NCBI RefSeq assembly: GCF_943372955.1
Contig: NZ_CALSAL010000006.1
Coordinates: forward strand, 11,888-75,887
DNA length: 64,000 nt
Direction of reading: 5' to 3'
Source of the DNA: Polaromonas sp. YR568
Lineage (GTDB): Bacteria; Pseudomonadota; Gammaproteobacteria; Burkholderiales; Burkholderiaceae_C
Part shown: positions 1 to 64,000 of the stretch, one piece after another
Layout: every line of letters starts with the position of its first letter
Numbering within the stretch: the first letter of the stretch is position 1
Program-made: the position numbers and the translations under genes
Notes under the pieces: generated by a model
The model's database searches: none
Seen by the model: only the letters and a program-made list of their open reading frames with translations
Told to the model about the DNA's origin: nothing

Positions 1-273
1 CCAGCCCGCCTGCTGGTTCGATTTGTCGTTCTCGTATTCCCACGCGGTGCCGCAGCGGTCACAGCGGTAGCTGGTGATGGCAACCAGCCCACCGCGGCGG
101 GTTTCGTGGCGGTTGTTGCCCTGCACCAGTTCTGGGTGGCCCGGTGCCTTGCGCCAGTTGCGCTGAATGCCAGCGCAGGAGTCGCACAGCGCCATCTTCT
201 TCAGCTCGCTGGCACGTGCTGCGGCAGCGGCGTCTTGAGGTGTGCTGTCTTTGGGCGGGTTGTCTTGTGTCAT
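1..273 (-). CDS. hypothetical small Cys-rich protein (two CxxC pairs, zinc-ribbon-like); C-terminus lies beyond the window edge
   Basis: Not in the ORF track because it runs off the window. Reverse-strand ATG at 273-271 reads MTQDNPPKDSTPQDAAAAARASELKKMALCDSCAGIQRNWRKAPGHPELVQGNNRHETRRGGLVAITSYRCDRCGTAWEYENDKSNQQAGW with no stop through base 1. Third positions are GC-rich. The ATG overlaps the TGA of the upstream DTW gene (ATGA). Confidence 0.45.
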   Translation of the reverse strand, partial: MTQDNPPKDSTPQDAAAAARASELKKMALCDSCAGIQRNWRKAPGHPELVQGNNRHETRRGGLVAITSYRCDRCGTAWEYENDKSNQQAGW

Positions 274-1118
274 GCCCCGATGCTACCCGCGTGCGACCCG
301 AACGCTGAGCGCAGGCCGCGCAAACGCCGGTGCGCGGCGCACTCCGTGTCCACGGGCAACTGTTGTTTGGCCTGCAGGTAGTGATGGGTGAAGACATCAA
401 GGTAAGCCTCCAGCGTCTGCGCCGCATGGGTTTCCCCGGCCAGCTCCAGGCACAGTGCGGCAACTTCCGAGGTGCAAAAGTGGCTCTGCTCCCCCACCAG
501 CCGTTTCGACCGGCGCAGCCGGTAGCGCGAGAGCTGATCGCCCTGCAGGCTGAGCACCGGCAGGTGATTCAGGTAAGGGCTCTTGCGGAACATCTTGCGC
601 GCCTCGGGCCACGTCGCATCGAGCAGCACAAACAGCGGGCGCTTGCGCTCGGGAGGCTTGCAGTGAAGCACCTCAGCCACCACCCGCTCAGCCGCCACGA
701 ACTCGCCCGGAAACACCAGATACGGCTGCCACTGCGGGTCCGCCAGCAGGGCCAGCAAGGCCGGGTCGACCTCGGTACGCGCCCAGCCAAACGCAAAGGT
801 GTCGGCCACCACATCGGCAATCAGCCAGCCGGTGTTGCTCGGTTTGAGCGGCTCGGTGTCGGCCATCAGCAGGCACACACCTGCGCGCACCGCCATGACC
901 GGCCGCACGGCACACAGGCAGTGGCTGGGCACCAGACGGCAACCGGCACAACGCTCACCGCGCGGGCCACCACGGGCCAGAAAGGGCTTGGTGCTGCGTG
1001 CCAGGCGGGCGGTGCGCAGGCGGCTGACGGCATGGGGTACAGCGCGGGGCTTCATCAACAAAGGCCGGGCTTCGCCAACAGCAGCAGACTCAGCCTCACG
1101 TGCTGAGGACGCGCTCAT
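270..1118 (-). CDS. DTW domain-containing protein (TapT/TuaA-type tRNA aminocarboxypropyltransferase family)
   Basis: ORF 270..1175 trimmed to Met20 (ATG 1118-1116), which overlaps the stop of the upstream hydrolase gene (ATGA). Cys cluster CAGCRLVPSHCLC and the eponymous motif LLDATWPEARKM. Confidence 0.8.
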   Translation of the reverse strand: MSASSAREAESAAVGEARPLLMKPRAVPHAVSRLRTARLARSTKPFLARGGPRGERCAGCRLVPSHCLCAVRPVMAVRAGVCLLMADTEPLKPSNTGWLIADVVADTFAFGWARTEVDPALLALLADPQWQPYLVFPGEFVAAERVVAEVLHCKPPERKRPLFVLLDATWPEARKMFRKSPYLNHLPVLSLQGDQLSRYRLRRSKRLVGEQSHFCTSEVAALCLELAGETHAAQTLEAYLDVFTHHYLQAKQQLPVDTECAAHRRLRGLRSAFGSHAGSIGA

Positions 1119-1978
1119 CGCACCCCCATCATGCGCAGGGTGGCCTTGAATACCGGGCTGTCGGCATCGGCCCATTCCAGCACGCTGTCGAAATGATGGC
1201 GCCCTGCCAGTTCGTGCAGCTCGGCCGGGTTGCCGTGTGATGTCCAGTAGTGGGCGGTATCGCGCGCCTGTTGCCGGTAGTCATCGGTCTCCAGTGCGCC
1301 GACGGCCACGATCAGCGGGCAGGAAGCGGTCGGCACACGGTGCGCGAGCGATGCCTGCAGCACGGTGGCCCGGTCCAGATGCAGATTCTGGTTGCGAAAT
1401 GACAGGCGAACCGGCTCAAGGTCGGCCAGACCGCTGATGAACACCGCGCCTTTGATGGGGTGGGGGATCGGATCGGCAGTCAAAAGCTGCCCGACCAGAT
1501 TGGCGCCGGAAGAGTGTCCCGCCACATGAATCCTCGACGCGTCTCCGCCGTAAGCGCCGATATGCTCTGCCACCCACGCCAGCATGCGGCCGACCTGCGC
1601 GCCCATGGCCGGGAGCGTGGTGTGCGGCACCAGTGCAAAGTCTGGCACGACCAACGTGACGCCTGCAGCGACAAAGGCCGCAGCCGCGAAGCCGGCTTCC
1701 TCTTTCGACAGTGAGCGCCAGTCGCCGCCATGCAGAAAGACCATGACCGGGGCGCCCGGCTGCGCGGCGGGATAGATGTCCAGCAGCTCTTCACTGGCAC
1801 TGCCGTAGCGCAGGCTTTCCATGCAGCGCAGGCTGGCCTTGCAGGCGCGGGTGCTTTCTGCGTACTGCCGGATGAAAGCCGTGAAGTCGGTGGAGCCCGG
1901 GACGGTGGCGCGGCTGTTGTACTGAACATCCAGCGCCGCTTGGTCATAGCCGCGCCAGAGTGCCCCGGTGGTGGCCAT
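1115..1978 (-). CDS. alpha/beta hydrolase (esterase/arylformamidase-like)
   Basis: HGG oxyanion motif (VFLHGGDW), nucleophile elbow GHSSGA, C-terminal His (GRHHFD). Paralogue of 3083..4033. Confidence 0.8.
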   Translation of the reverse strand: MATTGALWRGYDQAALDVQYNSRATVPGSTDFTAFIRQYAESTRACKASLRCMESLRYGSASEELLDIYPAAQPGAPVMVFLHGGDWRSLSKEEAGFAAAAFVAAGVTLVVPDFALVPHTTLPAMGAQVGRMLAWVAEHIGAYGGDASRIHVAGHSSGANLVGQLLTADPIPHPIKGAVFISGLADLEPVRLSFRNQNLHLDRATVLQASLAHRVPTASCPLIVAVGALETDDYRQQARDTAHYWTSHGNPAELHELAGRHHFDSVLEWADADSPVFKATLRMMGVR

Positions 1979-2011
1979 CGTTGCGTGTGCTCTGGATATC
2001 TTTGCCAGGGC

Positions 2012-3004
2012 CTATTCGGCCTTGGCGCCCGAGATGCGAACCGCCTGTGCGTTGCGTGCACTGTCGGCAGCAAGGAAGCTCACAAACTCTTCAGGCTTGC
2101 TGGCCACCAGCTCGTAGCCCTTGGCTGTGACTTCCTGCTGCCTGAACTCGGGCTCGTTCAGGATACGCGTCACCTCGGCGTGCACCTTCTGCACGATGTC
2201 GCGTGGCGTACCGGCGGGCGTAAACAGGCCGAACCAGGCGTTCGATGGAATGTCGGGGAAGCCCTGCTCGGCAAACGTGGGCACATCAGGCACCACGCCA
2301 AGCCGGGTTTTTCCGCCAATGGCCAGCGCTTTCAGGCGCCCGCTCTTGAGGTGCGCCATCGACGATGCCGCACCGGAGAAAGTCAGTTGCACTTCGTTGG
2401 CGATCGCCGCCGGAACGGCCTGCGGAATCCCCTTGTAAGGCACATGAACAATGTCGATGCCGGCCTGGCTCTTGAGCATCTCCATGGCCAGATTGGGCTG
2501 GCTGCCACTGCCATAGGACGCGTAGTTGAGCTTGCCGGGGCTGGTCTTGGCGTGGGCAATCAGTTCCTTCAGGTTGGTGGCCGGCACGCTGGGGTGGGCC
2601 AGCAGCAACTGGTTCAGGAAGACCAGCTGCGTGATCGGAACGAAGTCCTTGACCGGGTCGTAGGGCAGCTTGGCATAGAGGTGCTGGTTGATGGTGACGG
2701 TGGCGTCGGTGGTCAGCATGAGCGTGTAGCCGTCGGCCGGTGCCTTGGCCACGAACTCGGCCGCCAGGATGGTTCCCGCGCCGGGCTTGTTGTCGACGAT
2801 GACGGTCTGTCCCCAGCGCTGGCCCAGCTGCACGCCCAGAATGCGCGCCATGGCATCAATGCCGCCACCGGGTGGGTAGGGCACCACGATGCGCAGCGGC
2901 TTGTTCGGGTAGGTCGCGGCGGAGGGTGCGGGGGTCTGTGCGCTGGCGGTGTGCAGACCAGCCAGCAACAGTGTCGACATCAGTGCTGTCTTCAACAACT
3001 TCAT
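2012..3004 (-). CDS. Bug family tripartite tricarboxylate transporter substrate-binding protein (TctC-like)
   Basis: ORF 2012..3082 trimmed to Met27 (ATG 3004-3002), preceded by AGGA. Signal peptide MKLLKTALMSTLLLAGLHTASA, then YPNKPLRIVVPYPPGGGIDAMARIL, typical of the Bug family. Confidence 0.85.
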   Translation of the reverse strand: MKLLKTALMSTLLLAGLHTASAQTPAPSAATYPNKPLRIVVPYPPGGGIDAMARILGVQLGQRWGQTVIVDNKPGAGTILAAEFVAKAPADGYTLMLTTDATVTINQHLYAKLPYDPVKDFVPITQLVFLNQLLLAHPSVPATNLKELIAHAKTSPGKLNYASYGSGSQPNLAMEMLKSQAGIDIVHVPYKGIPQAVPAAIANEVQLTFSGAASSMAHLKSGRLKALAIGGKTRLGVVPDVPTFAEQGFPDIPSNAWFGLFTPAGTPRDIVQKVHAEVTRILNEPEFRQQEVTAKGYELVASKPEEFVSFLAADSARNAQAVRISGAKAE

Positions 3005-3082
3005 GGGGAGTCCTTTGGCTTGGGTATTAAGAGGCGGAAGAGGCGGGAACAGAAGTGAGGGTGACGGATGCCCAGTGTGCAT

Positions 3083-4033
3083 CTACAGCGACATCATGCG
3101 GGTACAGGCCTTGAACAGTGCCGAGCCAGGGTCGGCTAGGTCGAGCACCATGTCGTAGTGGTTCTTGCCGCCGATCTGAAACGTCTGGACCGGGTTGCCG
3201 TGGGCGCGCCAGTAGTCCCCGGTGGCCAGTGTCTGGCGCTTGAACTCTGCGGTGTCGGTTTCGGCACAGGCCACGATCAGGGGGCAACGGACGGTCGGCC
3301 GCTGGTGCACCAGCGACAGGCGTTGCACGGCGGCCTGGTCGAGCTTCAGTCGCTCGTTGCGGTAGCTCAGGCGCACCGGCTCCAGATCGCACAGACCGCT
3401 GGTGAACGCCGCACCGCGAATCGCGGGGCCGGGACTCAGCCCTGAAGCGGGCCAGTCTGCGGTGAGGCATTGGCTCAGAAGGTGCGAGCCGGAGGAGTGA
3501 CCCGCGAGGTAAATGCGCTGTGGGTCGCCGTCATACTCCGCCACGTGCTGCCCGAGCCACGCCACGGCGCGGCGTGCCTGGCTGACCATGGTGTCGACAG
3601 TCACGGCTGGCACGTTGCCGAAGTTCAGGGCTACCACCAACGCGCCTGCATTCACAAATGCCGGTGCCATGAAAGCGCTGTCGTCCTTGCCCAGTGCTTG
3701 CCACGCGCCACCGTGTATGAACACCAGCACCGGCGCAAGGCCATTAGCCGGACCGTAAATGTCCAGCGTCTCATCGGGTGAGGGGCCGTAGGCGATGTTC
3801 TCCACACACGGCAGGGTGCGTTTGGCCTCATCGCTCAGCGCGCGGTAGCGGGCAATGTAGCTGCGGAAGTTGTCAACGGTCTGCTGGTTGTTGTACTGCG
3901 CGTCCAGACCGGCCTGGTCATAGCCGCCGTATACGGCATGGACCGCATGGACCGGCGACGCTGTCGCTTGGGTATGCGGTGTCATGTCGTCATGCCTGTG
4001 ATGTCCGTCTGCCGTCGCCTGGGGCGCGGGCAT
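3083..4033 (-). CDS. alpha/beta hydrolase (esterase/arylformamidase-like), paralogue of 1115..1978
   Basis: VFIHGGAW, GHSSGSHL, and a shared C-terminal block CPLIVA...YW..HGNP. The start could instead be Met17 (3985). Confidence 0.8.
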   Translation of the reverse strand: MPAPQATADGHHRHDDMTPHTQATASPVHAVHAVYGGYDQAGLDAQYNNQQTVDNFRSYIARYRALSDEAKRTLPCVENIAYGPSPDETLDIYGPANGLAPVLVFIHGGAWQALGKDDSAFMAPAFVNAGALVVALNFGNVPAVTVDTMVSQARRAVAWLGQHVAEYDGDPQRIYLAGHSSGSHLLSQCLTADWPASGLSPGPAIRGAAFTSGLCDLEPVRLSYRNERLKLDQAAVQRLSLVHQRPTVRCPLIVACAETDTAEFKRQTLATGDYWRAHGNPVQTFQIGGKNHYDMVLDLADPGSALFKACTRMMSL

Positions 4034-4038
4034 GAGCT

Positions 4039-4515
4039 TTAATGGTGATGCCCGTGCTCACCATGCACATGCTGGTGGGCAATCTCTTCTTCGGATGCGG
4101 TGCGCACATCGGTGACCTTGAGCGTGAAGCGCAGCGCCTTGCCAGCCAGCGGATGGTTGGCATCGAGCAGCACGGTGTCGCCCTTGATCTTGGTGACATT
4201 GAAGATCTGCACGCGGCCATCGTCGCCGCGGCCTTCAAGCTGGCCACCGACCTTCACCCCGGGCGGGAACTGGCTGCGGGGGATGGTGCGCACCAGCGAC
4301 TCGTCGCGCAGGCCAAACGCGTCTTCGGCGGCCAGCGCCAGCACCGTCTGGTAGCCGGGCGCCTGGCCCTCCAGCGCTTCCTCGATTTTCGGCAGGGTGT
4401 TGCCATAGCCGCCGTGCAGGTAAACCATCGGGTCCTTGCTTTCTTCGATCAGCTTGCCGTTGGCGTCAGACACCTTGAAGCGCAGGGTGACAGCGGTGTT
4501 TTTTTCGATTTTCAT
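4039..4515 (-). CDS. slyD: FKBP-type peptidyl-prolyl cis-trans isomerase SlyD
   Basis: ORF 4039..4689 trimmed to Met59 (ATG 4515-4513). MKIEKNTAVTLRFKVSD...VYLHGGYGN...LDANHPLAGKAL and a His-rich tail HQHVHGEHGHHH. Confidence 0.85.
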   Translation of the reverse strand: MKIEKNTAVTLRFKVSDANGKLIEESKDPMVYLHGGYGNTLPKIEEALEGQAPGYQTVLALAAEDAFGLRDESLVRTIPRSQFPPGVKVGGQLEGRGDDGRVQIFNVTKIKGDTVLLDANHPLAGKALRFTLKVTDVRTASEEEIAHQHVHGEHGHHH

Positions 4516-4713
4516 GGGGCTCTGCAAAAGGTGTGTGGGGTGAGGATCAGGTTGCCGCATCGCACCCCGAGAGGTACCCTGCGGCGATGGGGATGATCTT
4601 AGCAACCCGTTGAAAACCCCGTTGCGGGCTTCAGGTGTCATGACATGGATGGGTAAACTGCCTGCGGCGCTGCTCCATGGTTGCGTCATGAGTCCAACGA
4701 AAGAGGATCTGAG

Positions 4714-5388
4714 ATGAGTGTTTCCGGCTCTGCTGCCATGGCAGATGCACCGATGCTAGGTGCCATCGAGCTCTTGCCTGCAGTGGCCACGCCCCGGCAA
4801 TTGTTCGTGCTGCTGCACGACGCCGGCGGGCATGGCACCGACATGCTGGAACTGGGGCAGGTGCTGGGCGGCGCCTTCCCCGAGGCAGCCGTGCTGATTC
4901 CTGAAGGGTTGGCAGGCGAGCATGCCGACCCGGCCGTGGCGCTGGCTTCGGGTGACGACGACGCGGAGGCGCTGGCCGCGCGCGTGCAACGGCTGGCCGG
5001 GTTTGTGCGCGCGCAGCAGCAGCGCTTTGATGTGCTGCAGACCGACACCGCGCTCGCTGGCTTTGGTGCGGGTGCCAGCCTGGCCCTGGCACTGAGCGAC
5101 GCGCACGACGGCACGGTGGGCCGCGTGCTGGCGTTTGGCGGCGGCTACCCGGTGTGGCCGGCCAAAGCCCCTGCCTTCACCACGCTGCATCTGCTGCATG
5201 GCCGGAACGACGCGGTGGTGCCCTGGGCGCGCATGCGCAGCGACTTCGATCACCTGATGACGCTGGGCGCCGACGCGACTTTCGATGTCGCCGCTACGCT
5301 GGGCCATGAGCTGCACCCGGCGCTGATGGACCAGGCGGTGACGCGTTTACAAACGTGCGTACCGCTGCGGCACTGGAAAGCCGTTTAG
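4714..5388 (+). CDS. phospholipase/carboxylesterase-family alpha/beta-fold protein lacking the canonical nucleophile Ser
   Basis: The ORF-track start 4681 is TTG. ATG 4714 has AAGAGGA 7 nt upstream. Family pattern FVLLHDAGGHG...LHLLHGRNDAVVP...LGHELH, but the elbow reads GFGAGAS instead of GFSQG. Confidence 0.7.
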   Translation: MSVSGSAAMADAPMLGAIELLPAVATPRQLFVLLHDAGGHGTDMLELGQVLGGAFPEAAVLIPEGLAGEHADPAVALASGDDDAEALAARVQRLAGFVRAQQQRFDVLQTDTALAGFGAGASLALALSDAHDGTVGRVLAFGGGYPVWPAKAPAFTTLHLLHGRNDAVVPWARMRSDFDHLMTLGADATFDVAATLGHELHPALMDQAVTRLQTCVPLRHWKAV

Positions 5389-5391
5389 GTA

Positions 5392-5545
5392 CGCCCCCAC
5401 GGTCGTTCGCTACGCGTAACTCCCTGCCCCCCCGAGGGGGCCGTCCGCCTGTGGCCCGGTAAAGCCGGTTCCACGGCTCCACTGATGAAGACATTGACCC
5501 ACGGATGCCCACTGAATGTCGTTCGTCCTGAGCCTGTCGAAGGAT
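5392..5545. repeat. REP-like GC-rich intergenic repeat, copy A (inverted relative to copies B and C)
   Basis: 5392-5480 is the reverse complement of the unit seen at 13942-14030 and 17377-17531, with a central CCCCCCCGAGGGGG hairpin. It is followed by GTTCGTCCTGAGCCTGTCGAAGG at 5521-5543. Confidence 0.7.
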
Positions 5546-5580
5546 ACGCCCGGCTCCACCCCTCTATGGCATGGGGCTCT

Positions 5581-6252
5581 TTATCTGCAGGCCTGTAGCG
5601 CTTTGCCTTCAAGCTGAGGCTTGATCGTTTCAAGCTGGGCTTTCAGCGCGCTGTCCACTTTGGCCAGGCGCAGCACCTGGCCGCGCACCTCGGCTCGCTC
5701 CTGCACCACACGTGCGGTGCGCACGCCGCGGGTGGCGATTTTGGCGAGCTCTGCGTCGGCCTCGGCCTTCTGGCTGAACTGGCCGAGCGACAGGCCCGGG
5801 CTCAGGGTCGGGTTGGTGACCGACTCGAAAGACACCTTGAGCTGCCTCAGCTCGCTGCGTTTCCTGCCCAGCGCGTCGTCGCTGGCGAACTTGCCCATGT
5901 AAATGATCCAGCGCGCCGGCTCCACGCTGCTCTCCAGCGCCCAGCTGCCCGGGGGCAGGCTGGTTTCAAGCAGCGGGCGGAGCGCCCCGGTTTGCTGTTC
6001 GTTGAAGAGGCCGGCCTGCAGGCATTCGGTGGCAGGCTGTGCGGCCGTGGTGACCACCGAGGCATTCTCGATCTGGCGCGCTTCGGCGTGCGTCAAGAGG
6101 CGCATGGCCTGTGGCTGGATCTGCTGGTCGAGGCGTTGCGGCTCTGCCTGCGTGCTGGGCTCAAAGCCGTAATCGGCCAGCAGGCCCCGCGCCCACGCGA
6201 AATAAGCGCCATTGGCCAGCAGCAGCACCAGCACCAGCAGCCGCAGTGTCAC
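5581..6252 (-). CDS. SPOR domain-containing membrane-anchored protein
   Basis: N-terminal TM helix LRLLVLVLLLANGAYFAW. C-terminal SPOR-like block WIIYMGKFASDDALGRKRSELRQLKV...SLGQFSQKAEADAELAKI. The GTG start overlaps the birA stop. Confidence 0.6.
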   Translation of the reverse strand: MTLRLLVLVLLLANGAYFAWARGLLADYGFEPSTQAEPQRLDQQIQPQAMRLLTHAEARQIENASVVTTAAQPATECLQAGLFNEQQTGALRPLLETSLPPGSWALESSVEPARWIIYMGKFASDDALGRKRSELRQLKVSFESVTNPTLSPGLSLGQFSQKAEADAELAKIATRGVRTARVVQERAEVRGQVLRLAKVDSALKAQLETIKPQLEGKALQACR

Positions 6253-7172
6253 GGCCGGGCTTTCGGGGATGTGCCAGCAGCGGCGGGCACAGGCCGGACG
6301 CTGACTTCAGAGCTGGTGATTTCTTTCATGCCAGCCGCAGTATGCACCAGCAGCGCGCCGTCTTCGCCTGCACCGTGGGCGCTTCCCTGCGTGCCGTCGG
6401 AGAGCTGCACGGCGCGCCCTGCCAGCACATCGCGCGCGGCAAAGCGGGACTGGAAAGGGGCAAAACCAAACTGCGCAAACGCCTGCACCGCCTGCACCAG
6501 CGGTGGCACGATGCGCAGTAAGGCATCGGCCGCCGAGATGCCGGGCAGCAGGCCCTGGAGCGCGCCGGGTGGCAGCGCTGCCATTGAGCTAGGAGCATTG
6601 CCCGGCGCCTCTGCAGGCGGCAAGGCCGGCGTGCGAATGTTCAGGCCGATGCCGATGATCACAAAGCGAAGCTGGTCCCAGCTCGCGGTTTCGACCAGAA
6701 TGCCGCCCAGCTTGCGTTCGCCATCCGGCCCGCACAGCCACAGATCGTTGGGCCATTTGAGGCCGATGTGTTCAGCATGAGGCGCCCCGGCGGGCAGCGG
6801 ATTCAGGCTCTCCGCAACGCTGATACCGGCCACCAGTGACAGACCCGACCACGCAGCCGGCTGCAGCGGCAGGCCGAGCGAGAAAGTGAGGCTGTCGCCA
6901 CGCTGGCTGTGCCACTGGCGGCCCTGGCGGCCGCGGCCAGCGGTCTGCTGCTCGGCCACCAGCAGGATGGGCTCGGGCCGTGGCTCGGCGCTCCTGAGGC
7001 GGCGCATCAGCTCGGTGTTGGTCGAATCGATCTCGGGCAGCACCTCGACGGTGAAGCCGGGCAAGCCCGGTGCCACGGCCTCCCAGATCGCCTCGGCGGG
7101 CCATCGGATGGGTGGGGCGGGCGTGGGGCTCACGGTGGGGTGGGTGGAAGGATAGGGAAGGGCGTGCTGCAC
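6249..7172 (-). CDS. birA: biotin--[acetyl-CoA-carboxylase] ligase
   Basis: GRGRQGRQWHS biotin-ligase motif; KWPNDL block. Confidence 0.85.
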   Translation of the reverse strand: MQHALPYPSTHPTVSPTPAPPIRWPAEAIWEAVAPGLPGFTVEVLPEIDSTNTELMRRLRSAEPRPEPILLVAEQQTAGRGRQGRQWHSQRGDSLTFSLGLPLQPAAWSGLSLVAGISVAESLNPLPAGAPHAEHIGLKWPNDLWLCGPDGERKLGGILVETASWDQLRFVIIGIGLNIRTPALPPAEAPGNAPSSMAALPPGALQGLLPGISAADALLRIVPPLVQAVQAFAQFGFAPFQSRFAARDVLAGRAVQLSDGTQGSAHGAGEDGALLVHTAAGMKEITSSEVSVRPVPAAAGTSPKARP

Positions 7173-7202
7173 GCTGGCAAAGGGCCCGGGAAGTCAGTCT
7201 TT

Positions 7203-7934
7203 CTAGTCTTTCTTTTTGCTGCTGGACTTGTTGCCGGACTTCTTCTTTTCCTTCTTGTCTTTCTTCTCGGCTTTCTTCACCTTGTCAGCCGCCTTGGCCT
7301 TCTTATCGCTCTTCTTTTTCTTGTTGCTTTTCTTGTCATCCTTGTCCTTGGGCGCCAGCAGCGTGCCGCGGCAGTTCTTCGCGCCGCACCAGCAGGGGTA
7401 CTGGGCCAGCAGCTTCTTGGTGTACTTGGCGTCGATGATGAGGCCGTAGTCATAGAACAGCTCTTCACCGGCCTTGATGTTGCGCAGCGCCTTGATGAAC
7501 ACGCGACCGCCTTCTTCGTCGGCTTCGCAATTGGGCTTGCAGCTGTGGTTGATCCAGCGCGACGAGTTGCCACCATGCTTGGCGTCAATCACATGGTCTT
7601 CGTCGATGTGGAAGTAGAAGGTGTGGTTCGGGTCCTTGGGGTCGTGTGGGTGGCGGCGCAGCGCCTCTTCCCAGTTGATGACCTCGCCCACGTACTCGAT
7701 CAGGGTCTCGCCTTCGGCCAGGTCCTGCAGCGCAAACACCCCCTTGCCATGCACGCCCGAGCGGCGCGTCTGGATGCGGCGCCCATCCAGGAGGGCTGCG
7801 GAACCTGCAGGTGTCAAAGCGGTCTGACGTGAAGTGGTGACGGGGGCGGCCGAAGCCTCTGTTTTTGACACGACGTATTTTTTTGGTATGGTTAATTCAT
7901 GCAGGTGCGCGTGCGTGCATGTGCGCCCGCGCAC
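7203..7934 (-). CDS. SET domain protein-lysine methyltransferase-like protein with a ~50-aa Lys-rich C-terminal tail
   Basis: GKGVFA...GETLIEYVGEVI, RWINHSCKPNCE, ELFYDYG, post-SET Cys cluster CWCGAKNCRG, then KDKDDKKSNKKKKSDKKAKAADKVKKAEKKDKKEKKKSGNKSSSKKKD. The true start is probably downstream (for example GTG 7871); the first ~20 codons look non-coding and A/T-rich. Confidence 0.8.
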   Translation of the reverse strand: MRGRTCTHAHLHELTIPKKYVVSKTEASAAPVTTSRQTALTPAGSAALLDGRRIQTRRSGVHGKGVFALQDLAEGETLIEYVGEVINWEEALRRHPHDPKDPNHTFYFHIDEDHVIDAKHGGNSSRWINHSCKPNCEADEEGGRVFIKALRNIKAGEELFYDYGLIIDAKYTKKLLAQYPCWCGAKNCRGTLLAPKDKDDKKSNKKKKSDKKAKAADKVKKAEKKDKKEKKKSGNKSSSKKKD

Positions 7935-8001
7935 CCGCGCGCGTATGTGCGCGAGAGCCGCTATTGTATGAGGCGCCTGCCGCCATCACAGGAGTTCACC
8001 T

Positions 8002-8532
8002 TTGTTCAACCGCCGGGAAACGCTCGGAAGTCTGGTCCGAAGTCTCGCTGCCCTCGCCTTGCCGGCACTGGGCGGTGGAGCGCAGCGCGTGTGGGCCAAG
8101 GGTGAGGGCGCGCCGCTTCCGGCGGTGGGCAGCGCGCTGCGTTTGCCCTCGCTGGCCTTGCTCGACGGCCGCATGTGGACGCCGCGCGAGGCCGAGGGAA
8201 AAGTGCTTGTGGTGTACTGGTGGGCCAGCTGGTGCCCTTTTTGTGCCGTGCAGTCGCCTCATATAGAAGCGCTGTGGCAAGCCCAGAAGGCCCGTGGCCT
8301 GCACGTGCTGGCCCTGTCGATCGACAAGCAGCCGGCTGCGGCTGCCAACTACATGAAGGCCAAGGGCTACAGCTTTCCCGCCGGGATGCTGACCCCCGAG
8401 GCCGCGAAATTGCTCCCCAAGCCGGCCGGTCTGCCGGTGGTGGTGGTTCGCGGGCGCGACGGCAAAGTCGTGTTCGCCGAAAGCGGGGAAATGTTCCCTG
8501 AAGACATTGAAGGTTTGAAGAAGTACTTATGA
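8002..8532 (+). CDS. TlpA-family thiol:disulfide oxidoreductase (periplasmic thioredoxin-like)
   Basis: TTG start with AGGAG 6 nt upstream. Twin-arginine-like N-terminus FNRRETLGSL. WASWCPFC active site. Confidence 0.8.
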   Translation: MFNRRETLGSLVRSLAALALPALGGGAQRVWAKGEGAPLPAVGSALRLPSLALLDGRMWTPREAEGKVLVVYWWASWCPFCAVQSPHIEALWQAQKARGLHVLALSIDKQPAAAANYMKAKGYSFPAGMLTPEAAKLLPKPAGLPVVVVRGRDGKVVFAESGEMFPEDIEGLKKYL

Positions 8533-11498
8533 AGACGAAAACGCTGGTGATTGCGGAAAAGCCCTCGGTGGCCCAGGACATCGTGCGGGCCATCACGCCC
8601 ACCGCAGGCAAATTTGAGAAGCACGACGAGTACTTTGAGAGCGATGAGTGGCTGGTCACTTCAGCGGTGGGCCATCTGGTGGAGATCCAGGCGCCGGAGG
8701 AGTTCGACGTCAAGCGCGGCAAATGGAGCTTTGCCAACCTGCCGGTGATTCCGCCCTACTTTGACCTGAAGCCCATGGACAAGACGAAGACGCGGCTCAA
8801 CGCCATCGTCAAGCTGACCAAGCGCAAGGACGTGGGTGCGCTCGTCAACGCCTGCGACGCGGGCCGCGAGGGCGAGCTGATCTTCCGCCTGATCCAGCAA
8901 TACGCCAAGAGCAAACACCCGGTCAAACGCCTGTGGCTGCAGTCGATGACGCCTGCTGCCATCCGCGACGGCTTCGAAAGCCTGCGCAGCGAGAAGCAGA
9001 TGCAGGGCCTGGCTGATGCGGCGCGCTCGCGCTCTGAAGCCGACTGGATGGTCGGCATCAATGGCACCCGCGCCATGACAGCCTTCAACTCGCGCGATGG
9101 CGGTTTCTTCCTGACCACCGTCGGCCGCGTGCAGACGCCCACGTTGTCTGTCGTCGTGGAGCGCGAGGAAAAAATCCGCAAGTTCGTCAGTCGCGATTAC
9201 TGGGAAATCCACGCTTCTTTCCTCGCCGAAGCCGGTGAGTACCCGGCCAAGTGGTTTGACCCGAAGTGGAAGAAAGCCGCCGCCAACGCTGACAACACCG
9301 AACCCGATGCCGAGCTGAAGGCCGACCGCGTCTGGTCCGAGCGCGAGGCGCTGGCGATTGCCGAAGCGGTGCGCGGCAAGGCCGCCACCGTCACGGAAGA
9401 AAGCAAGCCCACCACGCAGGCGGCCGGCTTGTTGTTTGACTTGACGTCTTTGCAGCGCGAGGCCAACGGCAAGTTCGGCTTTTCGGCCAAGACCACGCTG
9501 TCGATTGCGCAAAGCCTGTACGAGCGCCACAAGGCATTGACCTACCCGCGAACCGATTCGCGCGCGCTGCCCGAAGACTATCTGCCGGTGGTGAAGAAAA
9601 CCTTTGAGATGCTGGCCGACAGCGGCATGAAGCACCTCGCGCCGTTTGCGCTGACGGCCCTGAACGGCAACTACATCAAGCCCAGCAAGCGCATCTTCGA
9701 CAACGCCAAGGTGAGCGATCACTTTGCCATCATCCCCACGCTGCAGGCGCCCAGCGGGCTGAGCGACGCGGAACAGAAGCTCTATGACCTGGTGGTGCGC
9801 CGCTTCATGGCGGTGTTTTTCCCGAGCGCCGAATACCTGGTCACCACGCGCATTTCGCAGGCGGTGGGCCACAGCTTCAAGACCGAAGGCAAGGTGCTGG
9901 TCAAGCCGGGCTGGCTCGCAATCTACGGCAAGGAAGCTGCCGACGAAGTGGCCGACGCCAAGGACGGCGACAAGGGCCAGAACCTGGTGCCTGTCAAGCC
10001 AGGCGAGATGGTGCGCGCTGAAGTGGTGGAGGCCAAAGGCCTGAAGACCCGTCCGCCGGCCCGCTTCTCTGAGGCGACCCTGCTCGGCGCGATGGAAGGC
10101 GCCGGCAAGACGATCGACGACGACGAGCTGCGCGAAGCGATGCAGGAAAAAGGTCTGGGTACGCCCGCCACCCGCGCCGCCACCATCGAGGGCCTGATCG
10201 CCGAGAAGTACATGCTGCGCGAGGGCCGTGAACTGATTCCCACCGCCAAGGCCTTCCAGCTGATGACACTGCTGCGCGGGCTGGGCGTCGAGGAACTCTC
10301 CAAGGCCGAGCTCACCGGCGAGTGGGAGCACAAGCTGGCGCAGATGGAGCACGGCCAGCTCAGCCGCGAAACCTTCATGGCCGAGATTGCCGCGATGACG
10401 GAGAACCTCGTCAACAAGGCCAAGGGCTACGACAAGGACACCATTCCCGGCGACTACGCCACCCTTCAGACGCCCTGCCCGAACTGCGGCGGCGTCATCA
10501 AGGAAAACTACCGCCGCTACACCTGCACCGGCAAGAGTGGTGACGACGGCTGCGGCTTCTCCTTCGGCAAGACGCCGGCCGGCCGCACCTTCGAGCTGGC
10601 CGAGGTCGAGCAGTTCCTGCGCGACCGCAAGATCGGCCCGCTCGATGGTTTCCGCTCCAAGGCGGGCTGGCCCTTCACCGCCGAGATGGTGATCAAGTTT
10701 GATGAAGAGACGAAGAACTACAAGCTGGAGTTCGACTTTGGCGATGACAAGAACGCCGAGACCGGTGAGATCGTCGATTTCAGCGCGCAGCAGTCGCTTG
10801 GCCCCTGCCCGAAATGCGCCTCGCGCGTGTTCGAGTTCGGCAAGAACTACGTCTGCGAAAAATCAGTGCCCACGCATGCGCAGCCCACGCCCACCTGCGA
10901 CTTCAAGACCGGCCAGGTGATCCTGCAGCAGCCGGTGGAGCGCGAGCAGATGCACAAGCTGCTGGAAACCGGCAAGACCGACATGCTGGACAAGTTTGTC
11001 TCCATGCGCACCCGCCGCCCCTTCAAGGCCATGCTGGCCTGGGACGCAGAAGCAGGCAAGGTCAACTTCGAGTTCGCGCCGTCCAAGTTCCCGCCGCGCA
11101 AACCGGCTGCAGCCAAAACCGGCACGGTGAAAACCCCGTTTGGCAAGACAGTGGCTGTGAAGACGGCAGGCGCACCAGCAGCGAAGAAGGCGGCGGTCAA
11201 GAAAGTCGCTGCCAAAAAGACACCCGCCGCGAAAGCCGCCAAACCGAAAGTGGCCCGCGTGGCCAAGCCGGGCGCCGGCCTCACGCCGAGCAGCGCACTG
11301 GCCGCGGTGATTGGCGCCGAGCCGGTGGCACGCACCCAGGTCATCAAGAAGCTGTGGGACTACATCAAGGCCGAGGGCCTGCAGGACGCCGCCAACAAGC
11401 GCGCCATCAACGCTGACGCGAAGCTGCTGCCGGTCTTCGGCAAGCCGCAGGTGACGATGTTTGAACTCGCCGGGATTGTGGGCAAGCACCTGGCTTGA
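8529..11498 (+). CDS. topB: DNA topoisomerase III with Lys/Ala-rich linker and C-terminal SWIB/MDM2 domain
   Basis: Toprim start KTLVIAEKPSVAQDI, type IA core over ~650 aa, Cys4 zinc ribbons (CPNCGG...C, CPKCAS...C). K/A-rich region at nt ~11094-11276. SWIB-like last 73 aa (VIKKLWDYIKAEGLQD...). The ATG overlaps the tlpA-like stop (ATGA). Confidence 0.9.
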   Translation: MKTKTLVIAEKPSVAQDIVRAITPTAGKFEKHDEYFESDEWLVTSAVGHLVEIQAPEEFDVKRGKWSFANLPVIPPYFDLKPMDKTKTRLNAIVKLTKRKDVGALVNACDAGREGELIFRLIQQYAKSKHPVKRLWLQSMTPAAIRDGFESLRSEKQMQGLADAARSRSEADWMVGINGTRAMTAFNSRDGGFFLTTVGRVQTPTLSVVVEREEKIRKFVSRDYWEIHASFLAEAGEYPAKWFDPKWKKAAANADNTEPDAELKADRVWSEREALAIAEAVRGKAATVTEESKPTTQAAGLLFDLTSLQREANGKFGFSAKTTLSIAQSLYERHKALTYPRTDSRALPEDYLPVVKKTFEMLADSGMKHLAPFALTALNGNYIKPSKRIFDNAKVSDHFAIIPTLQAPSGLSDAEQKLYDLVVRRFMAVFFPSAEYLVTTRISQAVGHSFKTEGKVLVKPGWLAIYGKEAADEVADAKDGDKGQNLVPVKPGEMVRAEVVEAKGLKTRPPARFSEATLLGAMEGAGKTIDDDELREAMQEKGLGTPATRAATIEGLIAEKYMLREGRELIPTAKAFQLMTLLRGLGVEELSKAELTGEWEHKLAQMEHGQLSRETFMAEIAAMTENLVNKAKGYDKDTIPGDYATLQTPCPNCGGVIKENYRRYTCTGKSGDDGCGFSFGKTPAGRTFELAEVEQFLRDRKIGPLDGFRSKAGWPFTAEMVIKFDEETKNYKLEFDFGDDKNAETGEIVDFSAQQSLGPCPKCASRVFEFGKNYVCEKSVPTHAQPTPTCDFKTGQVILQQPVEREQMHKLLETGKTDMLDKFVSMRTRRPFKAMLAWDAEAGKVNFEFAPSKFPPRKPAAAKTGTVKTPFGKTVAVKTAGAPAAKKAAVKKVAAKKTPAAKAAKPKVARVAKPGAGLTPSSALAAVIGAEPVARTQVIKKLWDYIKAEGLQDAANKRAINADAKLLPVFGKPQVTMFELAGIVGKHLA

Positions 11499-11540
11499 GT
11501 GGTTACGGCGGTCAGCCGGACTCACCGGCAGTGCTGCGCG

Positions 11541-12341
11541 TCATCGCGCAGGCTGCATGGCCTTCGCTGCGGCGGCAGCGGCCAGAAAGTCTTCGAGCAG
11601 CGCGGCGTCATCAATGGTGTTGGCGCCCTGCTCGTGAAACTCGGGGTGCCACTGGGTGGCGGCGATGTAGCTCTTGCTGCGGTCCTTGCGGCGGATGGCT
11701 TCGACAATGCCGTCGTCGACGCTGATCGCCTCCACCTCGAACTCGGGCGCGAGCTGCTTGATGCCCTGGTGGTGAATGCTGTTGACGCGCACCCGTTCGA
11801 CACCGGGGTACAGCGTGGACAGGTGTGAGCCTGGCACGATGTTGACGCTGTGGAAGTTCTGGTCATAGGTGGTGGCGTCGCGGTGGACGAACGACTCAGG
11901 CACCTGGGTGTTGATGTCCTGATAGAGCGTGCCGCCGAAGGCGACGTTGAGCAGCTGCAGGCCGCGGCAGACACCGAAGATGGGCTTGCCCACCGATTCG
12001 AAGGCCTTCACCAGCGCCATGTCGTACTCATCGCGCACGCGGTCGCCCGACCACTGCTCCTCCAGCGGTGTTTCGCCATAGCTGCCGGGCCAGACATCGG
12101 CGCCGCCGTGCAGCACCAGGCCATCCAGCCACTCGGCGTAGTGCTCGTACGCGACGTCGCCACGTTGTGTGCTGCCAGTGGGGCAGGGCACCATCACCAC
12201 CATCGCGCCGGACGACATCAGCCAGTGGGCAATCGACTGCTCGACGTACTGAAGAGTCTTGCCGGTGAAGAAAGAGCGTGTCGGATCGGCATGCGAGAAA
12301 CAGGCGGACAAACCAATCTTCAGGCGATGGGTGGCGGTCAT
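11541..12341 (-). CDS. gamma-glutamyl-gamma-aminobutyrate hydrolase family protein (class I glutamine amidotransferase, peptidase C26)
   Basis: Catalytic Cys in GVCRGLQLLNVAFGG; SIHHQGI; WHPE. Confidence 0.8.
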   Translation of the reverse strand: MTATHRLKIGLSACFSHADPTRSFFTGKTLQYVEQSIAHWLMSSGAMVVMVPCPTGSTQRGDVAYEHYAEWLDGLVLHGGADVWPGSYGETPLEEQWSGDRVRDEYDMALVKAFESVGKPIFGVCRGLQLLNVAFGGTLYQDINTQVPESFVHRDATTYDQNFHSVNIVPGSHLSTLYPGVERVRVNSIHHQGIKQLAPEFEVEAISVDDGIVEAIRRKDRSKSYIAATQWHPEFHEQGANTIDDAALLEDFLAAAAAAKAMQPAR

Positions 12342-12411
12342 GAGTCTTCCTTTGGGTTCGGCAAAAGCTGGCAGGAGCTGACAAGAGCAGCACGCACGGA
12401 GCGGGCCAGCA

Positions 12412-13887
12412 TCATGCCGGTGAGGCCTCCGGGATGCCGACGAAGCGCACCGTCACCCGGGTCCCAGGGGTTTGTGCGTGACCGGCCAGACCGGCATCTT
12501 CAATGGTGACAGTGGCGCCATGCTGCTTGGCGATTTCCAGCACGATGGCCAGCCCGAGGCCTGAGCCATCGACGTTGGTGCCCAGTGCGCGGTAGAAGGG
12601 CTGGAACACCAGCTCGCGTTCGGATTCGACAATGCCGGGCCCCGAGTCTTCGACCATCAGCACCAGCACGCCGCTGAAGCGGTCGGTCATCATGCGCAGC
12701 GTGACTTGTCCGTTCTCCGGGGTGTAGTTGATCGCGTTGTCGAGCAGGTTGCGCACCAGCTCCTTGAGCAGTGTGGCGTTGCCGTCGAGCTGCATGGCCT
12801 GCTCGCCCGCCTCCGGGCCGTCGTAGCCGAGATCGATCTTTTTTTCCAGCGCGCGCGGCACCGAGTCGGCCATCACTTCCGAGGCCACATGCACCAGGTC
12901 CACCCGCTGCTTGGCCAGGCTGCGGCCAGTGGTTTCTGCGCGCGCGAGTGCCAGCAACTGGTTGACGGTGTGCGTTGCCCGCACGCTGGCGCGGCCGATG
13001 TGCTTGAGCGATTTTTTCAGTTCATCGGCATCGGTTTCACGCTGCGCCAGATCGGCCTGCATGCGCAGGCCTGCCAGCGGTGTCTTGAGCTGGTGGGCGG
13101 CGTCGGCCAGAAAGCGCTTTTGCGTGGTGAGCGACACCTTCAGGCGGCTGAGCAGGTCGTTGATGGACGACACCAGCGGCGCGACTTCTTCCGGCACCGC
13201 GGCTTCGTCCAGCGGGCTCATGTCGTCTGACTTGCGCGCGCGGATGCGCTTTTCCAGCTGCGCCAGTGGCTTGATGCCCCGCACCAGCGCCAGCCACACC
13301 AGCAGCACCGCCAGCGGCAGCGTGACGAACTGGGGCACCATCGTGCCCTTGACGATTTCGGTGGCCAGCGTCTTGCGCTTTTCCAGCGTTTCGGCCACCT
13401 GCACCAGCACGGTGGGTGATCCGGACTTGGTGTCGCCTTGGGCTTCTGCCGGGAGATCGACCTTCAGCCAGGTGTAGGCCACGCGCACTTCCTCGCCCTG
13501 GATCGTGTCTTCGCGCAAGCGCACCTCGCCGTTGACCGGCTTGTCTTCGTTGGGCGGCAACGGCAGGTCCAGCTCGCCGCTGAGGAACTCGCCGCGCGTG
13601 CCAATCACTTGGTAATAGACCAGGTCGGTGTCGTCGGCGCGCAGGATCTCGCGGGCTGGCGCAGTCAGGTTGAACTGCACCTGGTTGTTCTTCACCACCA
13701 CCAGCTTGGCCAGCGCCTGCACGTTGTATTCCAGCGCGCGGTCAAACGGTTTGCCGGCAATGTTCTGCGCCACCAGCCAGGTCAGCGCGAGGCTGATTGG
13801 CCACAGCAGCAACAGCGGCGTGAGCATCCAGTCGAGGATCTCGCCGAAGAGGCTCCTGCGCTCGCGTTGGAAAAGTCTAAGAGCCAC
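12412..13887 (-). CDS. sensor histidine kinase (TctE/QseC-like)
   Basis: GTG start 13887-13885. Two TM segments flank a periplasmic region. H-box LADAAHQLKTPLAGL; ATPase boxes LVRNLLDNAINYT, VEDSGPGI, GSGLGLAIV. Confidence 0.85.
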   Translation of the reverse strand: MALRLFQRERRSLFGEILDWMLTPLLLLWPISLALTWLVAQNIAGKPFDRALEYNVQALAKLVVVKNNQVQFNLTAPAREILRADDTDLVYYQVIGTRGEFLSGELDLPLPPNEDKPVNGEVRLREDTIQGEEVRVAYTWLKVDLPAEAQGDTKSGSPTVLVQVAETLEKRKTLATEIVKGTMVPQFVTLPLAVLLVWLALVRGIKPLAQLEKRIRARKSDDMSPLDEAAVPEEVAPLVSSINDLLSRLKVSLTTQKRFLADAAHQLKTPLAGLRMQADLAQRETDADELKKSLKHIGRASVRATHTVNQLLALARAETTGRSLAKQRVDLVHVASEVMADSVPRALEKKIDLGYDGPEAGEQAMQLDGNATLLKELVRNLLDNAINYTPENGQVTLRMMTDRFSGVLVLMVEDSGPGIVESERELVFQPFYRALGTNVDGSGLGLAIVLEIAKQHGATVTIEDAGLAGHAQTPGTRVTVRFVGIPEASPA

Positions 13888-13894
13888 AGATCAA

Positions 13895-14113
13895 GGTGCT
13901 GGGCGGACGTTCATCCGCTGGGCGTTCTCTTCATGCCAGCAGGAGCCGTGGAACCGGCTTCGCCGGGCAGCAGGCGGGGCGACCCCCTCGGGGGGCAGGG
14001 CGCTACACGCAGTGAGCAAGCGTGGGGGCCAAGTTTTTCCGCCGGGCCGCCCCAAGGAAAAATGCGCCCCCTCGGGGGGCAGCGCATTACACGCAGTGAA
14101 AAGCGTGGGGGCC
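13895..14113. repeat. REP-like repeat, full copy B (core 13942-14030) plus truncated tandem copy B' (14041-14113)
   Basis: Shares GGAGCCGTGGAACCGGCT..CCGGGC..CAGGCGG...CCCCCTCGGGGGGCAGGG...CGTGGGGGCC with copies A and C. It fills the whole spacer between the response-regulator stop and the kinase start. Confidence 0.7.
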
Positions 14114-14120
14114 ATATCTG

Positions 14121-14795
14121 CTATCCAGGGATCTTCTCAAGGCAGTAACCCAGGCCGCGCACTGTGGCGATGCGAATCGGACCTTTCTCAATCTTCTTGC
14201 GCAGTCGGTGGATGTACACCTCGATGGCGTTGTTGCTGACTTCCTCGCCCCACTCGCACAGGCGCTCGACCAGCTGATCCTTGCTGACCAGGCGGCCGGC
14301 GCGCTGCAGCAGCACTTCGAGCAGGCCCAGCTCGCGCGCAGACAGCTCCAGCATCTGGCCGTCGATGGTGGCCACGCGGCCGGCCTGGTCGTACACCAGC
14401 GGGCCGTGCTTGATGGTGCTGCTGGCGCCGCCCATGCCGCGGCGGATCAGTGCGCGCACGCGGGCTTCGAGTTCCTGCAGCGAGAAGGGCTTGGCCATGT
14501 AGTCGTCGGCGCCGTAGTCGAGACCTTTGACGCGTTCTTCCACGCTGTCGGCAGCGGTCAGGATCAGCACCGGCATGGCCGAACCACGTGCGCGCAGGCG
14601 CTTGAGCACTTCCAGCCCGTGCATGCGCGGCAGGCCCAGGTCGAGGATGAGCAAATCGAACTCGGTGTTGGTCAGCAGGGCGGCATCGGCTTCGGTGCCG
14701 CTGGAGACATGGTCGGCGGCGGCGCCCGAGGCGCGCAGCGTGCGCAGCAGGCCATCGGCCAGAACCTGGTCGTCTTCGGCAATCAGAATACGCAT
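14121..14795 (-). CDS. OmpR/PhoB-family response regulator (TctD-like)
   Basis: ORF 14121..14882 trimmed to Met30 (ATG 14795-14793). MRILIAEDDQVLADGL, LLILDLGLP, winged helix VEVYIHRLRKKI...VRGLGY. Confidence 0.9.
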   Translation of the reverse strand: MRILIAEDDQVLADGLLRTLRASGAAADHVSSGTEADAALLTNTEFDLLILDLGLPRMHGLEVLKRLRARGSAMPVLILTAADSVEERVKGLDYGADDYMAKPFSLQELEARVRALIRRGMGGASSTIKHGPLVYDQAGRVATIDGQMLELSARELGLLEVLLQRAGRLVSKDQLVERLCEWGEEVSNNAIEVYIHRLRKKIEKGPIRIATVRGLGYCLEKIPG

Positions 14796-14976
14796 GGCTG
14801 TCTCCAGAGATCGGTTCGCTGCGGGTTGGGGTCTGTTAACGCATCTCGCAAAAATAGCGCTAATAGGCCCTAGCAGGAACACGGTATTGCTTGTCCGTCA
14901 AATTCTAGGCCTTTGCTCCGAGTGTTTACTTCGGGTCTTTGCTTGAGGTCTTTACGCTCTGACCGCCTGATGCGCA

Positions 14977-15492
14977 TCACTCCGTGGCGTAAGCCTCCAG
15001 CCCCAGCGCGACCACGGTGGCCACATCGGTGCCAACGGCCTGCCGGAACTCTTCTTCGGCCTGTAGCACCGCGCGCCTGAAAGCCTCCAGCCACTGCAGA
15101 CCCGATTCGGTGAAGACCACCCGGCGCGCACGCCGGTCGTGCGGGTCCGGCTCGCGCGTCACCAGGCCCCAGGCTTCGCACTGGTCCACCAGGTCGCCCA
15201 TGGCCTGCTTGCTCATGCCGGCGCTGTGCGCCAGATCGGTCAGCCGCGAGCCATTCACGGCCAGATGCCGTGTGATGTGGATGTGCGCAGCGCCCACCTG
15301 GTCGCGCGCAGCCAGGTTCGACAGCGCCAGCGGCACTTCCACGTTGCTGGCCATCAGCGCCAGCACACGTTCGTCGAAGCGTCGCAGCGCGTGGCCCATG
15401 CGCCGGCCTAGGTGCGTCAGCCGCCAGCCCGGCTCCGCCGGCCCGAAGCGGTTGGACATGGCTTGAGCGTTCATTTCCTGCATGCCCGTCAT
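14977..15492 (-). CDS. MarR family transcriptional regulator
   Basis: Winged-helix pattern ITRHLAVNGSRLTDLAHSAGMSKQAMGDLVDQCEAWGLVTREPDPHDRRARRVVFTESG. Confidence 0.8.
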   Translation of the reverse strand: MTGMQEMNAQAMSNRFGPAEPGWRLTHLGRRMGHALRRFDERVLALMASNVEVPLALSNLAARDQVGAAHIHITRHLAVNGSRLTDLAHSAGMSKQAMGDLVDQCEAWGLVTREPDPHDRRARRVVFTESGLQWLEAFRRAVLQAEEEFRQAVGTDVATVVALGLEAYATE

Positions 15493-15512
15493 GCTAGCTG
15501 ATCGACGGCTAA

Positions 15513-15533
15513 TTAGTCAGGCAAACTGACTAA
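15513..15533. promoter_or_regulatory. perfect 8-bp inverted repeat TTAGTCAG-N5-CTGACTAA, candidate MarR operator
   Basis: Read directly, 21 nt upstream of the marR ATG (15492). Size and spacing fit a dimeric winged-helix operator. Confidence 0.4.
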
Positions 15534-15541
15534 AAACAGGG

Positions 15542-15588
15542 TTTACTTATTTATACCCTGCTCATAAAGTACTGGTCATGTATCCAGC
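15542..15588 (+). promoter_or_regulatory. candidate recA promoter (TTTACT-17 nt-TAAAGT) followed immediately by a LexA/SOS box TACTGGTCATGTATCCAGC (CTG-N10-CAG)
   Basis: -35 at 15542-15547, -10 at 15565-15570, CTG-N10-CAG at 15572-15587, about 85 nt upstream of the recA ATG. Confidence 0.5.
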
Positions 15589-15670
15589 GCTGTGATTAAA
15601 AGCAGATGGCTGGAGAACCAGAAGAAGTAACCACAACTGTTTCAAATCGTTGATTTTCAAGGAGTTTTTC

Positions 15671-16807
15671 ATGGAACTGACCAGCAAACTGAACCCCGCC
15701 CAGCACCCTGTGCAAACCGCCGCCCTGAACAGTGAAAAGGCCAAGGCGCTGCAAGCGGCTCTGGCCCAGATCGAGAAGCAGTTTGGCAAAGGCACCATCA
15801 TGAAGCTGGGTGATGGCGAGGTGATCGAGGACATCCAGGTCGTCTCCACCGGTTCGCTGGGTCTGGACATTGCCCTGGGCGTTGGCGGTCTGCCGCGCGG
15901 CCGGGTGGTTGAAATTTACGGTCCGGAGTCATCGGGCAAGACCACGCTGACGCTGCAGGTCATTGCCGAGATGCAAAAGCTGGGCGGCACCTGCGCCTTT
16001 GTCGACGCCGAGCACGCGCTGGACATCCAGTACGCGCAAAAGCTGGGCGTGAACCTGCAGGACCTGCTGATCAGCCAGCCCGACACCGGCGAGCAGGCGC
16101 TGGAAATTGTCGATTCACTGACCCGCTCCGGCGCGGTTGACCTGATCGTGGTCGACTCGGTGGCGGCGCTGACGCCCAAGGCCGAACTCGAAGGCGAAAT
16201 GGGCGACTCGCTGCCCGGCCTGCAGGCCCGTTTGATGAGCCAGGCGCTGCGCAAGCTCACCGCCACCATCAAGAAGGCCAACTGCATGGTCATTTTCATC
16301 AACCAGATCCGCATGAAGATTGGCGTGATGTTCGGCTCGCCCGAAACCACCACCGGCGGCAATGCGCTGAAGTTCTACGCCTCGGTGCGGCTGGACATCC
16401 GCCGCATCGGCTCCATCAAGAAGGGCGAAGACGTCATCGGCAACGAAACCCGCGTCAAGGTGGTCAAGAACAAGGTGGCCTCACCGTTCAAGACGGCGGA
16501 GTTCGACATTCTTTACGGCGAGGGCATCAGCCGGCTGGGTGAGGTGCTGGACCTGGGTGTGGCGGGCCATATCGTCGAGAAAGCCGGTGCCTGGTACGCA
16601 TTCAACGGCGAAAAGATTGGTCAGGGCCGTGACAACGCCCGCGAGTTCCTCAAGGAGAACCCCGAGCTCGCCATCGAGATCGAGAACAAGGTACGCGAGT
16701 CGCTGGGCATTCCACCGGTGCAGGTGGCAGGCAGCGTGGACGCGGCACCAGCCGAGAAAGCCCCGAAAGCTGAAAAGGCTGAGAAGCCCGCCAAAGTTGC
16801 GGCCTGA
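15671..16807 (+). CDS. recA: recombinase RecA
   Basis: AAGGAG 6 nt upstream of ATG 15671 (the ORF-track start 15650 is TTG). [18 protein letters not shown], Walker [10 protein letters not shown], full-length RecA pattern. Unusual [14 protein letters not shown]-terminus. Confidence 0.95.
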
Positions 16808-16835
16808 TCTGTGTTGAGCTGAGCGCGTTTGAGCC

Positions 16836-17348
16836 ATGACCTCCTCCGACGCCTCGCCCCCTGAGACCAGCGCTGATGCCCCGCGCAAGCCCGCCGCCCG
16901 TGCGGGCTTTGCGCTGTCACTCAAGGGCCGCGCCTTGCGCTACCTCGCGGCACGCGAGCATTCGCGCAGCGAGCTGGAGCGCAAGCTGGCACCGTTTGAA
17001 GAGACACCCGGCCAGCTCGCTCAGGTGCTTGACGACCTGCAGGCCAAGGATTTCATCAGTGAAGCGCGGGTGGTCGAATCCGTCATCCACCGGCGCGCCG
17101 GGCGCTTCGGCGCTTCGCGCATTCGCCACGAGCTGCTGAACAAGGGGTTGGACACCGAACGCGTGGCCGACGCCATGGACGCCCTGAAGTCCACCGAACT
17201 GGAGCGTGCCCGCGACATCTGGCGCCGCAAGTTCGGAGAGCCCGCCCCCGATGCTGCCGGCCGTGCCAAGCAGATGCGATTTCTGGCGGCGAGGGGTTTC
17301 AGCGGCGACGTGATCCGGCGCGTGGTGTCGTCCAGCGACGACGATTGA
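16836..17348 (+). CDS. recX: recombination regulator RecX
   Basis: 28 nt downstream of recA. ALRYLAAREHSRSELERKL and a repeated three-helix pattern. Confidence 0.8.
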   Translation: MTSSDASPPETSADAPRKPAARAGFALSLKGRALRYLAAREHSRSELERKLAPFEETPGQLAQVLDDLQAKDFISEARVVESVIHRRAGRFGASRIRHELLNKGLDTERVADAMDALKSTELERARDIWRRKFGEPAPDAAGRAKQMRFLAARGFSGDVIRRVVSSSDDD

Positions 17349-17349
17349 T

Positions 17350-17531
17350 GCAGACTGGTATTCCACCAGCTGAGCCGCGGAACCGGCTCCGCCGGGCCGC
17401 AGGCGGGCGGCCCCCTCGGGGCTGACGACCGTGGCTCCAAACCTGCCTGCGCAGGTTTGGACGGGAGGAAGGGCCCATGCCTCAGGCATGGGCATGTCCA
17501 GGGAGTTACGCGAAGCGAACGACCGTGGGGG
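17350..17531. repeat. REP-like repeat, composite copy C with a ~80-bp internal insert carrying two perfect hairpins
   Basis: Left half GAGCCGCGGAACCGGCTCCGCCGGGCCGCAGGCGGGCGGCCCCCTCGGGG and right half GGGAGTTACGCGAAGCGAACGACCGTGGGGGC match copy A/B. The insert has CCAAACCTGC-CTGC-GCAGGTTTGG (17437-17460) and GCCCATGCC-TCA-GGCATGGGC (17473-17493). It spans from the recX stop to the argC stop. Confidence 0.65.
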
Positions 17532-18443
17532 CTACACCTTCAACATCAGCTTCAGGTTCTGCACCGCTGCGCCAGAAGCACCTTTGCCCAGATTGTCCAG
17601 ACGCGCAATCAACACCGCATGGCGATGGGTTTCGTTGCCGAAGACCCGCAGCTCCATCTTGTTCGTGTCATTCAGTGCCAGTGCGTCGAGCTTGCCAGTG
17701 GCCGGTGCGTCTTCCACGGTCACCCATTCGCTGCCGGCGTAGTGCGCGCTGAGTGCGGCCTGAATTTCCGCTGTTGTCGGTTTGCCCGGCAGCAGATCAA
17801 GGTGCAGCGGCAATTGCACCAGCATGCCCTGCTCGAAGTTGCCAACTGACGGAATGAACACCGGCCGGCGGGTCAGGCCGGTGTATTTCATGATTTCCGG
17901 CAGGTGCTTGTGTTCCAGCGCCAGGCCGTAGATTTCAAACAGCGGCGCCGTACCGGCCTCGTAAGCCTCAATCATCTGGCGGCCACCGCCGGAGTAACCA
18001 CTCACCGACGGCAGGCTCAACGGGAAATCGGGTGGCAGCAGGCCGGCGTCGACCAGCGGACGAATCAGCGCAATCGCCCCCGTCGCATAGCAGCCCGGGT
18101 TGCCCACCCGCTCTGCCGACGCCACGGCGTCGCGCTGGCTGCGGGTCAGTTCCGGAAAGCCGTAGACCCAGCCGGGCACCGTGCGGTGCGCGGTGGATGC
18201 GTCAATGATCTTGGGTTTTTTGCCCGGCAGGCTGTCGATCATGGCCACCGACTCGCGGGCCGCGTCGTCGTGCAGACAAAGAATGACCAGGTCCACCTGC
18301 GCCATCAGGTCTCGCTTGGCGGCGGGGTCCTTGCGCAGTTCCGGTGCGATGCTGACCAGCTCGATCTGCGGCATCGCCTGCAGCCGCTCGCGGATCTGCA
18401 GGCCGGTGGTGCCCGCCTCGCCATCAATGAATACTTTGGCCAT
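17532..18443 (-). CDS. argC: N-acetyl-gamma-glutamyl-phosphate reductase (short type 2 form)
   Basis: [21 protein letters not shown]; active-site [11 protein letters not shown]. Confidence 0.9.
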
Positions 18444-18744
18444 CCAGCACTTTCAATACAGGGGAAAACAACAGGGGAAATGACAGGAAAAACGGGACGT
18501 TGAGCGGGCTGCCGGGGGAGCCGGCGGCGCCTTAACAGGCGTCCGGAGGCTGCTTTTGGGGCCTCAAAACCGGCGTCAGCCGCGCACAAGGATTGTGCGT
18601 CGCACCATGATACAGTTCTGCGTTGCTGCCTGCAGTGACCGCTGACGTGGTTTTTTGGGCTGGTGTGGCCTGTTTCCGACACCTCATTTCCTCGCCCGAA
18701 TCCCCTGTTGCACCCCCTTTTCTACTGAATTCTGAAGGTCCCCC

Positions 18745-19905
18745 ATGAAAATTCACGAGTACCAGGGCAAGGAAATCTTGCGCAATTTTGGTGTGCCTGT
18801 GCCGCGCGGCATTTCGGCTTTCACGGTGCAGGAAGCGGTCGAAGCCGCCCAGAAGCTCGGTGGCCCGGTGTGGGTCGTGAAGGCGCAAATCCACGCCGGT
18901 GGCCGTGGCAAGGGCGGCGGCGTGAAGGTGGCCAAAACCATCGACGACGTCAAGCGCATTGCCGGTGAAATCCTGGGCATGCAGCTCAAGACCCACCAGA
19001 CCGGCCCGGAAGGCCAGAAAGTCCGTCGCCTCTATATTGAAGACGGTGCCGACATCCAGAAGGAATATTACGTCTCGGCCGTGACCGACCGTGAGTCCCA
19101 GAAGGTGGCCTTCATTGCCTCCAGCGAAGGCGGCATGGACATCGAAGAGGTGGCCCACTCTCACCCCGAGAAGATCATCAAGGTGTTTGTCGATCCGCTG
19201 GTCGGCATGACGGACGCGCAGGCCAAGGAAATTGCCGACGGCATCGGCATGCCGGCCGACTCGCTGGCCCAGGCCACCGATGTGTTCAAGAAGCTCTACA
19301 AGTGCTACATGGACACCGACGCATCGCTGGTGGAAATCAACCCCCTGAACCGCGACAGCAAGGGCAATGTCATGGCGCTGGACGCCAAGTTCAACTTTGA
19401 CCCGAACGCGCTGTTCCGTCACCCCGAAATCGTGGCCTACCGCGATCTGGACGAGGAAGACCCGGCCGAAGTGGAAGCCAGCAAGTTCGATCTGGCCTAC
19501 ATCAGCCTCGATGGCAACATCGGCTGCCTGGTGAACGGCGCCGGTCTGGCCATGGCCACCATGGACACCATCAAACTGTTCGGCGGCGAGCCGGCCAACT
19601 TCCTGGACGTGGGCGGTGGCGCCACTGCCGAGAAGGTGACCGAAGCCTTCAAGATCATGTTGAAGAATCCCTCCGTCAAGGGCATTCTGGTCAACATCTT
19701 TGGCGGCATCATGAAGTGCGACACCATTGCCGAAGGCGTGATCACCGCCTGCCGCGCAGTGAACCTGTCCGTGCCGCTGGTGGTGCGCATGAAGGGCACC
19801 AACGAAGACCTGGGCAAGAAGATGCTGGCCGACTCCGGTCTGCCCATCATCGCCGCAGACACCATGGCCGAAGCCGCGACCAAAATCGTGGCTGCCGTCA
19901 AGTAA
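18745..19905 (+). CDS. sucC: succinate--CoA ligase (ADP-forming) subunit beta
   Basis: [22 protein letters not shown]..., ATP-grasp, classic SucC over the full length. Confidence 0.95.
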
Positions 19906-19922
19906 GCCCAGGAGAACACAGC

Positions 19923-20819
19923 ATGTCCATCTACATCAACAAAAACACCAAAGTCATCACCCAGGGCATCACCGGCAAGACGGGTCAGTTCCACACCCGC
20001 ATGTGCCGTGATTACGCCAACGGCAAGAACGCCTTTGTGGCCGGCGTGAACCCCAAGAAAGCCGGCGAAGACTTCGAAGGCATCCCGATTTACGCCAACG
20101 TGACCGAGGCCGCCAAGGCCACCGGCGCAACGGTGTCCGTCATCTATGTTCCACCCGCAGGCGCTGCCGCCGCGATCTGGGAAGCCGTCGAGGCCGACCT
20201 CGACCTGGCGATCTGCATCACCGAAGGCATTCCCGTCAAGGACATGCTGGAAGTGCGCAACCGCATGAAGGCCAAGGAAGCCGCCGGTGGCAAGAAAACC
20301 CTGCTGCTCGGCCCTAACTGCCCCGGCCTGATCACGCCGGAAGAAATCAAGATCGGCATCATGCCCGGCCACATCCACCGCAAGGGCCGCATTGGCGTGG
20401 TGTCGCGCTCTGGCACGCTCACCTATGAAGCCGTGGCGCAACTGACCGAAATCGGCTTGGGCCAGTCCAGCGCCGTCGGTATCGGTGGCGACCCGATTAA
20501 TGGTCTCAAGCACATCGACGTGATGAAGGCCTTCAACGACGACCCCGACACCGACGCCGTCATCATGATTGGCGAAATCGGTGGCCCGGACGAGGCAGAA
20601 GCCGCCCAGTGGTGCAAGGCCAACATGAAGAAGCCCATCGTTGGCTTCATCGCCGGCGTGACCGCCCCGGCTGGCAAGCGCATGGGCCATGCCGGTGCGC
20701 TGATCTCCGGCGGTGCCGACACGGCCGACGCCAAACTGGCCATCATGGAAGCCTGCGGGTTTACCGTGACGCGCAACCCGTCCGAAATGGGCAAACTGCT
20801 CAAAGCGCTGCTGAAATAA
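19923..20819 (+). CDS. sucD: succinate--CoA ligase subunit alpha
   Basis: ORF 19716..20819 trimmed to ATG 19923 (AGGAGA upstream). [21 protein letters not shown]; phosphohistidine loop [11 protein letters not shown]. Confidence 0.95.
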
Positions 20820-20863
20820 GCCCTTCCGCCGACCGCCGGTTGCGGTTAGCCACAACAGACAGG

Positions 20864-20893
20864 CCGATTGTCTTCACCGACAATCGGTTTTTT
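20864..20893 (+). terminator. rho-independent terminator after sucD
   Basis: Perfect 9-bp stem CCGATTGTC/GACAATCGG, 6-nt loop, then TTTTTTGATTTTTT. Confidence 0.7.
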
Positions 20894-20913
20894 GATTTTT
20901 TCGAGAGGTTCCC

Positions 20914-21615
20914 ATGGAAGAGTTTATGACCGCAAGCTTCTGGCTTGCCGTTGGTCAGATCATCATGATCGACATCCTGCTGGGTGGCGACAACGCGGTG
21001 GTGATCGCACTGGCATGCCGGAACCTGCCCCCCAAACAGCGCCGGCTGGGCATCATTTACGGTACCGCTGGCGCCATCGTTCTCCGGGTGATCCTGATTG
21101 CCTTTGCGCTGGCACTGCTGTCCGTCCCGTACCTCAAGATCGTGGGTGCCATCCTGCTGCTCTGGATTGGTGTCAAGCTGATGATTCCCGAGGACGAGGG
21201 CGACCACAACATCAGCCCCAGCGATAAGCTCTGGGGCGCCGTGAAGACGGTCATCGTCGCCGACCTCGTGATGAGCGTCGACAACGTGCTGGCGATTGCC
21301 GGTGCCGCCCAGGGTGCAGGGCAGCAGCATCAGCTGCCGCTGGTCATCTTCGGTCTGGTGGTGAGCATTCCCATCATCGTCTGGGGCAGCCAGATCGTGC
21401 TCAAGCTGATGGAGCGTTTCCCGATCATCATCACGCTCGGCGCGATGCTGCTGGGCTGGATCGCCGGCCAGATGGCTTACAGCGACCCGGCCATCAAGCC
21501 TTATCTGCCCGCTTTCGCCTATGGCGGTTATCTGGCGGCCGCCGCCGGTGCCTTGCTGGTGCTGGTGATTGCCAAGGCGCTGCAAATGCGCCAGAAAAGC
21601 TCCACCCCGGCCTGA
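20914..21615 (+). CDS. TerC/YjbE family integral membrane protein
   Basis: GGDNAVVIALA and MSVDNVLAIAGAA signature repeats; multiple TM helices. Confidence 0.85.
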   Translation: MEEFMTASFWLAVGQIIMIDILLGGDNAVVIALACRNLPPKQRRLGIIYGTAGAIVLRVILIAFALALLSVPYLKIVGAILLLWIGVKLMIPEDEGDHNISPSDKLWGAVKTVIVADLVMSVDNVLAIAGAAQGAGQQHQLPLVIFGLVVSIPIIVWGSQIVLKLMERFPIIITLGAMLLGWIAGQMAYSDPAIKPYLPAFAYGGYLAAAAGALLVLVIAKALQMRQKSSTPA

Positions 21616-21621
21616 CCGGGG

Positions 21622-21660
21622 CTGACGGCCGGATCGGCCGTCAGGCACCGGAGCCGGTGC
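21622..21660 (+). terminator. two GC-rich hairpins after the TerC-family gene (no U-tract)
   Basis: CTGACGGCCG-GAT-CGGCCGTCAG (21622-21644) followed by GCACCGG-AG-CCGGTGC (21645-21660). No T run follows, so intrinsic termination is uncertain. Confidence 0.3.
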
Positions 21661-21930
21661 GCATCCCAGCGCCCGGCCCGGCGCTGTGCCGCTGGCTGCG
21701 GCGCAGAACATATTCGCAACACAAGCTTTCACGCCCTCCAAGGCCGTGCAAAAGTCACTTGTCCGGCAGCACCCCGTCTGTTAACGTCCGAAATCCAGCA
21801 GCTTGTAACAAGACCGAAACATTCGGCAGTGCTGGGGGAAGTTCGAAACAGTCGGTAACGGCTCGAATGGCTGAGCGCAGGTTCCTGGTGAGGGGGCTGC
21901 GCACGGTTCAAGCAGCACAAGGGACGGGAA

Positions 21931-24654
21931 GTGGCCAAATCATCAGCAAAGTGGAATCAGTTCTGGCGGGCCGACTGGTTCGTCGGCTTTCTGGTGGTGC
22001 TGGCCGTTCTGGTGTTCCATGGCGCCACCGATTTCTTCAGCACGCTGGAACGCCGCTATTACGACTTCGCGAGCACCAGCACCTCACGCCAGCCGTCTGA
22101 TCGCATCGCCATCATCGCGATTGACGACCAGAGCATTGCCAACATCGGCCGCTGGCCGTGGCCGCGCGACGTACATGCCCAGCTGATCGACCAGCTGGCC
22201 GCCGCCAAGGCCAAGACCATCGTCCACACTGCCTTCTTTTTTGAGCCGCAGACCGACCGTGGGCTGGTGTTCATCCGCAAGATCAAGGAGGCGCTTGGCC
22301 CCGTGGCCCCGGCTTCGCCAGCCCCGGCGCCCGCATCATCCGCAGACGCTGCAGCGGTGTCGGCTTCGCCCGATTTGACCGCGCCCCCGCCGGGGGGGCT
22401 GGCCGAGCAGCTGGGCAAGGTCATTGCCGATGCCGAGGTGGCCCTGGACACCGATGCCAAACTGGCCAGCAGCATGAAGGCTGCCGGCAATGTGCTGGTG
22501 CCTTCTGTTTTCACCTTGGGTGAACCCCAGGGTCGGCCCGACAGCCCGCTGCCCGCCTTCGCCCTGAAAACCGCGGTCGACGAGACGGCCGGTTTCTCCC
22601 TCTCGGCCGTTCGCGGCCAGCAACCCATCGAGCTGATCGGTTCGGCCGCTGCGGGCGTGGCCCACCTCAACCAGCTGCCAGACGTCGACGGCGCGGTGCG
22701 CCAGGAGCCGCTGCTGATCAACTACTACGGCAAGGCCATCCCCTCGATGAGCCTGCTGGCGGCGGCGCACAGCCTGAATCTGGGCGCGGCCGACATCCGG
22801 CTCAACACCGGCGAGTCGGTGCAGATCGGCAAGAAGGTGGTCCGCACCGACGAAGCCGCCCTGATGCTGCCGCAGTTCTACCGGGGCCACGATGGGCGTG
22901 CGGCCTTCGCGGTGGACTCCTTTTACGACGTCGCTTCAGGCAAGATTCCGGCCAGCAAGTACGCCGACAAGATCGTGATCATTGGCGCCACGGCGGCCGG
23001 TGTGGGCACCCAGTTCGCAACGCCTGCCGGGGCGGGTTTGTCGCCAGCCGAAACCATGGCGCACATCACCTCCAGCATCCTGAGCGAGCATTTCATCGTG
23101 CAGCCGGGCTGGGGCGTCTGGGCCATGCTCGGCGCCTTTTTGCTGGTGGCGGGTTATCTGGTGGCCGGTCTGCCGCGACTTTCCGCCGGCAAGGCTGCGG
23201 TCGTCACGCTGGGTCTCTTTGTGGGGTTGCTTGTGCTGGAGTTCGGCCTGCTCTCGGCCGCGGCGACCTGGCTCAAGCTGGTGTTCCCTGCCGCCCTGCT
23301 GGTGATCGGGCATCTGGCGCTGACCACCAAACGCTTCCTGGTCACTGAGGCGGGCAAGCAGAAATCCGACGAGGAATCGGCCGAAACCAATCGCATGATG
23401 GGGCTGGCGCTGCAGGGGCAGGGGCAGCTGGACATGGCGTTCGACCGCTTCCGCCGCGTGCCGTTCACCGATGCGCTGATGGACAACATGAACAACCTGG
23501 CGCTGGACTTCGAGCGCAAGCGTCAGTTCAACAAGGCGCAAGCCGTGTACGAGTACATGGCCACCTACAACAAGAACCACAAGGACCTGCAATCCAAGCT
23601 GAACCGGGCCAAGAACCTGTCCGAGACGGTGATTCTGGGCGGCGGCAGCAGCCACCCGGGTGGCACGCTGCTGCTCGACGGAGGCGCTGTCGAAAAACCC
23701 ATGCTGGGCCGCTACCAGGTTGAAAAAGAACTGGGCAAGGGCGCCATGGGCGTGGTGTATCTGGGCAAAGACCCCAAGATCGGCCGCGTGGTCGCCATCA
23801 AGACCATGGCGCTGAGCCAGGAGTTCGAAGGCGAGGAGCTGGACGATGCTCGCGAGCGCTTCTTCCGCGAGGCCGAAACCGCAGGCCGGCTGCAGCACCA
23901 GAACATCGTCACCATTTTTGATGCCGGCGAAGAGCACGATCTGGCCTACATCGCCATGGAGTTCCTGAAGGGCAAGGACCTCGCCGATGTGACCCGCGAC
24001 GGCCATCTGCTGCCGATGCCGCAGGTCCTGTCCATCGTCGCCCGGGTGGCCGAGGCGCTGGCCTACGCCCACAAGCAGAATGTGGTGCACCGCGACATCA
24101 AGCCGGCCAACATCATGTACGAGCCGTCCACGGACACCGTCAAGGTCACCGACTTCGGCATCGCCCGCATCACCGACTCCAGCAAGACCAAAACCGGTCT
24201 GGTACTGGGCACGCCCAGCTTCATGTCGCCGGAGCAGATTGCCGGCAAGAAGGTCGATGGCCGCTCCGACCTGTATTCGCTGGGCGTGATGCTCTACCAG
24301 ATGCTGACCGGCGTGTTGCCCTTCCGGGGGGATTCGATGGCCGAGTTGATGTACAAGATTGCCAATGAAGAGGCGCCCGACATCCGCATCGTCCGCAAGG
24401 ACCTTCCCGACGCACTGGCGCAGATCGTGGCCCTGTGCCTCACCAAAAAGCCCGAACAGCGTTACCAGGACGGCGATCAGCTCGGCGCCGACTTGCGGGC
24501 CGTGATCGCTACGCTGGCGCCGTCCGGCGCATCCGCGGTCCACGCGGCACCGGCCGCCCCCGGCGCTGCAGGTGCCGCAACCCCGGCAGAAACCCCGTCG
24601 TTCGAGAGAACCGTCACCACCCAGGCGCCTGCCGCCGGGGCCGATCCACACTGA
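21931..24654 (+). CDS. CHASE2 sensor domain-containing Hanks-type serine/threonine protein kinase
   Basis: GTG start. CHASE2 hallmark IAIIAIDDQSIANIGRWPWPRDVHAQLIDQL. TM helices around residues 395-470, a helical linker, and a kinase domain (GAMGVVYLG, VAIK, HRDIKPANIM, DFGIAR, GTPSFMSPEQ). Confidence 0.85.
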   Translation: MAKSSAKWNQFWRADWFVGFLVVLAVLVFHGATDFFSTLERRYYDFASTSTSRQPSDRIAIIAIDDQSIANIGRWPWPRDVHAQLIDQLAAAKAKTIVHTAFFFEPQTDRGLVFIRKIKEALGPVAPASPAPAPASSADAAAVSASPDLTAPPPGGLAEQLGKVIADAEVALDTDAKLASSMKAAGNVLVPSVFTLGEPQGRPDSPLPAFALKTAVDETAGFSLSAVRGQQPIELIGSAAAGVAHLNQLPDVDGAVRQEPLLINYYGKAIPSMSLLAAAHSLNLGAADIRLNTGESVQIGKKVVRTDEAALMLPQFYRGHDGRAAFAVDSFYDVASGKIPASKYADKIVIIGATAAGVGTQFATPAGAGLSPAETMAHITSSILSEHFIVQPGWGVWAMLGAFLLVAGYLVAGLPRLSAGKAAVVTLGLFVGLLVLEFGLLSAAATWLKLVFPAALLVIGHLALTTKRFLVTEAGKQKSDEESAETNRMMGLALQGQGQLDMAFDRFRRVPFTDALMDNMNNLALDFERKRQFNKAQAVYEYMATYNKNHKDLQSKLNRAKNLSETVILGGGSSHPGGTLLLDGGAVEKPMLGRYQVEKELGKGAMGVVYLGKDPKIGRVVAIKTMALSQEFEGEELDDARERFFREAETAGRLQHQNIVTIFDAGEEHDLAYIAMEFLKGKDLADVTRDGHLLPMPQVLSIVARVAEALAYAHKQNVVHRDIKPANIMYEPSTDTVKVTDFGIARITDSSKTKTGLVLGTPSFMSPEQIAGKKVDGRSDLYSLGVMLYQMLTGVLPFRGDSMAELMYKIANEEAPDIRIVRKDLPDALAQIVALCLTKKPEQRYQDGDQLGADLRAVIATLAPSGASAVHAAPAAPGAAGAATPAETPSFERTVTTQAPAAGADPH

Positions 24655-24665
24655 CCTCCGCACAC

Positions 24666-25451
24666 ATGATTTACGAGATTTGCACGGAAACCGACCCAGG
24701 CCTGACGCGGGACAACAACGAAGACGCTGTCGCATTCGACTCCCTGACCCGACTGTGCATCCTGGCCGACGGCATGGGTGGCTACAACGCAGGCGAGATC
24801 GCCAGCGGTATGGCGGTCGCTTTTATCAAGTCGGAAATGGGCCGCTGGCTGGCCCAGGCGGGCCGCAACGCGAACTCCCGCGAGGTGCGGCGGGCGCTCG
24901 AGATCTGTGTCGAGAACGCCAACCACTCGATCTTCAATGCCGCCAACTCCAACCCGCAGTACGCTGGCATGGGCACCACGCTGGTGGTGGGCGCGTTCCA
25001 GGACGGGCGGCTGACGCTGGGCCACATCGGCGACTCCCGTTGTTACCGTCTGCGTGCCGGCGTGTTCGAGCAGATCACCAAAGACCACTCCCTGCTGCAG
25101 GAGCAGATCGATGCCGGCCTGATCACGCCGGAACAGGCACTGACGTCCCTGAACCGTAACCTGGTGACCCGGGCACTGGGGGTCGAAGACACCGTGATGG
25201 TGGAAGTCAACGAGCACCGGGTGGAGACCGGTGATGTGTATCTGATGTGCTCGGACGGCTTGTCCGACATGGTGCCTGATGACGGCATAGCTGCCATACT
25301 CCGGGGCGAGGGAACCCTGGCGCAGCGGGCCCGCCAGATGATCGTGGCCGCCAATCAGGCGGGAGGGCGCGATAATATTTCGGTCCTGCTGGCCGAAGCA
25401 CGCGAAGACGCGGGCAAGCGGGGGTTCTTCTCCAGAATACTGGGAAAATGA
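24666..25451 (+). CDS. PP2C-family (Stp-type) serine/threonine protein phosphatase
   Basis: ORF 24435..25451 trimmed to ATG 24666, 11 nt after the kinase stop. TRDNNEDAV, LADGMGGY, MCSDGLSD, GGRDNISV. Confidence 0.85.
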   Translation: MIYEICTETDPGLTRDNNEDAVAFDSLTRLCILADGMGGYNAGEIASGMAVAFIKSEMGRWLAQAGRNANSREVRRALEICVENANHSIFNAANSNPQYAGMGTTLVVGAFQDGRLTLGHIGDSRCYRLRAGVFEQITKDHSLLQEQIDAGLITPEQALTSLNRNLVTRALGVEDTVMVEVNEHRVETGDVYLMCSDGLSDMVPDDGIAAILRGEGTLAQRARQMIVAANQAGGRDNISVLLAEAREDAGKRGFFSRILGK

Positions 25452-25490
25452 CGCGGTGATGGAATTGTTAAAAACAGACTGGAGTCGGCC

Positions 25491-26147
25491 ATGCCGAAAA
25501 TGATCGTCTCTATCGACGGTGTCGTGATCAAGGAAGTGCAGCTGACCAAGGACAGGACCTCCCTGGGCCGCCGGCCTTACAACGACATCGTGATCGACAA
25601 CCTGGCCGTCAGTGGTGAGCATGCCGTGCTGCAGATGGCAGGCAATGAAGTGCACCTGGAAGACCTCAACAGTACCAACGGCACCTATGTGAACGGCAAG
25701 GCCGTCAAGAAGCAGCTGCTGCAGCACGACGACACCGTCGAAATCGGCAAATACAAGATCAAGTACGTCAGCGAGAACGCCGCTGCCGGGTTCGACAAGA
25801 CCATGGTCATCAAGGCCGGCTCCGGCGGGTTGGTGGCGCCGGCTGCTGCGGCACCAGCCGCCGCCGCGAGCGACCCGATCATGGGCATGAACGGCGCGAT
25901 CAAGGTCATGTCTGGCGCAGCCGCCGGGCGCGAGGTGGCGCTTGTGAAAGTGGTGACCACCATTGGCAAACCTGGCGTGGCGGTCGCCGCCATCACCAAG
26001 CGGCCACAGGGCTTTGTGGTGGCCCATGTGGAAGGCGCCGGCAAACCGACGCTCAACGGCGCGCCCATCGGCCCCGAACCGGTATCGCTCAAGAACGGCG
26101 ACATGCTCGAACTGGCCGGAACCCGAATGCAGTTCGTGCAGCACTGA
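25491..26147 (+). CDS. tandem FHA domain-containing protein (canonical N-terminal FHA, degenerate C-terminal FHA-like module)
   Basis: GGAG upstream of the ATG. LGRRPYNDIVIDNLAVSGEHAVL...STNGTYVNG. The second module, IGKPGVAVAAI...TLNGAPI, lacks GR and SxxH. Confidence 0.8.
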   Translation: MPKMIVSIDGVVIKEVQLTKDRTSLGRRPYNDIVIDNLAVSGEHAVLQMAGNEVHLEDLNSTNGTYVNGKAVKKQLLQHDDTVEIGKYKIKYVSENAAAGFDKTMVIKAGSGGLVAPAAAAPAAAASDPIMGMNGAIKVMSGAAAGREVALVKVVTTIGKPGVAVAAITKRPQGFVVAHVEGAGKPTLNGAPIGPEPVSLKNGDMLELAGTRMQFVQH

Positions 26148-26206
26148 CAGGGGGCTGCCCTGCGTCCTGACGGCACGGTTCATCAGCCCTCCGACATGGA
26201 GCCGCC

Positions 26207-28453
26207 ATGAGACTTCTCTCCAGGCACTGGCCGCGCATCGCCGTCACACTGATTCCGCTGGTTTTTGCGCTGATGCACGCGGCTGGCGTGCTGCACGTCG
26301 GCGTGCTGGAGCGCCTGGACAACATCATCTACGACGCGCGCCTGCGGGCCACCATGCCCGGCACGCTGGACGACCGTATCGTCATTGTTGATATCGACGA
26401 GCAGAGCCTGGCCGAGATCGGACGCTGGCCCTGGAGCCGCAACAAGGTGGCCGATCTGGTCGATGAGCTTCATGGCCGGCAGCGCGCGGCGCTGATCGGT
26501 TTTGACGTCGTGTTCGCCGAGCCGGACGACAGCTCCGGCCTCAAGCAGCTCAGGCAACTGGCCCAGGCCGAGCTCAAGGACCAGCCTGGCTTCGCCGAGA
26601 AACTCAATCAGCTGCAGGGCAGCCTCGACTACGACGCGCTGCTGGCCAAAGCCATTTCACAGCGTCCGGTGGTGCTGGGCTATTACTTCACCAGCGACCG
26701 CGATGGCCGGGTGAACGGCCACCTGCCGGCGCCAGTGATGCAGAAGGAAGCGCTGGCCGGGCGGCCGATCCGCTTCACGGTGTGGAATGGCTACGGCGCC
26801 AACATCGAGCAGCTGGGCAAGGCCGCACCCTTGGGCGGCTTTTTCAACTCCATCACCGATGGCGACGGCGTGGTGCGGTCGCTTCCGCTGGTGGCGGAGT
26901 TCAAGGGCCAGTATTACGAATCGCTGTCGCTGGCCATGTTCCGCATGCTCGCAGGAATGCCCAAGGTCGAGCCCGGGTTCCCGCCGCAGAAACTGCTCAC
27001 CCGCGGCTACCACGGGCTGGAGAGCATCCTGCTGACGCAGGACGGCAAACAACTGGCGATTCCGGTCGATGACCGGGTTGCGACGCTGGTGCCCTTCCGG
27101 GGAAATGGAGGCGTCAAGGGCGGCTCCTTCAAGTACATCCCGGCAGCCGATCTGATTGCCCGTCGCCTGCCGCCAGAGACGCTGAAGGACAAGATTGTGC
27201 TGGTTGGCACCACTGCCCCCGGTTTGCTCGACCTGCGGGTGACGCCAGTCGGCGAGACCTACCCCGGCGTCGAAACGCACGCCAACGTGATCTCGGGCCT
27301 GCTCGACGGCAAGACCTTGGTCCGACCGGATTACGCGATGGGTTTCGAGCTGGTTGTGCTGCTGTTGTCCGGCCTGGTTCTCGCGTTCACCTTGCCCCTG
27401 CTGTCGGCCCTGCGGGCGGTTCTGGCAAGCGCGGCCGTGATTGCGGCGCTGGCGGGCTTGAACTTCTGGCTCTATGCCGGCTACGGGCTGGTGTTGCCGC
27501 TGGCGGGCGCGCTGGTGATGGCGGTGACGGCGTTTGCGCTGAACATGAGCTACGGCTACTTCGTGGAAAGCCGCTCCAAACGGGAGCTGGCCCACCTGTT
27601 CGGGACCTACGTGCCCCCCGAACTGGTCGACGAAATGGTGAAGGACCCGGACAGCTACTCGATGAAGGCCACGTCCAAGGAGCTGACGGTGATGTTCTGC
27701 GACATGCGCGGCTTCACCAAGATGTCAGAAACCATGGATCCCACCCAGCTGCAGGCGCTTCTCAACAGCGTGTTCAGCCAGTTGACCGGGGTGATCCGCG
27801 CCCACCGGGGCACCATCGACAAATACATGGGCGACTGCGTGATGGCATTCTGGGGCGCCCCGGTTGAAACCCCCGGACACGCCAGCCTCGCGGTGAAGGC
27901 GGCACTCGGCATGTCGGCCATCGTGCGCCAGATCAACATCGACCACCGCAGCAAGGGCTTGCCCGAGATCGGCATCGGCATCGGCCTGAACACCGGCACC
28001 ATGTGCGTGGGCGACATGGGCTCGGACATCCGCCGCAGCTACACCGTGATCGGCGATGCGGTGAACCTGGGCTCGCGCCTGGAGGGCCTGTCCAAAATCT
28101 ACGGGGTCGACATCATCGTCAGCGAGTCCACCCGCAAGCTGGCCGGCGACTTTGTCTGGCAAGAGCTGGACAAAGTGCGCGTGAAGGGCAAAGATCACGC
28201 AGTGGCGATTTTCTGGCCGCTGGCGGTGGCCCAGCCGACCGGCGACGATGCGCTGGAGCTCAAGACCTGGAGCCTGGCCCTGAAGGCCTACCGCACGCAG
28301 GATTGGGAGGCATGCGATCTGCATCTGCTGAACCTGCAGAAGATGAATGGTGAAAAGTACCTCTACCGCCTGTACGCAGAGCGTGTAGCCTCGATGCGGT
28401 TGCTGCCTTTCGATCCCGGCTGGGATGGCGCAACCAATTTTGAAACGAAGTAA
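26207..28453 (+). CDS. CHASE2 sensor domain-containing class III adenylate cyclase
   Basis: IVIVDIDEQSLAEIGRWPWSRNKVADLVDEL, 3 TM helices, and a cyclase domain (TVMFCDMRGFT, IDKYMGDCVMAFWGAP, SYTVIGDAVNLGSRLE). The Lys/Thr specificity pair suggests ATP as substrate. Confidence 0.88.
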   Translation: MRLLSRHWPRIAVTLIPLVFALMHAAGVLHVGVLERLDNIIYDARLRATMPGTLDDRIVIVDIDEQSLAEIGRWPWSRNKVADLVDELHGRQRAALIGFDVVFAEPDDSSGLKQLRQLAQAELKDQPGFAEKLNQLQGSLDYDALLAKAISQRPVVLGYYFTSDRDGRVNGHLPAPVMQKEALAGRPIRFTVWNGYGANIEQLGKAAPLGGFFNSITDGDGVVRSLPLVAEFKGQYYESLSLAMFRMLAGMPKVEPGFPPQKLLTRGYHGLESILLTQDGKQLAIPVDDRVATLVPFRGNGGVKGGSFKYIPAADLIARRLPPETLKDKIVLVGTTAPGLLDLRVTPVGETYPGVETHANVISGLLDGKTLVRPDYAMGFELVVLLLSGLVLAFTLPLLSALRAVLASAAVIAALAGLNFWLYAGYGLVLPLAGALVMAVTAFALNMSYGYFVESRSKRELAHLFGTYVPPELVDEMVKDPDSYSMKATSKELTVMFCDMRGFTKMSETMDPTQLQALLNSVFSQLTGVIRAHRGTIDKYMGDCVMAFWGAPVETPGHASLAVKAALGMSAIVRQINIDHRSKGLPEIGIGIGLNTGTMCVGDMGSDIRRSYTVIGDAVNLGSRLEGLSKIYGVDIIVSESTRKLAGDFVWQELDKVRVKGKDHAVAIFWPLAVAQPTGDDALELKTWSLALKAYRTQDWEACDLHLLNLQKMNGEKYLYRLYAERVASMRLLPFDPGWDGATNFETK

Positions 28454-28488
28454 CGCGCGGATTTGCGCGGGGCCAACTGGAAACACCC

Positions 28489-29280
28489 ATGAAAGTACGC
28501 GTACTCGGCTGTTCAGGCGCCATTGCCAGGGACTGCCGCACCACGTCTTTTCTGCTGGACGACAACCTGCTCGTCGATGCCGGCACCGGCGTGGGAGACC
28601 TCACGCTCGACGAGATGGCCGCCGTCGATCACGTGCTGCTGACCCATTCCCACCTCGACCACGTCGCCGCCCTGCCCCTGATGGTGGACGCGATCGCCTC
28701 GCGCCGAACCCGGCCGGTGCAGATCCATGCCCTGCAGGGCACGATTGACGCGCTGAAGGCGCACATCTTCAACAACACCATCTGGCCCGACTTCTCGCGC
28801 ATTCCGACGCCGGAAGCGCCCTTCATCAGCTTTCATCCGCTGGAGCTGGGGCAGACGCTGGTGCTGGGCGGCAAGCCGGTGGAGGTGCTGCCGGCGGTCC
28901 ACACCGTGCCGGCGGTGGGCTATGCGATTGGTGGTCGCAAGGGCTGCTGGGTGTTCACGGGTGACACCGAGGAAAACCCGGCGCTCTGGAAGCGCATCAA
29001 CCAGCTTGACGTGGCGATGCTGGTGATCGAGACCGCCTTCAGCAACCGCGAGCGGGAGCTGGCCAAGCTGAGTCTTCACCTCTCGCCCAAAGTACTGGCC
29101 ACTGAACTGGACTGCATCGCCCGCGACAAGAACTATCCGATCTACATCACCCACACCAAGCCCGCCGAGACCGAATTGATCATGGCGGAAATCCAGGGTT
29201 TCGACCAGACTCGCCCAATGGGCCCCAATGTCACACACGATATCCGCTGGTTGAGAGCGGGTCAGGAGTTCGAACTATGA
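28489..29280 (+). CDS. class II 3',5'-cyclic-nucleotide phosphodiesterase (MBL fold, CpdP/PDE1-like)
   Basis: MKVRVLGCSG...SFLLDDNLLVDAGTG...HVLLTHSHLDHVAAL matches the HxHLDH class II signature. The stop overlaps the next ATG. Confidence 0.75.
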   Translation: MKVRVLGCSGAIARDCRTTSFLLDDNLLVDAGTGVGDLTLDEMAAVDHVLLTHSHLDHVAALPLMVDAIASRRTRPVQIHALQGTIDALKAHIFNNTIWPDFSRIPTPEAPFISFHPLELGQTLVLGGKPVEVLPAVHTVPAVGYAIGGRKGCWVFTGDTEENPALWKRINQLDVAMLVIETAFSNRERELAKLSLHLSPKVLATELDCIARDKNYPIYITHTKPAETELIMAEIQGFDQTRPMGPNVTHDIRWLRAGQEFEL

Positions 29281-31682
29281 CTGCTGTTATGCAACGCGAT
29301 CCCCAGGACGCGTTCTTTGACTCCCAGATGCTGCCGCCGCAGGAGCGCGGCGTCACCTTCGAGGCGCTGTACTTCAGACAGCTGCAGCTGGTCACCAACC
29401 GCATCTATGAAACCGAGAACATCGACCAGATCATGCTCGATGCCAGCCAGGACATCTGCAAGCTGTTCAATGCAGACCGGCTGACGCTCTATGCGGTCAA
29501 TGAAGACCGCAGCTCCATCACCTCCAAGGTCAAGACCGGTCTGAACACCAGCAAGGACCTGAAGCTGCCCATCAGCCCCCAGAGCATCGCCGGCTATGTG
29601 GCGATGTCGCGGGCCATGGTCAACATCGCTGACGTGTACGACGACGCGGCGCTCAAGAAAATCCATCCAGCGCTCAGCTTTCTCAAGGAAGTGGACAAGC
29701 GTTCCGGCTACCGCACCAAGCAGATGCTGGTGGCGCCGGTGATGGACGGCGACACGCTCTACGGCGTGCTGCAGGTCATCAACAACCGCAGCGATCAGCC
29801 CTTCGGCAAGCTGGAGGAAGACGGCGCCAGTCAGTTGTGCAAGACGCTGGGCATTGCGATCCGCCAGCGCATGCAGAAGGCCGACGAGCAGCAGCGGCGC
29901 AAGGCGACGAAATACGACGGACTGGTGACTGCAGGCGTGCTGACCCAGAGCGATCTGCAGGAGTGTGTGCAGGAGGCCCGCGAGGGCGGCAAGTCCGTCG
30001 AGCACATCCTGATGGGCAAGTACAGCATCCGCCCGGCACAGATCGGCGCCTCGCTGTCGCGCTTTTTTGGCGTGACCTACGAGCCGTTCAATCCAGGACG
30101 CATCCGCTCCGAGGTACTGCATGGCCCCCTCAAGCGCGATTTCATCGAGCAGCAGGGCTGGATGCCGCTGGAAGACACGCCAGAGGGCCTGCTCATCATG
30201 TGCCTGGACCCCGAGGCGGTACGCGGTGCGCGGGTGGTGCCGCAGGTGTTTCCCCGCACGGCCAAGTTCGCCTACCGGGTGACCACGCAGACCGAGTTCG
30301 AGGAAACGCTGGGCCAGCTGTTTGGCTTGGCCGGTGAAGGCAGCTCCATCGACCAGTTGCTGGCTGACATGGATTCACCGCTGGACGGCGACTCCGGAGA
30401 TGATTCGCTGCTGGAGTCGGCCGCAGCCGACAACGAGCTGGTGAAGTTCGTCAACAAGGTCATCATCGACGCCTACAACCAGAAGGTCTCGGACATCCAC
30501 ATCGAGCCGATGCCCGGCAAGGCCAAGACCGGCATCCGCTTCCGCATCGACGGCACGCTGCAGCCCTACATCGAAGTGCCGGCACAGTTTCGGCAGGCCA
30601 TGGTGACACGGCTGAAGATCATGTGCGACCTCGACATTTCCGAAAAGCGCAAGCCGCAGGACGGAAAGATCAAGTTCAAGAAATACGGTCCGCTGGACAT
30701 TGAGCTACGGGTCGCCACCATTCCGTCAGCAGGCGGTGTGGAAGACGTGGTGATGCGGATTCTGGCCGCTGGCGAACCCATCCCGCTGGAAAAACTCGGC
30801 CTGACCGACCACAACAAGGACCGGCTGGAAAAGACCGTGTCCAAGCCCTACGGCCTGTTCTACGTGTGCGGCCCCACCGGTTCGGGCAAGACGACCACGC
30901 TGCACTCCATCCTGAAATTCCTCAACACGCCCGACACCAAGATCTGGACCGCCGAGGACCCGGTGGAGATCACGCAGAAAGGCCTGCGCCAGGTTCAGGT
31001 CAACAAGAAGGCGGGCATTGACTTCGCGCTGGTGATGCGCGCCTTCCTGCGTGCCGACCCCGACATCATCATGGTCGGCGAGTCACGCGACAAGGAAACC
31101 GTGTCGATGGGCGTGGAGGCCTCGCTCACCGGCCACATGGTGTTCTCCACGCTGCACACCAATTCGGCGCCTGAGTCCATCACCCGGCTGCTGGACATGG
31201 GCATGGACCCGTTCAATTTTGCCGACGCCCTGCTGGGTATCCTTGCGCAACGGCTGGCCAAAAAGCTGTGCGATTGCAAGGAGTCGTATGTGGCCAGCTC
31301 GCAGGAGATCAAGGACTTCATCAAGGAGTACTCCGAAGAACTCCGCAACACCGAGGCCTGGAAGGCCGACCCGGGTGGCGAGGCGCAGCAGCTGCTCGAC
31401 GACTGGATGACGCGCTATGGCAAGGACGGCGGCCTCAAGCTGTACCGGGCTGTCGGCTGCGACAAGTGCAACAAGACCGGCTACAAGGGCCGTATCGGCC
31501 TGCACGAGCTGATGATCGCCGACGACCAGCTCAAAAAGCTGATCCAGGAGCGCGCCCGCGTCGCCGAACTGTTTGCCAGCGCCCTCAGCAGCGGCATGCG
31601 GACACTGAAAATGGACGGCATGGAAAAAGTGCTGATGGGTCTGACCGACCTGAAGATGGTGCGGTCGGTGTGTATCAAGTAA
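29277..31682 (+). CDS. GAF domain-containing GspE/PilB-family secretion/pilus ATPase
   Basis: N-terminal GAF (residues ~35-197), a T2SSE_N-like region, Walker A GPTGSGKTTT, Asp/His boxes, and a partial Cys motif (CDC...CDKC). 801 aa versus ~570 for a typical PilB. Confidence 0.85.
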   Translation: MTAVMQRDPQDAFFDSQMLPPQERGVTFEALYFRQLQLVTNRIYETENIDQIMLDASQDICKLFNADRLTLYAVNEDRSSITSKVKTGLNTSKDLKLPISPQSIAGYVAMSRAMVNIADVYDDAALKKIHPALSFLKEVDKRSGYRTKQMLVAPVMDGDTLYGVLQVINNRSDQPFGKLEEDGASQLCKTLGIAIRQRMQKADEQQRRKATKYDGLVTAGVLTQSDLQECVQEAREGGKSVEHILMGKYSIRPAQIGASLSRFFGVTYEPFNPGRIRSEVLHGPLKRDFIEQQGWMPLEDTPEGLLIMCLDPEAVRGARVVPQVFPRTAKFAYRVTTQTEFEETLGQLFGLAGEGSSIDQLLADMDSPLDGDSGDDSLLESAAADNELVKFVNKVIIDAYNQKVSDIHIEPMPGKAKTGIRFRIDGTLQPYIEVPAQFRQAMVTRLKIMCDLDISEKRKPQDGKIKFKKYGPLDIELRVATIPSAGGVEDVVMRILAAGEPIPLEKLGLTDHNKDRLEKTVSKPYGLFYVCGPTGSGKTTTLHSILKFLNTPDTKIWTAEDPVEITQKGLRQVQVNKKAGIDFALVMRAFLRADPDIIMVGESRDKETVSMGVEASLTGHMVFSTLHTNSAPESITRLLDMGMDPFNFADALLGILAQRLAKKLCDCKESYVASSQEIKDFIKEYSEELRNTEAWKADPGGEAQQLLDDWMTRYGKDGGLKLYRAVGCDKCNKTGYKGRIGLHELMIADDQLKKLIQERARVAELFASALSSGMRTLKMDGMEKVLMGLTDLKMVRSVCIK

Positions 31683-31750
31683 GCAGCCAGATCGCTCATT
31701 CGTGGACAATCGGCGTTGGTGACAACCATGCCAAATGACAGGAACCCGGT

Positions 31751-32446
31751 GTGATACTGACCTCGTTGCTCAAGGATATTTTCTTCGCGCCCAAGCAGCA
31801 GCATGCAGAGCCGCCCGCAGGCGAAGTGTCCGAGCTGGCGCCTGCAGGAAAGCGCGTTTTGAACGTGGGTGGCGGCTCGAAGCGCACGCCCATTCCCAGT
31901 TACTTTTCAGGCTGGCAGCATGACCTGCTCGACATTGACCCGCGCGGTGCGCCCGACATTGTGTGTGATGCCCGTGAGCTGGAAAAGCTGCCAGGAGGCC
32001 TGTACGACGCGGTGTACTGCTCTCACAACCTGGAGCATTACTACCGCCATGACGGCCTGAATGTGGTGCGCGGCTTTCACCACATCCTCAATGACACCGG
32101 TTTTGCCGAGGTGTGTGTTCCGGACATTGCACAGGTCATGGAGGCGCTGAGGGAGCGGCAGCTTGAGCTGGACGATGTGCTGTACCAGAGCGCGGCAGGG
32201 CCCATCACTGCGCACGACGTGGTCTATGGCCTGCAGTCCGAGATCCAGAACAGTGGCCAGGACTTCTACGCGCACAAAACCGGATTCACGCCCAAATCAC
32301 TCGCAAAAATCCTGAGCGATGGCGGATTTGCCAAGGTCTTCATCAGCACCAACTGGCAACTGGCGGTGCACGCACTGGCATTCAAGACCGAGCCGACCGA
32401 AGAGCAGTACGCGCTGTTTAAAAGCACCTGGAACCTGCAACCCTGA
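31751..32446 (+). CDS. class I SAM-dependent methyltransferase
   Basis: GTG start. VLNVGGGSKRT...DIDPRG...DAVYCSHNLEHY (Methyltransf_11-like). Confidence 0.65.
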   Translation: MILTSLLKDIFFAPKQQHAEPPAGEVSELAPAGKRVLNVGGGSKRTPIPSYFSGWQHDLLDIDPRGAPDIVCDARELEKLPGGLYDAVYCSHNLEHYYRHDGLNVVRGFHHILNDTGFAEVCVPDIAQVMEALRERQLELDDVLYQSAAGPITAHDVVYGLQSEIQNSGQDFYAHKTGFTPKSLAKILSDGGFAKVFISTNWQLAVHALAFKTEPTEEQYALFKSTWNLQP

Positions 32447-32500
32447 CCGCGGTGACGAGCATCGTTTCTGCAGAGGGGGCTGCGCAACGCAACGGACTGG

Positions 32501-34648
32501 TCAAGTCCTCGGGGCGTTCGTGGTCTGGCACCAGTCTTTCCAGACGGTGCGCAGGGCTGCTTCAAGATGCCTTGCAAAACGTGGTGCGTCGAAGAGGGGT
32601 GACTCCAGTACCTGCTTTCGCAAGCCAGCCCGCAGCACCGCCAGGCGCGGCAGGTTGTTTGCGTGTGTGATCGCCCGCTGCAGGTAGTCTTCCGGGTCGT
32701 TGGCCACCCAGTCCGGCAATCCGGCGTTCATCATCATGCCCACCCCCTGACGCGAGAGAAAGCTGCTTCCTGCCAGCGTCAGAACCGGCACACCCATCCA
32801 CAAAGCCTCTGCTGTGGTGGTGCCTCCCGTGTATGGAAACGGGTCGAGGGCGAGGTCAACCTTGCGGTAGGTGGCCAGGTAGTCTGCGCGCGGCACAGCG
32901 CCTTGCAGAATAAGGCGTCCAGACTCGATGCCGTGCGCTGCATAACGTGCGACCACGGTGGCCCGCGCCGCACTGTCGCCGAGCTGCGGTGCCATCAGGT
33001 GCAGGCGGCTCTGTGGAACGGCGTGCAGCACCCGTGCCCACAAAGCGACCACGGCATCATTCATTTTGGGCAAGGCATTGAAGCAGGCAAACGTGACATA
33101 ACCGTTGCGTAGCGCGGGCAGTGAGATGACGTTCAGATCCAGATTGGGAGCCGTGAAGCAAAGCCGCGTTTCCGGCAGGCGCAGGATTTTCTCGGTGAAG
33201 TGCCCCTCCAGCGTGGGGGGCAGTGTCCAGGGATCCGCAATCAGATAGTCCATGGCCGGCACACCCGTGGTCGCGAAATAACCCAGCCAGCTGATTTGCA
33301 CCGGCGCAGGCTTTCGTGCGAACACAGGCAGACGGTTCTTTCCGGTGTGTCCAGAGAGGTCGATCAGGATGTCGATGGCGTCGTCACGGATGCGCTGATC
33401 CATGGCTTCGTCGGTCATGCCGACCACAGAATGCCAGCCCCCGGCAAAGTGGCGCTTGAGCCGTTCAGTGACCTCGTCTGCGCTGGTGGCGTTGGCGTAA
33501 GCAAACAGGGTCAGGCGACGGGTGGCCTCGGCGGAAAGTGCCGCGAGGACGTTCTCGATGAAATAGCCGACGGGATGCGAGCGCAGGTCGGCTGAGACAA
33601 AACCGACCCGCAGGGTCCGCTCTGGGTCCGGGCGGTTTTGCAGGGCGGCGGAGGCAGGCGCGAGCCGGGTCACCGTGGCCCCAAAGCGTTTGGCCTCTTC
33701 CAGCAACTCATCCTGCGAGTGACTGGCCAGCAGGTGCTGGATCAACAGCAGATTGCTGTGGGCGACTGAAAAGTCAGGCCGGATGGCCAGTGCGCGACGG
33801 TAGTTCGCCAGCGCCTCTTCCAGCTGTCCCAAATCCTTGAATGCAGACCCAAGGTTGGTGTACACGCCCGCATTGTTGGGTTCCATCTCCAGTACCCACC
33901 TGTAGCTGGCTACCGCGTCGTTGAACAGCTGCAAGGCCATGCAGACATCGCCCAGGCTGCAATGCGCATCCACAAAACCGGGTCGGAGTTCTGTTGCCCG
34001 ACGAAAGCTGCTGGCGGCATCATGGAGGCGACCCAAGTACCACAACACCATTCCGCGCTCGTAGAGCAGGTCCACATCATCGGGCGCGCATGCCAGCGCG
34101 TCGCCGTACGCCTGCGCAAGCGCCTCATGCTGTCCCAGCCGTTTCAAAGCGTCAATCAGCTTGGCGTGCGTGTCCATGTCGCCAGGGCTGGCTTTCAGGG
34201 CACGGCGATAGCTCTCAACAGCGTCTTCATGTTGCCCCAGTGCTTCCAGCTCCGAGCCCATGGCGATGGCAGCTTCTGCGAACTCGGGTCGAAGCGCCAG
34301 TGCCTGGCCATAGGCTGCGAGGGCCGCTTCATGGTTGTCCAGGCGCGCGTGCGCTGCACCGATGTTGAAGTGCGCACCGGCCGAGTCGGGCTTGTAGTGA
34401 ACGGCTGTGTGCAGCGCCTGCAAGGCTGCCTGCGCTTCACCGCGATCGAGCAGCAGGGTACCCCGGTTGAAATGGGCCCGCGCCAGTTCAGGCATCAGTG
34501 CAATTGCCGAGTCATAGCACTGTAAGGCGGCATCGGTTTGACCCCGCTTTTCCAATGCCATGCCCTGTTCAAGCAGCTGTTCTACGGTGGGTTCTGTTGC
34601 AGACACCGCCTGCCTGCTGATCGTGGGTGACGTGTCGTTGGTTTCCAT
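32501..34648 (-). CDS. TPR repeat + GT41 (OGT/SPINDLY-like) glycosyltransferase, paralogue 1
   Basis: About 9-10 TPRs, then LRVGFVSADLRSHPVGYF, IDLSGHTGKNRLPVFARKPAPVQISWLGYFATTG, CFNALPKMNDAVVALWARVL, ALDPFPYTGGTTTAEALWMGVPVLTL. Confidence 0.8.
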   Translation of the reverse strand: METNDTSPTISRQAVSATEPTVEQLLEQGMALEKRGQTDAALQCYDSAIALMPELARAHFNRGTLLLDRGEAQAALQALHTAVHYKPDSAGAHFNIGAAHARLDNHEAALAAYGQALALRPEFAEAAIAMGSELEALGQHEDAVESYRRALKASPGDMDTHAKLIDALKRLGQHEALAQAYGDALACAPDDVDLLYERGMVLWYLGRLHDAASSFRRATELRPGFVDAHCSLGDVCMALQLFNDAVASYRWVLEMEPNNAGVYTNLGSAFKDLGQLEEALANYRRALAIRPDFSVAHSNLLLIQHLLASHSQDELLEEAKRFGATVTRLAPASAALQNRPDPERTLRVGFVSADLRSHPVGYFIENVLAALSAEATRRLTLFAYANATSADEVTERLKRHFAGGWHSVVGMTDEAMDQRIRDDAIDILIDLSGHTGKNRLPVFARKPAPVQISWLGYFATTGVPAMDYLIADPWTLPPTLEGHFTEKILRLPETRLCFTAPNLDLNVISLPALRNGYVTFACFNALPKMNDAVVALWARVLHAVPQSRLHLMAPQLGDSAARATVVARYAAHGIESGRLILQGAVPRADYLATYRKVDLALDPFPYTGGTTTAEALWMGVPVLTLAGSSFLSRQGVGMMMNAGLPDWVANDPEDYLQRAITHANNLPRLAVLRAGLRKQVLESPLFDAPRFARHLEAALRTVWKDWCQTTNAPRT

Positions 34649-34660
34649 GGCTTGCGGAGG

Positions 34661-36853
34661 TCAGTGGTCTTCGGGGTATGCAGCTGCGCGGCTGCCGGGA
34701 TGTTGTTCGCACCATTGTTGCCAGACGTTTCGCAGCGCGGCTTCAAAATGCCGGGCAAATCTCGGGGCATCAAATACAGGCGAGGCCAGCACCTGCGAGC
34801 GTAAACCTGCACGCAGCCGCGCCAGCGCCGGCAGATTGCTTGCATGGGCAATCGCCCGCTGCACGTAATCGTCTTCGCTGTCAGCGATCCATTCCGGGAG
34901 ACCTGCGTTCATCAGGAATCCGACGCCTTGCCGCGAAAGAAAAGTAGTGCCCGCCAGGGTCAGGACAGGCACACCCATCCAGAGCGCTTCTACCGTGGTC
35001 GTACCGCCCGTATAGGGAAAGGGATCAAGTGCAATGTCCACCTGCTGATAGGTTGCCAGATACTGATCACGCGGGACAGGGCCGCGAATGATGAGCCGTG
35101 CTGTCGGGATGCCGTGTGCGCCGAAGCGTCTGAGCGTTTCGTCCCGGGTCGAGGGCTCGCTCAGCTGGGGCGCCATCAGATGCAGGCGACTGCCCGGTAC
35201 CCCTTTGAGAACGCGCGCCCAGAGGGCTACCACCGCGTCGTTCATCTTCGGCAACGCATTGAAGCAGGCGAACGTCAGGTACCCGTTGACTGCGGCAGGC
35301 AATGGGGTGACTTTCACTTCGAGGGTGGGTGCGGTGAAGCAAAGGCGGGTTTCCGGCAGGCGCAGGATTTTCTCCGTGAACTGGTTTTCGAGCGCCTCTG
35401 GCAGCGTCCACGGGTCGGCAATCAGGTAGTCGATGGCCTGCACACCCGTGGTGGCGAAGTAACCCAGCCAGCTGATCTGTACAGGCGCGGCCCGGCGTGC
35501 AAACACGGGCAGGCGGTTGCCACCGGTGTGGCCGGACAGGTCGATCAGGATGTCGATCTGGTCGTTCCGGATGCGGTCCACGAGGGACGTATCCGAGTCG
35601 TCTGCAACGCAGTGCCAGCCCTTGAGGTGAGACTGGATCCGCGCCGTCACGGTATCAGTCGCTAGCGTGTTGGAGTAGGCAAACATCTCCAGACGCCCCG
35701 ACGCCTGCGTCGCCAGCGCTGCCAGCACACCCTCCACAAAGTAGCCCACCGGGTGTGCACAGAGGTCGGCAGACACCATGCCGACGCGCAGACATCGGTC
35801 TCTGACGGGGCTGTTCTTCCACGCTGCCGATGTGGGCGGAGGTGTCGGTTGGGCTGCAAGCGCCAGCCTCGACACGGTTTCACCAAAGCGGCGTGCCTCG
35901 GCCAGCAGCTCATGCGGCGGCTGTGCTGAAAGGTAGTTTTGCACCATCAAGAGGTTGCTGTGCGCGACTGCCAGTTGGGGGTTGAGTTCCATGGCCGTGC
36001 GGTAGCTGGCCAGGGCCTTGTCCAGCTGCCCGAGGTCCTTGAACGTGGTTCCCAGGTTGTTGTGTGCATCAGCGCTCTGGGGGTTGAGCTCCAGCACCCG
36101 GCGGTAGCTTTCGGCTGCATCCTTGAACTGGTGCAAATCCATCAGTGCGTTGCCCAGATTGCCATGTGCGGCCAGGAAATCGGGCTTGATTTGAATGGCC
36201 AGGCGGAATTGACGCACCGCGTCCTGCAATTGCCCGCGAAGCGTGAGGATCAATCCCAGGCTGTTGAGTGCATCAACTTGGTGTGGGTTTCTTGCCAGGA
36301 TCTGGCGAAAGCACACTGCGGCCTCGTCAAAGCGGTCCAGTCGAACCAGAAGATGGGCGAGCTTGTTCTGGGCCTCGGCATGGTTTTCCTCCAGAACCAG
36401 GGCGCGGCGATACGCTGCGATGGCCTGCTCGTTCTGCCCCAGTTCTTCCAGGCTTGCCGCAAGTGCCACTTCAGCCTCCGCAAAATCCGGCTTGAGCGCG
36501 AGCGAGTACCGATAAGCTGCGATCGCCTCTTCGTGACGGCCCAGCCGCGTATAGGCGGCACCCAGATTGAAATGGGCACCTGCCGAATCCGGCTTGTATC
36601 GCAGCGCCTCCCGAAAAGCCAGAAGTGCGTCTGCCGCATCACCGCGATCCAGCAGGATGGTTCCGCGCAGAAAATGTGCGCGCGCCAGTGTCGGTATCAG
36701 GCGCAAGGCGGCTTCGTAATGTTGCAGCGCGTCGTCTGGCTGGCCCTGCTGTTCAAGTGCCAGGCCCTGCTCGAGCAGACCCGCTGCCGTTGCCTCCTGG
36801 CCCGGATCGGCGCTTGCGGACAAGGGGTTGGCAACTGGCATCACATTCCTCAA
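34661..36853 (-). CDS. TPR repeat + GT41 (OGT/SPINDLY-like) glycosyltransferase, paralogue 2
   Basis: Same architecture and blocks as paralogue 1. The TTG start at 36853 overlaps the upstream stop; GTG 36844 or ATG 36841 are alternatives. Confidence 0.8.
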   Translation of the reverse strand: MRNVMPVANPLSASADPGQEATAAGLLEQGLALEQQGQPDDALQHYEAALRLIPTLARAHFLRGTILLDRGDAADALLAFREALRYKPDSAGAHFNLGAAYTRLGRHEEAIAAYRYSLALKPDFAEAEVALAASLEELGQNEQAIAAYRRALVLEENHAEAQNKLAHLLVRLDRFDEAAVCFRQILARNPHQVDALNSLGLILTLRGQLQDAVRQFRLAIQIKPDFLAAHGNLGNALMDLHQFKDAAESYRRVLELNPQSADAHNNLGTTFKDLGQLDKALASYRTAMELNPQLAVAHSNLLMVQNYLSAQPPHELLAEARRFGETVSRLALAAQPTPPPTSAAWKNSPVRDRCLRVGMVSADLCAHPVGYFVEGVLAALATQASGRLEMFAYSNTLATDTVTARIQSHLKGWHCVADDSDTSLVDRIRNDQIDILIDLSGHTGGNRLPVFARRAAPVQISWLGYFATTGVQAIDYLIADPWTLPEALENQFTEKILRLPETRLCFTAPTLEVKVTPLPAAVNGYLTFACFNALPKMNDAVVALWARVLKGVPGSRLHLMAPQLSEPSTRDETLRRFGAHGIPTARLIIRGPVPRDQYLATYQQVDIALDPFPYTGGTTTVEALWMGVPVLTLAGTTFLSRQGVGFLMNAGLPEWIADSEDDYVQRAIAHASNLPALARLRAGLRSQVLASPVFDAPRFARHFEAALRNVWQQWCEQHPGSRAAAYPEDH

Positions 36854-39147
36854 AGTGCGGCGGTGCGCACGTTGCGCTGTTCACACCACGCCTGCCACAT
36901 GCCGCGCAGGGCCACTTCAAAATGCATCGCAAAGCGTGGTGCATTAAAGATGGGAGATGCTTGTACCTGGCCGCGCAGACGGGCCCGCAGCACGGAAAGC
37001 CGCTGCAAGTCACTGGCGTGTGAGACCGCCCGGGCCACGTAGTCGTCCATGTCGACGGCGACCCAATCCTGCAGCCCCGCATTCATCAGCAGGCCAACGC
37101 CCTGGCGGGAGAGGAAACGCTCGCCTTCCAACGTGAGCACCGGCACACCCATCCACAAGGCCTCTGCCGAGGTGGTTCCGCCAGGATAGGGAAACGGGTC
37201 GAGGGCGATGTCGATCCGGTGGTAGGCCCGCAGGTAGTTGTCGCGGGGCACGTAGTGCTCCATCACCAGGCGTTCTGCGCCGATGCCGTGGCCCCGGAAA
37301 CGCTGCTCAACCTCTTGCCGGGTTGCGGCATCCATCAGCTGCCGGGCCTTGAGGAACAGTCGGCTGCCGGGGACCGCATTCAGCACCCGGGCCCACAGCG
37401 CCACCACCGCGTCGTTCATCTTGCTCAGGTTGTTGAAGCAGCCGAAGGTGATGTGCTGGTTCGCGAGCGCCGGCAGCGCTGACACGTCGGGGCTTGCGCG
37501 AGGCGGGGTGAAGCAAAGCCTGGTCTCTGGCAAGCGCCATATTTTTTCGGTGAAGTGCTGTTCCTCCCCGGGCGGCAAAGTCCATGGGTCGGCAATCAGG
37601 TAGTCGATGGCGGCCACGCCAGTGGTGGCGAAGTAGCCCAGCCATGACACCTGCACGGGTGCCGGCTTCCAGGCAAAAACCGCGAGTCGGTTGTGCGCGG
37701 TATGGCCGGAAAGATCAATCAGGATGTCGATGCCGTCTTGACGAATCTGCGCAGCGACGTCCTCGTCCGACAAGCCCACGACGGGATGCCAGCCATGGCA
37801 GCAGGCCCTGAGGCGGCGGCTGGTATCGTCGTCACATCGCCGCGTGGGGTAGGCCCACAGTTCCAGTCTTGCGTCGGAGTTCGCGAGGGCCTGCAGCACG
37901 CCTTCGAGAAAATAACCCACCGGGTGGGTGCAGAAATCTCCGGACACCAGGCCGACGCGCAGGGCGCGTGCCGGCTCGGGCGTGTTGTCCCAGTGGGTGT
38001 GCGGGCGGGCCTGGCGTGCCACCATGTCACCGTAGCGCCGGGCCTCCTCCAGTAACTGGTCGGGGGGTTGATCTGAAAGGTAGTTGTGCAGAAACAGCAG
38101 GCTGTTGTGAGCCTCGCTGAAGTCGGGCTGGAGCGCCAGCGCGCGCCGTGTGCTGACGAGGGCCTCTTCAAACTGACCCATCTCCTGCAGCACGATGCCA
38201 AGGTTGCTGTGGGTTTGGGCATGGTCCGGCTTGAGTGCCAGCGCCTGCCGATGGCAGGCCAGGGCCTCGTCAAAACGGCTGAGCGATTGAAGGGCCACGC
38301 CCATGCAGGTGAGTGACTCTGCAAAGGTGGGGTTGATCGCCAGCGCGCTGCGATAGCTGGAGAGCGCCATCTCGGTCTCCCCCAGATCCATGTAGGCGTT
38401 GCCGAGATTGTGGTGGGCCTCGATGAATCCCGGCTTCGCTTCAAGCGCTCTGCGGTAGCTCTCGACCGCTGCCTCAAGCTGCCCAAGGCCGCGCAGCACC
38501 ACCGCCAGATTGTTGTGCGCCAGCGCGTCGTCAGGCTGAATCGCCAATACCTGGCGGAAGCTGGCGGCGGCAGCATCAAGCTGCCTGAGCTTCTTCTGCA
38601 GGGCGCCGAGGTGGTTGAGTAGATCAGCATTACCGGGGTCGAAAACCAGCAGGCGCTGGTAGCAGGCGGCAGCTTCTTCGAGCCGCTCCAGCCGGGTCAG
38701 TAATGTGGCCAGCTTGCGGTCTGCCTCGGGGTAGTCCGGCTTCATGGTCAGCGCACGGCCATAGCTTTGAACGGCTTCCTCGTCGCGCCCCAGCTCTTCC
38801 AGCGCAGCGCCGAGTGCCATCATGGCCTCAGGGAAGTCGGGCCTGAACGCCAGCGCCTGCCGGTAGGCCTGCACCGCTTCGCTCGGGCGGTCCAGCCGCA
38901 CATATGCGGCTCCCAGGTTGAAATGGGTTCCAGCGGATTCGGGTCTGAGTTGTACGGCCTTCTGTAACGCAGCCAGCGCACCCTCCGCATCACCACTGTC
39001 CAGCAAAATGGTGCCGCGATTGAAATGGGCGTGTGCCAACTCAGGCGCCAGAGCGAGAGCCGCCTCGTAGCAGCGCAGGGCTTCCAGCGGATCGCCCTGC
39101 TGCTCGCATGTCATGCCCTGCTCAAGCCATTGTTCTGCGGTGTTCAT
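36850..39147 (-). CDS. TPR repeat + GT41 (OGT/SPINDLY-like) glycosyltransferase, paralogue 3
   Basis: Same architecture with a longer TPR array. LRVGLVSGDFCTHPVGYF, SWLGYFATTG, ALDPFPYPGGTTSAEALWMGVPVLTL. Confidence 0.8.
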   Translation of the reverse strand: MNTAEQWLEQGMTCEQQGDPLEALRCYEAALALAPELAHAHFNRGTILLDSGDAEGALAALQKAVQLRPESAGTHFNLGAAYVRLDRPSEAVQAYRQALAFRPDFPEAMMALGAALEELGRDEEAVQSYGRALTMKPDYPEADRKLATLLTRLERLEEAAACYQRLLVFDPGNADLLNHLGALQKKLRQLDAAAASFRQVLAIQPDDALAHNNLAVVLRGLGQLEAAVESYRRALEAKPGFIEAHHNLGNAYMDLGETEMALSSYRSALAINPTFAESLTCMGVALQSLSRFDEALACHRQALALKPDHAQTHSNLGIVLQEMGQFEEALVSTRRALALQPDFSEAHNSLLFLHNYLSDQPPDQLLEEARRYGDMVARQARPHTHWDNTPEPARALRVGLVSGDFCTHPVGYFLEGVLQALANSDARLELWAYPTRRCDDDTSRRLRACCHGWHPVVGLSDEDVAAQIRQDGIDILIDLSGHTAHNRLAVFAWKPAPVQVSWLGYFATTGVAAIDYLIADPWTLPPGEEQHFTEKIWRLPETRLCFTPPRASPDVSALPALANQHITFGCFNNLSKMNDAVVALWARVLNAVPGSRLFLKARQLMDAATRQEVEQRFRGHGIGAERLVMEHYVPRDNYLRAYHRIDIALDPFPYPGGTTSAEALWMGVPVLTLEGERFLSRQGVGLLMNAGLQDWVAVDMDDYVARAVSHASDLQRLSVLRARLRGQVQASPIFNAPRFAMHFEVALRGMWQAWCEQRNVRTAAL

Positions 39148-39354
39148 GGTTTCCGGCGTTGCCTCGTGCCAGCTGCTGGCGTCATGTCCCTGTCTGTTGC
39201 CGGGCTGTCAAGAATACCCATTCCACAGCCCTCCTTGCTGCTTGTCTTGAGCGCATCGGCAACATGAATCGTTTGATTCTCGCGTCCAAGACTGATATGT
39301 TCCGCAGGCGGCATGGCGAAAATGCCATCATCACGAAACGCATCTGGAGGCCAC

Positions 39355-39654
39355 ATGATTTTGAGCTGGTTTGACGCAGCTGAAGCCAAGAAATTCGGGA
39401 CATCTCTCGCCCAGTTCTTTCTGGAGCGCATTCCCAAAGCATCCCACAAGCAGGACAAGGATTTTGCGAGAAAGGTGGACGACGTCCTTGAGAAAATGAC
39501 GAAACAGATCGTGCAGTTCAAGCAGCAGCACGAGTTGAACACCTACAAAAAAGCCCAGCTGGGCAATGCATTCAAGTGGACCTTGCTGGATGCCGGCGTC
39601 GCATCTGACTACACCGACGAGATGACCACCTGGCTCATTAAAAAGATTGGCTGA
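39355..39654 (+). CDS. hypothetical small helical protein (99 aa)
   Basis: ORF 39313..39654 trimmed to ATG 39355, with GGAGG 4 nt upstream. No family recognised. Lies in a stretch of visibly lower GC. Confidence 0.45.
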   Translation: MILSWFDAAEAKKFGTSLAQFFLERIPKASHKQDKDFARKVDDVLEKMTKQIVQFKQQHELNTYKKAQLGNAFKWTLLDAGVASDYTDEMTTWLIKKIG

Positions 39655-39670
39655 GACCACGCAGTCGATG

Positions 39671-40329
<659 letters not shown>

Positions 40330-40347
40330 TCAACTGATCCAATTGAC

Positions 40348-40380
40348 AGCCCCTTGGCGAAGGCCAAGGGGCTTTTTCTT
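40348..40380 (+). terminator. strong rho-independent terminator after pilA
   Basis: Perfect 11-bp stem AGCCCCTTGGC/GCCAAGGGGCT, GAAG loop, then TTTTTCTTTTC. Confidence 0.8.
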
Positions 40381-40395
40381 TTCTGCTTCACCACC

Positions 40396-42312
40396 ATGCG
40401 CACCCGGTATGCTCTCCTGATTGCCATGGTTGTTGCCGGCCTGGCACTGGTCGCGATTTACTGGGCCGGACTGCAGGGCGGCTTTTTCTTCGATGACGGA
40501 CCCAGCATTCTCCAGGCTGAAGGTGTCCGTCTGGATCGACTGTCTTTTGATGCACTGCATCAGGCCCTCGTGAGCGGCAGCTCCGGGCCATCTGGGCGAC
40601 CTGTCGCGCAGCTGAGCTTTGCGCTCAATCATTACTTCAGCGGCTTTGATCCGTTCGCGTTCAAGGTCACCAACCTGGCAATTCACGGGCTGTCAGGCAT
40701 TCTCGTCTTCGGACTGGCGTGGCGCCTGCTGGCGTCGGCCCTGCCCGCCGCGCAGACCCGCAACGCTTTGATGGCCGCCGGATTTGTGGCAATGCTTTGG
40801 CTGCTGCATCCTGTGCAGTTGTTGCCTGTGCTGCACGTCGTACAGCGCATGACCAGCCTGTCTGCCCTGTTCCTGCTGGGTGCTCTGTGGATGCACATCG
40901 AGGCGCGCCAGCGTGGCGGCCGTGCAGGCGTTGCGTTGATGCTTCTTGCTTGGGGCGTCGCCTGGCCGCTGTCTGTGTTGAGCAAGGAAACCGGCCTGCT
41001 CTTTCCTGTTTTCGCACTTGCCTGGGAAACCATCCTGCGTGCCCGCTCGTCGCTTGCGGGGCTTGACCGGTTTGGCTGGTGTCTGGTGCTGCTGGTGGGC
41101 CTCGCTGCACTGGCTGTGGCGGGTTATCTCCTCTCCCCATTCTCCAGCGACTTGTGGTCAGGCTATGAGGTTCGCTCCTTCTCGCTCATAGAAAGGGTGC
41201 TGACTGAGGGCCGGGTGCTCTGGTTCTATCTCGGGTTGATGGCTTTGCCGCAGATGGAAGCCTTCGGGCTTCACCACGACGACATCGTCCTGTCCACCGG
41301 GCTGATGTCTCCGTGGACGACGTTACCGGCACTCCTAGGTCTCGCTGCGCTGGTCATCCTGGCCTGGGGGGCGCGACGGCGTGCGCCGGTACTGGCCTTC
41401 GGTGTGGCGTGGTTCCTGATCGGGCATGCGCTGGAATCGACGGTGTTGCCGCTGGAACTGGCCCACGAACACCGTAACTACGTCCCTTTGTTTGGTGTGG
41501 CGCTGATGGCCGGGTGGGCACTGATGCAGGCGCTCCAACGTGCGGAGGCTTTCAGGACATGCGGGGTGGCACTGGCGGCGACGGCGCTGGTCTATTGTTC
41601 CTTTCTCACGGCGTTGCGCGCCCACCAGTACGGCGACGACGTCCGGCGAACGCAAATCGAGGCGCAATACCACCGGCAGTCAGCACGGGCGCAGCATGAA
41701 GCGGGTGTTTTCCTGGCCAGCCTGCCTGAGGCTGCCTCGGCGGCGTTGCCCACCTACTCCTTTGCACGCCGGCATTATGAAATCGCCGGCGAACTGGATC
41801 GCAACCTCAAGATGAACTGGCTGGGTCTGCTTCATCTGAATTGCAGGGCCGGGATTCCTGTCAGGCCCTCTGATCTGGATGAGTTGGCACGCCGTCTGCG
41901 CCGCACACCGTTTGCTCCTGGCGACATGACGGTTCTCTACAACCTGAAAGAGCTGTCCATTGACGGGTCGCTCTGCCTTGTGAGGTCGGACATGGACCGT
42001 CTCTTCGCTGCTGCCCTGGCCAACCCCGGGGTCTCGCCGGGGGTGAGAGTTGCCCTTCACTCGTGGCACGCCGATTACCTGTGGCTGCGTGAGCAGGACA
42101 TTGCCGCCGCACGGGAGGCATTGAAGAAATCCCTGGACCTGCATCCGTCCCACCCAAGCAATCGCCTGAAATGGATTCAGCTGCTGATCATTTCAGGGGA
42201 GTACCCGCAGGCGAAAAAACTGTTGACCGGACTTCAGGTACGGGATCTGTCTCCTGGCGAGCGTCAAACCTTCACAGAATTGCAGCTTGCCCTGAAAGCT
42301 GCGGCACACTAA
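40396..42312 (+). CDS. polytopic GT-C-fold glycosyltransferase-like protein (PMT/TMTC/ArnT-like) with a helical-repeat C-terminal domain
   Basis: The ORF-track start 40354 lies inside the pilA terminator, so it is trimmed to ATG 40396. More than 10 hydrophobic helices; acidic motif GGFFFDDGPSIL in the first loop; soluble C-terminal ~200 aa. Confidence 0.6.
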   Translation: MRTRYALLIAMVVAGLALVAIYWAGLQGGFFFDDGPSILQAEGVRLDRLSFDALHQALVSGSSGPSGRPVAQLSFALNHYFSGFDPFAFKVTNLAIHGLSGILVFGLAWRLLASALPAAQTRNALMAAGFVAMLWLLHPVQLLPVLHVVQRMTSLSALFLLGALWMHIEARQRGGRAGVALMLLAWGVAWPLSVLSKETGLLFPVFALAWETILRARSSLAGLDRFGWCLVLLVGLAALAVAGYLLSPFSSDLWSGYEVRSFSLIERVLTEGRVLWFYLGLMALPQMEAFGLHHDDIVLSTGLMSPWTTLPALLGLAALVILAWGARRRAPVLAFGVAWFLIGHALESTVLPLELAHEHRNYVPLFGVALMAGWALMQALQRAEAFRTCGVALAATALVYCSFLTALRAHQYGDDVRRTQIEAQYHRQSARAQHEAGVFLASLPEAASAALPTYSFARRHYEIAGELDRNLKMNWLGLLHLNCRAGIPVRPSDLDELARRLRRTPFAPGDMTVLYNLKELSIDGSLCLVRSDMDRLFAAALANPGVSPGVRVALHSWHADYLWLREQDIAAAREALKKSLDLHPSHPSNRLKWIQLLIISGEYPQAKKLLTGLQVRDLSPGERQTFTELQLALKAAAH

Positions 42313-42332
42313 GCTCATCGGCCCATTCAACC

Positions 42333-43220
42333 ATGAACCCAACAGCGCTCATTTCCATTGTGATCCCCGCCCGGAACGAGGCGGTCGGGCTGCGCGGGAT
42401 TCTGCCCCGTGTGGTGTCACTCATGCCTGGCGCCGAAATCATCGTGGTCGACGATGGCTCAACCGACGAGACGCCCGCCGTCTGCGCCGATGCCGGGGTG
42501 ATCCATCTGCGCCACCATCACCCCAAAGGCAACGGTGCGGCCATCAAGACCGGCGCCCGCGCAGCAAGGGGCGAGGTCATTGTTTTCATGGATGCCGATG
42601 GGCAGCATAAACCGGACGACATACCCGCCTTGCTGGAGACATTCCATCAGGGCCACGACATGGTTGTGGGCGCGCGGCAGGCAGGCTCACAAGCTGGCCT
42701 GCACCGTGCAGCGGCAAATGATGTGTTCAGCCGTTTTGCCAGCTGGATGGTGGCTCAACCCATCGACGATCTCACTTCCGGGTTCCGGGTGGTGCGTGCA
42801 GCCCGCTTCCGCCAGTTTCTGTATTTGCTGCCGGACGGATTCTCCTACCCGACCACCATCACCATGAGTTTTTTCAGGGCCGGTTACAGCGTGGCTTATG
42901 TGCCGATCCACTCACCACGCCGCAGCGGCGGGGCAAGCCATATCCGGCCTCTGCGGGACGGGCTGCGGTTTCTTCTGATCATCATCAAGATCGGCACGCT
43001 GTTCTCTCCGCAGAAGCTGTTCCTGCCGATCAGCGCGGCCTTCTTCCTGACGGGAATCAGCTATTACCTGTACACCTACCTGACCGCCGGCCGCTTCACC
43101 AACATGAGTGCGCTGCTGTTCATTTCGGCGATCTTCACTTTTCTGATTGGTATTGTTTCCGAACAGATCTCTGCCCTGCACTACAAGAATATCGACACAG
43201 ACAACCATGGTGATTCCTAG
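42333..43220 (+). CDS. GT2 polyprenyl-phosphate glycosyltransferase (GtrB/ArnC/DPM1-like)
   Basis: ORF 42171..43220 trimmed to ATG 42333. ISIVIPARNE, IIVVDDGSTDET, VFMDADGQH, and two C-terminal TM helices. Confidence 0.85.
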   Translation: MNPTALISIVIPARNEAVGLRGILPRVVSLMPGAEIIVVDDGSTDETPAVCADAGVIHLRHHHPKGNGAAIKTGARAARGEVIVFMDADGQHKPDDIPALLETFHQGHDMVVGARQAGSQAGLHRAAANDVFSRFASWMVAQPIDDLTSGFRVVRAARFRQFLYLLPDGFSYPTTITMSFFRAGYSVAYVPIHSPRRSGGASHIRPLRDGLRFLLIIIKIGTLFSPQKLFLPISAAFFLTGISYYLYTYLTAGRFTNMSALLFISAIFTFLIGIVSEQISALHYKNIDTDNHGDS

Positions 43221-43261
43221 CGCGGTGCCTGAGCCAACCCGGTATCGGGGTTTCCTGCTCC

Positions 43262-44821
43262 ATGGGGGCTGATTTGATCGGGGTGCCGCAGCGCCGCAGC
43301 ATCGTCGCGGCGCTGTCGGTCGCTGCCGCCATCGCTGTGGTCCTGGGGGTCCTGTTTTACGCAACCGGCGGCCGCGTTGCGTACACGATGGATTCACTGA
43401 CCTACCGAGACGTGGCACTCCACTTTCTGAGTGGACAGTCCATCCAGTCAAGCAATGTCACCACCCTTGCCCCGGTGCTGGAGCCGTTCCTCAACTGGCC
43501 ACCAGCCTATCCCGCGCTGTGGGCTGTCTGGGCCGCAGTGACGGGAGCCGGGAGCATTGATGCCGTTCCGGTACAACTCAATCTCGTCCTTCTCGCGATC
43601 AGCACGCTGGCCGTTTTCTGGCTGGGGTGGATGGTCACTGGCCAACCGCTCAGCGCAGCGCTGTTGGCCACAGTCAGCGGTCTGGTGCCGACCCATCTGA
43701 TTGTCTATGGCCATGCATGGAGTGAAGCCCTGTTCATTCCCATGCTGCTGCTGGCGTACGCCTGCTTCTGGAAATACCGCATCACGAGCGGACGATTTGT
43801 CTGGCTGGTCATGGCTGCTCTGTTGATCGGTGGCAGCAACTGGGTGCGCTATGCCGGCGTGGCCTTTCTCCCCCTGTTGGGGCTGTCTGTGCTGGTGGCG
43901 TCGGCCAGTGGCATTGGCAGGCGCATTGTGCATGCGGCTGCCGCGGTGCTTTTGGGTCTGGGTGTGGTGTTTCCCCTGTGGCTTCGCAACTGGCAGCTGT
44001 CCGGACACATCTCGGGCTCGACCCGTGGAGGCATGCCGCGCAGCAGCCGCTGGATGGAAGACGCGGTGAACGTCATCGATCTCATCGAGCACGTGTTCTT
44101 TTCGTTCAGCATGGTGTTGCGGGCCAATCTCGAAGTGCCGATGCTGCTGCTTGCGGCCTGGGTGGCGTACCGGGCGTTTCGCCGTTGCCGTCTTCGGTGG
44201 CTCAGGCCGCCAGAGGTCTGGCTGCCTCTGGTCTGGGCGGGCGGGTATGTACTCTTTCTGCTGTATGCGAGAAGAATCCAGACCACGATCGATCTGGATT
44301 TGCGCATGCTGGCAGTGGCTTTCCCATTCATCCTGCTGGCGATGCTGCCGGCATTGAAAGTGGCATCGCTGACGGCCGGCGTCAGTGGCATCAGGATACT
44401 CGTTGCGCTGTGGCTGGGTCTGCTGGCATGCGCCGGCCTTCAGGAGGCAGACCGGGTCCGCCAAAGCTACGCGGCTGACGCCATTCCTCGCTGGCGTTCC
44501 GCGTTTGGTCTGGGCTATCGTGACCTCAGCGCCACCTCACCGACCAGTCTCGCACTGGTGCGCGATCTGACTGTCCTAGCGCCCTCGACGCTGGTGCTGA
44601 CGGATTTCCGGGCGCTGTATCTGCGGTATCTGACTGGCCTCAGGGTCTACGCGCCGCAGGGCGACGCATGCGGGCTGTGGAGCAGTCATCCAGGCGACGT
44701 AGTGCTGTTCATCGGTGCGAAGGATCTGCCGGGCTGGGCTGCCGACTGCCTGCACAAACAGCCGCAATGGCGACTGCTGCGACCGACCGGCAAGGCGGTG
44801 CCGTCCATGTATGCTGATTGA
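43262..44821 (+). CDS. polytopic membrane protein, possible second GT-C-type glycosyltransferase
   Basis: About 12 hydrophobic segments and a ~100-aa soluble C-terminus. Its position after a GtrB-like gene parallels the GtrB/GtrC and ArnC/ArnT logic. No strong motif recognised. Confidence 0.45.
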   Translation: MGADLIGVPQRRSIVAALSVAAAIAVVLGVLFYATGGRVAYTMDSLTYRDVALHFLSGQSIQSSNVTTLAPVLEPFLNWPPAYPALWAVWAAVTGAGSIDAVPVQLNLVLLAISTLAVFWLGWMVTGQPLSAALLATVSGLVPTHLIVYGHAWSEALFIPMLLLAYACFWKYRITSGRFVWLVMAALLIGGSNWVRYAGVAFLPLLGLSVLVASASGIGRRIVHAAAAVLLGLGVVFPLWLRNWQLSGHISGSTRGGMPRSSRWMEDAVNVIDLIEHVFFSFSMVLRANLEVPMLLLAAWVAYRAFRRCRLRWLRPPEVWLPLVWAGGYVLFLLYARRIQTTIDLDLRMLAVAFPFILLAMLPALKVASLTAGVSGIRILVALWLGLLACAGLQEADRVRQSYAADAIPRWRSAFGLGYRDLSATSPTSLALVRDLTVLAPSTLVLTDFRALYLRYLTGLRVYAPQGDACGLWSSHPGDVVLFIGAKDLPGWAADCLHKQPQWRLLRPTGKAVPSMYAD

Positions 44822-45998
44822 CATTGACACCGCCATTGAAGACAACGCTGACAAGAAAATCAGCAAGAAAGACCGTCACTTGAACGTCCTGATGAGCAGT
44901 ACCTCCTATCCGAAAGATCTTCAGGATTGGCGTGGTCGCTTCATCGCCAACCAGGCCGGGGCACTGGCCGCGCGTGATGACATTCGGCTTTCCCTGTGGG
45001 CGCCGCCGGGCGTCTTGCCGCCTCGGGTGAGCGATGCAAACAGCGCTGCCGACTCACGCTGGCTGGAGCGGCTGTCGCAGCAAGGCGGTATTGCACACCT
45101 GCTGCGAACTCGGCGCGTCATGGCGGCCGGCACCATCGTGGGCTTGTTGGCGCGGCTAGGCCGCGTCTATCGGCGCCAGCCAGTCGACGTGGTCCATGTG
45201 AACTGGCTCCAGAATGCCTTGCCGCTCTGGGGCACCACAACCCCCGCCCTCATCACGGTGTTGGGAACCGATTTCGGCCTGCTGCAGCTGCCCGGCATGA
45301 AAAACCTGCTCCGCTCGGTGCTGCGGCAGCGGCGTGCCATCCTCGCGCCCAATGCCGAGTGGATGCAGCCTGCACTGGAGCAGGCATTTGGAGACCTCGC
45401 GGAGGTCTGCCCGATTGCGTTCGGGGTCGACGACCCATGGTTCGACGTGGTGCGCCGTCCTGCGGAAGGCCTCACGCGCCATTGGCTGGCCGTCACGCGG
45501 CTGACCCACCACAAGATCGGCGACCTGTTCACGTGGGGTGAAGGGCTTTTTGGGGAGACACGCCAGCTGCACCTGTTTGGCCCGATGCAGGAGACGGTGG
45601 CGCTTCCTGCATGGGTGCACTATCACGGACCGACGCACCCGGCTGATCTTTTGCAGAACTGGTTCCCCCAGGCCAGCGGCCTCATCACGTTGAGCCGCCA
45701 TGCTGAGGGCCGGCCGCAGGTGATGCTCGAAGCGATGGCAGCAGGACTGCCGGTGGTGGCCTCTGCCTTGCCGGCCCACCGCGACATGCTGCAGCATCAG
45801 GCAACGGGATGGATTACCGCCAACCGGGAGGAGCTGTCGCGTGGGCTAGAGTGGCTGGATGAGCCTGCGAACAACCAGGCGGTCGGTCAGGCGGGCAGAG
45901 CATGGGTCAAGGCGTCTGTCGGGACATGGCACGACTGCGCAGGCCGATACGCCGCTGCATATAGTCGGCTTTTGGGCACAGCGGGAGAGAGCCGTTGA
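44811..45998 (+). CDS. GT4 family (GT-B fold) glycosyltransferase
   Basis: ORF 44715..45998 trimmed to ATG 44811. LNVLMSSTSYP N-terminus; EGRPQVMLEAMAAGLPVVAS (E-x7-E region). Confidence 0.75.
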   Translation: MLIDIDTAIEDNADKKISKKDRHLNVLMSSTSYPKDLQDWRGRFIANQAGALAARDDIRLSLWAPPGVLPPRVSDANSAADSRWLERLSQQGGIAHLLRTRRVMAAGTIVGLLARLGRVYRRQPVDVVHVNWLQNALPLWGTTTPALITVLGTDFGLLQLPGMKNLLRSVLRQRRAILAPNAEWMQPALEQAFGDLAEVCPIAFGVDDPWFDVVRRPAEGLTRHWLAVTRLTHHKIGDLFTWGEGLFGETRQLHLFGPMQETVALPAWVHYHGPTHPADLLQNWFPQASGLITLSRHAEGRPQVMLEAMAAGLPVVASALPAHRDMLQHQATGWITANREELSRGLEWLDEPANNQAVGQAGRAWVKASVGTWHDCAGRYAAAYSRLLGTAGESR

Positions 45999-46879
45999 CG
46001 CGCGGTGACGTGTTGCTGCTGGGCGGCGGTGGCTTCATCGGCACTGCACTTGCTGCGCGCTTGCAGCAGTCGGGGCAGTCGGTTCGTATTCTGGGCCGCC
46101 TGCAGACCTCACAGACCTCACATCTTGCGGAGGCGCTTCGCGGTTGCCGCACCGTGGTGCATCTGGCCTGCACCACAACGCCGGGGGTATCTGCCACCCG
46201 ACCCGAACTGGAGCTGGGCAATATCGAACTCACGTCACAGCTGACGGCGTTGCTGCAGCATCAGCCTGAGACCCATCTGATCTTCTTTTCTTCAGGGGGT
46301 ACCGTGTACGGCAATTGCGGGCCAGAGCCTGTGAATGAAGACGCGCCGCTGGCACCGCTGTCTGCCCACGGCGAAGCCAAGCTGTTGCAGGAGTCTGCCT
46401 GTGAGGTGCTGCGCGCGCAGGGCCACGCCGTCACCATCCTCCGCCCCTCCAATGCTTACGGGCCCGGCCAGACCCTGAAAGGCGGTTTTGGCCTGGTGCG
46501 AACCCTGCTGGAATGCTCGCGGCAGGACATGCCGCTGGAGATCTGGGGCGACGGCGAGAACGTGCGCGACTTCATCTACATCGGCGACGTGGTTGAAGCC
46601 GCGGCGAGGCTGATCGGCCTGCCCAAGGACAGCGGCACCTACAACCTGAGCAGTGGCAATGGGTACAGCGTCAATCAGGTGCGGGATATGGTGCAACGGG
46701 TGTGTGGCCGCCGATTGGCGACGACCTATCGCCCGGCACGATCAGTCGATGTGCGCCGCGTGGTGCTGGACAACGCGCGGTCAAAGGCGCGACTGGGCTG
46801 GCAGCCAGCGGTAGCGCTGGAAGCCGGCATTGCAAACACCTGGTCATGGCTGCAAGGGCAGCCGAATCCTCAGCGCTGA
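45995..46879 (+). CDS. NAD-dependent epimerase/dehydratase (SDR)
   Basis: LLLGGGGFIGTALAARL Rossmann motif; SNAYGPGQ. The TTG start overlaps the upstream TGA; GTG 46010 is an alternative. Confidence 0.8.
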   Translation: MTRGDVLLLGGGGFIGTALAARLQQSGQSVRILGRLQTSQTSHLAEALRGCRTVVHLACTTTPGVSATRPELELGNIELTSQLTALLQHQPETHLIFFSSGGTVYGNCGPEPVNEDAPLAPLSAHGEAKLLQESACEVLRAQGHAVTILRPSNAYGPGQTLKGGFGLVRTLLECSRQDMPLEIWGDGENVRDFIYIGDVVEAAARLIGLPKDSGTYNLSSGNGYSVNQVRDMVQRVCGRRLATTYRPARSVDVRRVVLDNARSKARLGWQPAVALEAGIANTWSWLQGQPNPQR

Positions 46880-46913
46880 AGGTGGGGAGTATGCGGGAGT
46901 TTCTTTCTGTGAT

Positions 46914-46949
46914 GTCTGACCAGGCTGGCATTTTTGTTTCTGGTCAGAC
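46914..46949 (+). other. intercistronic hairpin (10-bp perfect stem GTCTGACCAG/CTGGTCAGAC, 16-nt loop) ending 3 nt before the next ATG
   Basis: Read directly between the epimerase stop (46879) and the GT2 start (46953). Confidence 0.4.
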
Positions 46950-46952
46950 GGC

Positions 46953-47885
46953 ATGAGTCTCGCCAGCCAAACCCCTCTGCGCTCGGCATCACGGGCGTCA
47001 ACCCCCGGTGCTGCGAACGTGTGCGCGGTGGTGGTCACCTATTTCCCGGACGACAAGCTGGAAGCCCGACTCCGCGCCGTTCTTCCGCAGGTGGCCAGAC
47101 TGGTGGTGGTGGACAACACCCCTGGCGAGGCGACGCAGCTTGGGCAGCGCATGGCTGCCTTGGGGGATAGCGTTCACTGCATCATCAACGGTACCAACCA
47201 GGGAGTGGCCACCGCACTCAATCAGGGGCTTGGGCATGCGCTCGGGCAGGGCCTGCCGTGGCTGCTGACGCTGGATCAGGACAGCTGTGCCCAGCCTGAC
47301 ATGGTGGCGGTTCTGGCTCGCGCCCTTGAAAGCAGCCAGCCACGCCCGGCAGTGATCGGCAGCAACTACATGGATCCGGTGAACCAGCGCCTGAAGATCA
47401 GCGTGGGGAACGAGGTGGTCGGTGTGGAGCAGAAGACAGTGATCACCTCGGGCAGTCTGGTTGACGCCGCGGTGGCGCGTGACATCGGCGGATTTCGCGA
47501 CGACTATTTCATCGATCAGCTGGATCATGAGTTCTGTCTTCGCATGCGTGCTCACGGGTACCGTGTGGTCATCAGTGGCCCGCCGGCCATGGTGCACAGC
47601 GTGGGGCTGACCGGCGGTGCGCGGCTGCCGGTGCTGGGTACCTTGCCCAACCATGGACCGGTACGCAAGTACTACATCGCGCGCAATACGGTAACCACGG
47701 TAGCCTTGTACTGGAGACATGAGCCGGTATGGTGCGTGCGTCGGCTGGTCCGACTGTTTCTGGGTCTGGCCGAAATGGCCTTGCTTGAAGACCGGCGCTT
47801 GCTGAAGGTTCAGGCGTTCTTCTGGGGCCTGTGGGATGGTTGGCGTGGGCGCATGGGGCCTTGCCAGAGAGACCTGGTCGGCTGA
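46953..47885 (+). CDS. GT2 family glycosyltransferase (rhamnosyltransferase-like)
   Basis: VCAVVVTYFPD...LVVVDNTP...LLTLDQDS (DxD). Confidence 0.8.
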   Translation: MSLASQTPLRSASRASTPGAANVCAVVVTYFPDDKLEARLRAVLPQVARLVVVDNTPGEATQLGQRMAALGDSVHCIINGTNQGVATALNQGLGHALGQGLPWLLTLDQDSCAQPDMVAVLARALESSQPRPAVIGSNYMDPVNQRLKISVGNEVVGVEQKTVITSGSLVDAAVARDIGGFRDDYFIDQLDHEFCLRMRAHGYRVVISGPPAMVHSVGLTGGARLPVLGTLPNHGPVRKYYIARNTVTTVALYWRHEPVWCVRRLVRLFLGLAEMALLEDRRLLKVQAFFWGLWDGWRGRMGPCQRDLVG

Positions 47886-47888
47886 GCG

Positions 47889-48767
47889 TCAGCGACCGAA
47901 CCCCATCCTGCGCAGAACCCCCCGAATTGCCGCGCCGAGGGCCGCACTTCGGGATACCCAGGGACTGGCGGTGATGGCCTTTAACCGGCGATAGGGCGGC
48001 ACAAAGTCGCGGTCCAACTGGTGAGCGCTGGGGGCCGTGATTCCATCTGGGCCCGCGTCGACTTCGACCAGTAGCGAAGGGCGTACATGGCCCTGCGTGA
48101 TTTCCTTCTGGATATCCTCGCGCTGAATGAATCCTGCCGCTACCGCCTTCCGCAGGCGGGCCAGCCACAGGTGACCCAGAGGGTGCGCATGGAACACCCA
48201 GGGCTGCGTACTCATGTCCGTGTAATGGAGCAGGGCTGTCTGGCCGGGCTCAAAGTGTTCCAGTGAATTCCATTCGGCGCGAATGTCGCTGCGAATGCGC
48301 GGTGCCACGCGCATCTCGTACATCAGTCCGGCGTAGTCGAGCCTTCCGGCATCCAGATCGGCCACGATACGCTCGATATTCCAGTCCAGCGTTTCGCAGT
48401 TCAGCAGCATCACGCTGAACTGCCCGCGGCGACCTCGCTTGCCTTCCTGAACGGTTTGCAGGTCGCAGGCGGTCAAATCGCTACCCCACACTTCTGCGAT
48501 GTCCCGAAACACCAGCATGTCGGCATCCAGGTAGATGGCCCTTCCGGTGAATCCGCACAGCTCCGGAATCAGAAAGCGCTGGAACGAGAAGGGCGTTCTC
48601 GGGCGGTTGGCCAGCGCTGCCGGCATGGGAATGGTGCGGCTGAAGCTGTCAATCGAGCGCAACTCCACTGGCACTGACGCCGTTTCCTGGAGCGAGAACT
48701 CCAGGACCCTGGCAGGCAGCCACTCGGAGGGCGTCGCGGCGATGAAGATTCTGATCGGTGTTTCCAC
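47889..48767 (-). CDS. GT8-like nucleotide-diphospho-sugar transferase (paralogue of 55103..56020)
   Basis: IRIFIAATPSE..., FSFQRFLIPEL, AIYLDADMLVFRDI (DxD), LLHYTDMSTQPW. Confidence 0.55.
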   Translation of the reverse strand: METPIRIFIAATPSEWLPARVLEFSLQETASVPVELRSIDSFSRTIPMPAALANRPRTPFSFQRFLIPELCGFTGRAIYLDADMLVFRDIAEVWGSDLTACDLQTVQEGKRGRRGQFSVMLLNCETLDWNIERIVADLDAGRLDYAGLMYEMRVAPRIRSDIRAEWNSLEHFEPGQTALLHYTDMSTQPWVFHAHPLGHLWLARLRKAVAAGFIQREDIQKEITQGHVRPSLLVEVDAGPDGITAPSAHQLDRDFVPPYRRLKAITASPWVSRSAALGAAIRGVLRRMGFGR

Positions 48768-48821
48768 GTGAGCTCGTCGTTACCGCTACTGGCCTGTCGT
48801 CAGAAAGTACTGCGGGCTTTG

Positions 48822-49415
48822 TCAGCTGGGCAGGTTGGAGAGGATGACCACCACATTCTCCTTTTTGCCCTTGCGGAACTCCGAGCGGGCGATTCGCATG
48901 TTTCCGCCCAGCGGGTGGGCGTGAAACAGCGCAAGCCACTGTTCGGGAGGCAGTATCGACAGGTGGCTGTGACCGTCGTCGTAGCAGGCAATCTTGTGAA
49001 AGTGAAAGCGCCCCGAGCCAAGCGTCTTGTCAATCACCCCTGGCAACAAAGCGCCGGGCAAATGCTCAAGGAAGTCTGCGGAGACGATCAGATCGTAGCG
49101 CTGGCTCAGCTCCAGCGTGGACACATCGGCCTGGATGAAAGCCACGTTGTGCCGCTCATGCAGCACCTTTTCAAGATGGGGTGACTTCGCCCAGTCCACA
49201 CCGGTCACGGTGGCCCAGTGGTTTGCGGCGGCTTCGAGAAACCGCCCGTTGCCGCAACCCAGCTCCAGAACCGTGTCGGTGCGGCGCGTCACCCGCTGGA
49301 GTTGCTCCATTTCGGGCAGCAGCCAGTTATTGGCCAGGAAGGCGGGGTTGGTGTCGTGCAGGGTCTGGTAGTAGGCGGCCCCAATATGGTCTCGGCTGGA
49401 AGTCATGGAAGGCAT
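48822..49415 (-). CDS. class I SAM-dependent methyltransferase
   Basis: VLELGCGNGRFL...VTGVD...DLIVSADFLEHL. Confidence 0.75.
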   Translation of the reverse strand: MPSMTSSRDHIGAAYYQTLHDTNPAFLANNWLLPEMEQLQRVTRRTDTVLELGCGNGRFLEAAANHWATVTGVDWAKSPHLEKVLHERHNVAFIQADVSTLELSQRYDLIVSADFLEHLPGALLPGVIDKTLGSGRFHFHKIACYDDGHSHLSILPPEQWLALFHAHPLGGNMRIARSEFRKGKKENVVVILSNLPS

Positions 49416-49418
49416 TTT

Positions 49419-50585
49419 CTAGGCAAGATGCCACTTGGCCAGCGGCTGGAGACTGATGTTGTTGAGGTACTCCCCCGCCACCCTGAACGGAAAGGGCTCG
49501 CTGAGAAACTGCTGCTCGCCGCTCTCGCTGAAGCCCAGAACCAGCAGCTGGTAGCTTCCCGGACACAGGCACTGGGGTCCCAGTTGTACCTTGAAATTCT
49601 GGCATGGTTGCGCCTTCAGGCCGCTGCGTCGGGAGTTCCATTCCACCAGCGGCCCCGCGCCGGCCTGCTGCAGGATCACGGACAGGGTCAGCGGCGTCGC
49701 CACCTGGATGTCGCCTTCGACCCGCATGCGGTCTGCAAAGTGAACCGTATCACCTGCGACCAGCGGGCCTTGGTCGCCGTGAACCTGAAAGCGAACGAGA
49801 TCCGATCTGAAGCTGACCGACTTGCTGTCCACTGGCGGCGCATGCTGCTGGTAAAGCGCAATCGCTTTCTGGGGATCACCCTGGAACTCAACCCGACCCT
49901 GCTGGAGGTACAAGGACTTGCTGGCCATGCGGCTCACCTGGTTCATGCTGTGGCTAACCATGATGACGGCACACTTCTGCCGCAGTTCGTCGATGCGGGC
50001 ATAGCACTTCATCCGGAAGCCAAGGTCGCCGACCGCCAGAATTTCGTCGAGCACCAGCACGTCCGGCTCAATGCAGGACGAGGCTGCAAATCCCAGCCGC
50101 GACTTCATGCCCGAGCTGTAGAACTGCACCGGAGAGTCGAAAAAATCTCCAATGTCAGCGAACTCGCGAACCGCAGCCACATAGTTCTCCAGAGGCTTGC
50201 CGTTTTTACCGAGCAGACGACCGCGAATGGTCACGTTCTCGCGACCGGACATCCGTGGCGAGAACCCGGCACTCATCTCGATGATGTGGCCCACCTCGCC
50301 GCGAATGTCAATGCTTCCGCGGTCGGGTCGGAGATTGCCGGTCAGGCATTTGAGCAGCGTGCTCTTACCCGCGCCGTTGTGACCCAGTACCGCGAGGACC
50401 TCGCCGCGGCGCACGGTCGCGTGGATGTCCTGCAGCGCCCAGAACTCCTGGCTGCGAAGCTCAGGGGTTTGGCGCCCGAGGCCGAACGATCCAAGCAGCA
50501 ACTGCTGGCTGGCATAGCGGAACGACTTCTTCAGGTCGCCGGAATACTTCTTCCAGAGGCTGCGCACGTCGACAAGGTGGTCCAT
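49419..50585 (-). CDS. wzt: polysaccharide ABC transporter ATP-binding protein with a C-terminal carbohydrate-binding extension (Wzt-like)
   Basis: ORF 49419..50960 trimmed to Met126 (ATG 50585-50583, overlapping the wzm stop). GHNGAGKSTLLKCL, SSGMKSRLGFA, VLVLDEILAVGD. About 140 extra C-terminal residues. Confidence 0.85.
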   Translation of the reverse strand: MDHLVDVRSLWKKYSGDLKKSFRYASQQLLLGSFGLGRQTPELRSQEFWALQDIHATVRRGEVLAVLGHNGAGKSTLLKCLTGNLRPDRGSIDIRGEVGHIIEMSAGFSPRMSGRENVTIRGRLLGKNGKPLENYVAAVREFADIGDFFDSPVQFYSSGMKSRLGFAASSCIEPDVLVLDEILAVGDLGFRMKCYARIDELRQKCAVIMVSHSMNQVSRMASKSLYLQQGRVEFQGDPQKAIALYQQHAPPVDSKSVSFRSDLVRFQVHGDQGPLVAGDTVHFADRMRVEGDIQVATPLTLSVILQQAGAGPLVEWNSRRSGLKAQPCQNFKVQLGPQCLCPGSYQLLVLGFSESGEQQFLSEPFPFRVAGEYLNNISLQPLAKWHLA

Positions 50586-51391
50586 CAGTCGCCAATCCTT
50601 TCCAGAAGGACGGGCACCTGCCAGCGCAGCTGCAACGCAGACCAGACCATGACCGCCAGCCCCAGCAGTGACCAGCTGGCAAGCGACAACAACGGAACCG
50701 ATGCCGGCAGGCTCTGCAAGCCAGCGTTGACCGACGCAAAAGGCGCTGACAGCGGGTTCATCAGGTGCACCCAATACAGAACCCGCTGCGGGTCTGTGAC
50801 CTGCGCGTAAAAAATCGGGGTCACGAGAATCAGCGGTAGGGCCAGGGACTGCAGGGCTTTGCGGATGTCCGGATAGAGCGCCGACCACGGCGCGAGAAAC
50901 AGGCCCAATCCGTAGGCCGTGATCTGCAGTGCCACCAGACCAGCGGCCATTGCCAGCCATGATGCCGGTTGCGCAGGCAACGCGTGGCCGAGCAGGAGCA
51001 GTACCACCAGAATCAGCACCATCCGGATACCGAGGCTGACCAGGCCCTCCAGTGCAACGGCAAAGATGAATGGCGCCGGGCCCATGCTCAGGCCCCGCAT
51101 CAGCGCGCGGTTGCGCCCGACGACGTCTGCCATGTCCTGCACCAGTGCCAGCCAGAACTGCACCAGCATGACACCGCAGAATGCGGCGACGAGTTCCCAG
51201 CGCGGGTTACCATCTGAAGCGGTCGCATCGGCCATGAATTCTCGCTTGAGATAGACGAAGCCGACGGCGTACAGCGCAGGCACCAGAAATGTCCAGCCGT
51301 AACCCAAGGCGTGGTCGCGGATCTGGATGCCGATGTTGCGTTGGGCGAGCACCCAGCCAGCGCTTGCATGCGTTCGCAGGCTGTCCATCAT
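50585..51391 (-). CDS. wzm: ABC-2 type polysaccharide transporter permease (Wzm-like)
   Basis: Six hydrophobic helices; directly upstream of, and overlapping, wzt. Confidence 0.8.
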   Translation of the reverse strand: MMDSLRTHASAGWVLAQRNIGIQIRDHALGYGWTFLVPALYAVGFVYLKREFMADATASDGNPRWELVAAFCGVMLVQFWLALVQDMADVVGRNRALMRGLSMGPAPFIFAVALEGLVSLGIRMVLILVVLLLLGHALPAQPASWLAMAAGLVALQITAYGLGLFLAPWSALYPDIRKALQSLALPLILVTPIFYAQVTDPQRVLYWVHLMNPLSAPFASVNAGLQSLPASVPLLSLASWSLLGLAVMVWSALQLRWQVPVLLERIGD

Positions 51392-53418
51392 GTGCCGCCC
51401 CTGTGGCCTTGTTGTATTTTCGACCTGATCTGGTTGGCCAGGGCCATCAGCTGCCGGGAGGCCTGCTCAGGCCTCGACATGTCGATGGCGTAGTCGTCCA
51501 GAAACCAGTTGACGAAATGGCGGTACTTCTTTTCAAGCGCTGTGCGCTCGCTTTGGAGGCAGTGGTCCCACGCAGTATCCAGCAGATCTGTTGTGGCATG
51601 GAAAGTGACACAGTCGTACTCCGCGCGGCCGAAGGTGACCACCGGCTTGCAGTGCAGAAGCGCTTCGAAGCCGACGCCGCTGTTGATGGTGTACACCGCC
51701 GTCGCGCGGCCCAGCAGGTCGTTGATATTGGCCTCGCTCCAGAACACCGATTGGTGGTCCACAAAAGTCTCGAACTGGCGCATGGCTTTTTTGTTGGCCG
51801 GGTGCGGCTTCATCACCAGCGCGACCTTGTTCGCGCGGGCCCAGTTGACTACCGCCTGAACCATGTCGATCTCCTCGATCGGAGAAAAATAGCGGATCGA
51901 CTGGTCATGCGGGATCTGCAGCGGCAGAAATATGAAAGGGCGGCACTGCGCGACCCCTTGTGCATCCGGCGCGAACGGCAGTTCGCCACTGGCGAGAAGG
52001 TCGGCGCTGGAGCGCTGTGGCGACTGGCTGAACTTGCTGGCCCATCCTCCACCCAGTAACCTGTGGCGATAGGTGTCGAAAGTGTCGCTGGCCGATTTGG
52101 CTTCCCCGAGCCTCACAGGGTAGATGCTGGAGGCGGCGCTCCATCCTTTCGGGTCCACCGTGAAGACCCAGCGAAAGTACTCCTGCATGTAGAAGTACAC
52201 CGGGGTCTTGCCGGAGGCCGGCCAATCCAGATGGCAGCGGTGCGGAATGAGTGCAAGGTCTGCATTGCAGGCGTCCACCCTGGCTGGATCAATCTCGTCC
52301 GCGGGAATCTCGAGGACCTCTACCGCAAGGCCCTGCGTCTCCAGTGCATGGGCCATCCGGATTGCGAACTCCTTCCAGCGCAGGCGCAAGCCCAGCGTGT
52401 CCTCCGCAAGGGCGGGTGGAACGCCTGGCGTCCTGGCCCGCTTCCAGGGCAGATCCAGTCGCGGCACGAACAGTGCCACTTGGGCCGGGCGGGGGGCGGC
52501 GCGCGCAATGCGCTGGAGAAGCCACTTCGAGGCCATCAGTGCCGAGCCACTGCCACTGAGCCCGCAAAGGAGTTGCTGCGCCGCATGATGCTGAGCGGCC
52601 TCATCGCCCAGCAGCAGGGACAAGACCAGAAACCGCACGTCGCTGTCCTTGCGTTTTCCCTTGGCTGACCAGACGATCGAGTCCTCGCTGAAATTCCAGT
52701 CAAGGTACTTTCGCTTCAGATTGAAGAAGCGGACGGACTTGGCATGGAGGCGCATCTGCCGATAAAAAACCAGCTGATCGGTGAACCAGTCCATGTGGCC
52801 TTCGGCCATCATGCTGGCGATCTCGGTCCCCAGTCCCTGTGTGAACTTCTGCACTTCAGCGCTCGAACGGAGCCAGACGGCTCCAGCGGCCACCGCCACA
52901 TGTTCCCGCGCCGGGTTGTCGGTGTCCCGAAGATCGATCACGACGTCCGCATCGGCCTTGTCGGTGAAATCACCGTCGATGGGGTTGACCACCAGCGAGT
53001 CGGCATCGAGGCACAGCACTGCGCCTGCCCCGGTATCGGCCAGCACGGCCGGCAACTGCAGGAAGCGGCTGCAAGCGTAGTAAGTGCGCTGCTGATCGAC
53101 CGGCCAGCCGGTCAGTTCGATCGACTCGGAAGAAACACCCAGTCGCGTGAATTCAAGCGAGGCAGCCAGTGCGGTGACCTCTGAGCAAAGCGCCTCAGAG
53201 GGATTGACCAGATGCAGCAGAAAAGCCTGCCCGGGAGAAAAAAGGTCAACACTTCTGATGAGTGCTTTGGCGTATTTGAAGTACGCCGCGTCGCAGGCGG
53301 CGAAGAGCAGCAGCTCGCCCTTGTTAACCTGGAGTGGAACCAGGCCATTCGTCAGTCGCCCGGTTTGTTGCGCCACGCGATGCACGCCTTTTCTTGCAAA
53401 CGGATTTGGAAAATGCAT
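51388..53418 (-). CDS. two-domain glycan biosynthesis protein: N-terminal GT-A-like domain + C-terminal Capsule_synth (KpsC/KpsS-like) domain
   Basis: N-terminal LCLDADSLVV (DxD). C-terminal RPFIFLPLQIPHDQSI, VMKPHPANKK and TINSGVGFEALLHCKPVVTFG resemble the KpsS/KpsC family. Confidence 0.55.
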   Translation of the reverse strand: MHFPNPFARKGVHRVAQQTGRLTNGLVPLQVNKGELLLFAACDAAYFKYAKALIRSVDLFSPGQAFLLHLVNPSEALCSEVTALAASLEFTRLGVSSESIELTGWPVDQQRTYYACSRFLQLPAVLADTGAGAVLCLDADSLVVNPIDGDFTDKADADVVIDLRDTDNPAREHVAVAAGAVWLRSSAEVQKFTQGLGTEIASMMAEGHMDWFTDQLVFYRQMRLHAKSVRFFNLKRKYLDWNFSEDSIVWSAKGKRKDSDVRFLVLSLLLGDEAAQHHAAQQLLCGLSGSGSALMASKWLLQRIARAAPRPAQVALFVPRLDLPWKRARTPGVPPALAEDTLGLRLRWKEFAIRMAHALETQGLAVEVLEIPADEIDPARVDACNADLALIPHRCHLDWPASGKTPVYFYMQEYFRWVFTVDPKGWSAASSIYPVRLGEAKSASDTFDTYRHRLLGGGWASKFSQSPQRSSADLLASGELPFAPDAQGVAQCRPFIFLPLQIPHDQSIRYFSPIEEIDMVQAVVNWARANKVALVMKPHPANKKAMRQFETFVDHQSVFWSEANINDLLGRATAVYTINSGVGFEALLHCKPVVTFGRAEYDCVTFHATTDLLDTAWDHCLQSERTALEKKYRHFVNWFLDDYAIDMSRPEQASRQLMALANQIRSKIQQGHRGGT

Positions 53419-53438
53419 GGCGTGGGTAATCCGCGTGC

Positions 53439-54239
53439 CTAGACCGGTGGGTGGGTGCGATTGGCGTAGATCAGCACCCGGTGCCCATTGCGCTCCTCGC
53501 GCAACTGCGCCACGTCAATATCGGTGAATCCCGAGCTCTGAAGCAACGACTTCAGCGTGTCCAGTGTCAGCCACTTGGCGTGGTCAAACATGCCGGCAAA
53601 GAAATCGCCTCGACCGCCTTCGCGGTAGTGCTTGTAGGGATAGCTCACACCATCGACCACGTAATGCCTGTCAGCTTCCTGTGGCGTTGCATAGTGTGTG
53701 TCCAGCAGGATGGACTGGCGCGTCAGCGGTAGCAGACGCTTGAGGTGGATGACCGGATCGGCCAGGTGATAAAGAACCCCGATGTGAATGGTGACATCTG
53801 TCGCGACCAACTGGGCCAGGTCGGCGGGCTGTTCGACGTCGCACTTGAAGACCTGCGGATTGAACCCGAACGCTGCCGACCGGACCAGAGTTTTGGCCAC
53901 GTTCTCGATACGCGAATCAATGGCGGTCACATGGGCGCCGTAGCCTGCCAGGGCAACAGTGTGGATGCCTTCAAAACAACCGATTTCGAGAACCGACAGG
54001 TCCTGAAGTGGAAGGCGGCGATCCAGTTCGGTGATTCGCCGATCCGGAATGGTCTGGGGCTTTCCCCTTTTGGTGAGCGAGGCGGCCTTGCCGAACTTGC
54101 GTCCCTGGCTGTCCAGCGTGAAGCATCGCCATGGCAACAGCCTGTTCAGTCGGCGCAGGTCCTCCGCATCCAGGTTGTCGACATGGGGTGTCGGGGTGTG
54201 ACCCGATACATCGGTGGAGAAGGGAAATTCACGCATCAA
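53439..54239 (-). CDS. class I SAM-dependent methyltransferase
   Basis: VLEIGCFEGIHTVALAGYGAHVTAIDSR. Confidence 0.7.
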   Translation of the reverse strand: MMREFPFSTDVSGHTPTPHVDNLDAEDLRRLNRLLPWRCFTLDSQGRKFGKAASLTKRGKPQTIPDRRITELDRRLPLQDLSVLEIGCFEGIHTVALAGYGAHVTAIDSRIENVAKTLVRSAAFGFNPQVFKCDVEQPADLAQLVATDVTIHIGVLYHLADPVIHLKRLLPLTRQSILLDTHYATPQEADRHYVVDGVSYPYKHYREGGRGDFFAGMFDHAKWLTLDTLKSLLQSSGFTDIDVAQLREERNGHRVLIYANRTHPPV

Positions 54240-54310
54240 GAGGTGTGCCGGTCAGTTGGCCAAATTCTAAGGCGCAGGTCAGCGGTCGCCCCGCGTCGTA
54301 CCCGCTCATG

Positions 54311-55075
54311 TCACACATGTTGCCACCGGCCATCCGGTAGCTGCGCCCAGTCGGCATGCCCGAAGCAGGCAAACGGCTGCCCGGCCAGCTGAACCGCCCG
54401 CAGTCCGATGGCTTGCACCTGCTTGGTGGCGGCAATTTCGGCCGCGATGCATTCGCCATAGTTGGCACCGTGCAGGAAGCCGTTGATGGCCAGCAGGGTC
54501 TCACGGCGAGCAAACCAGCTCAGTGCCCGCAAGTGGCCGCCCCCATCGCCCGGATTCACGCCGTGCCGCTGCATGAAATCAAGGTAGAGATCGACGCGAT
54601 TGGCGGGTCGGTTGTTGATCAGATGCTCGCGCAGCGCGTGTTTCGCCACTGACTTCCGCATGACGTGCCAGGGCCTGTCCCAACCCGAGTTCCAGCTCTC
54701 TCCCACCAGGCCAATCGACGGATCGGCTGCGGCCTTGACGAATGCGTTCAGCCAGTCGGTCGCTTTGAGTATGCAGTCATCCTGCAGGAACAGGTAGCCG
54801 TCATAGGCCTTGAGGGTACGCCAGCCGAAATCCCACGCGCCGATGTTCATCCCTGTATTGGGTCGTTCGAGTACGACATCTGCCAGCCGATGCACCTGAT
54901 CAGTCCAGTCAACCAGCGCGGCTCCGGCACCGTTGTCCCGGTTGATGACCAGCGCCACGTCAAACTCTGCGCCCGCGGGTGTGCCGCGCACAGCGGTCAG
55001 CAACCGGACCAGTGGTACGGTCGGACGGGGCGCATAGAACGAGACCACCACGAGATGGCGACGGGTGCTTGTCAT
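54311..55075 (-). CDS. hypothetical protein, possibly a GT-A-like glycosyltransferase
   Basis: HLVVVSFYAPRP...VALVINRDNG...YLFLQDDC pattern only; weak recognition. Confidence 0.35.
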   Translation of the reverse strand: MTSTRRHLVVVSFYAPRPTVPLVRLLTAVRGTPAGAEFDVALVINRDNGAGAALVDWTDQVHRLADVVLERPNTGMNIGAWDFGWRTLKAYDGYLFLQDDCILKATDWLNAFVKAAADPSIGLVGESWNSGWDRPWHVMRKSVAKHALREHLINNRPANRVDLYLDFMQRHGVNPGDGGGHLRALSWFARRETLLAINGFLHGANYGECIAAEIAATKQVQAIGLRAVQLAGQPFACFGHADWAQLPDGRWQHV

Positions 55076-55102
55076 TGCCGGCTGCCAGTGGTGTGCGGCG
55101 CG

Positions 55103-56020
55103 TTAATGGTGACGCTCCCCATGCTGCGCGATCAGTCGCTCACGTTCCCGCTTGGCCTGGTACACCGCCTTGTGGGCGACAAAACCTGAGGCTGCATCGG
55201 TGATGCGATTGCATGCATCCAGCGCGCGATGCAACATGCAGGGCAGCTTGTGCCGGTAACGGATGTCGCGCAGCAGGGAGGGCCTGAAAAAACCGAGCTC
55301 GACCTCTTTGGCCAGATCGGCCATCGCGAGGCTGCCATCGGTCAGCATCTGCCGGACTTCCTCCAGCCAGAAATGCCCCAGCGGGTGACCTGAAAATGCC
55401 CAGGGCTGGGTGTACATGTCGGTGTAGTGAAGAAGGCGTGTGGCAGCGTCGTGGTGTTCCAGGCTGTTCCACTCAAAAGGCACTACGGTACCGATGTCGG
55501 GGGTGCCCAGAATGCACATCTCATAGACCAGCTGCTCGTAGTTGTACAAACCTGCATCCATGTCGGCAACGATCTTTTCAATCGACCAGTCCAGACGGGC
55601 ACAGTCCAGAACCATCACCGCCGATTGAATCATGCGCTTGGGGGGTGCGCCCGGTTTCTGCGTCGTCTGGTCATTGAATTTGACTTCCTTTTGCACCAGC
55701 ACCCTGGCGTCACCCATGGGCAGGTGCCACAGTTCGAGAATGTCGCCGAAAACCAGCATGTCGGCATCGAGGTAAATGGCCTTGCCCTGATAGCCCGCCA
55801 ACGCGGGAATGCAGAACCGGCTGAACGAAAACCCGGTTCGCTGACGATTGCGCGGGTCCCGGGGCTGCGGTACGGGCAGATCCAGCATGGGAATGACTTC
55901 CACATGCGCGGCGGTATGTCGCCGGATCGAGTGAGCCAATACCGGGACGGCCAGCGCCTGGGAGCGGTCAGCGCCGACAAAAACCCGCACGGTTTCCTGG
56001 TTCATGGGGGGGAGGGTCAC
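55103..56020 (-). CDS. GT8-like nucleotide-diphospho-sugar transferase (paralogue of 47889..48767)
   Basis: AIYLDADMLVFGDI, LLHYTDMYTQPW, FRPSLL shared with the paralogue. Confidence 0.55.
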   Translation of the reverse strand: MTLPPMNQETVRVFVGADRSQALAVPVLAHSIRRHTAAHVEVIPMLDLPVPQPRDPRNRQRTGFSFSRFCIPALAGYQGKAIYLDADMLVFGDILELWHLPMGDARVLVQKEVKFNDQTTQKPGAPPKRMIQSAVMVLDCARLDWSIEKIVADMDAGLYNYEQLVYEMCILGTPDIGTVVPFEWNSLEHHDAATRLLHYTDMYTQPWAFSGHPLGHFWLEEVRQMLTDGSLAMADLAKEVELGFFRPSLLRDIRYRHKLPCMLHRALDACNRITDAASGFVAHKAVYQAKRERERLIAQHGERHH

Positions 56021-58464
56021 AGCTGGCGATAGCCCGCGTGGGTATGTTGTGCGGTGAAGCGCTCGAGCATGGCGCTCACCATACGAAAATCAGCGCCATC
56101 CGGCAAGACGGTCCGCTGGCAGAAGGCATTTGACAACGCTTCAAGCGCCGCGCGACGGTCTTGCGCGAGGCTGGCGGTCACGAAGCCCGTCCAGTCGTCG
56201 GCACCCCGCAACAGGGTCAGCGGCCGATACTGATCGAGAGTGAGTCCTTCGGCAAAAAGAGCCACCGGCAGGCCGTGGCGTGCCGCGTCCAGCGCCACCG
56301 TCGATGGGGTGGTGATGACCGCTGCACATCGCCAGAACAGACCTGAGGCCGTGATGGATTCCCACTCGGGCAATCGGGGATCGGCGATCAGGATGTTGGG
56401 CTGATCGGGCAAGTCGCCCTGGAAGCGACGCGTCAACCAGAGTCCTGCATTGTGTGGCTTCACCAAAAACAGGACGCCCGGATGTCGCCGTGCAAGTGCA
56501 TTGACATGGTGAATAAAAGCCTGGCGCTGGGTATCTGAATAACGCTTCCAGTGAAGATTTTCAAAAACCCCGATCACCGTCTGCCCGGGCGGTACCGTGT
56601 CCGGGAGCGCGGCCGGCTTGCCCTGTGCCGGCTTGGGGCAGCCCACCGGCAGGCATTTGGCCCGGGTGGATGCGGGAATCGCGGGGTGCAGTGTTTCCCT
56701 GTCGCCCCAGATGAATACATGGCGCGCCTCAAAGCGGACCTTCCGGATGGGCTGGATCGCATCGTCGTAAGTCAAGCCCACATTCTCGAAGCCATGCTGC
56801 ATGGTCCAGGTCGGCAATCCGACGCGGTTGGCCATCCGGGTGAGTTGATGGTTGAATGCGTGCGGCCGCAGGTTACTCTCCGAGAAGGTCAGCAGCGCCT
56901 CGGCGGCAGGCGGGAAACGGAACGACCTGTCGAGCAGCGTCATGTGCACGAAGAGGTGCTGATCACAGTAGCGCGCCAGCAGCGCGGCGATATCGGCTCG
57001 TGCCGAGCGAACCCTATCATCACAAAGTACGAGTACGGATATGCCCATCTGCCGCGCTGCGCTGAGAATGGGAATGGTCAGGTCGATGTCCATGATCAGC
57101 TGCAATGCCACCACGAGCCGCACGCCCGGGGACCACGCTGTCATCGGGTCTCGGGTGTCCCGGGATTGCCGCGCGGATTCAAGCACCTCCAGCCATCGCG
57201 AGGCAATGTTGCTGACGCTGAAATGGCGCTGGATGAGCGCCTGGCCCTGCGCGACATCCTGCCGGGCGCGGGCCGCATCCGACAGATAAAGGCGCATACC
57301 CTCCACGAAGGCGCCGTCGTAGATGCTTCCGGACAGGTCGGCAAGTGCTGGTGTCGGTGTTGCCACCACCGGCCTGCCCGCTTGCAGCGCCAGCACTGTC
57401 CGGTTGGCAGATTTGCACACGCTGAATGCATCCAGTGAGTTGGGGATAACCACCACTGCAGCCGTTTGCAGCTGCGCCGCCATGGCGGCCTCGCTCCATT
57501 CGACGTAGCGGCTCCTTATCTTCATGGGCCGGATGTGTTGGTCGTACTTGTCGCGATGGTTGGAGACCACGACGAGCTCGACATCAAACTCACGGGCAAC
57601 CTGCTCCAGATCGGACTGAATCAGCAACAGATCGAGCATGCCGAAGCGTGCATGTTCTGCACCGTGAATTCCGAACCACAGGATCTGGCGCGGGGCTGCT
57701 GCAGCCGGAGTGTCCATGCGGGATGATGGAGCTGTCCTGGCTGGCTGTGCCCCCCCGCGCCGCAGGACTGGTGACTGCAACCGTTTGAACCCGGCTGATC
57801 CGATGGCGCGGGGAATCTCCTGCCAGACGGCACGCTTCAGCTTCTTCTGGAAGGGCTCCCACAGCAGCCAGCCAAAGTCCTGCGCACGATGGACCGAGCG
57901 CCGGGCGCGCCGGAAAAGCGCGCGGAGCGAAAGGCGGTGCTGCTGTCGCTGCGCCTCGGCAAGCCTCACGGCCACCCCTGATCGCTGTTGCTCGTCCTCA
58001 ATACCGTCCGGGATGACCAGCACGCTCGGCGGGTTCGCGACGTGCTGACGTACCAGCTCGGCCAGTGGAGCTGTTGAGACGACCACGGCGCAGGCCGACT
58101 GCGCGATGGCTGCAAACACGTCTCCCGGCAGAGGAGCCAGTGCCGCTGTGGACTGACCGTAGCCACTTGCGAAGATGTTGTCGCACAGGTCAAGGACCAG
58201 CGGAACACGCCGCCTTGCAGCCCTTTGCGCGAGCTCAAAGTCCTGGACTGCAAGTCCTTTCACGATGACCAGAACGTCCAGATCATCCAGATTGACGGAG
58301 TACGGGTCTGAAAAGATCCGGCATTCCACCTGGTCGGCTTCCAGCCCCAAAGTCGGCAGCACGGCCCGATACCGCACACTGGCCACTCGGTGGGCAAGTG
58401 TGGCTACTTTCCAACCCACCACCAAGCGGCGCCCACCGGGATCCAGAGATTCTTGACGCGTCAA
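56017..58464 (-). CDS. large multi-domain GT-B-like glycosyltransferase (815 aa)
   Basis: Repeated Rossmann-like halves. No sharp motif recognised. In-operon position, with a 4-nt overlap with the downstream gene. Confidence 0.4.
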   Translation of the reverse strand: MTRQESLDPGGRRLVVGWKVATLAHRVASVRYRAVLPTLGLEADQVECRIFSDPYSVNLDDLDVLVIVKGLAVQDFELAQRAARRRVPLVLDLCDNIFASGYGQSTAALAPLPGDVFAAIAQSACAVVVSTAPLAELVRQHVANPPSVLVIPDGIEDEQQRSGVAVRLAEAQRQQHRLSLRALFRRARRSVHRAQDFGWLLWEPFQKKLKRAVWQEIPRAIGSAGFKRLQSPVLRRGGAQPARTAPSSRMDTPAAAAPRQILWFGIHGAEHARFGMLDLLLIQSDLEQVAREFDVELVVVSNHRDKYDQHIRPMKIRSRYVEWSEAAMAAQLQTAAVVVIPNSLDAFSVCKSANRTVLALQAGRPVVATPTPALADLSGSIYDGAFVEGMRLYLSDAARARQDVAQGQALIQRHFSVSNIASRWLEVLESARQSRDTRDPMTAWSPGVRLVVALQLIMDIDLTIPILSAARQMGISVLVLCDDRVRSARADIAALLARYCDQHLFVHMTLLDRSFRFPPAAEALLTFSESNLRPHAFNHQLTRMANRVGLPTWTMQHGFENVGLTYDDAIQPIRKVRFEARHVFIWGDRETLHPAIPASTRAKCLPVGCPKPAQGKPAALPDTVPPGQTVIGVFENLHWKRYSDTQRQAFIHHVNALARRHPGVLFLVKPHNAGLWLTRRFQGDLPDQPNILIADPRLPEWESITASGLFWRCAAVITTPSTVALDAARHGLPVALFAEGLTLDQYRPLTLLRGADDWTGFVTASLAQDRRAALEALSNAFCQRTVLPDGADFRMVSAMLERFTAQHTHAGYRQL

Positions 58465-58478
58465 TTTCGGGGCACCGT

Positions 58479-59759
58479 CTACAGGCGCCAGAGGTTGACG
58501 CCCGGCAAGGCCGAAGCCACGGCAGCAAACCGGGCCTTCACATCAATGAAGCACCCCCCTTGCTTGAGCAGATTGGTATAGGCCGAAGCGGGCTTTGAGA
58601 GGAGGGTGTCATGTTCCACCGAGACCACCAGCGCATCTGCGACGGGTAGCGCATCCCACGCGAGAAGGTCCAGACCATACTCGTGGCTGGCATCTTCTGC
58701 ATCTGCAACCGGATCGTGCACAAACACCTGCAGGCCATAGGATCGCAGCTCCACAATCAGGTCCCACGCCTTCGAGTTCCGGAGGTCGGGCACGTTCTCC
58801 TTGAAGGTGATGCCCAGCACATTCACCTTGGCGCCCTTGATCGGGCTCCCCGTCTGGATCAACTGCTTGACCGTCTGCTCGGCAATGAACTTGCCCATGT
58901 GGTCATTGATGCGCCGGCCCGCCAGAATGACCTCGGGGTGGTATCCCAGCATCTGGGCCTTGTAGGTCAGGTAGTACGGGTCCACGCCGATGCAGTGCCC
59001 GCCGACCAGACCGGGGCGAAAGGGCAGGAAGTTCCATTTAGTGCCTGCCGCTTCCAGCACCTCCAGGGTGTCGATGTCCATCATGTTGAAGATGACAGCC
59101 AGTTCGTTCATCAGCGCGATATTCAGGTCACGCTGGGTGTTTTCAATCACCTTGGCGGCTTCCGCCACCTTGAGTGAGGAGACGCGGTGAATGCCGGCCG
59201 CAACGACCTGTTCATAAAGCGATGCCACACGCTCCAGTGTGGCGGGGCTGTCCCCAGCGACGACCTTGACGGTGCTCGACAGGGTGTGCTGCCGGTCGCC
59301 CGGGTTGATTCGCTCAGGCGAATAGGCCACATGAAAATCGCGTTTCCATGTCAGGCCCGACACACGCTCCAGTACCGGGATGCACACCTCCTCGGTCGCT
59401 CCGGGATAAACCGTGGATTCATACACCACCGTGGCACCGCGCTTGAGATGTTTGCCGACGTCTTCGCTGGCGCGGATCAACGGCTGCAGATCTGGCTTGC
59501 GGGCGCTGTCGATGGGTGTGGGAACAGCAATGATGAATACATCGGCGCCAGCCAGCCGGGTCGCGTTGTCCGTGAAAGTGAGGTGTGTTGCCGTGCGCAG
59601 GTCCTCGCCCGAGACAGTTCCGCCCGGATCCACACCGCGCCCATAGCTCTGGATCTTTTGCGACGACAGGTCGTAACCGACGGTGGGCATCAGCCTGCCA
59701 AACGCAACGGCCAGTGGAAGCCCGACGTAGCCGAGCCCGACGATGGCGACTACTTCCAT
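58479..59759 (-). CDS. nucleotide-sugar dehydrogenase (WbpO/TviB/Cap5O-like UDP-N-acetylhexosamine dehydrogenase family)
   Basis: VAIVGLGYVGLPLAVAF, catalytic GGHCIGVDPYY. Confidence 0.85.
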   Translation of the reverse strand: MEVVAIVGLGYVGLPLAVAFGRLMPTVGYDLSSQKIQSYGRGVDPGGTVSGEDLRTATHLTFTDNATRLAGADVFIIAVPTPIDSARKPDLQPLIRASEDVGKHLKRGATVVYESTVYPGATEEVCIPVLERVSGLTWKRDFHVAYSPERINPGDRQHTLSSTVKVVAGDSPATLERVASLYEQVVAAGIHRVSSLKVAEAAKVIENTQRDLNIALMNELAVIFNMMDIDTLEVLEAAGTKWNFLPFRPGLVGGHCIGVDPYYLTYKAQMLGYHPEVILAGRRINDHMGKFIAEQTVKQLIQTGSPIKGAKVNVLGITFKENVPDLRNSKAWDLIVELRSYGLQVFVHDPVADAEDASHEYGLDLLAWDALPVADALVVSVEHDTLLSKPASAYTNLLKQGGCFIDVKARFAAVASALPGVNLWRL

Positions 59760-59996
59760 GGCGTGGCTGGCCTGCTCATCGGGTGTGGTCGTTTTTTCTG
59801 CATGGTCGGTTGATTCCGCGCGCCTCGGATGGAGAGGGGCGTCGCCATGCTACCGCATGCAGGGCGGGTGAGGCCATCTTCCCTGCCCGGAGTGTGCTGC
59901 TAGCATGCCAACCCATGGCGACCCGGTGACGCCGCAACTGACCTGGCCCTGAGCCAGAAGAGTCAATCACCTCGATCACAAGTCCGCCTTTCATCC

Positions 59997-61544
59997 ATGC
60001 AGTCACTCGCCGTTTTTACCCTGATCGTGCTGCCGTGGATGAATCCGTTCGCTCCAGGCCCCAGTCCTGCCACCCTTCCCCTGCTGTTTTCGCTGGGCTG
60101 TGCCACCCTGCTGGCGGCTTGCCTCTGGTGTGGCCCACGGCAATTTTTGCAGACACGTCTGGCAGAGGTGACCGCATGGGCGTGGCTGGCGGCGGGACTG
60201 CTCAGCAGCGGGGTGGGTCTGCTCCAGTATTTCGGCATCGCGGACCTGTTCAGCCCATGGATCAGCCAGACACGCCCTGGCGAAGCCTTTGCCAACCTGC
60301 GTCAACGCAACCAGTTTGCCAGCCTCTGCAACATGGCCCTGGTCGGGCTGCTTTTTCTTGCCTGGCGGGCTGGTGCGTCCGGTGCGGGGCTACGGCAACC
60401 GCCGGGCCGGTGGCCATGGTTGTGGCCGTTGCTGGCCCTGGTTCTGGCCGCCGGCAATGCCGCGTCCGCATCCCGCACTGGAACGCTTCAGCTTCTTCTG
60501 GTGTGCGGCCTGTTTTGGTGGTGGGGTGGGTGGCAGCAGCCACGCAGCCGGTGGGTGATGGTCGCCGCGGTGATGGGCTATGTGGCTGCGTCCTTCTTGC
60601 TGCCGTGGCTGGCGGGACTGGACCCCTTCAACAACGGGGCTGCGGCCCGCTTCCGTGCGGGCGACGCCGTGTGCGTGAGCCGCTTGACCCTGTGGTCCAA
60701 CGTCCTGCACCTGATCAGTCTGCGGCCATTGTTCGGGTGGGGCTGGGGCGAGCTGGACTATGCGCACTACATGGTGTTGTACGCTGAGCCACGGTTTTGC
60801 GAAATCTTGGGCAATGCGCACAACCTGCCGCTTCACCTCGCCGTTGAGCTGGGTATTCCGGTGGCGATGGTGGTCTGCGGGGCTTGCAGCTGTCTCGTGG
60901 TGCGCGCCCGCCCCTGGCGGGAAACCTGCCCGGCCCGCCAGATGGCCTGGGGCGTGCTGGCGGTGTTGGCGCTGCACAGCCTGCTCGAATACCCGCTCTG
61001 GTATGGACCGTTCCAGATGACCGTGGGGCTCTGTGTGCTGCTGCTGTGGCGATCCAGTCCAGGCCCTGCGTCGCTTTCGCCAGACTCACCAGACTCGTCA
61101 GACCCGCCCGTGTCGCCACAGGTCTTGCTGTTCTCGGGCGTCGCTTCGGCGGCCGTGTTGACTGCGTTGGTGCTGGCTGCCCTGGACTATCGCCGCGTCC
61201 GCCAGATTTACCTGCCGGAGCAGCAACGCGACGCGGCGTATCAAACCGATACCGTGAACAGGATCCGTGACACCCGGCTGTTCATGGACCAGGTGCGTTT
61301 TGCCGAGCTGAGCATCACGCCCTTGGCGCCGGACAATGCCCGCTGGACATTTGATACCGCCCAAGCCCTGCTGCATTTTTCGCCGGAGCCCCGCGTGATC
61401 GAAAAGCTCATCGAAAGCGCCGTCATGCTGGGGCGCGATGACGAGGCGCTGATGCATCTGGCGCGTTACCGGGCTGCGTTCCCGCAAGACTACGCCCGCT
61501 GGCAACGCACAGTGGCCATGCCGGCGGCGCAGCCACCGCAGTAG
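59997..61544 (+). CDS. pglL: PglL/PilO-family O-oligosaccharyltransferase (O-antigen ligase superfamily)
   Basis: Polytopic. LFGWGWGELDY...GNAHNLPLHLAVELG and HSLLEYPLWY (Neisseria PglL has HSMLEYPLWY). C-terminal soluble helical domain LLHFSPEPRVIEKLIESAVMLGRDDEAL. Confidence 0.75.
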   Translation: MQSLAVFTLIVLPWMNPFAPGPSPATLPLLFSLGCATLLAACLWCGPRQFLQTRLAEVTAWAWLAAGLLSSGVGLLQYFGIADLFSPWISQTRPGEAFANLRQRNQFASLCNMALVGLLFLAWRAGASGAGLRQPPGRWPWLWPLLALVLAAGNAASASRTGTLQLLLVCGLFWWWGGWQQPRSRWVMVAAVMGYVAASFLLPWLAGLDPFNNGAAARFRAGDAVCVSRLTLWSNVLHLISLRPLFGWGWGELDYAHYMVLYAEPRFCEILGNAHNLPLHLAVELGIPVAMVVCGACSCLVVRARPWRETCPARQMAWGVLAVLALHSLLEYPLWYGPFQMTVGLCVLLLWRSSPGPASLSPDSPDSSDPPVSPQVLLFSGVASAAVLTALVLAALDYRRVRQIYLPEQQRDAAYQTDTVNRIRDTRLFMDQVRFAELSITPLAPDNARWTFDTAQALLHFSPEPRVIEKLIESAVMLGRDDEALMHLARYRAAFPQDYARWQRTVAMPAAQPPQ

Positions 61545-61580
61545 GGCCGACAGGGCTGCCCTTCCCTTCCCTGCTGCCGC

Positions 61581-62081
61581 TCAGGCGCTGGTGAAGCTGC
61601 CCGATTTGCCGCCGTGCTTTTCCAGCAACTTGACGTCGGTGATCGTCATGCCCCGGTCCATCGCCTTGCACATGTCGTAGATGGTAAGCAGGGCGATCTG
61701 GACGGCGGTGAGCGCTTCCATCTCGACGCCAGTCGGGCCGACAGTCTCTGCCGTGGCGCGGCAGGTGATTGCAGCGTTTGGCTCGTCGATGGAAAATTCA
61801 ACAGTGGCCCGTGTGAGCGCCAGGGGGTGGCACAGCGGGATCAAGTCGCTGGTTTTCTTGGTCGCCATGATCCCTGCGATGCGCGCAATGCCCAGCACAT
61901 CGCCCTTTTTGGCCGATCCGCCCAGGATCACGGCCAAGGTAGGCGGACCCATCAGGATGCGGCCCTGTGCAACGGCGATGCGGTGGGTCGCTGCCTTGGC
62001 GCTGACGTCCACCATGTGCGCCATGCCCTGGCTGTCGAAGTGGGTGAGTGGTGACTGAGAAACCATGCTGTTACAGAACAT
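61581..62081 (-). CDS. moaC: cyclic pyranopterin monophosphate synthase MoaC
   Basis: [36 protein letters not shown]. The start may be Met6 (62066). Confidence 0.9.
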
Positions 62082-62107
62082 TTACAACCATCCAGCATCA
62101 TAAGACC

Positions 62108-62884
62108 ATGTGGACCAACGAGCATTCCTGGAAGGCGCGGTGCCGAGCCTCTGGAATTCACCTGACGATCAGCCTGGCGGTGGCGGCTTTTGCTGCGGCT
62201 CTGGTATTCGGACTCTGGTATCCCTATCCGTACCGCGAAATTTCCGGCGGGCGGGATCTTTTCTGGCTGGTCGTCACAGTGGATGTGGTGATGGGGCCCC
62301 TGCTGACACTGGCCATTTTTGACACCAGAAAGCCGTGGCGTGTGCTCAGACGCGACCTGGTCGTGATCGGCCTGCTGCAACTGGGCGCCCTGTTTTATGG
62401 CCTGTGGACGGTCGCTGCGGCGCGCCCGGTGCATCTGGTCTTCGAGATCGACCGCTTCCGCGTGGTGCATGCGGTTGATGTCCCGCCGCAGCTGCTGGGC
62501 CAGGCGCCCGAGCGTCTGCGCTCCCTGCCTCTGACCGGCCCGACGCTGCTGTCGGTGCGGGGCTTCCACAACGACCAGGAGAAACTCAATGTCACGATGG
62601 AGGCCATGGCCGGCATCGACATCGGGAGCCGGCCGGAACTGTGGCAGAGTTACGAGGCGGCCAAACCGCAGGTGCTTGCCGAAATGCGCCCACTGACGGA
62701 GCTCAAGGCGCGGTTCCCCCAGCAGGCAGCTGACATTGACGAGGCGCTGAAGCCCCGCCGTGAGGGCCGACTTGACAGCGCCATCGGTTTCATTCCCTTG
62801 GCTTCCCGGCTGAGCTTCTGGACGGTTCTGCTCGACACCCAAACTGCGGAGGTCATTGCTTTTGTTCCGATTGATTCCTTCTGA
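62108..62884 (+). CDS. TfpX/TfpZ/FimB-like type IV pilin accessory protein (membrane)
   Basis: ORF 62048..62884 trimmed to ATG 62108. N-terminal TM helices and the pattern SGGRDLFWLVVTVDVVMGPLLTLAIF...LQLGALFYGLW...ARPVHLVFEIDRFRVV, recalled from that family. Recognition is from memory only. Confidence 0.5.
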   Translation: MWTNEHSWKARCRASGIHLTISLAVAAFAAALVFGLWYPYPYREISGGRDLFWLVVTVDVVMGPLLTLAIFDTRKPWRVLRRDLVVIGLLQLGALFYGLWTVAAARPVHLVFEIDRFRVVHAVDVPPQLLGQAPERLRSLPLTGPTLLSVRGFHNDQEKLNVTMEAMAGIDIGSRPELWQSYEAAKPQVLAEMRPLTELKARFPQQAADIDEALKPRREGRLDSAIGFIPLASRLSFWTVLLDTQTAEVIAFVPIDSF

Positions 62885-62948
62885 TTCCTTCAACCGCCCC
62901 CGTCGGTTCAGCCCTTCCAGCGGCCAGCCCCGACCCGCGCGGCGAGCT

Positions 62949-64000
62949 TTGTCCGTGGCCGTGCTGTCGGCGATGGTGTGGTTGTCGTCCTCGGCCCTGT
63001 CGCAGGCCCAGGCACCCAATACCAACAGCGGATCGCTGCCCTCCTTGGGGGAAAGCTCTGACCTGAGCGTGCTGAAGGAGCGGCGCATCGGCGACCGGAT
63101 CGCCGTCAGCGTCTACCGCGATCCGGATTACGTGGACGATCCGGTGCTGGTTGATTACGTGCAGGGCATCTGGCAGCCGCTGATGGCCGCTGCCCGGGCG
63201 CGCGGCGAGCTGAATGCCGAATTGGATGAGCGCTTTGCCTGGGAGATGTTTCTGGTGCGCGACCGCAGTGTCAATGCGTTTGCGTTGCCAGGTGGCTACT
63301 TCGGCCTGCATCTTGGCCTGATCGGCACGGTCAGCAACGTGGATGAACTGGCTGCGGTGCTCGGCCACGAACTGACCCACGTGACACAGCGCCACATCGC
63401 GCGGCTGATGACGCAGCAGTCCAGGCAGACACCGCTGGTGATTGCCGCCATGATTCTTGGCGTTCTGGCGGCAGGCAAGAATGCCGAGGTCGGCAATGCC
63501 GCCATCGTCGGTGGGCAGGCGGCACTGGCGCAGAACCAGCTCAATTTCTCGCGCGACATGGAGCGTGAAGCCGACCGCATCGGCTTTGGCGTAATGACCG
63601 ATGCCGGTTTTGAAAGTCGCGGCGTTGCCAGCATGTTCGAGAAGCTGCAACAGGCCTCGCGCCTGAACGACAACGGCGCGTTTCCCTACCTGCGCTCCCA
63701 CCCGCTCAACACGCAGCGCATTGCCGAGGCCCAGTCGCGCGTGCAACTAGCTGCATCCGAGGCGCCACAGCCGACGGCGCAGAAGGAACTGGCCCAAAGC
63801 CAGTCACGTGTGCTGCACGCGATGATGGCCGCCCGGGCGCGCGTGCTCGCTGCGCCGGGGGTGGACGGCCTGCGTTCCATGCTGGCCGAGGCGCAGCGCC
63901 GGCCGTTGCCACTGGCGGCGCCGCAGACGCCTGCCAGCGCCGACAACGTGCGCGATGTGGGCACCCTGTACGCTGCGGCACTCGCATCAATGCAACTGCG
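62949..64000 (+). CDS. M48 family metalloprotease (BepA/YfgC-like), 3' end beyond the window
   Basis: Not in the ORF track (runs off the window). The frame of ATG 62973 reads ...LSAMVWLSSSALSQAQA (signal peptide)...NAFALPGGYFGLHLGL...VLGHELTHVTQRH (HExxH)...SHPLNTQR and stays open to 64000. The start is uncertain (TTG 62871, TTG 62949, GTG 62955/62961 or ATG 62973). Confidence 0.8.
   Translation, partial: MSVAVLSAMVWLSSSALSQAQAPNTNSGSLPSLGESSDLSVLKERRIGDRIAVSVYRDPDYVDDPVLVDYVQGIWQPLMAAARARGELNAELDERFAWEMFLVRDRSVNAFALPGGYFGLHLGLIGTVSNVDELAAVLGHELTHVTQRHIARLMTQQSRQTPLVIAAMILGVLAAGKNAEVGNAAIVGGQAALAQNQLNFSRDMEREADRIGFGVMTDAGFESRGVASMFEKLQQASRLNDNGAFPYLRSHPLNTQRIAEAQSRVQLAASEAPQPTAQKELAQSQSRVLHAMMAARARVLAAPGVDGLRSMLAEAQRRPLPLAAPQTPASADNVRDVGTLYAAALASMQL

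Follow-up and report, generated by a model that had tools for sequence, protein, structure and literature searches.

A PilB/GspE-type ATPase of Polaromonas with a cyclic-nucleotide-type GAF domain, encoded in an operon with a predicted cAMP circuit

The ATPase encoded at 29277..31682 on the + strand of the window, that is, of the whole 64-kb stretch of DNA analyzed here, consists of a GAF domain, a degenerate MshEN domain and a PilB/GspE-type ATPase. Its gene closes a six-gene operon that also encodes a predicted adenylyl cyclase and a predicted class-II-type cyclic-nucleotide (cNMP) phosphodiesterase, and this genomic context is the strongest support for reading the protein as a cAMP-sensing ATPase. 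As the best explanation of the whole, we propose a PilB/GspE-type motor with a cAMP-sensing GAF domain, an operon-encoded cAMP circuit and a type IV pilus as output, a reading that we hold to be fairly probable.

Domain layout of the GAF-ATPase

The gene has an ATG start and codes for 801 aa, 100% identical to a GspE/PulE family protein of Polaromonas sp. YR568. As noticed in the first-pass annotation, its ATG (29277-29279) overlaps the TGA stop (29278-29280) of the upstream metallo-beta-lactamase-fold gene. The Pfam scan assigned, in this order, GAF (residues 49-195, E 4e-11, 44 bits for a cut-off of 22.4), MshEN (265-353, E 5e-7, 30 bits for 23.1) and T2SSE (384-795, E 1.2e-113, 380 bits for 24.9), all above cut-off, and the AlphaFold2 model of the ATPase had a pLDDT of 82.

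With its flanking helices, the GAF domain spans 29352..29903 (+, residues 26-209) around the Pfam core; it had been placed earlier at about residues 35-197, and the placement was borne out. On comparing this region with the PDB by phmmer, the best match was CyaB2 (1YKD, cAMP; E 1.3e-24), followed by PDE2A GAF-B, PDE10A GAF-B, PDE6 and PDE5 GAF-A, so that the match is not a chance one. In the same search, a PtsP GAF reached an E of only 0.037. The structure prediction also gave a GAF fold, with pLDDT mostly 80-94, a helix at residues 26-45, a sheet at 66-170 and a long exit helix at 178-209. Foldseek matched this model to the set of cNMP-type GAF domains with a probability of 1.0, the best matches being PmGH (4MCW), PDE5A, CyaB2, PDE6C, PDE2A, PDE10A and the cAMP-bound GAF of Lcd1 (5W10). 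Homology and predicted fold alike place the N-terminus among the GAF domains of the cyclic-mononucleotide-binding subfamily. CyaB2 residues T293, I308, D356 and N359, whose roles are described in PMC4411481, align by phmmer with T70, V85, D140 and S143 of the ATPase, and the pocket positions T70, D140 and T147 are near-invariant over the 263 rows of the family alignment. Between orthologues, the GAF region is more conserved than the MshEN region (91% versus 77% identity in locus L001, 71% versus 57% in locus L002), which we take as a sign of selection and count in favor of the proposed reading.

The first-pass annotation had also pointed to an NKFDE-like string, and NNRSDQPFGKLEE is indeed found at residues 169-181 (29781..29819, +), aligned to LVNKK..F and NK..FSKFDE of CyaB2 and PDE2A. 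Its register was off by one, however: when CyaB2, PDE2A and members of its own family are aligned with the protein without gaps, it is N169-N170, and not N170-R171, that fall on the N-K positions. The Lys is replaced by Asn, R171 sits one residue past the K position, and F176, E180 and E181 take the places of F, D and E, the motif Asp being Glu in Polaromonas. Over the 263 family rows, N is found in 259, F in 258, K or R at position 170 or 171 in 240, and D or E in 132; in many betaproteobacterial relatives, the Asp position is occupied by Ala. Taken alone, the string is a weak argument, since the strict motif occurs in only 28 of the 263 family members. In papers cited in PMC11977230, mutants of the N, K or D had lowered or abolished cGMP binding in PDE2 and PDE5. 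R171 may compensate for Asn170 at the Lys position.

The MshEN region is made of a degenerate two-repeat segment (29907..30065, +, residues 211-263), which no longer keeps the Arg, Gly and Gln positions that contact c-di-GMP, and of an alpha/beta subdomain of the MshEN/T2SSE_N type (30069..30335, +, residues 265-353), the one recognized by Pfam and modeled with a pLDDT of ~90. The c-di-GMP motif consists of two 24-residue repeats, RLGxx(L/V/I)(L/V/I)xxG(L/V/I)(L/V/I)xxxxLxxxLxxQ, with a relaxed form [RKPN]hGxxhhxx[GAS]hhxxxxhxxxhxx[QNKRYWST] (Wang et al. 2016, PMC5013675). Compared by eye, repeat I (211-234) departs from even the relaxed form at positions 1, 2, 3 and 24, and repeat II (240-263) at positions 1, 3, 10, 11 and 24. 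The NCBIfam c-di-GMP_motif model gave 17 bits for a cut-off of 38, and the earlier view that this motif is not intact is thereby upheld. The MshEN fold is retained while its c-di-GMP site is degenerate.

The T2SSE core (30426..31661, +, residues 384-795) is complete, as had been claimed, with Walker A (30870-30899, +, residues 532-541), Asp box (30945-30968, +, 557-564), Walker B (31056-31091, +, 594-605) and His box (31128-31163, +, 618-629) all intact. The motifs GPTGSGKTT (Walker A), WTAEDPVE (Asp box), DPDIIMVGESRD and TGHMVFSTLHTN are invariant across the family alignment and, with the T2SSE score, place the protein in the type II/IV secretion ATPase superfamily (PF00437). Yet it stays below the NCBI equivalog cut-offs for PilB (TIGR02538, 463.1 versus 675.65), GspE (TIGR02533, 433.6 versus 630.25) and TfpB (394 versus 850), and since it misses those for PilB and GspE we take it as a member of a distinct clade of the superfamily rather than PilB or GspE proper. 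Models and structures of PilB give the core slightly higher scores than those of GspE, and its best PDB relatives are PilF, PilB and GspE. Signatures of the family's own, IWTAEDPVEITQ and a long Cys spacer, likewise suggest a distinct clade. This spacer, long throughout the family and of 60 residues in the Polaromonas ATPase, lies in a zinc-finger-like tetracysteine subdomain (31269..31469, +), C665-x-C667 ... C728-x-x-C731; in V. cholerae EpsE, it measures ~30 residues, about half as much. The earlier description of CDC (665-667), CDKC (728-731) and a ~60-residue spacer was accurate, but the motif is complete, if atypical, rather than partial: every row of the family alignment keeps all four Cys, and the first pair is CxC in Polaromonas and P0127 and CxxC in the other members.

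The operon, its relatives and the neighboring pilin

The six genes lie on the + strand, separated by 11, 39, 59 and 35 nt, with a final 4-nt overlap. Gene 1 (21931..24654) encodes a 907-aa protein with CHASE2 (Pfam E 8.5e-50) and Ser/Thr protein kinase (Pkinase, E 6.4e-58) domains. It is followed by a PP2C-type Ser/Thr phosphatase (gene 2, 24666..25451; PP2C_2, E 1.5e-13), whose start we took as the ATG at 24666, 11 nt past the kinase stop, from the sequence and from where tblastn matches begin, and by a phospho-Thr-binding FHA-domain protein of 218 aa (gene 3, 25491..26147; FHA, E 3.4e-23), which is kept in the cluster. Gene 4 (26207..28453; Pfam CHASE2 and Guanylate_cyc) encodes a CHASE2-class III nucleotidyl cyclase. 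It carries FCDMRGFT, DKYMGD and SYTVIGDAVNLGSRLE, that is, the two metal Asp, the Lys/Thr substrate residues and the Asn and Arg that characterize class III adenylyl cyclases, and it aligns residue by residue with TIDKFVGD and YTIIG...NLASRLE of PDB chain 3R5G (deposited as CyaB; K and T); chain 2W01 has E and G at the two substrate positions. From these Lys/Thr residues, gene 4 is predicted to encode a class IIIb adenylyl cyclase. Gene 5 (28489..29280, 263 aa), whose stop overlaps the ATPase start, has a metallo-beta-lactamase fold. Its PDEase_II match (50.5 bits, cut-off 23.7) covers only ~60 residues around the HSHLDH signature, which fits the class II HxHLDH pattern, and Lactamase_B_2 matches as well. 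Its sole PDB relative is 4OJV, 3',5'-cyclic-nucleotide phosphodiesterase 1 (E 2.2e-7), and the NCBIfam cyclic-nucleotide phosphodiesterase equivalog gave only 33.9 for a cut-off of 400. Gene 5 is thus a predicted class-II-type cNMP phosphodiesterase.

A dozen other Betaproteobacteria have the cluster, either whole or with some of its genes. The five upstream genes were found in eight loci (L002, L003, L006, L007, L016, L019, L025 and L044, the phosphodiesterase being undetected in L007), with a kinase 56-73% identical at the cluster head in each; a partial set was found in L009, L010, L011, L017 and L026, the cyclase being absent inside the cluster of L017. Upstream genes share 33% to 75% identity across loci. 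Related loci also contain a cNMP_binding+Rhodanese gene (six loci) and a GAF+HD-GYP gene (14 loci), and the presence of this CAP-type protein and of a second GAF protein strengthens the view of a cyclic-nucleotide island.

A type IVa prepilin gene (39865..40329, +; Pfam Pilin and N_methyl, NCBIfam prepilin models), which probably encodes the motor's substrate fiber, bears the sole prepilin motif within the window. It lies 8 kb from the ATPase, beyond a methyltransferase gene and three opposite-strand TPR-GT41 genes. Of 17 related betaproteobacterial loci, 11 have homologous prepilin genes that follow the ATPase at a distance of 0.2-6.3 kb, directly so in L001, L002 and L010; near the ATPase of 10 non-beta loci none was found. 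Since PilC/GspF platform, PilM-Q and secretin genes are absent from the cluster, it is this pilin neighborhood that points to the machine served.

The GAF-ATPase fusion itself is widespread. The first-pass annotation had thought it unusual, an impression that did not survive a survey with residues 1-380 as query, which returned at least 207 clusters at 50% identity (E<=1e-30) from several phyla. Full-length members come from Betaproteobacteria, Desulfobacterota, Nitrospirota, Myxococcota and others, and some have two or three GAF domains where the Polaromonas ATPase has one. Those of Desulfobacterota and Nitrospirota sit amid unrelated housekeeping genes, and no cyclase gene was seen near them. 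The literature yielded no paper describing the fusion, which is apparently unstudied.

Proposed mechanism and alternatives

The motor would be a PilB/GspE-type hexamer in which MshEN, the c-di-GMP sensor customary at the N-terminus, has decayed, with a cNMP-type GAF added in front. Two membrane receptors with periplasmic CHASE2 domains would sense an external cue, one being the adenylyl cyclase that would produce cAMP and the other the Ser/Thr kinase, acting with the PP2C phosphatase and the FHA protein; the class-II-type phosphodiesterase would clear cAMP. The likeliest occupant of the GAF pocket is cAMP, because an adenylyl-type cyclase and a class-II-type phosphodiesterase are encoded directly upstream. 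The signal would then pass along the long helix at residues 178-209, from the GAF to MshEN/N1, and alter how the ATPase hexamer assembles or works, turning extension of a type IV pilus, built of the prepilin encoded downstream, either on or off. Given a cNMP-type GAF in an operon with its own cyclase and phosphodiesterase, cAMP probably switches the motor directly.

A different ligand for the GAF (cGMP, another small molecule) or none at all, the domain acting mainly in dimerization or as a scaffold while cyclase and phosphodiesterase serve other receptors, seems unlikely to us. Such a reading would accommodate the imperfect NKFDE (Asn for Lys, Glu for Asp, and the low count of strict motifs), the absence of a ligand from the PDB description of the top Foldseek match, PmGH, and the members beyond Betaproteobacteria that have no linked cyclase; the CAP-type cNMP_binding protein of other loci could then be the true cAMP receptor. 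Nor is GAF specificity reliably read from sequence, the basis of ligand selectivity being still unclear (PMC4411481). It conflicts, however, with closest sequence relatives that bind cNMP and with the near-invariance of residues at the ligand-contacting positions of CyaB2, and it hardly explains the translational coupling to a cNMP phosphodiesterase and the adenylyl-type cyclase; as to cGMP, the Lys/Thr pair of the cyclase speaks against it.

We give a somewhat smaller chance still to a cAMP-sensing ATPase that drives something other than a type IVa pilus, be it a type II secretion-like machine or another type IV filament encoded elsewhere, or that is a fiberless regulatory ATPase. The scores below both the PilB and GspE equivalog cut-offs, the cluster devoid of platform, alignment and secretin genes, the orphan ATPase genes of Desulfobacterota and Nitrospira and the family's own signatures would all suit it. 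Against it speak the prepilin genes that directly follow the ATPase in many betaproteobacterial loci, far above chance, and the scores of PilB and PilF, slightly above that of GspE. That the cluster is a Pycsar-type anti-phage defense, the cyclase product activating an effector, we regard as very improbable. PADLOC models for PycC match the cyclase domain (best E 1.3e-29) and PD-T4-6 models the kinase domain, but both are generic matches at the level of domains, to class III cyclases in the one case and to Hanks kinases in the other. Purine (Lys/Thr) residues are found in the cyclase, which also bears a CHASE2 receptor domain, the effector would have to be a pilus-type ATPase that fits no PADLOC model (E 2.8e-4 only), and the cluster is syntenic with pilin genes across genera instead of lying in a variable island.

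Beyond the preferred reading of a cAMP-gated pilus motor, a wider proposal is put forward more tentatively, at somewhat less than even confidence. Among the motor ATPases of type II secretion and type IV pili, this family would be the first to act as a direct receptor of cAMP. In Betaproteobacteria, it would be the output of a dedicated local cAMP circuit made up of a CHASE2 cyclase, a class II phosphodiesterase and a CHASE2 kinase paired with PP2C and FHA, to which a CAP-type receptor and a GAF-HD-GYP enzyme are often added. By this circuit, the extension of one specific type IV pilus, which may be glycosylated, would be switched post-translationally. The circuit would replace the ancestral c-di-GMP input of MshEN and, in many species, link cAMP to the breakdown of c-di-GMP.

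Relation to known systems

To our knowledge, second-messenger control of pilus and secretion motors has so far been mainly by c-di-GMP, through MshEN or PilZ and FimX, while cAMP controls pili through transcription. If our reading is true, a motor-fused cAMP-binding domain would offer a direct and fast path from an envelope receptor to pilus extension, in a large family that spans several phyla and includes Nitrospira, sulfate reducers and many soil and freshwater Betaproteobacteria. It would also be a clean natural example of a GAF sensor displacing a decayed MshEN within one protein. Because signal writer, eraser and reader are held together in one operon, the hypothesis is directly testable.

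The c-di-GMP-gated ATPases of the MshE/PilB type (V. cholerae MshE, P. aeruginosa PA14_29490; PMC5013675) belong to the same superfamily and also have their sensor of a nucleotide second messenger on the N-terminal side of the motor, with an MshEN fold that is kept here according to both Pfam and the model. The Polaromonas ATPase differs in having lost the c-di-GMP contacts in both repeats and in bearing an extra cAMP/cGMP-type GAF ahead of MshEN, and its messenger is predicted to be cAMP, with synthesis and breakdown both encoded in the same operon. By sequence and fold, its GAF is nearest to those of Anabaena CyaB1/CyaB2, mammalian PDE2/5/6/10/11 and the Leptospira diguanylate cyclase Lcd1 (5W10). 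It shares with them the pocket Thr, Asp and Thr, the long helix leading from the GAF into the regulated domain, and the N, F and acidic pair of NKFDE. In contrast, its output is a secretion/pilus ATPase and not a cyclase, a phosphodiesterase or a GGDEF domain, it is single and not in tandem, and it has Asn for the NKFDE Lys, with Arg at the next position.

Gating by a Ser/Thr kinase, a PP2C phosphatase and an FHA protein is known from type VI secretion as PpkA-PppA-Fha1. In Polaromonas, too, such a triad adjoins a component of a secretion-type machine, but its partners are a cAMP module and an ATPase of the pilus type. In P. aeruginosa, cAMP controls type IV pili by CyaB-Vfr together with Pil-Chp, acting on transcription through the CRP-family regulator Vfr. 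The two systems would have in common the link between cAMP and pili and a class IIIb adenylyl cyclase, predicted in Polaromonas, with the Lys/Thr pair, as in 3R5G. In the Polaromonas operon, however, the predicted cAMP receptor is a domain of the motor protein, an arrangement that implies control exerted directly and after translation rather than on transcription through Vfr.

Architecture of the ATPase and its GAF domain

The ORF at 29277..31682 (+) starts with an ATG and encodes an ATPase of 801 residues. A protein search returned an entry of Polaromonas sp. YR568 with 100% identity, named "GspE/PulE family protein", and over 120 orthologues from Polaromonas genomes and metagenomes that were 87-99% identical. 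The first-pass annotation had read a GAF domain at the N-terminus of a GspE/PilB-family ATPase, and a Pfam domain scan bore this out, placing GAF at residues 49-195 (E 4e-11), then MshEN at residues 265-353 (E 5e-7) and T2SSE at residues 384-795 (E 1e-113), all above the curated cut-offs. The protein scored well under both NCBIfam equivalog cut-offs, with 463 bits for PilB (cut-off 676) and 434 bits for GspE (cut-off 630), which places it in a distinct clade within the superfamily.

The motor core is intact. All four catalytic motifs of the complete core claimed earlier were found and were invariant in the family alignment, namely Walker A (GPTGSGKTT, residues 532-541), the Asp box (WTAEDPVE, residues 557-564), Walker B (DPDIIMVGESRD, residues 594-605) and the His box (TGHMVFSTLHTN, residues 618-629). 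The best solved relatives of this core were Thermus PilF, Myxococcus and Geobacter PilB, and Vibrio EpsE. The tetracysteine motif had been described as only partial, with a spacer of about 60 residues. The spacer is real and a family trait (the pairs C665-D-C667 and C728-D-K-C731 lie 60 residues apart), but the four cysteines are all kept, 4/4 being invariant across the family. The first pair is CxxC in more distant family members, so the CxC of the Polaromonas branch probably reflects a one-residue deletion, not a partial motif.

When residues 25-215 were compared by phmmer with all PDB sequences, the top match was Anabaena CyaB2 (1YKD, a cAMP-bound tandem GAF; E 1.3e-24), followed by PDE2A GAF-B, PmGH (4MCW; the GAF of an HD-GYP enzyme), PDE10A GAF-B, PDE6 and PDE5; a PtsP GAF reached only E 0.037. 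An AlphaFold2 model of residues 1-385, built on 60 diverse homologues (mean pLDDT 82), predicted a GAF fold with a helix at 26-45 and a sheet at 66-170, from which a continuous helix (178-209) would run on into an MshEN-like module of four helices plus an alpha/beta part. Foldseek against the PDB returned PmGH, PDE5A, CyaB2, PDE6C, PDE2A, PDE10A and the GAF of Leptospira Lcd1 (5W10, cAMP-bound), each with probability 1.0. Both searches recovered the same set, in keeping with the proposed cyclic-nucleotide-type GAF.

The spacing of the NKFDE motif is usually written as variable. The NKFDE-like string proposed for the ATPase, NNRSDQPFGKLEE, was indeed located at residues 169-181 (nt 29781-29819), but the assignment of N170 and R171 was one residue off the homology register: in the homology alignments the N, K, F, D and E columns are filled by N169, N170, F176, E180 and E181, with R171 one position after the K column. 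Over 263 family rows, Polaromonas left out, N was kept in 259 and F in 258, and a basic residue stood at 170 or 171 in 240; an acidic residue at 180 was present in only 132/263, and the strict N-K...F...D-E form in 28/263. NNK...F...AE was the commonest form among the betaproteobacterial rows. The motif is known to make no ligand contact, yet its mutation lowers binding in PDE2 and PDE5 (PMC11977230). The CyaB2 residues discussed as ligand-contacting, T293, I308, D356 and N359 (PMC4411481), align by phmmer with T70, V85, D140 and S143 of the ATPase, and across the ATPase family T70, D140 and T147 hardly vary. These pocket residues are more telling than the NKFDE motif for the type of GAF. In the orthologue comparison, the GAF region was more conserved than the MshEN region. 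We conclude from the alignments and the model that the GAF belongs, as a probably functional domain, to the cNMP-GAF clade and is a predicted cNMP binder.

The c-di-GMP motif of MshEN comprises two 24-residue repeats, RLGxx(L/V/I)(L/V/I)xxG(L/V/I)(L/V/I)xxxxLxxxLxxQ, or in relaxed form [RKPN]hGxxhhxx[GAS]hhxxxxhxxxhxx[QNKRYWST] (Wang et al., PMC5013675); GAF is not mentioned in that paper. With the register anchored on G220, repeat I of the ATPase (residues 211-234, TKYDGLVTAGVLTQSDLQECVQEA) retains the hydrophobic core and mismatches at positions 1, 2, 3 and 24, while repeat II (residues 240-263, SVEHILMGKYSIRPAQIGASLSRF) mismatches at positions 1, 3, 10, 11 and 24. The failing positions are the c-di-GMP-contacting Arg, Gly and Gln positions, and the NCBIfam c-di-GMP motif model gave 17 bits versus a cut-off of 38. 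Both repeats and the score agree with the earlier statement that this site is not intact. Its degenerate start, [KR]-[YF]-D-x-L-[VL], is common to the whole ATPase family.

The six-gene operon and its conservation

The ATPase gene is the last of six close-packed genes on the + strand, which are separated by gaps of 11, 39, 59 and 35 nt and then a 4-nt overlap. They encode a CHASE2 Ser/Thr kinase (21931-24654), a PP2C phosphatase (24666-25451), an FHA protein (25491-26147), a CHASE2 class III cyclase (26207-28453), a metallo-beta-lactamase-fold phosphodiesterase (28489-29280) and the GAF-MshEN-T2SSE ATPase (29277-31682). The start/stop overlap reported at first was found again, the ATG of the ATPase overlapping the TGA of the upstream gene (...CTATGACT...). 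The cyclase is of the adenylyl type: it has the two metal aspartates (FCDMRGFT, DKYMGD) and the substrate Lys, with Thr as its second specificity residue (SYTVIGD) and an Asn/Arg pair in VNLGSRLE, and it matches PDB chain 3R5G, deposited as CyaB, residue by residue (TIDKFVGD, YTIIG); chain 2W01 has E and G at the cyclase's two substrate positions. Its predicted product is cAMP. The phosphodiesterase is of the class-II type, with Pfam PDEase_II above cut-off and an HSHLDH signature, and its only solved relative in a PDB search was chain 4OJV, deposited as 3',5'-cyclic-nucleotide phosphodiesterase 1. Both enzymes lie in the tight gene row of the ATPase, so that a predicted writer (cyclase), eraser (phosphodiesterase) and candidate reader (ATPase) of cAMP are probably co-transcribed; eraser and candidate reader are likely also translationally coupled. 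A search of 21.5-32.6 kb for promoters and terminators was uninformative, with no promoter-like sites and only weak, intragenic terminator-like sites.

The genes before the operon are ordinary housekeeping genes (12412-14882 (-), 15650-17348 (+) and 18745-20819 (+)), that is, a two-component sensor kinase and response regulator, recA-recX and sucC-sucD, along with a TerC-family membrane protein (20914-21615); the signalling operon starts directly after these core genes. Farther upstream, a 989-aa bacterial-type DNA topoisomerase (8529-11498, +) carries Topoisom_bac, two Toprim_Crpt repeats and a C-terminal SWIB/MDM2 domain. SWIB is better known from the chromatin proteins of eukaryotes and the TopA of chlamydiae.

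The GAF-ATPase fusion had been thought unusual, a view that did not survive the family search. Residues 1-380 compared with 1.84 billion representatives gave at least 207 clusters at E<=1e-30, from several bacterial groups; many members were full-length (745-810 aa), and others, of 940-1125 aa, had two or three GAF domains. A profile search added sources in Ramlibacter, Rhodoferax, Rhodocyclaceae, Gallionella, Burkholderiales, Desulfobacterales, Thermodesulfobacteriota and Rokubacteria. We also scanned one genome per species with the full-length family alignment; the scan patterns (Walker A, Walker B) also caught ordinary PilB/GspE relatives, and only loci with a match beginning before about residue 40 were counted as family loci. 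GAF-bearing loci were present in Betaproteobacteria (Polaromonas, Propionivibrio, Pseudoduganella rivuli, Massilia sp. Bi118, Gallionellaceae) and elsewhere (Desulfobacteraceae, Smithella, Nitrospira, Polyangiales). The ATPase clade is marked by the signature IWTAEDPVEITQ and a degenerate KFDYLL-type MshEN, and its N-termini vary: in some members the N-terminus is TPR-like, in some it is lacking, and in others it consists of two to three tandem GAFs. Walker A is degenerate in P0139. A sister group, with cores 52-61% identical, has another N-terminal domain of ~170 aa and canonical-looking MshEN repeats. These variants come from scan loci L027, L033, L035, L028, L032, L036, L037 and L045, and from family proteins P0134, P0138, P0139, P0147, P0173 and P0183.

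Searching by tblastn with the window proteins, we detected upstream genes in a dozen loci of Betaproteobacteria, with identities of 33-75%. All five were present in L002, L003, L006, L016, L019, L025 and L044, and every one save the phosphodiesterase in L007; L009, L010, L011, L017 and L026 had a partial set, the cyclase not being found inside the cluster of L017. The cyclase is on the opposite strand in L005 and L008, as is the phosphodiesterase in L004. A CAP-type cNMP_binding+Rhodanese protein stands between phosphodiesterase and ATPase in 6 loci, and a GAF+HD-GYP (c-di-GMP phosphodiesterase-type) protein adjoins the ATPase in 14; both are absent from the window. With these neighbours, the locus forms an island of cyclic-nucleotide signalling across the wider group. 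The two extra genes (at L003 8893-9975 and 12381-13979, and among L004-L009, L011, L016, L017, L019, L025, L026 and L044) hint at crosstalk from cAMP to c-di-GMP. Conserved neighbours were sought in the Nitrospira and Desulfobacterota loci and none was found; there the ATPase gene is an orphan amid housekeeping genes (RseP-like protease, ProS, MltC, amidase, enoyl-CoA hydratase and similar), and the operon account is therefore limited to Betaproteobacteria. Relatives of the clade in these two groups have a TPR-like N-terminus or none.

Pilin and glycosylation genes near the ATPase

In 11 of 17 betaproteobacterial loci, the stretch downstream of the ATPase holds a prepilin motif (G-FTLIELMI) at a distance of 0.2-6.3 kb, with the prepilin directly after the ATPase in L001, L002 and L010; the motif was found in 0 of 10 non-betaproteobacterial loci. 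The single type IVa prepilin of the window (39865-40329, +) has a classic leader and a terminal Cys pair. Between it and the ATPase lie a methyltransferase gene and, on the opposite strand, three TPR-GT41 genes.

These three genes (32501-39147, -) are tandem paralogues encoding 715, 730 and 765 aa, each with TPR repeats and a GT41 (O-GlcNAc-transferase-like) domain; TPR-GT41 genes recur by the ATPase or pilin in L009, L011, L019, L026 and L044. After the prepilin comes a 652-aa polytopic membrane protein (40354-42312, +), which has no fewer than 7 hydrophobic segments and ends in a TPR. In Pfam it matched only TPR repeat models and in NCBIfam no family, and it could be a pilin-modifying glycosyltransferase. 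A block on both strands (42171-59759) with GT2, GT1, epimerase, GT8, capsule-synthesis domain and UDP-glucose/GDP-mannose dehydrogenase genes could be a polysaccharide or protein-glycosylation locus.

A proposed cAMP-gated pilus motor

We propose that an envelope cue would act on the CHASE2 cyclase and raise cAMP, which would enter the GAF pocket. By analogy with GAF-regulated cyclases and phosphodiesterases, the signal might pass via helix 178-209 to the MshEN/N1 module and alter hexamer assembly or activity, and the motor would then extend a type IV pilus from the adjacent pilin, presumably using PilC/PilM-Q machinery encoded elsewhere.

That the GAF may bind a ligand other than cAMP, or none, would suit its non-canonical NKFDE motif and the separate CAP-type receptor of other loci, but the conserved pocket and the content of the operon argue against it. 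The ATPase may also work for some machine that is not the type IVa pilus, as the two missed equivalog cut-offs and the lack of platform genes nearby would suggest; the pilus reading draws on the recurrent pilin neighbours. A Pycsar-like defence reading was rejected, since a PADLOC scan gave generic domain matches only.

The GAF-ATPase combination is already in databases, under generic names. A full-text literature search returned no description of a GAF-fused secretion ATPase; most subscription journals are outside its coverage, so this is not proof of absence. A Ramlibacter genome paper mentions three PilB paralogs and nothing more. Common in nature, the fusion is apparently unstudied and easily testable. 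Second-messenger-gated pilus or secretion ATPases are known for c-di-GMP, and cyclases, phosphodiesterases and a diguanylate cyclase are known to carry GAF domains that bind cAMP. In the proposed cAMP-gated motor, the CHASE2 kinase, PP2C phosphatase and FHA protein would form a second, phospho-threonine branch, putatively resembling the kinase/phosphatase/FHA module by which type VI secretion is gated.
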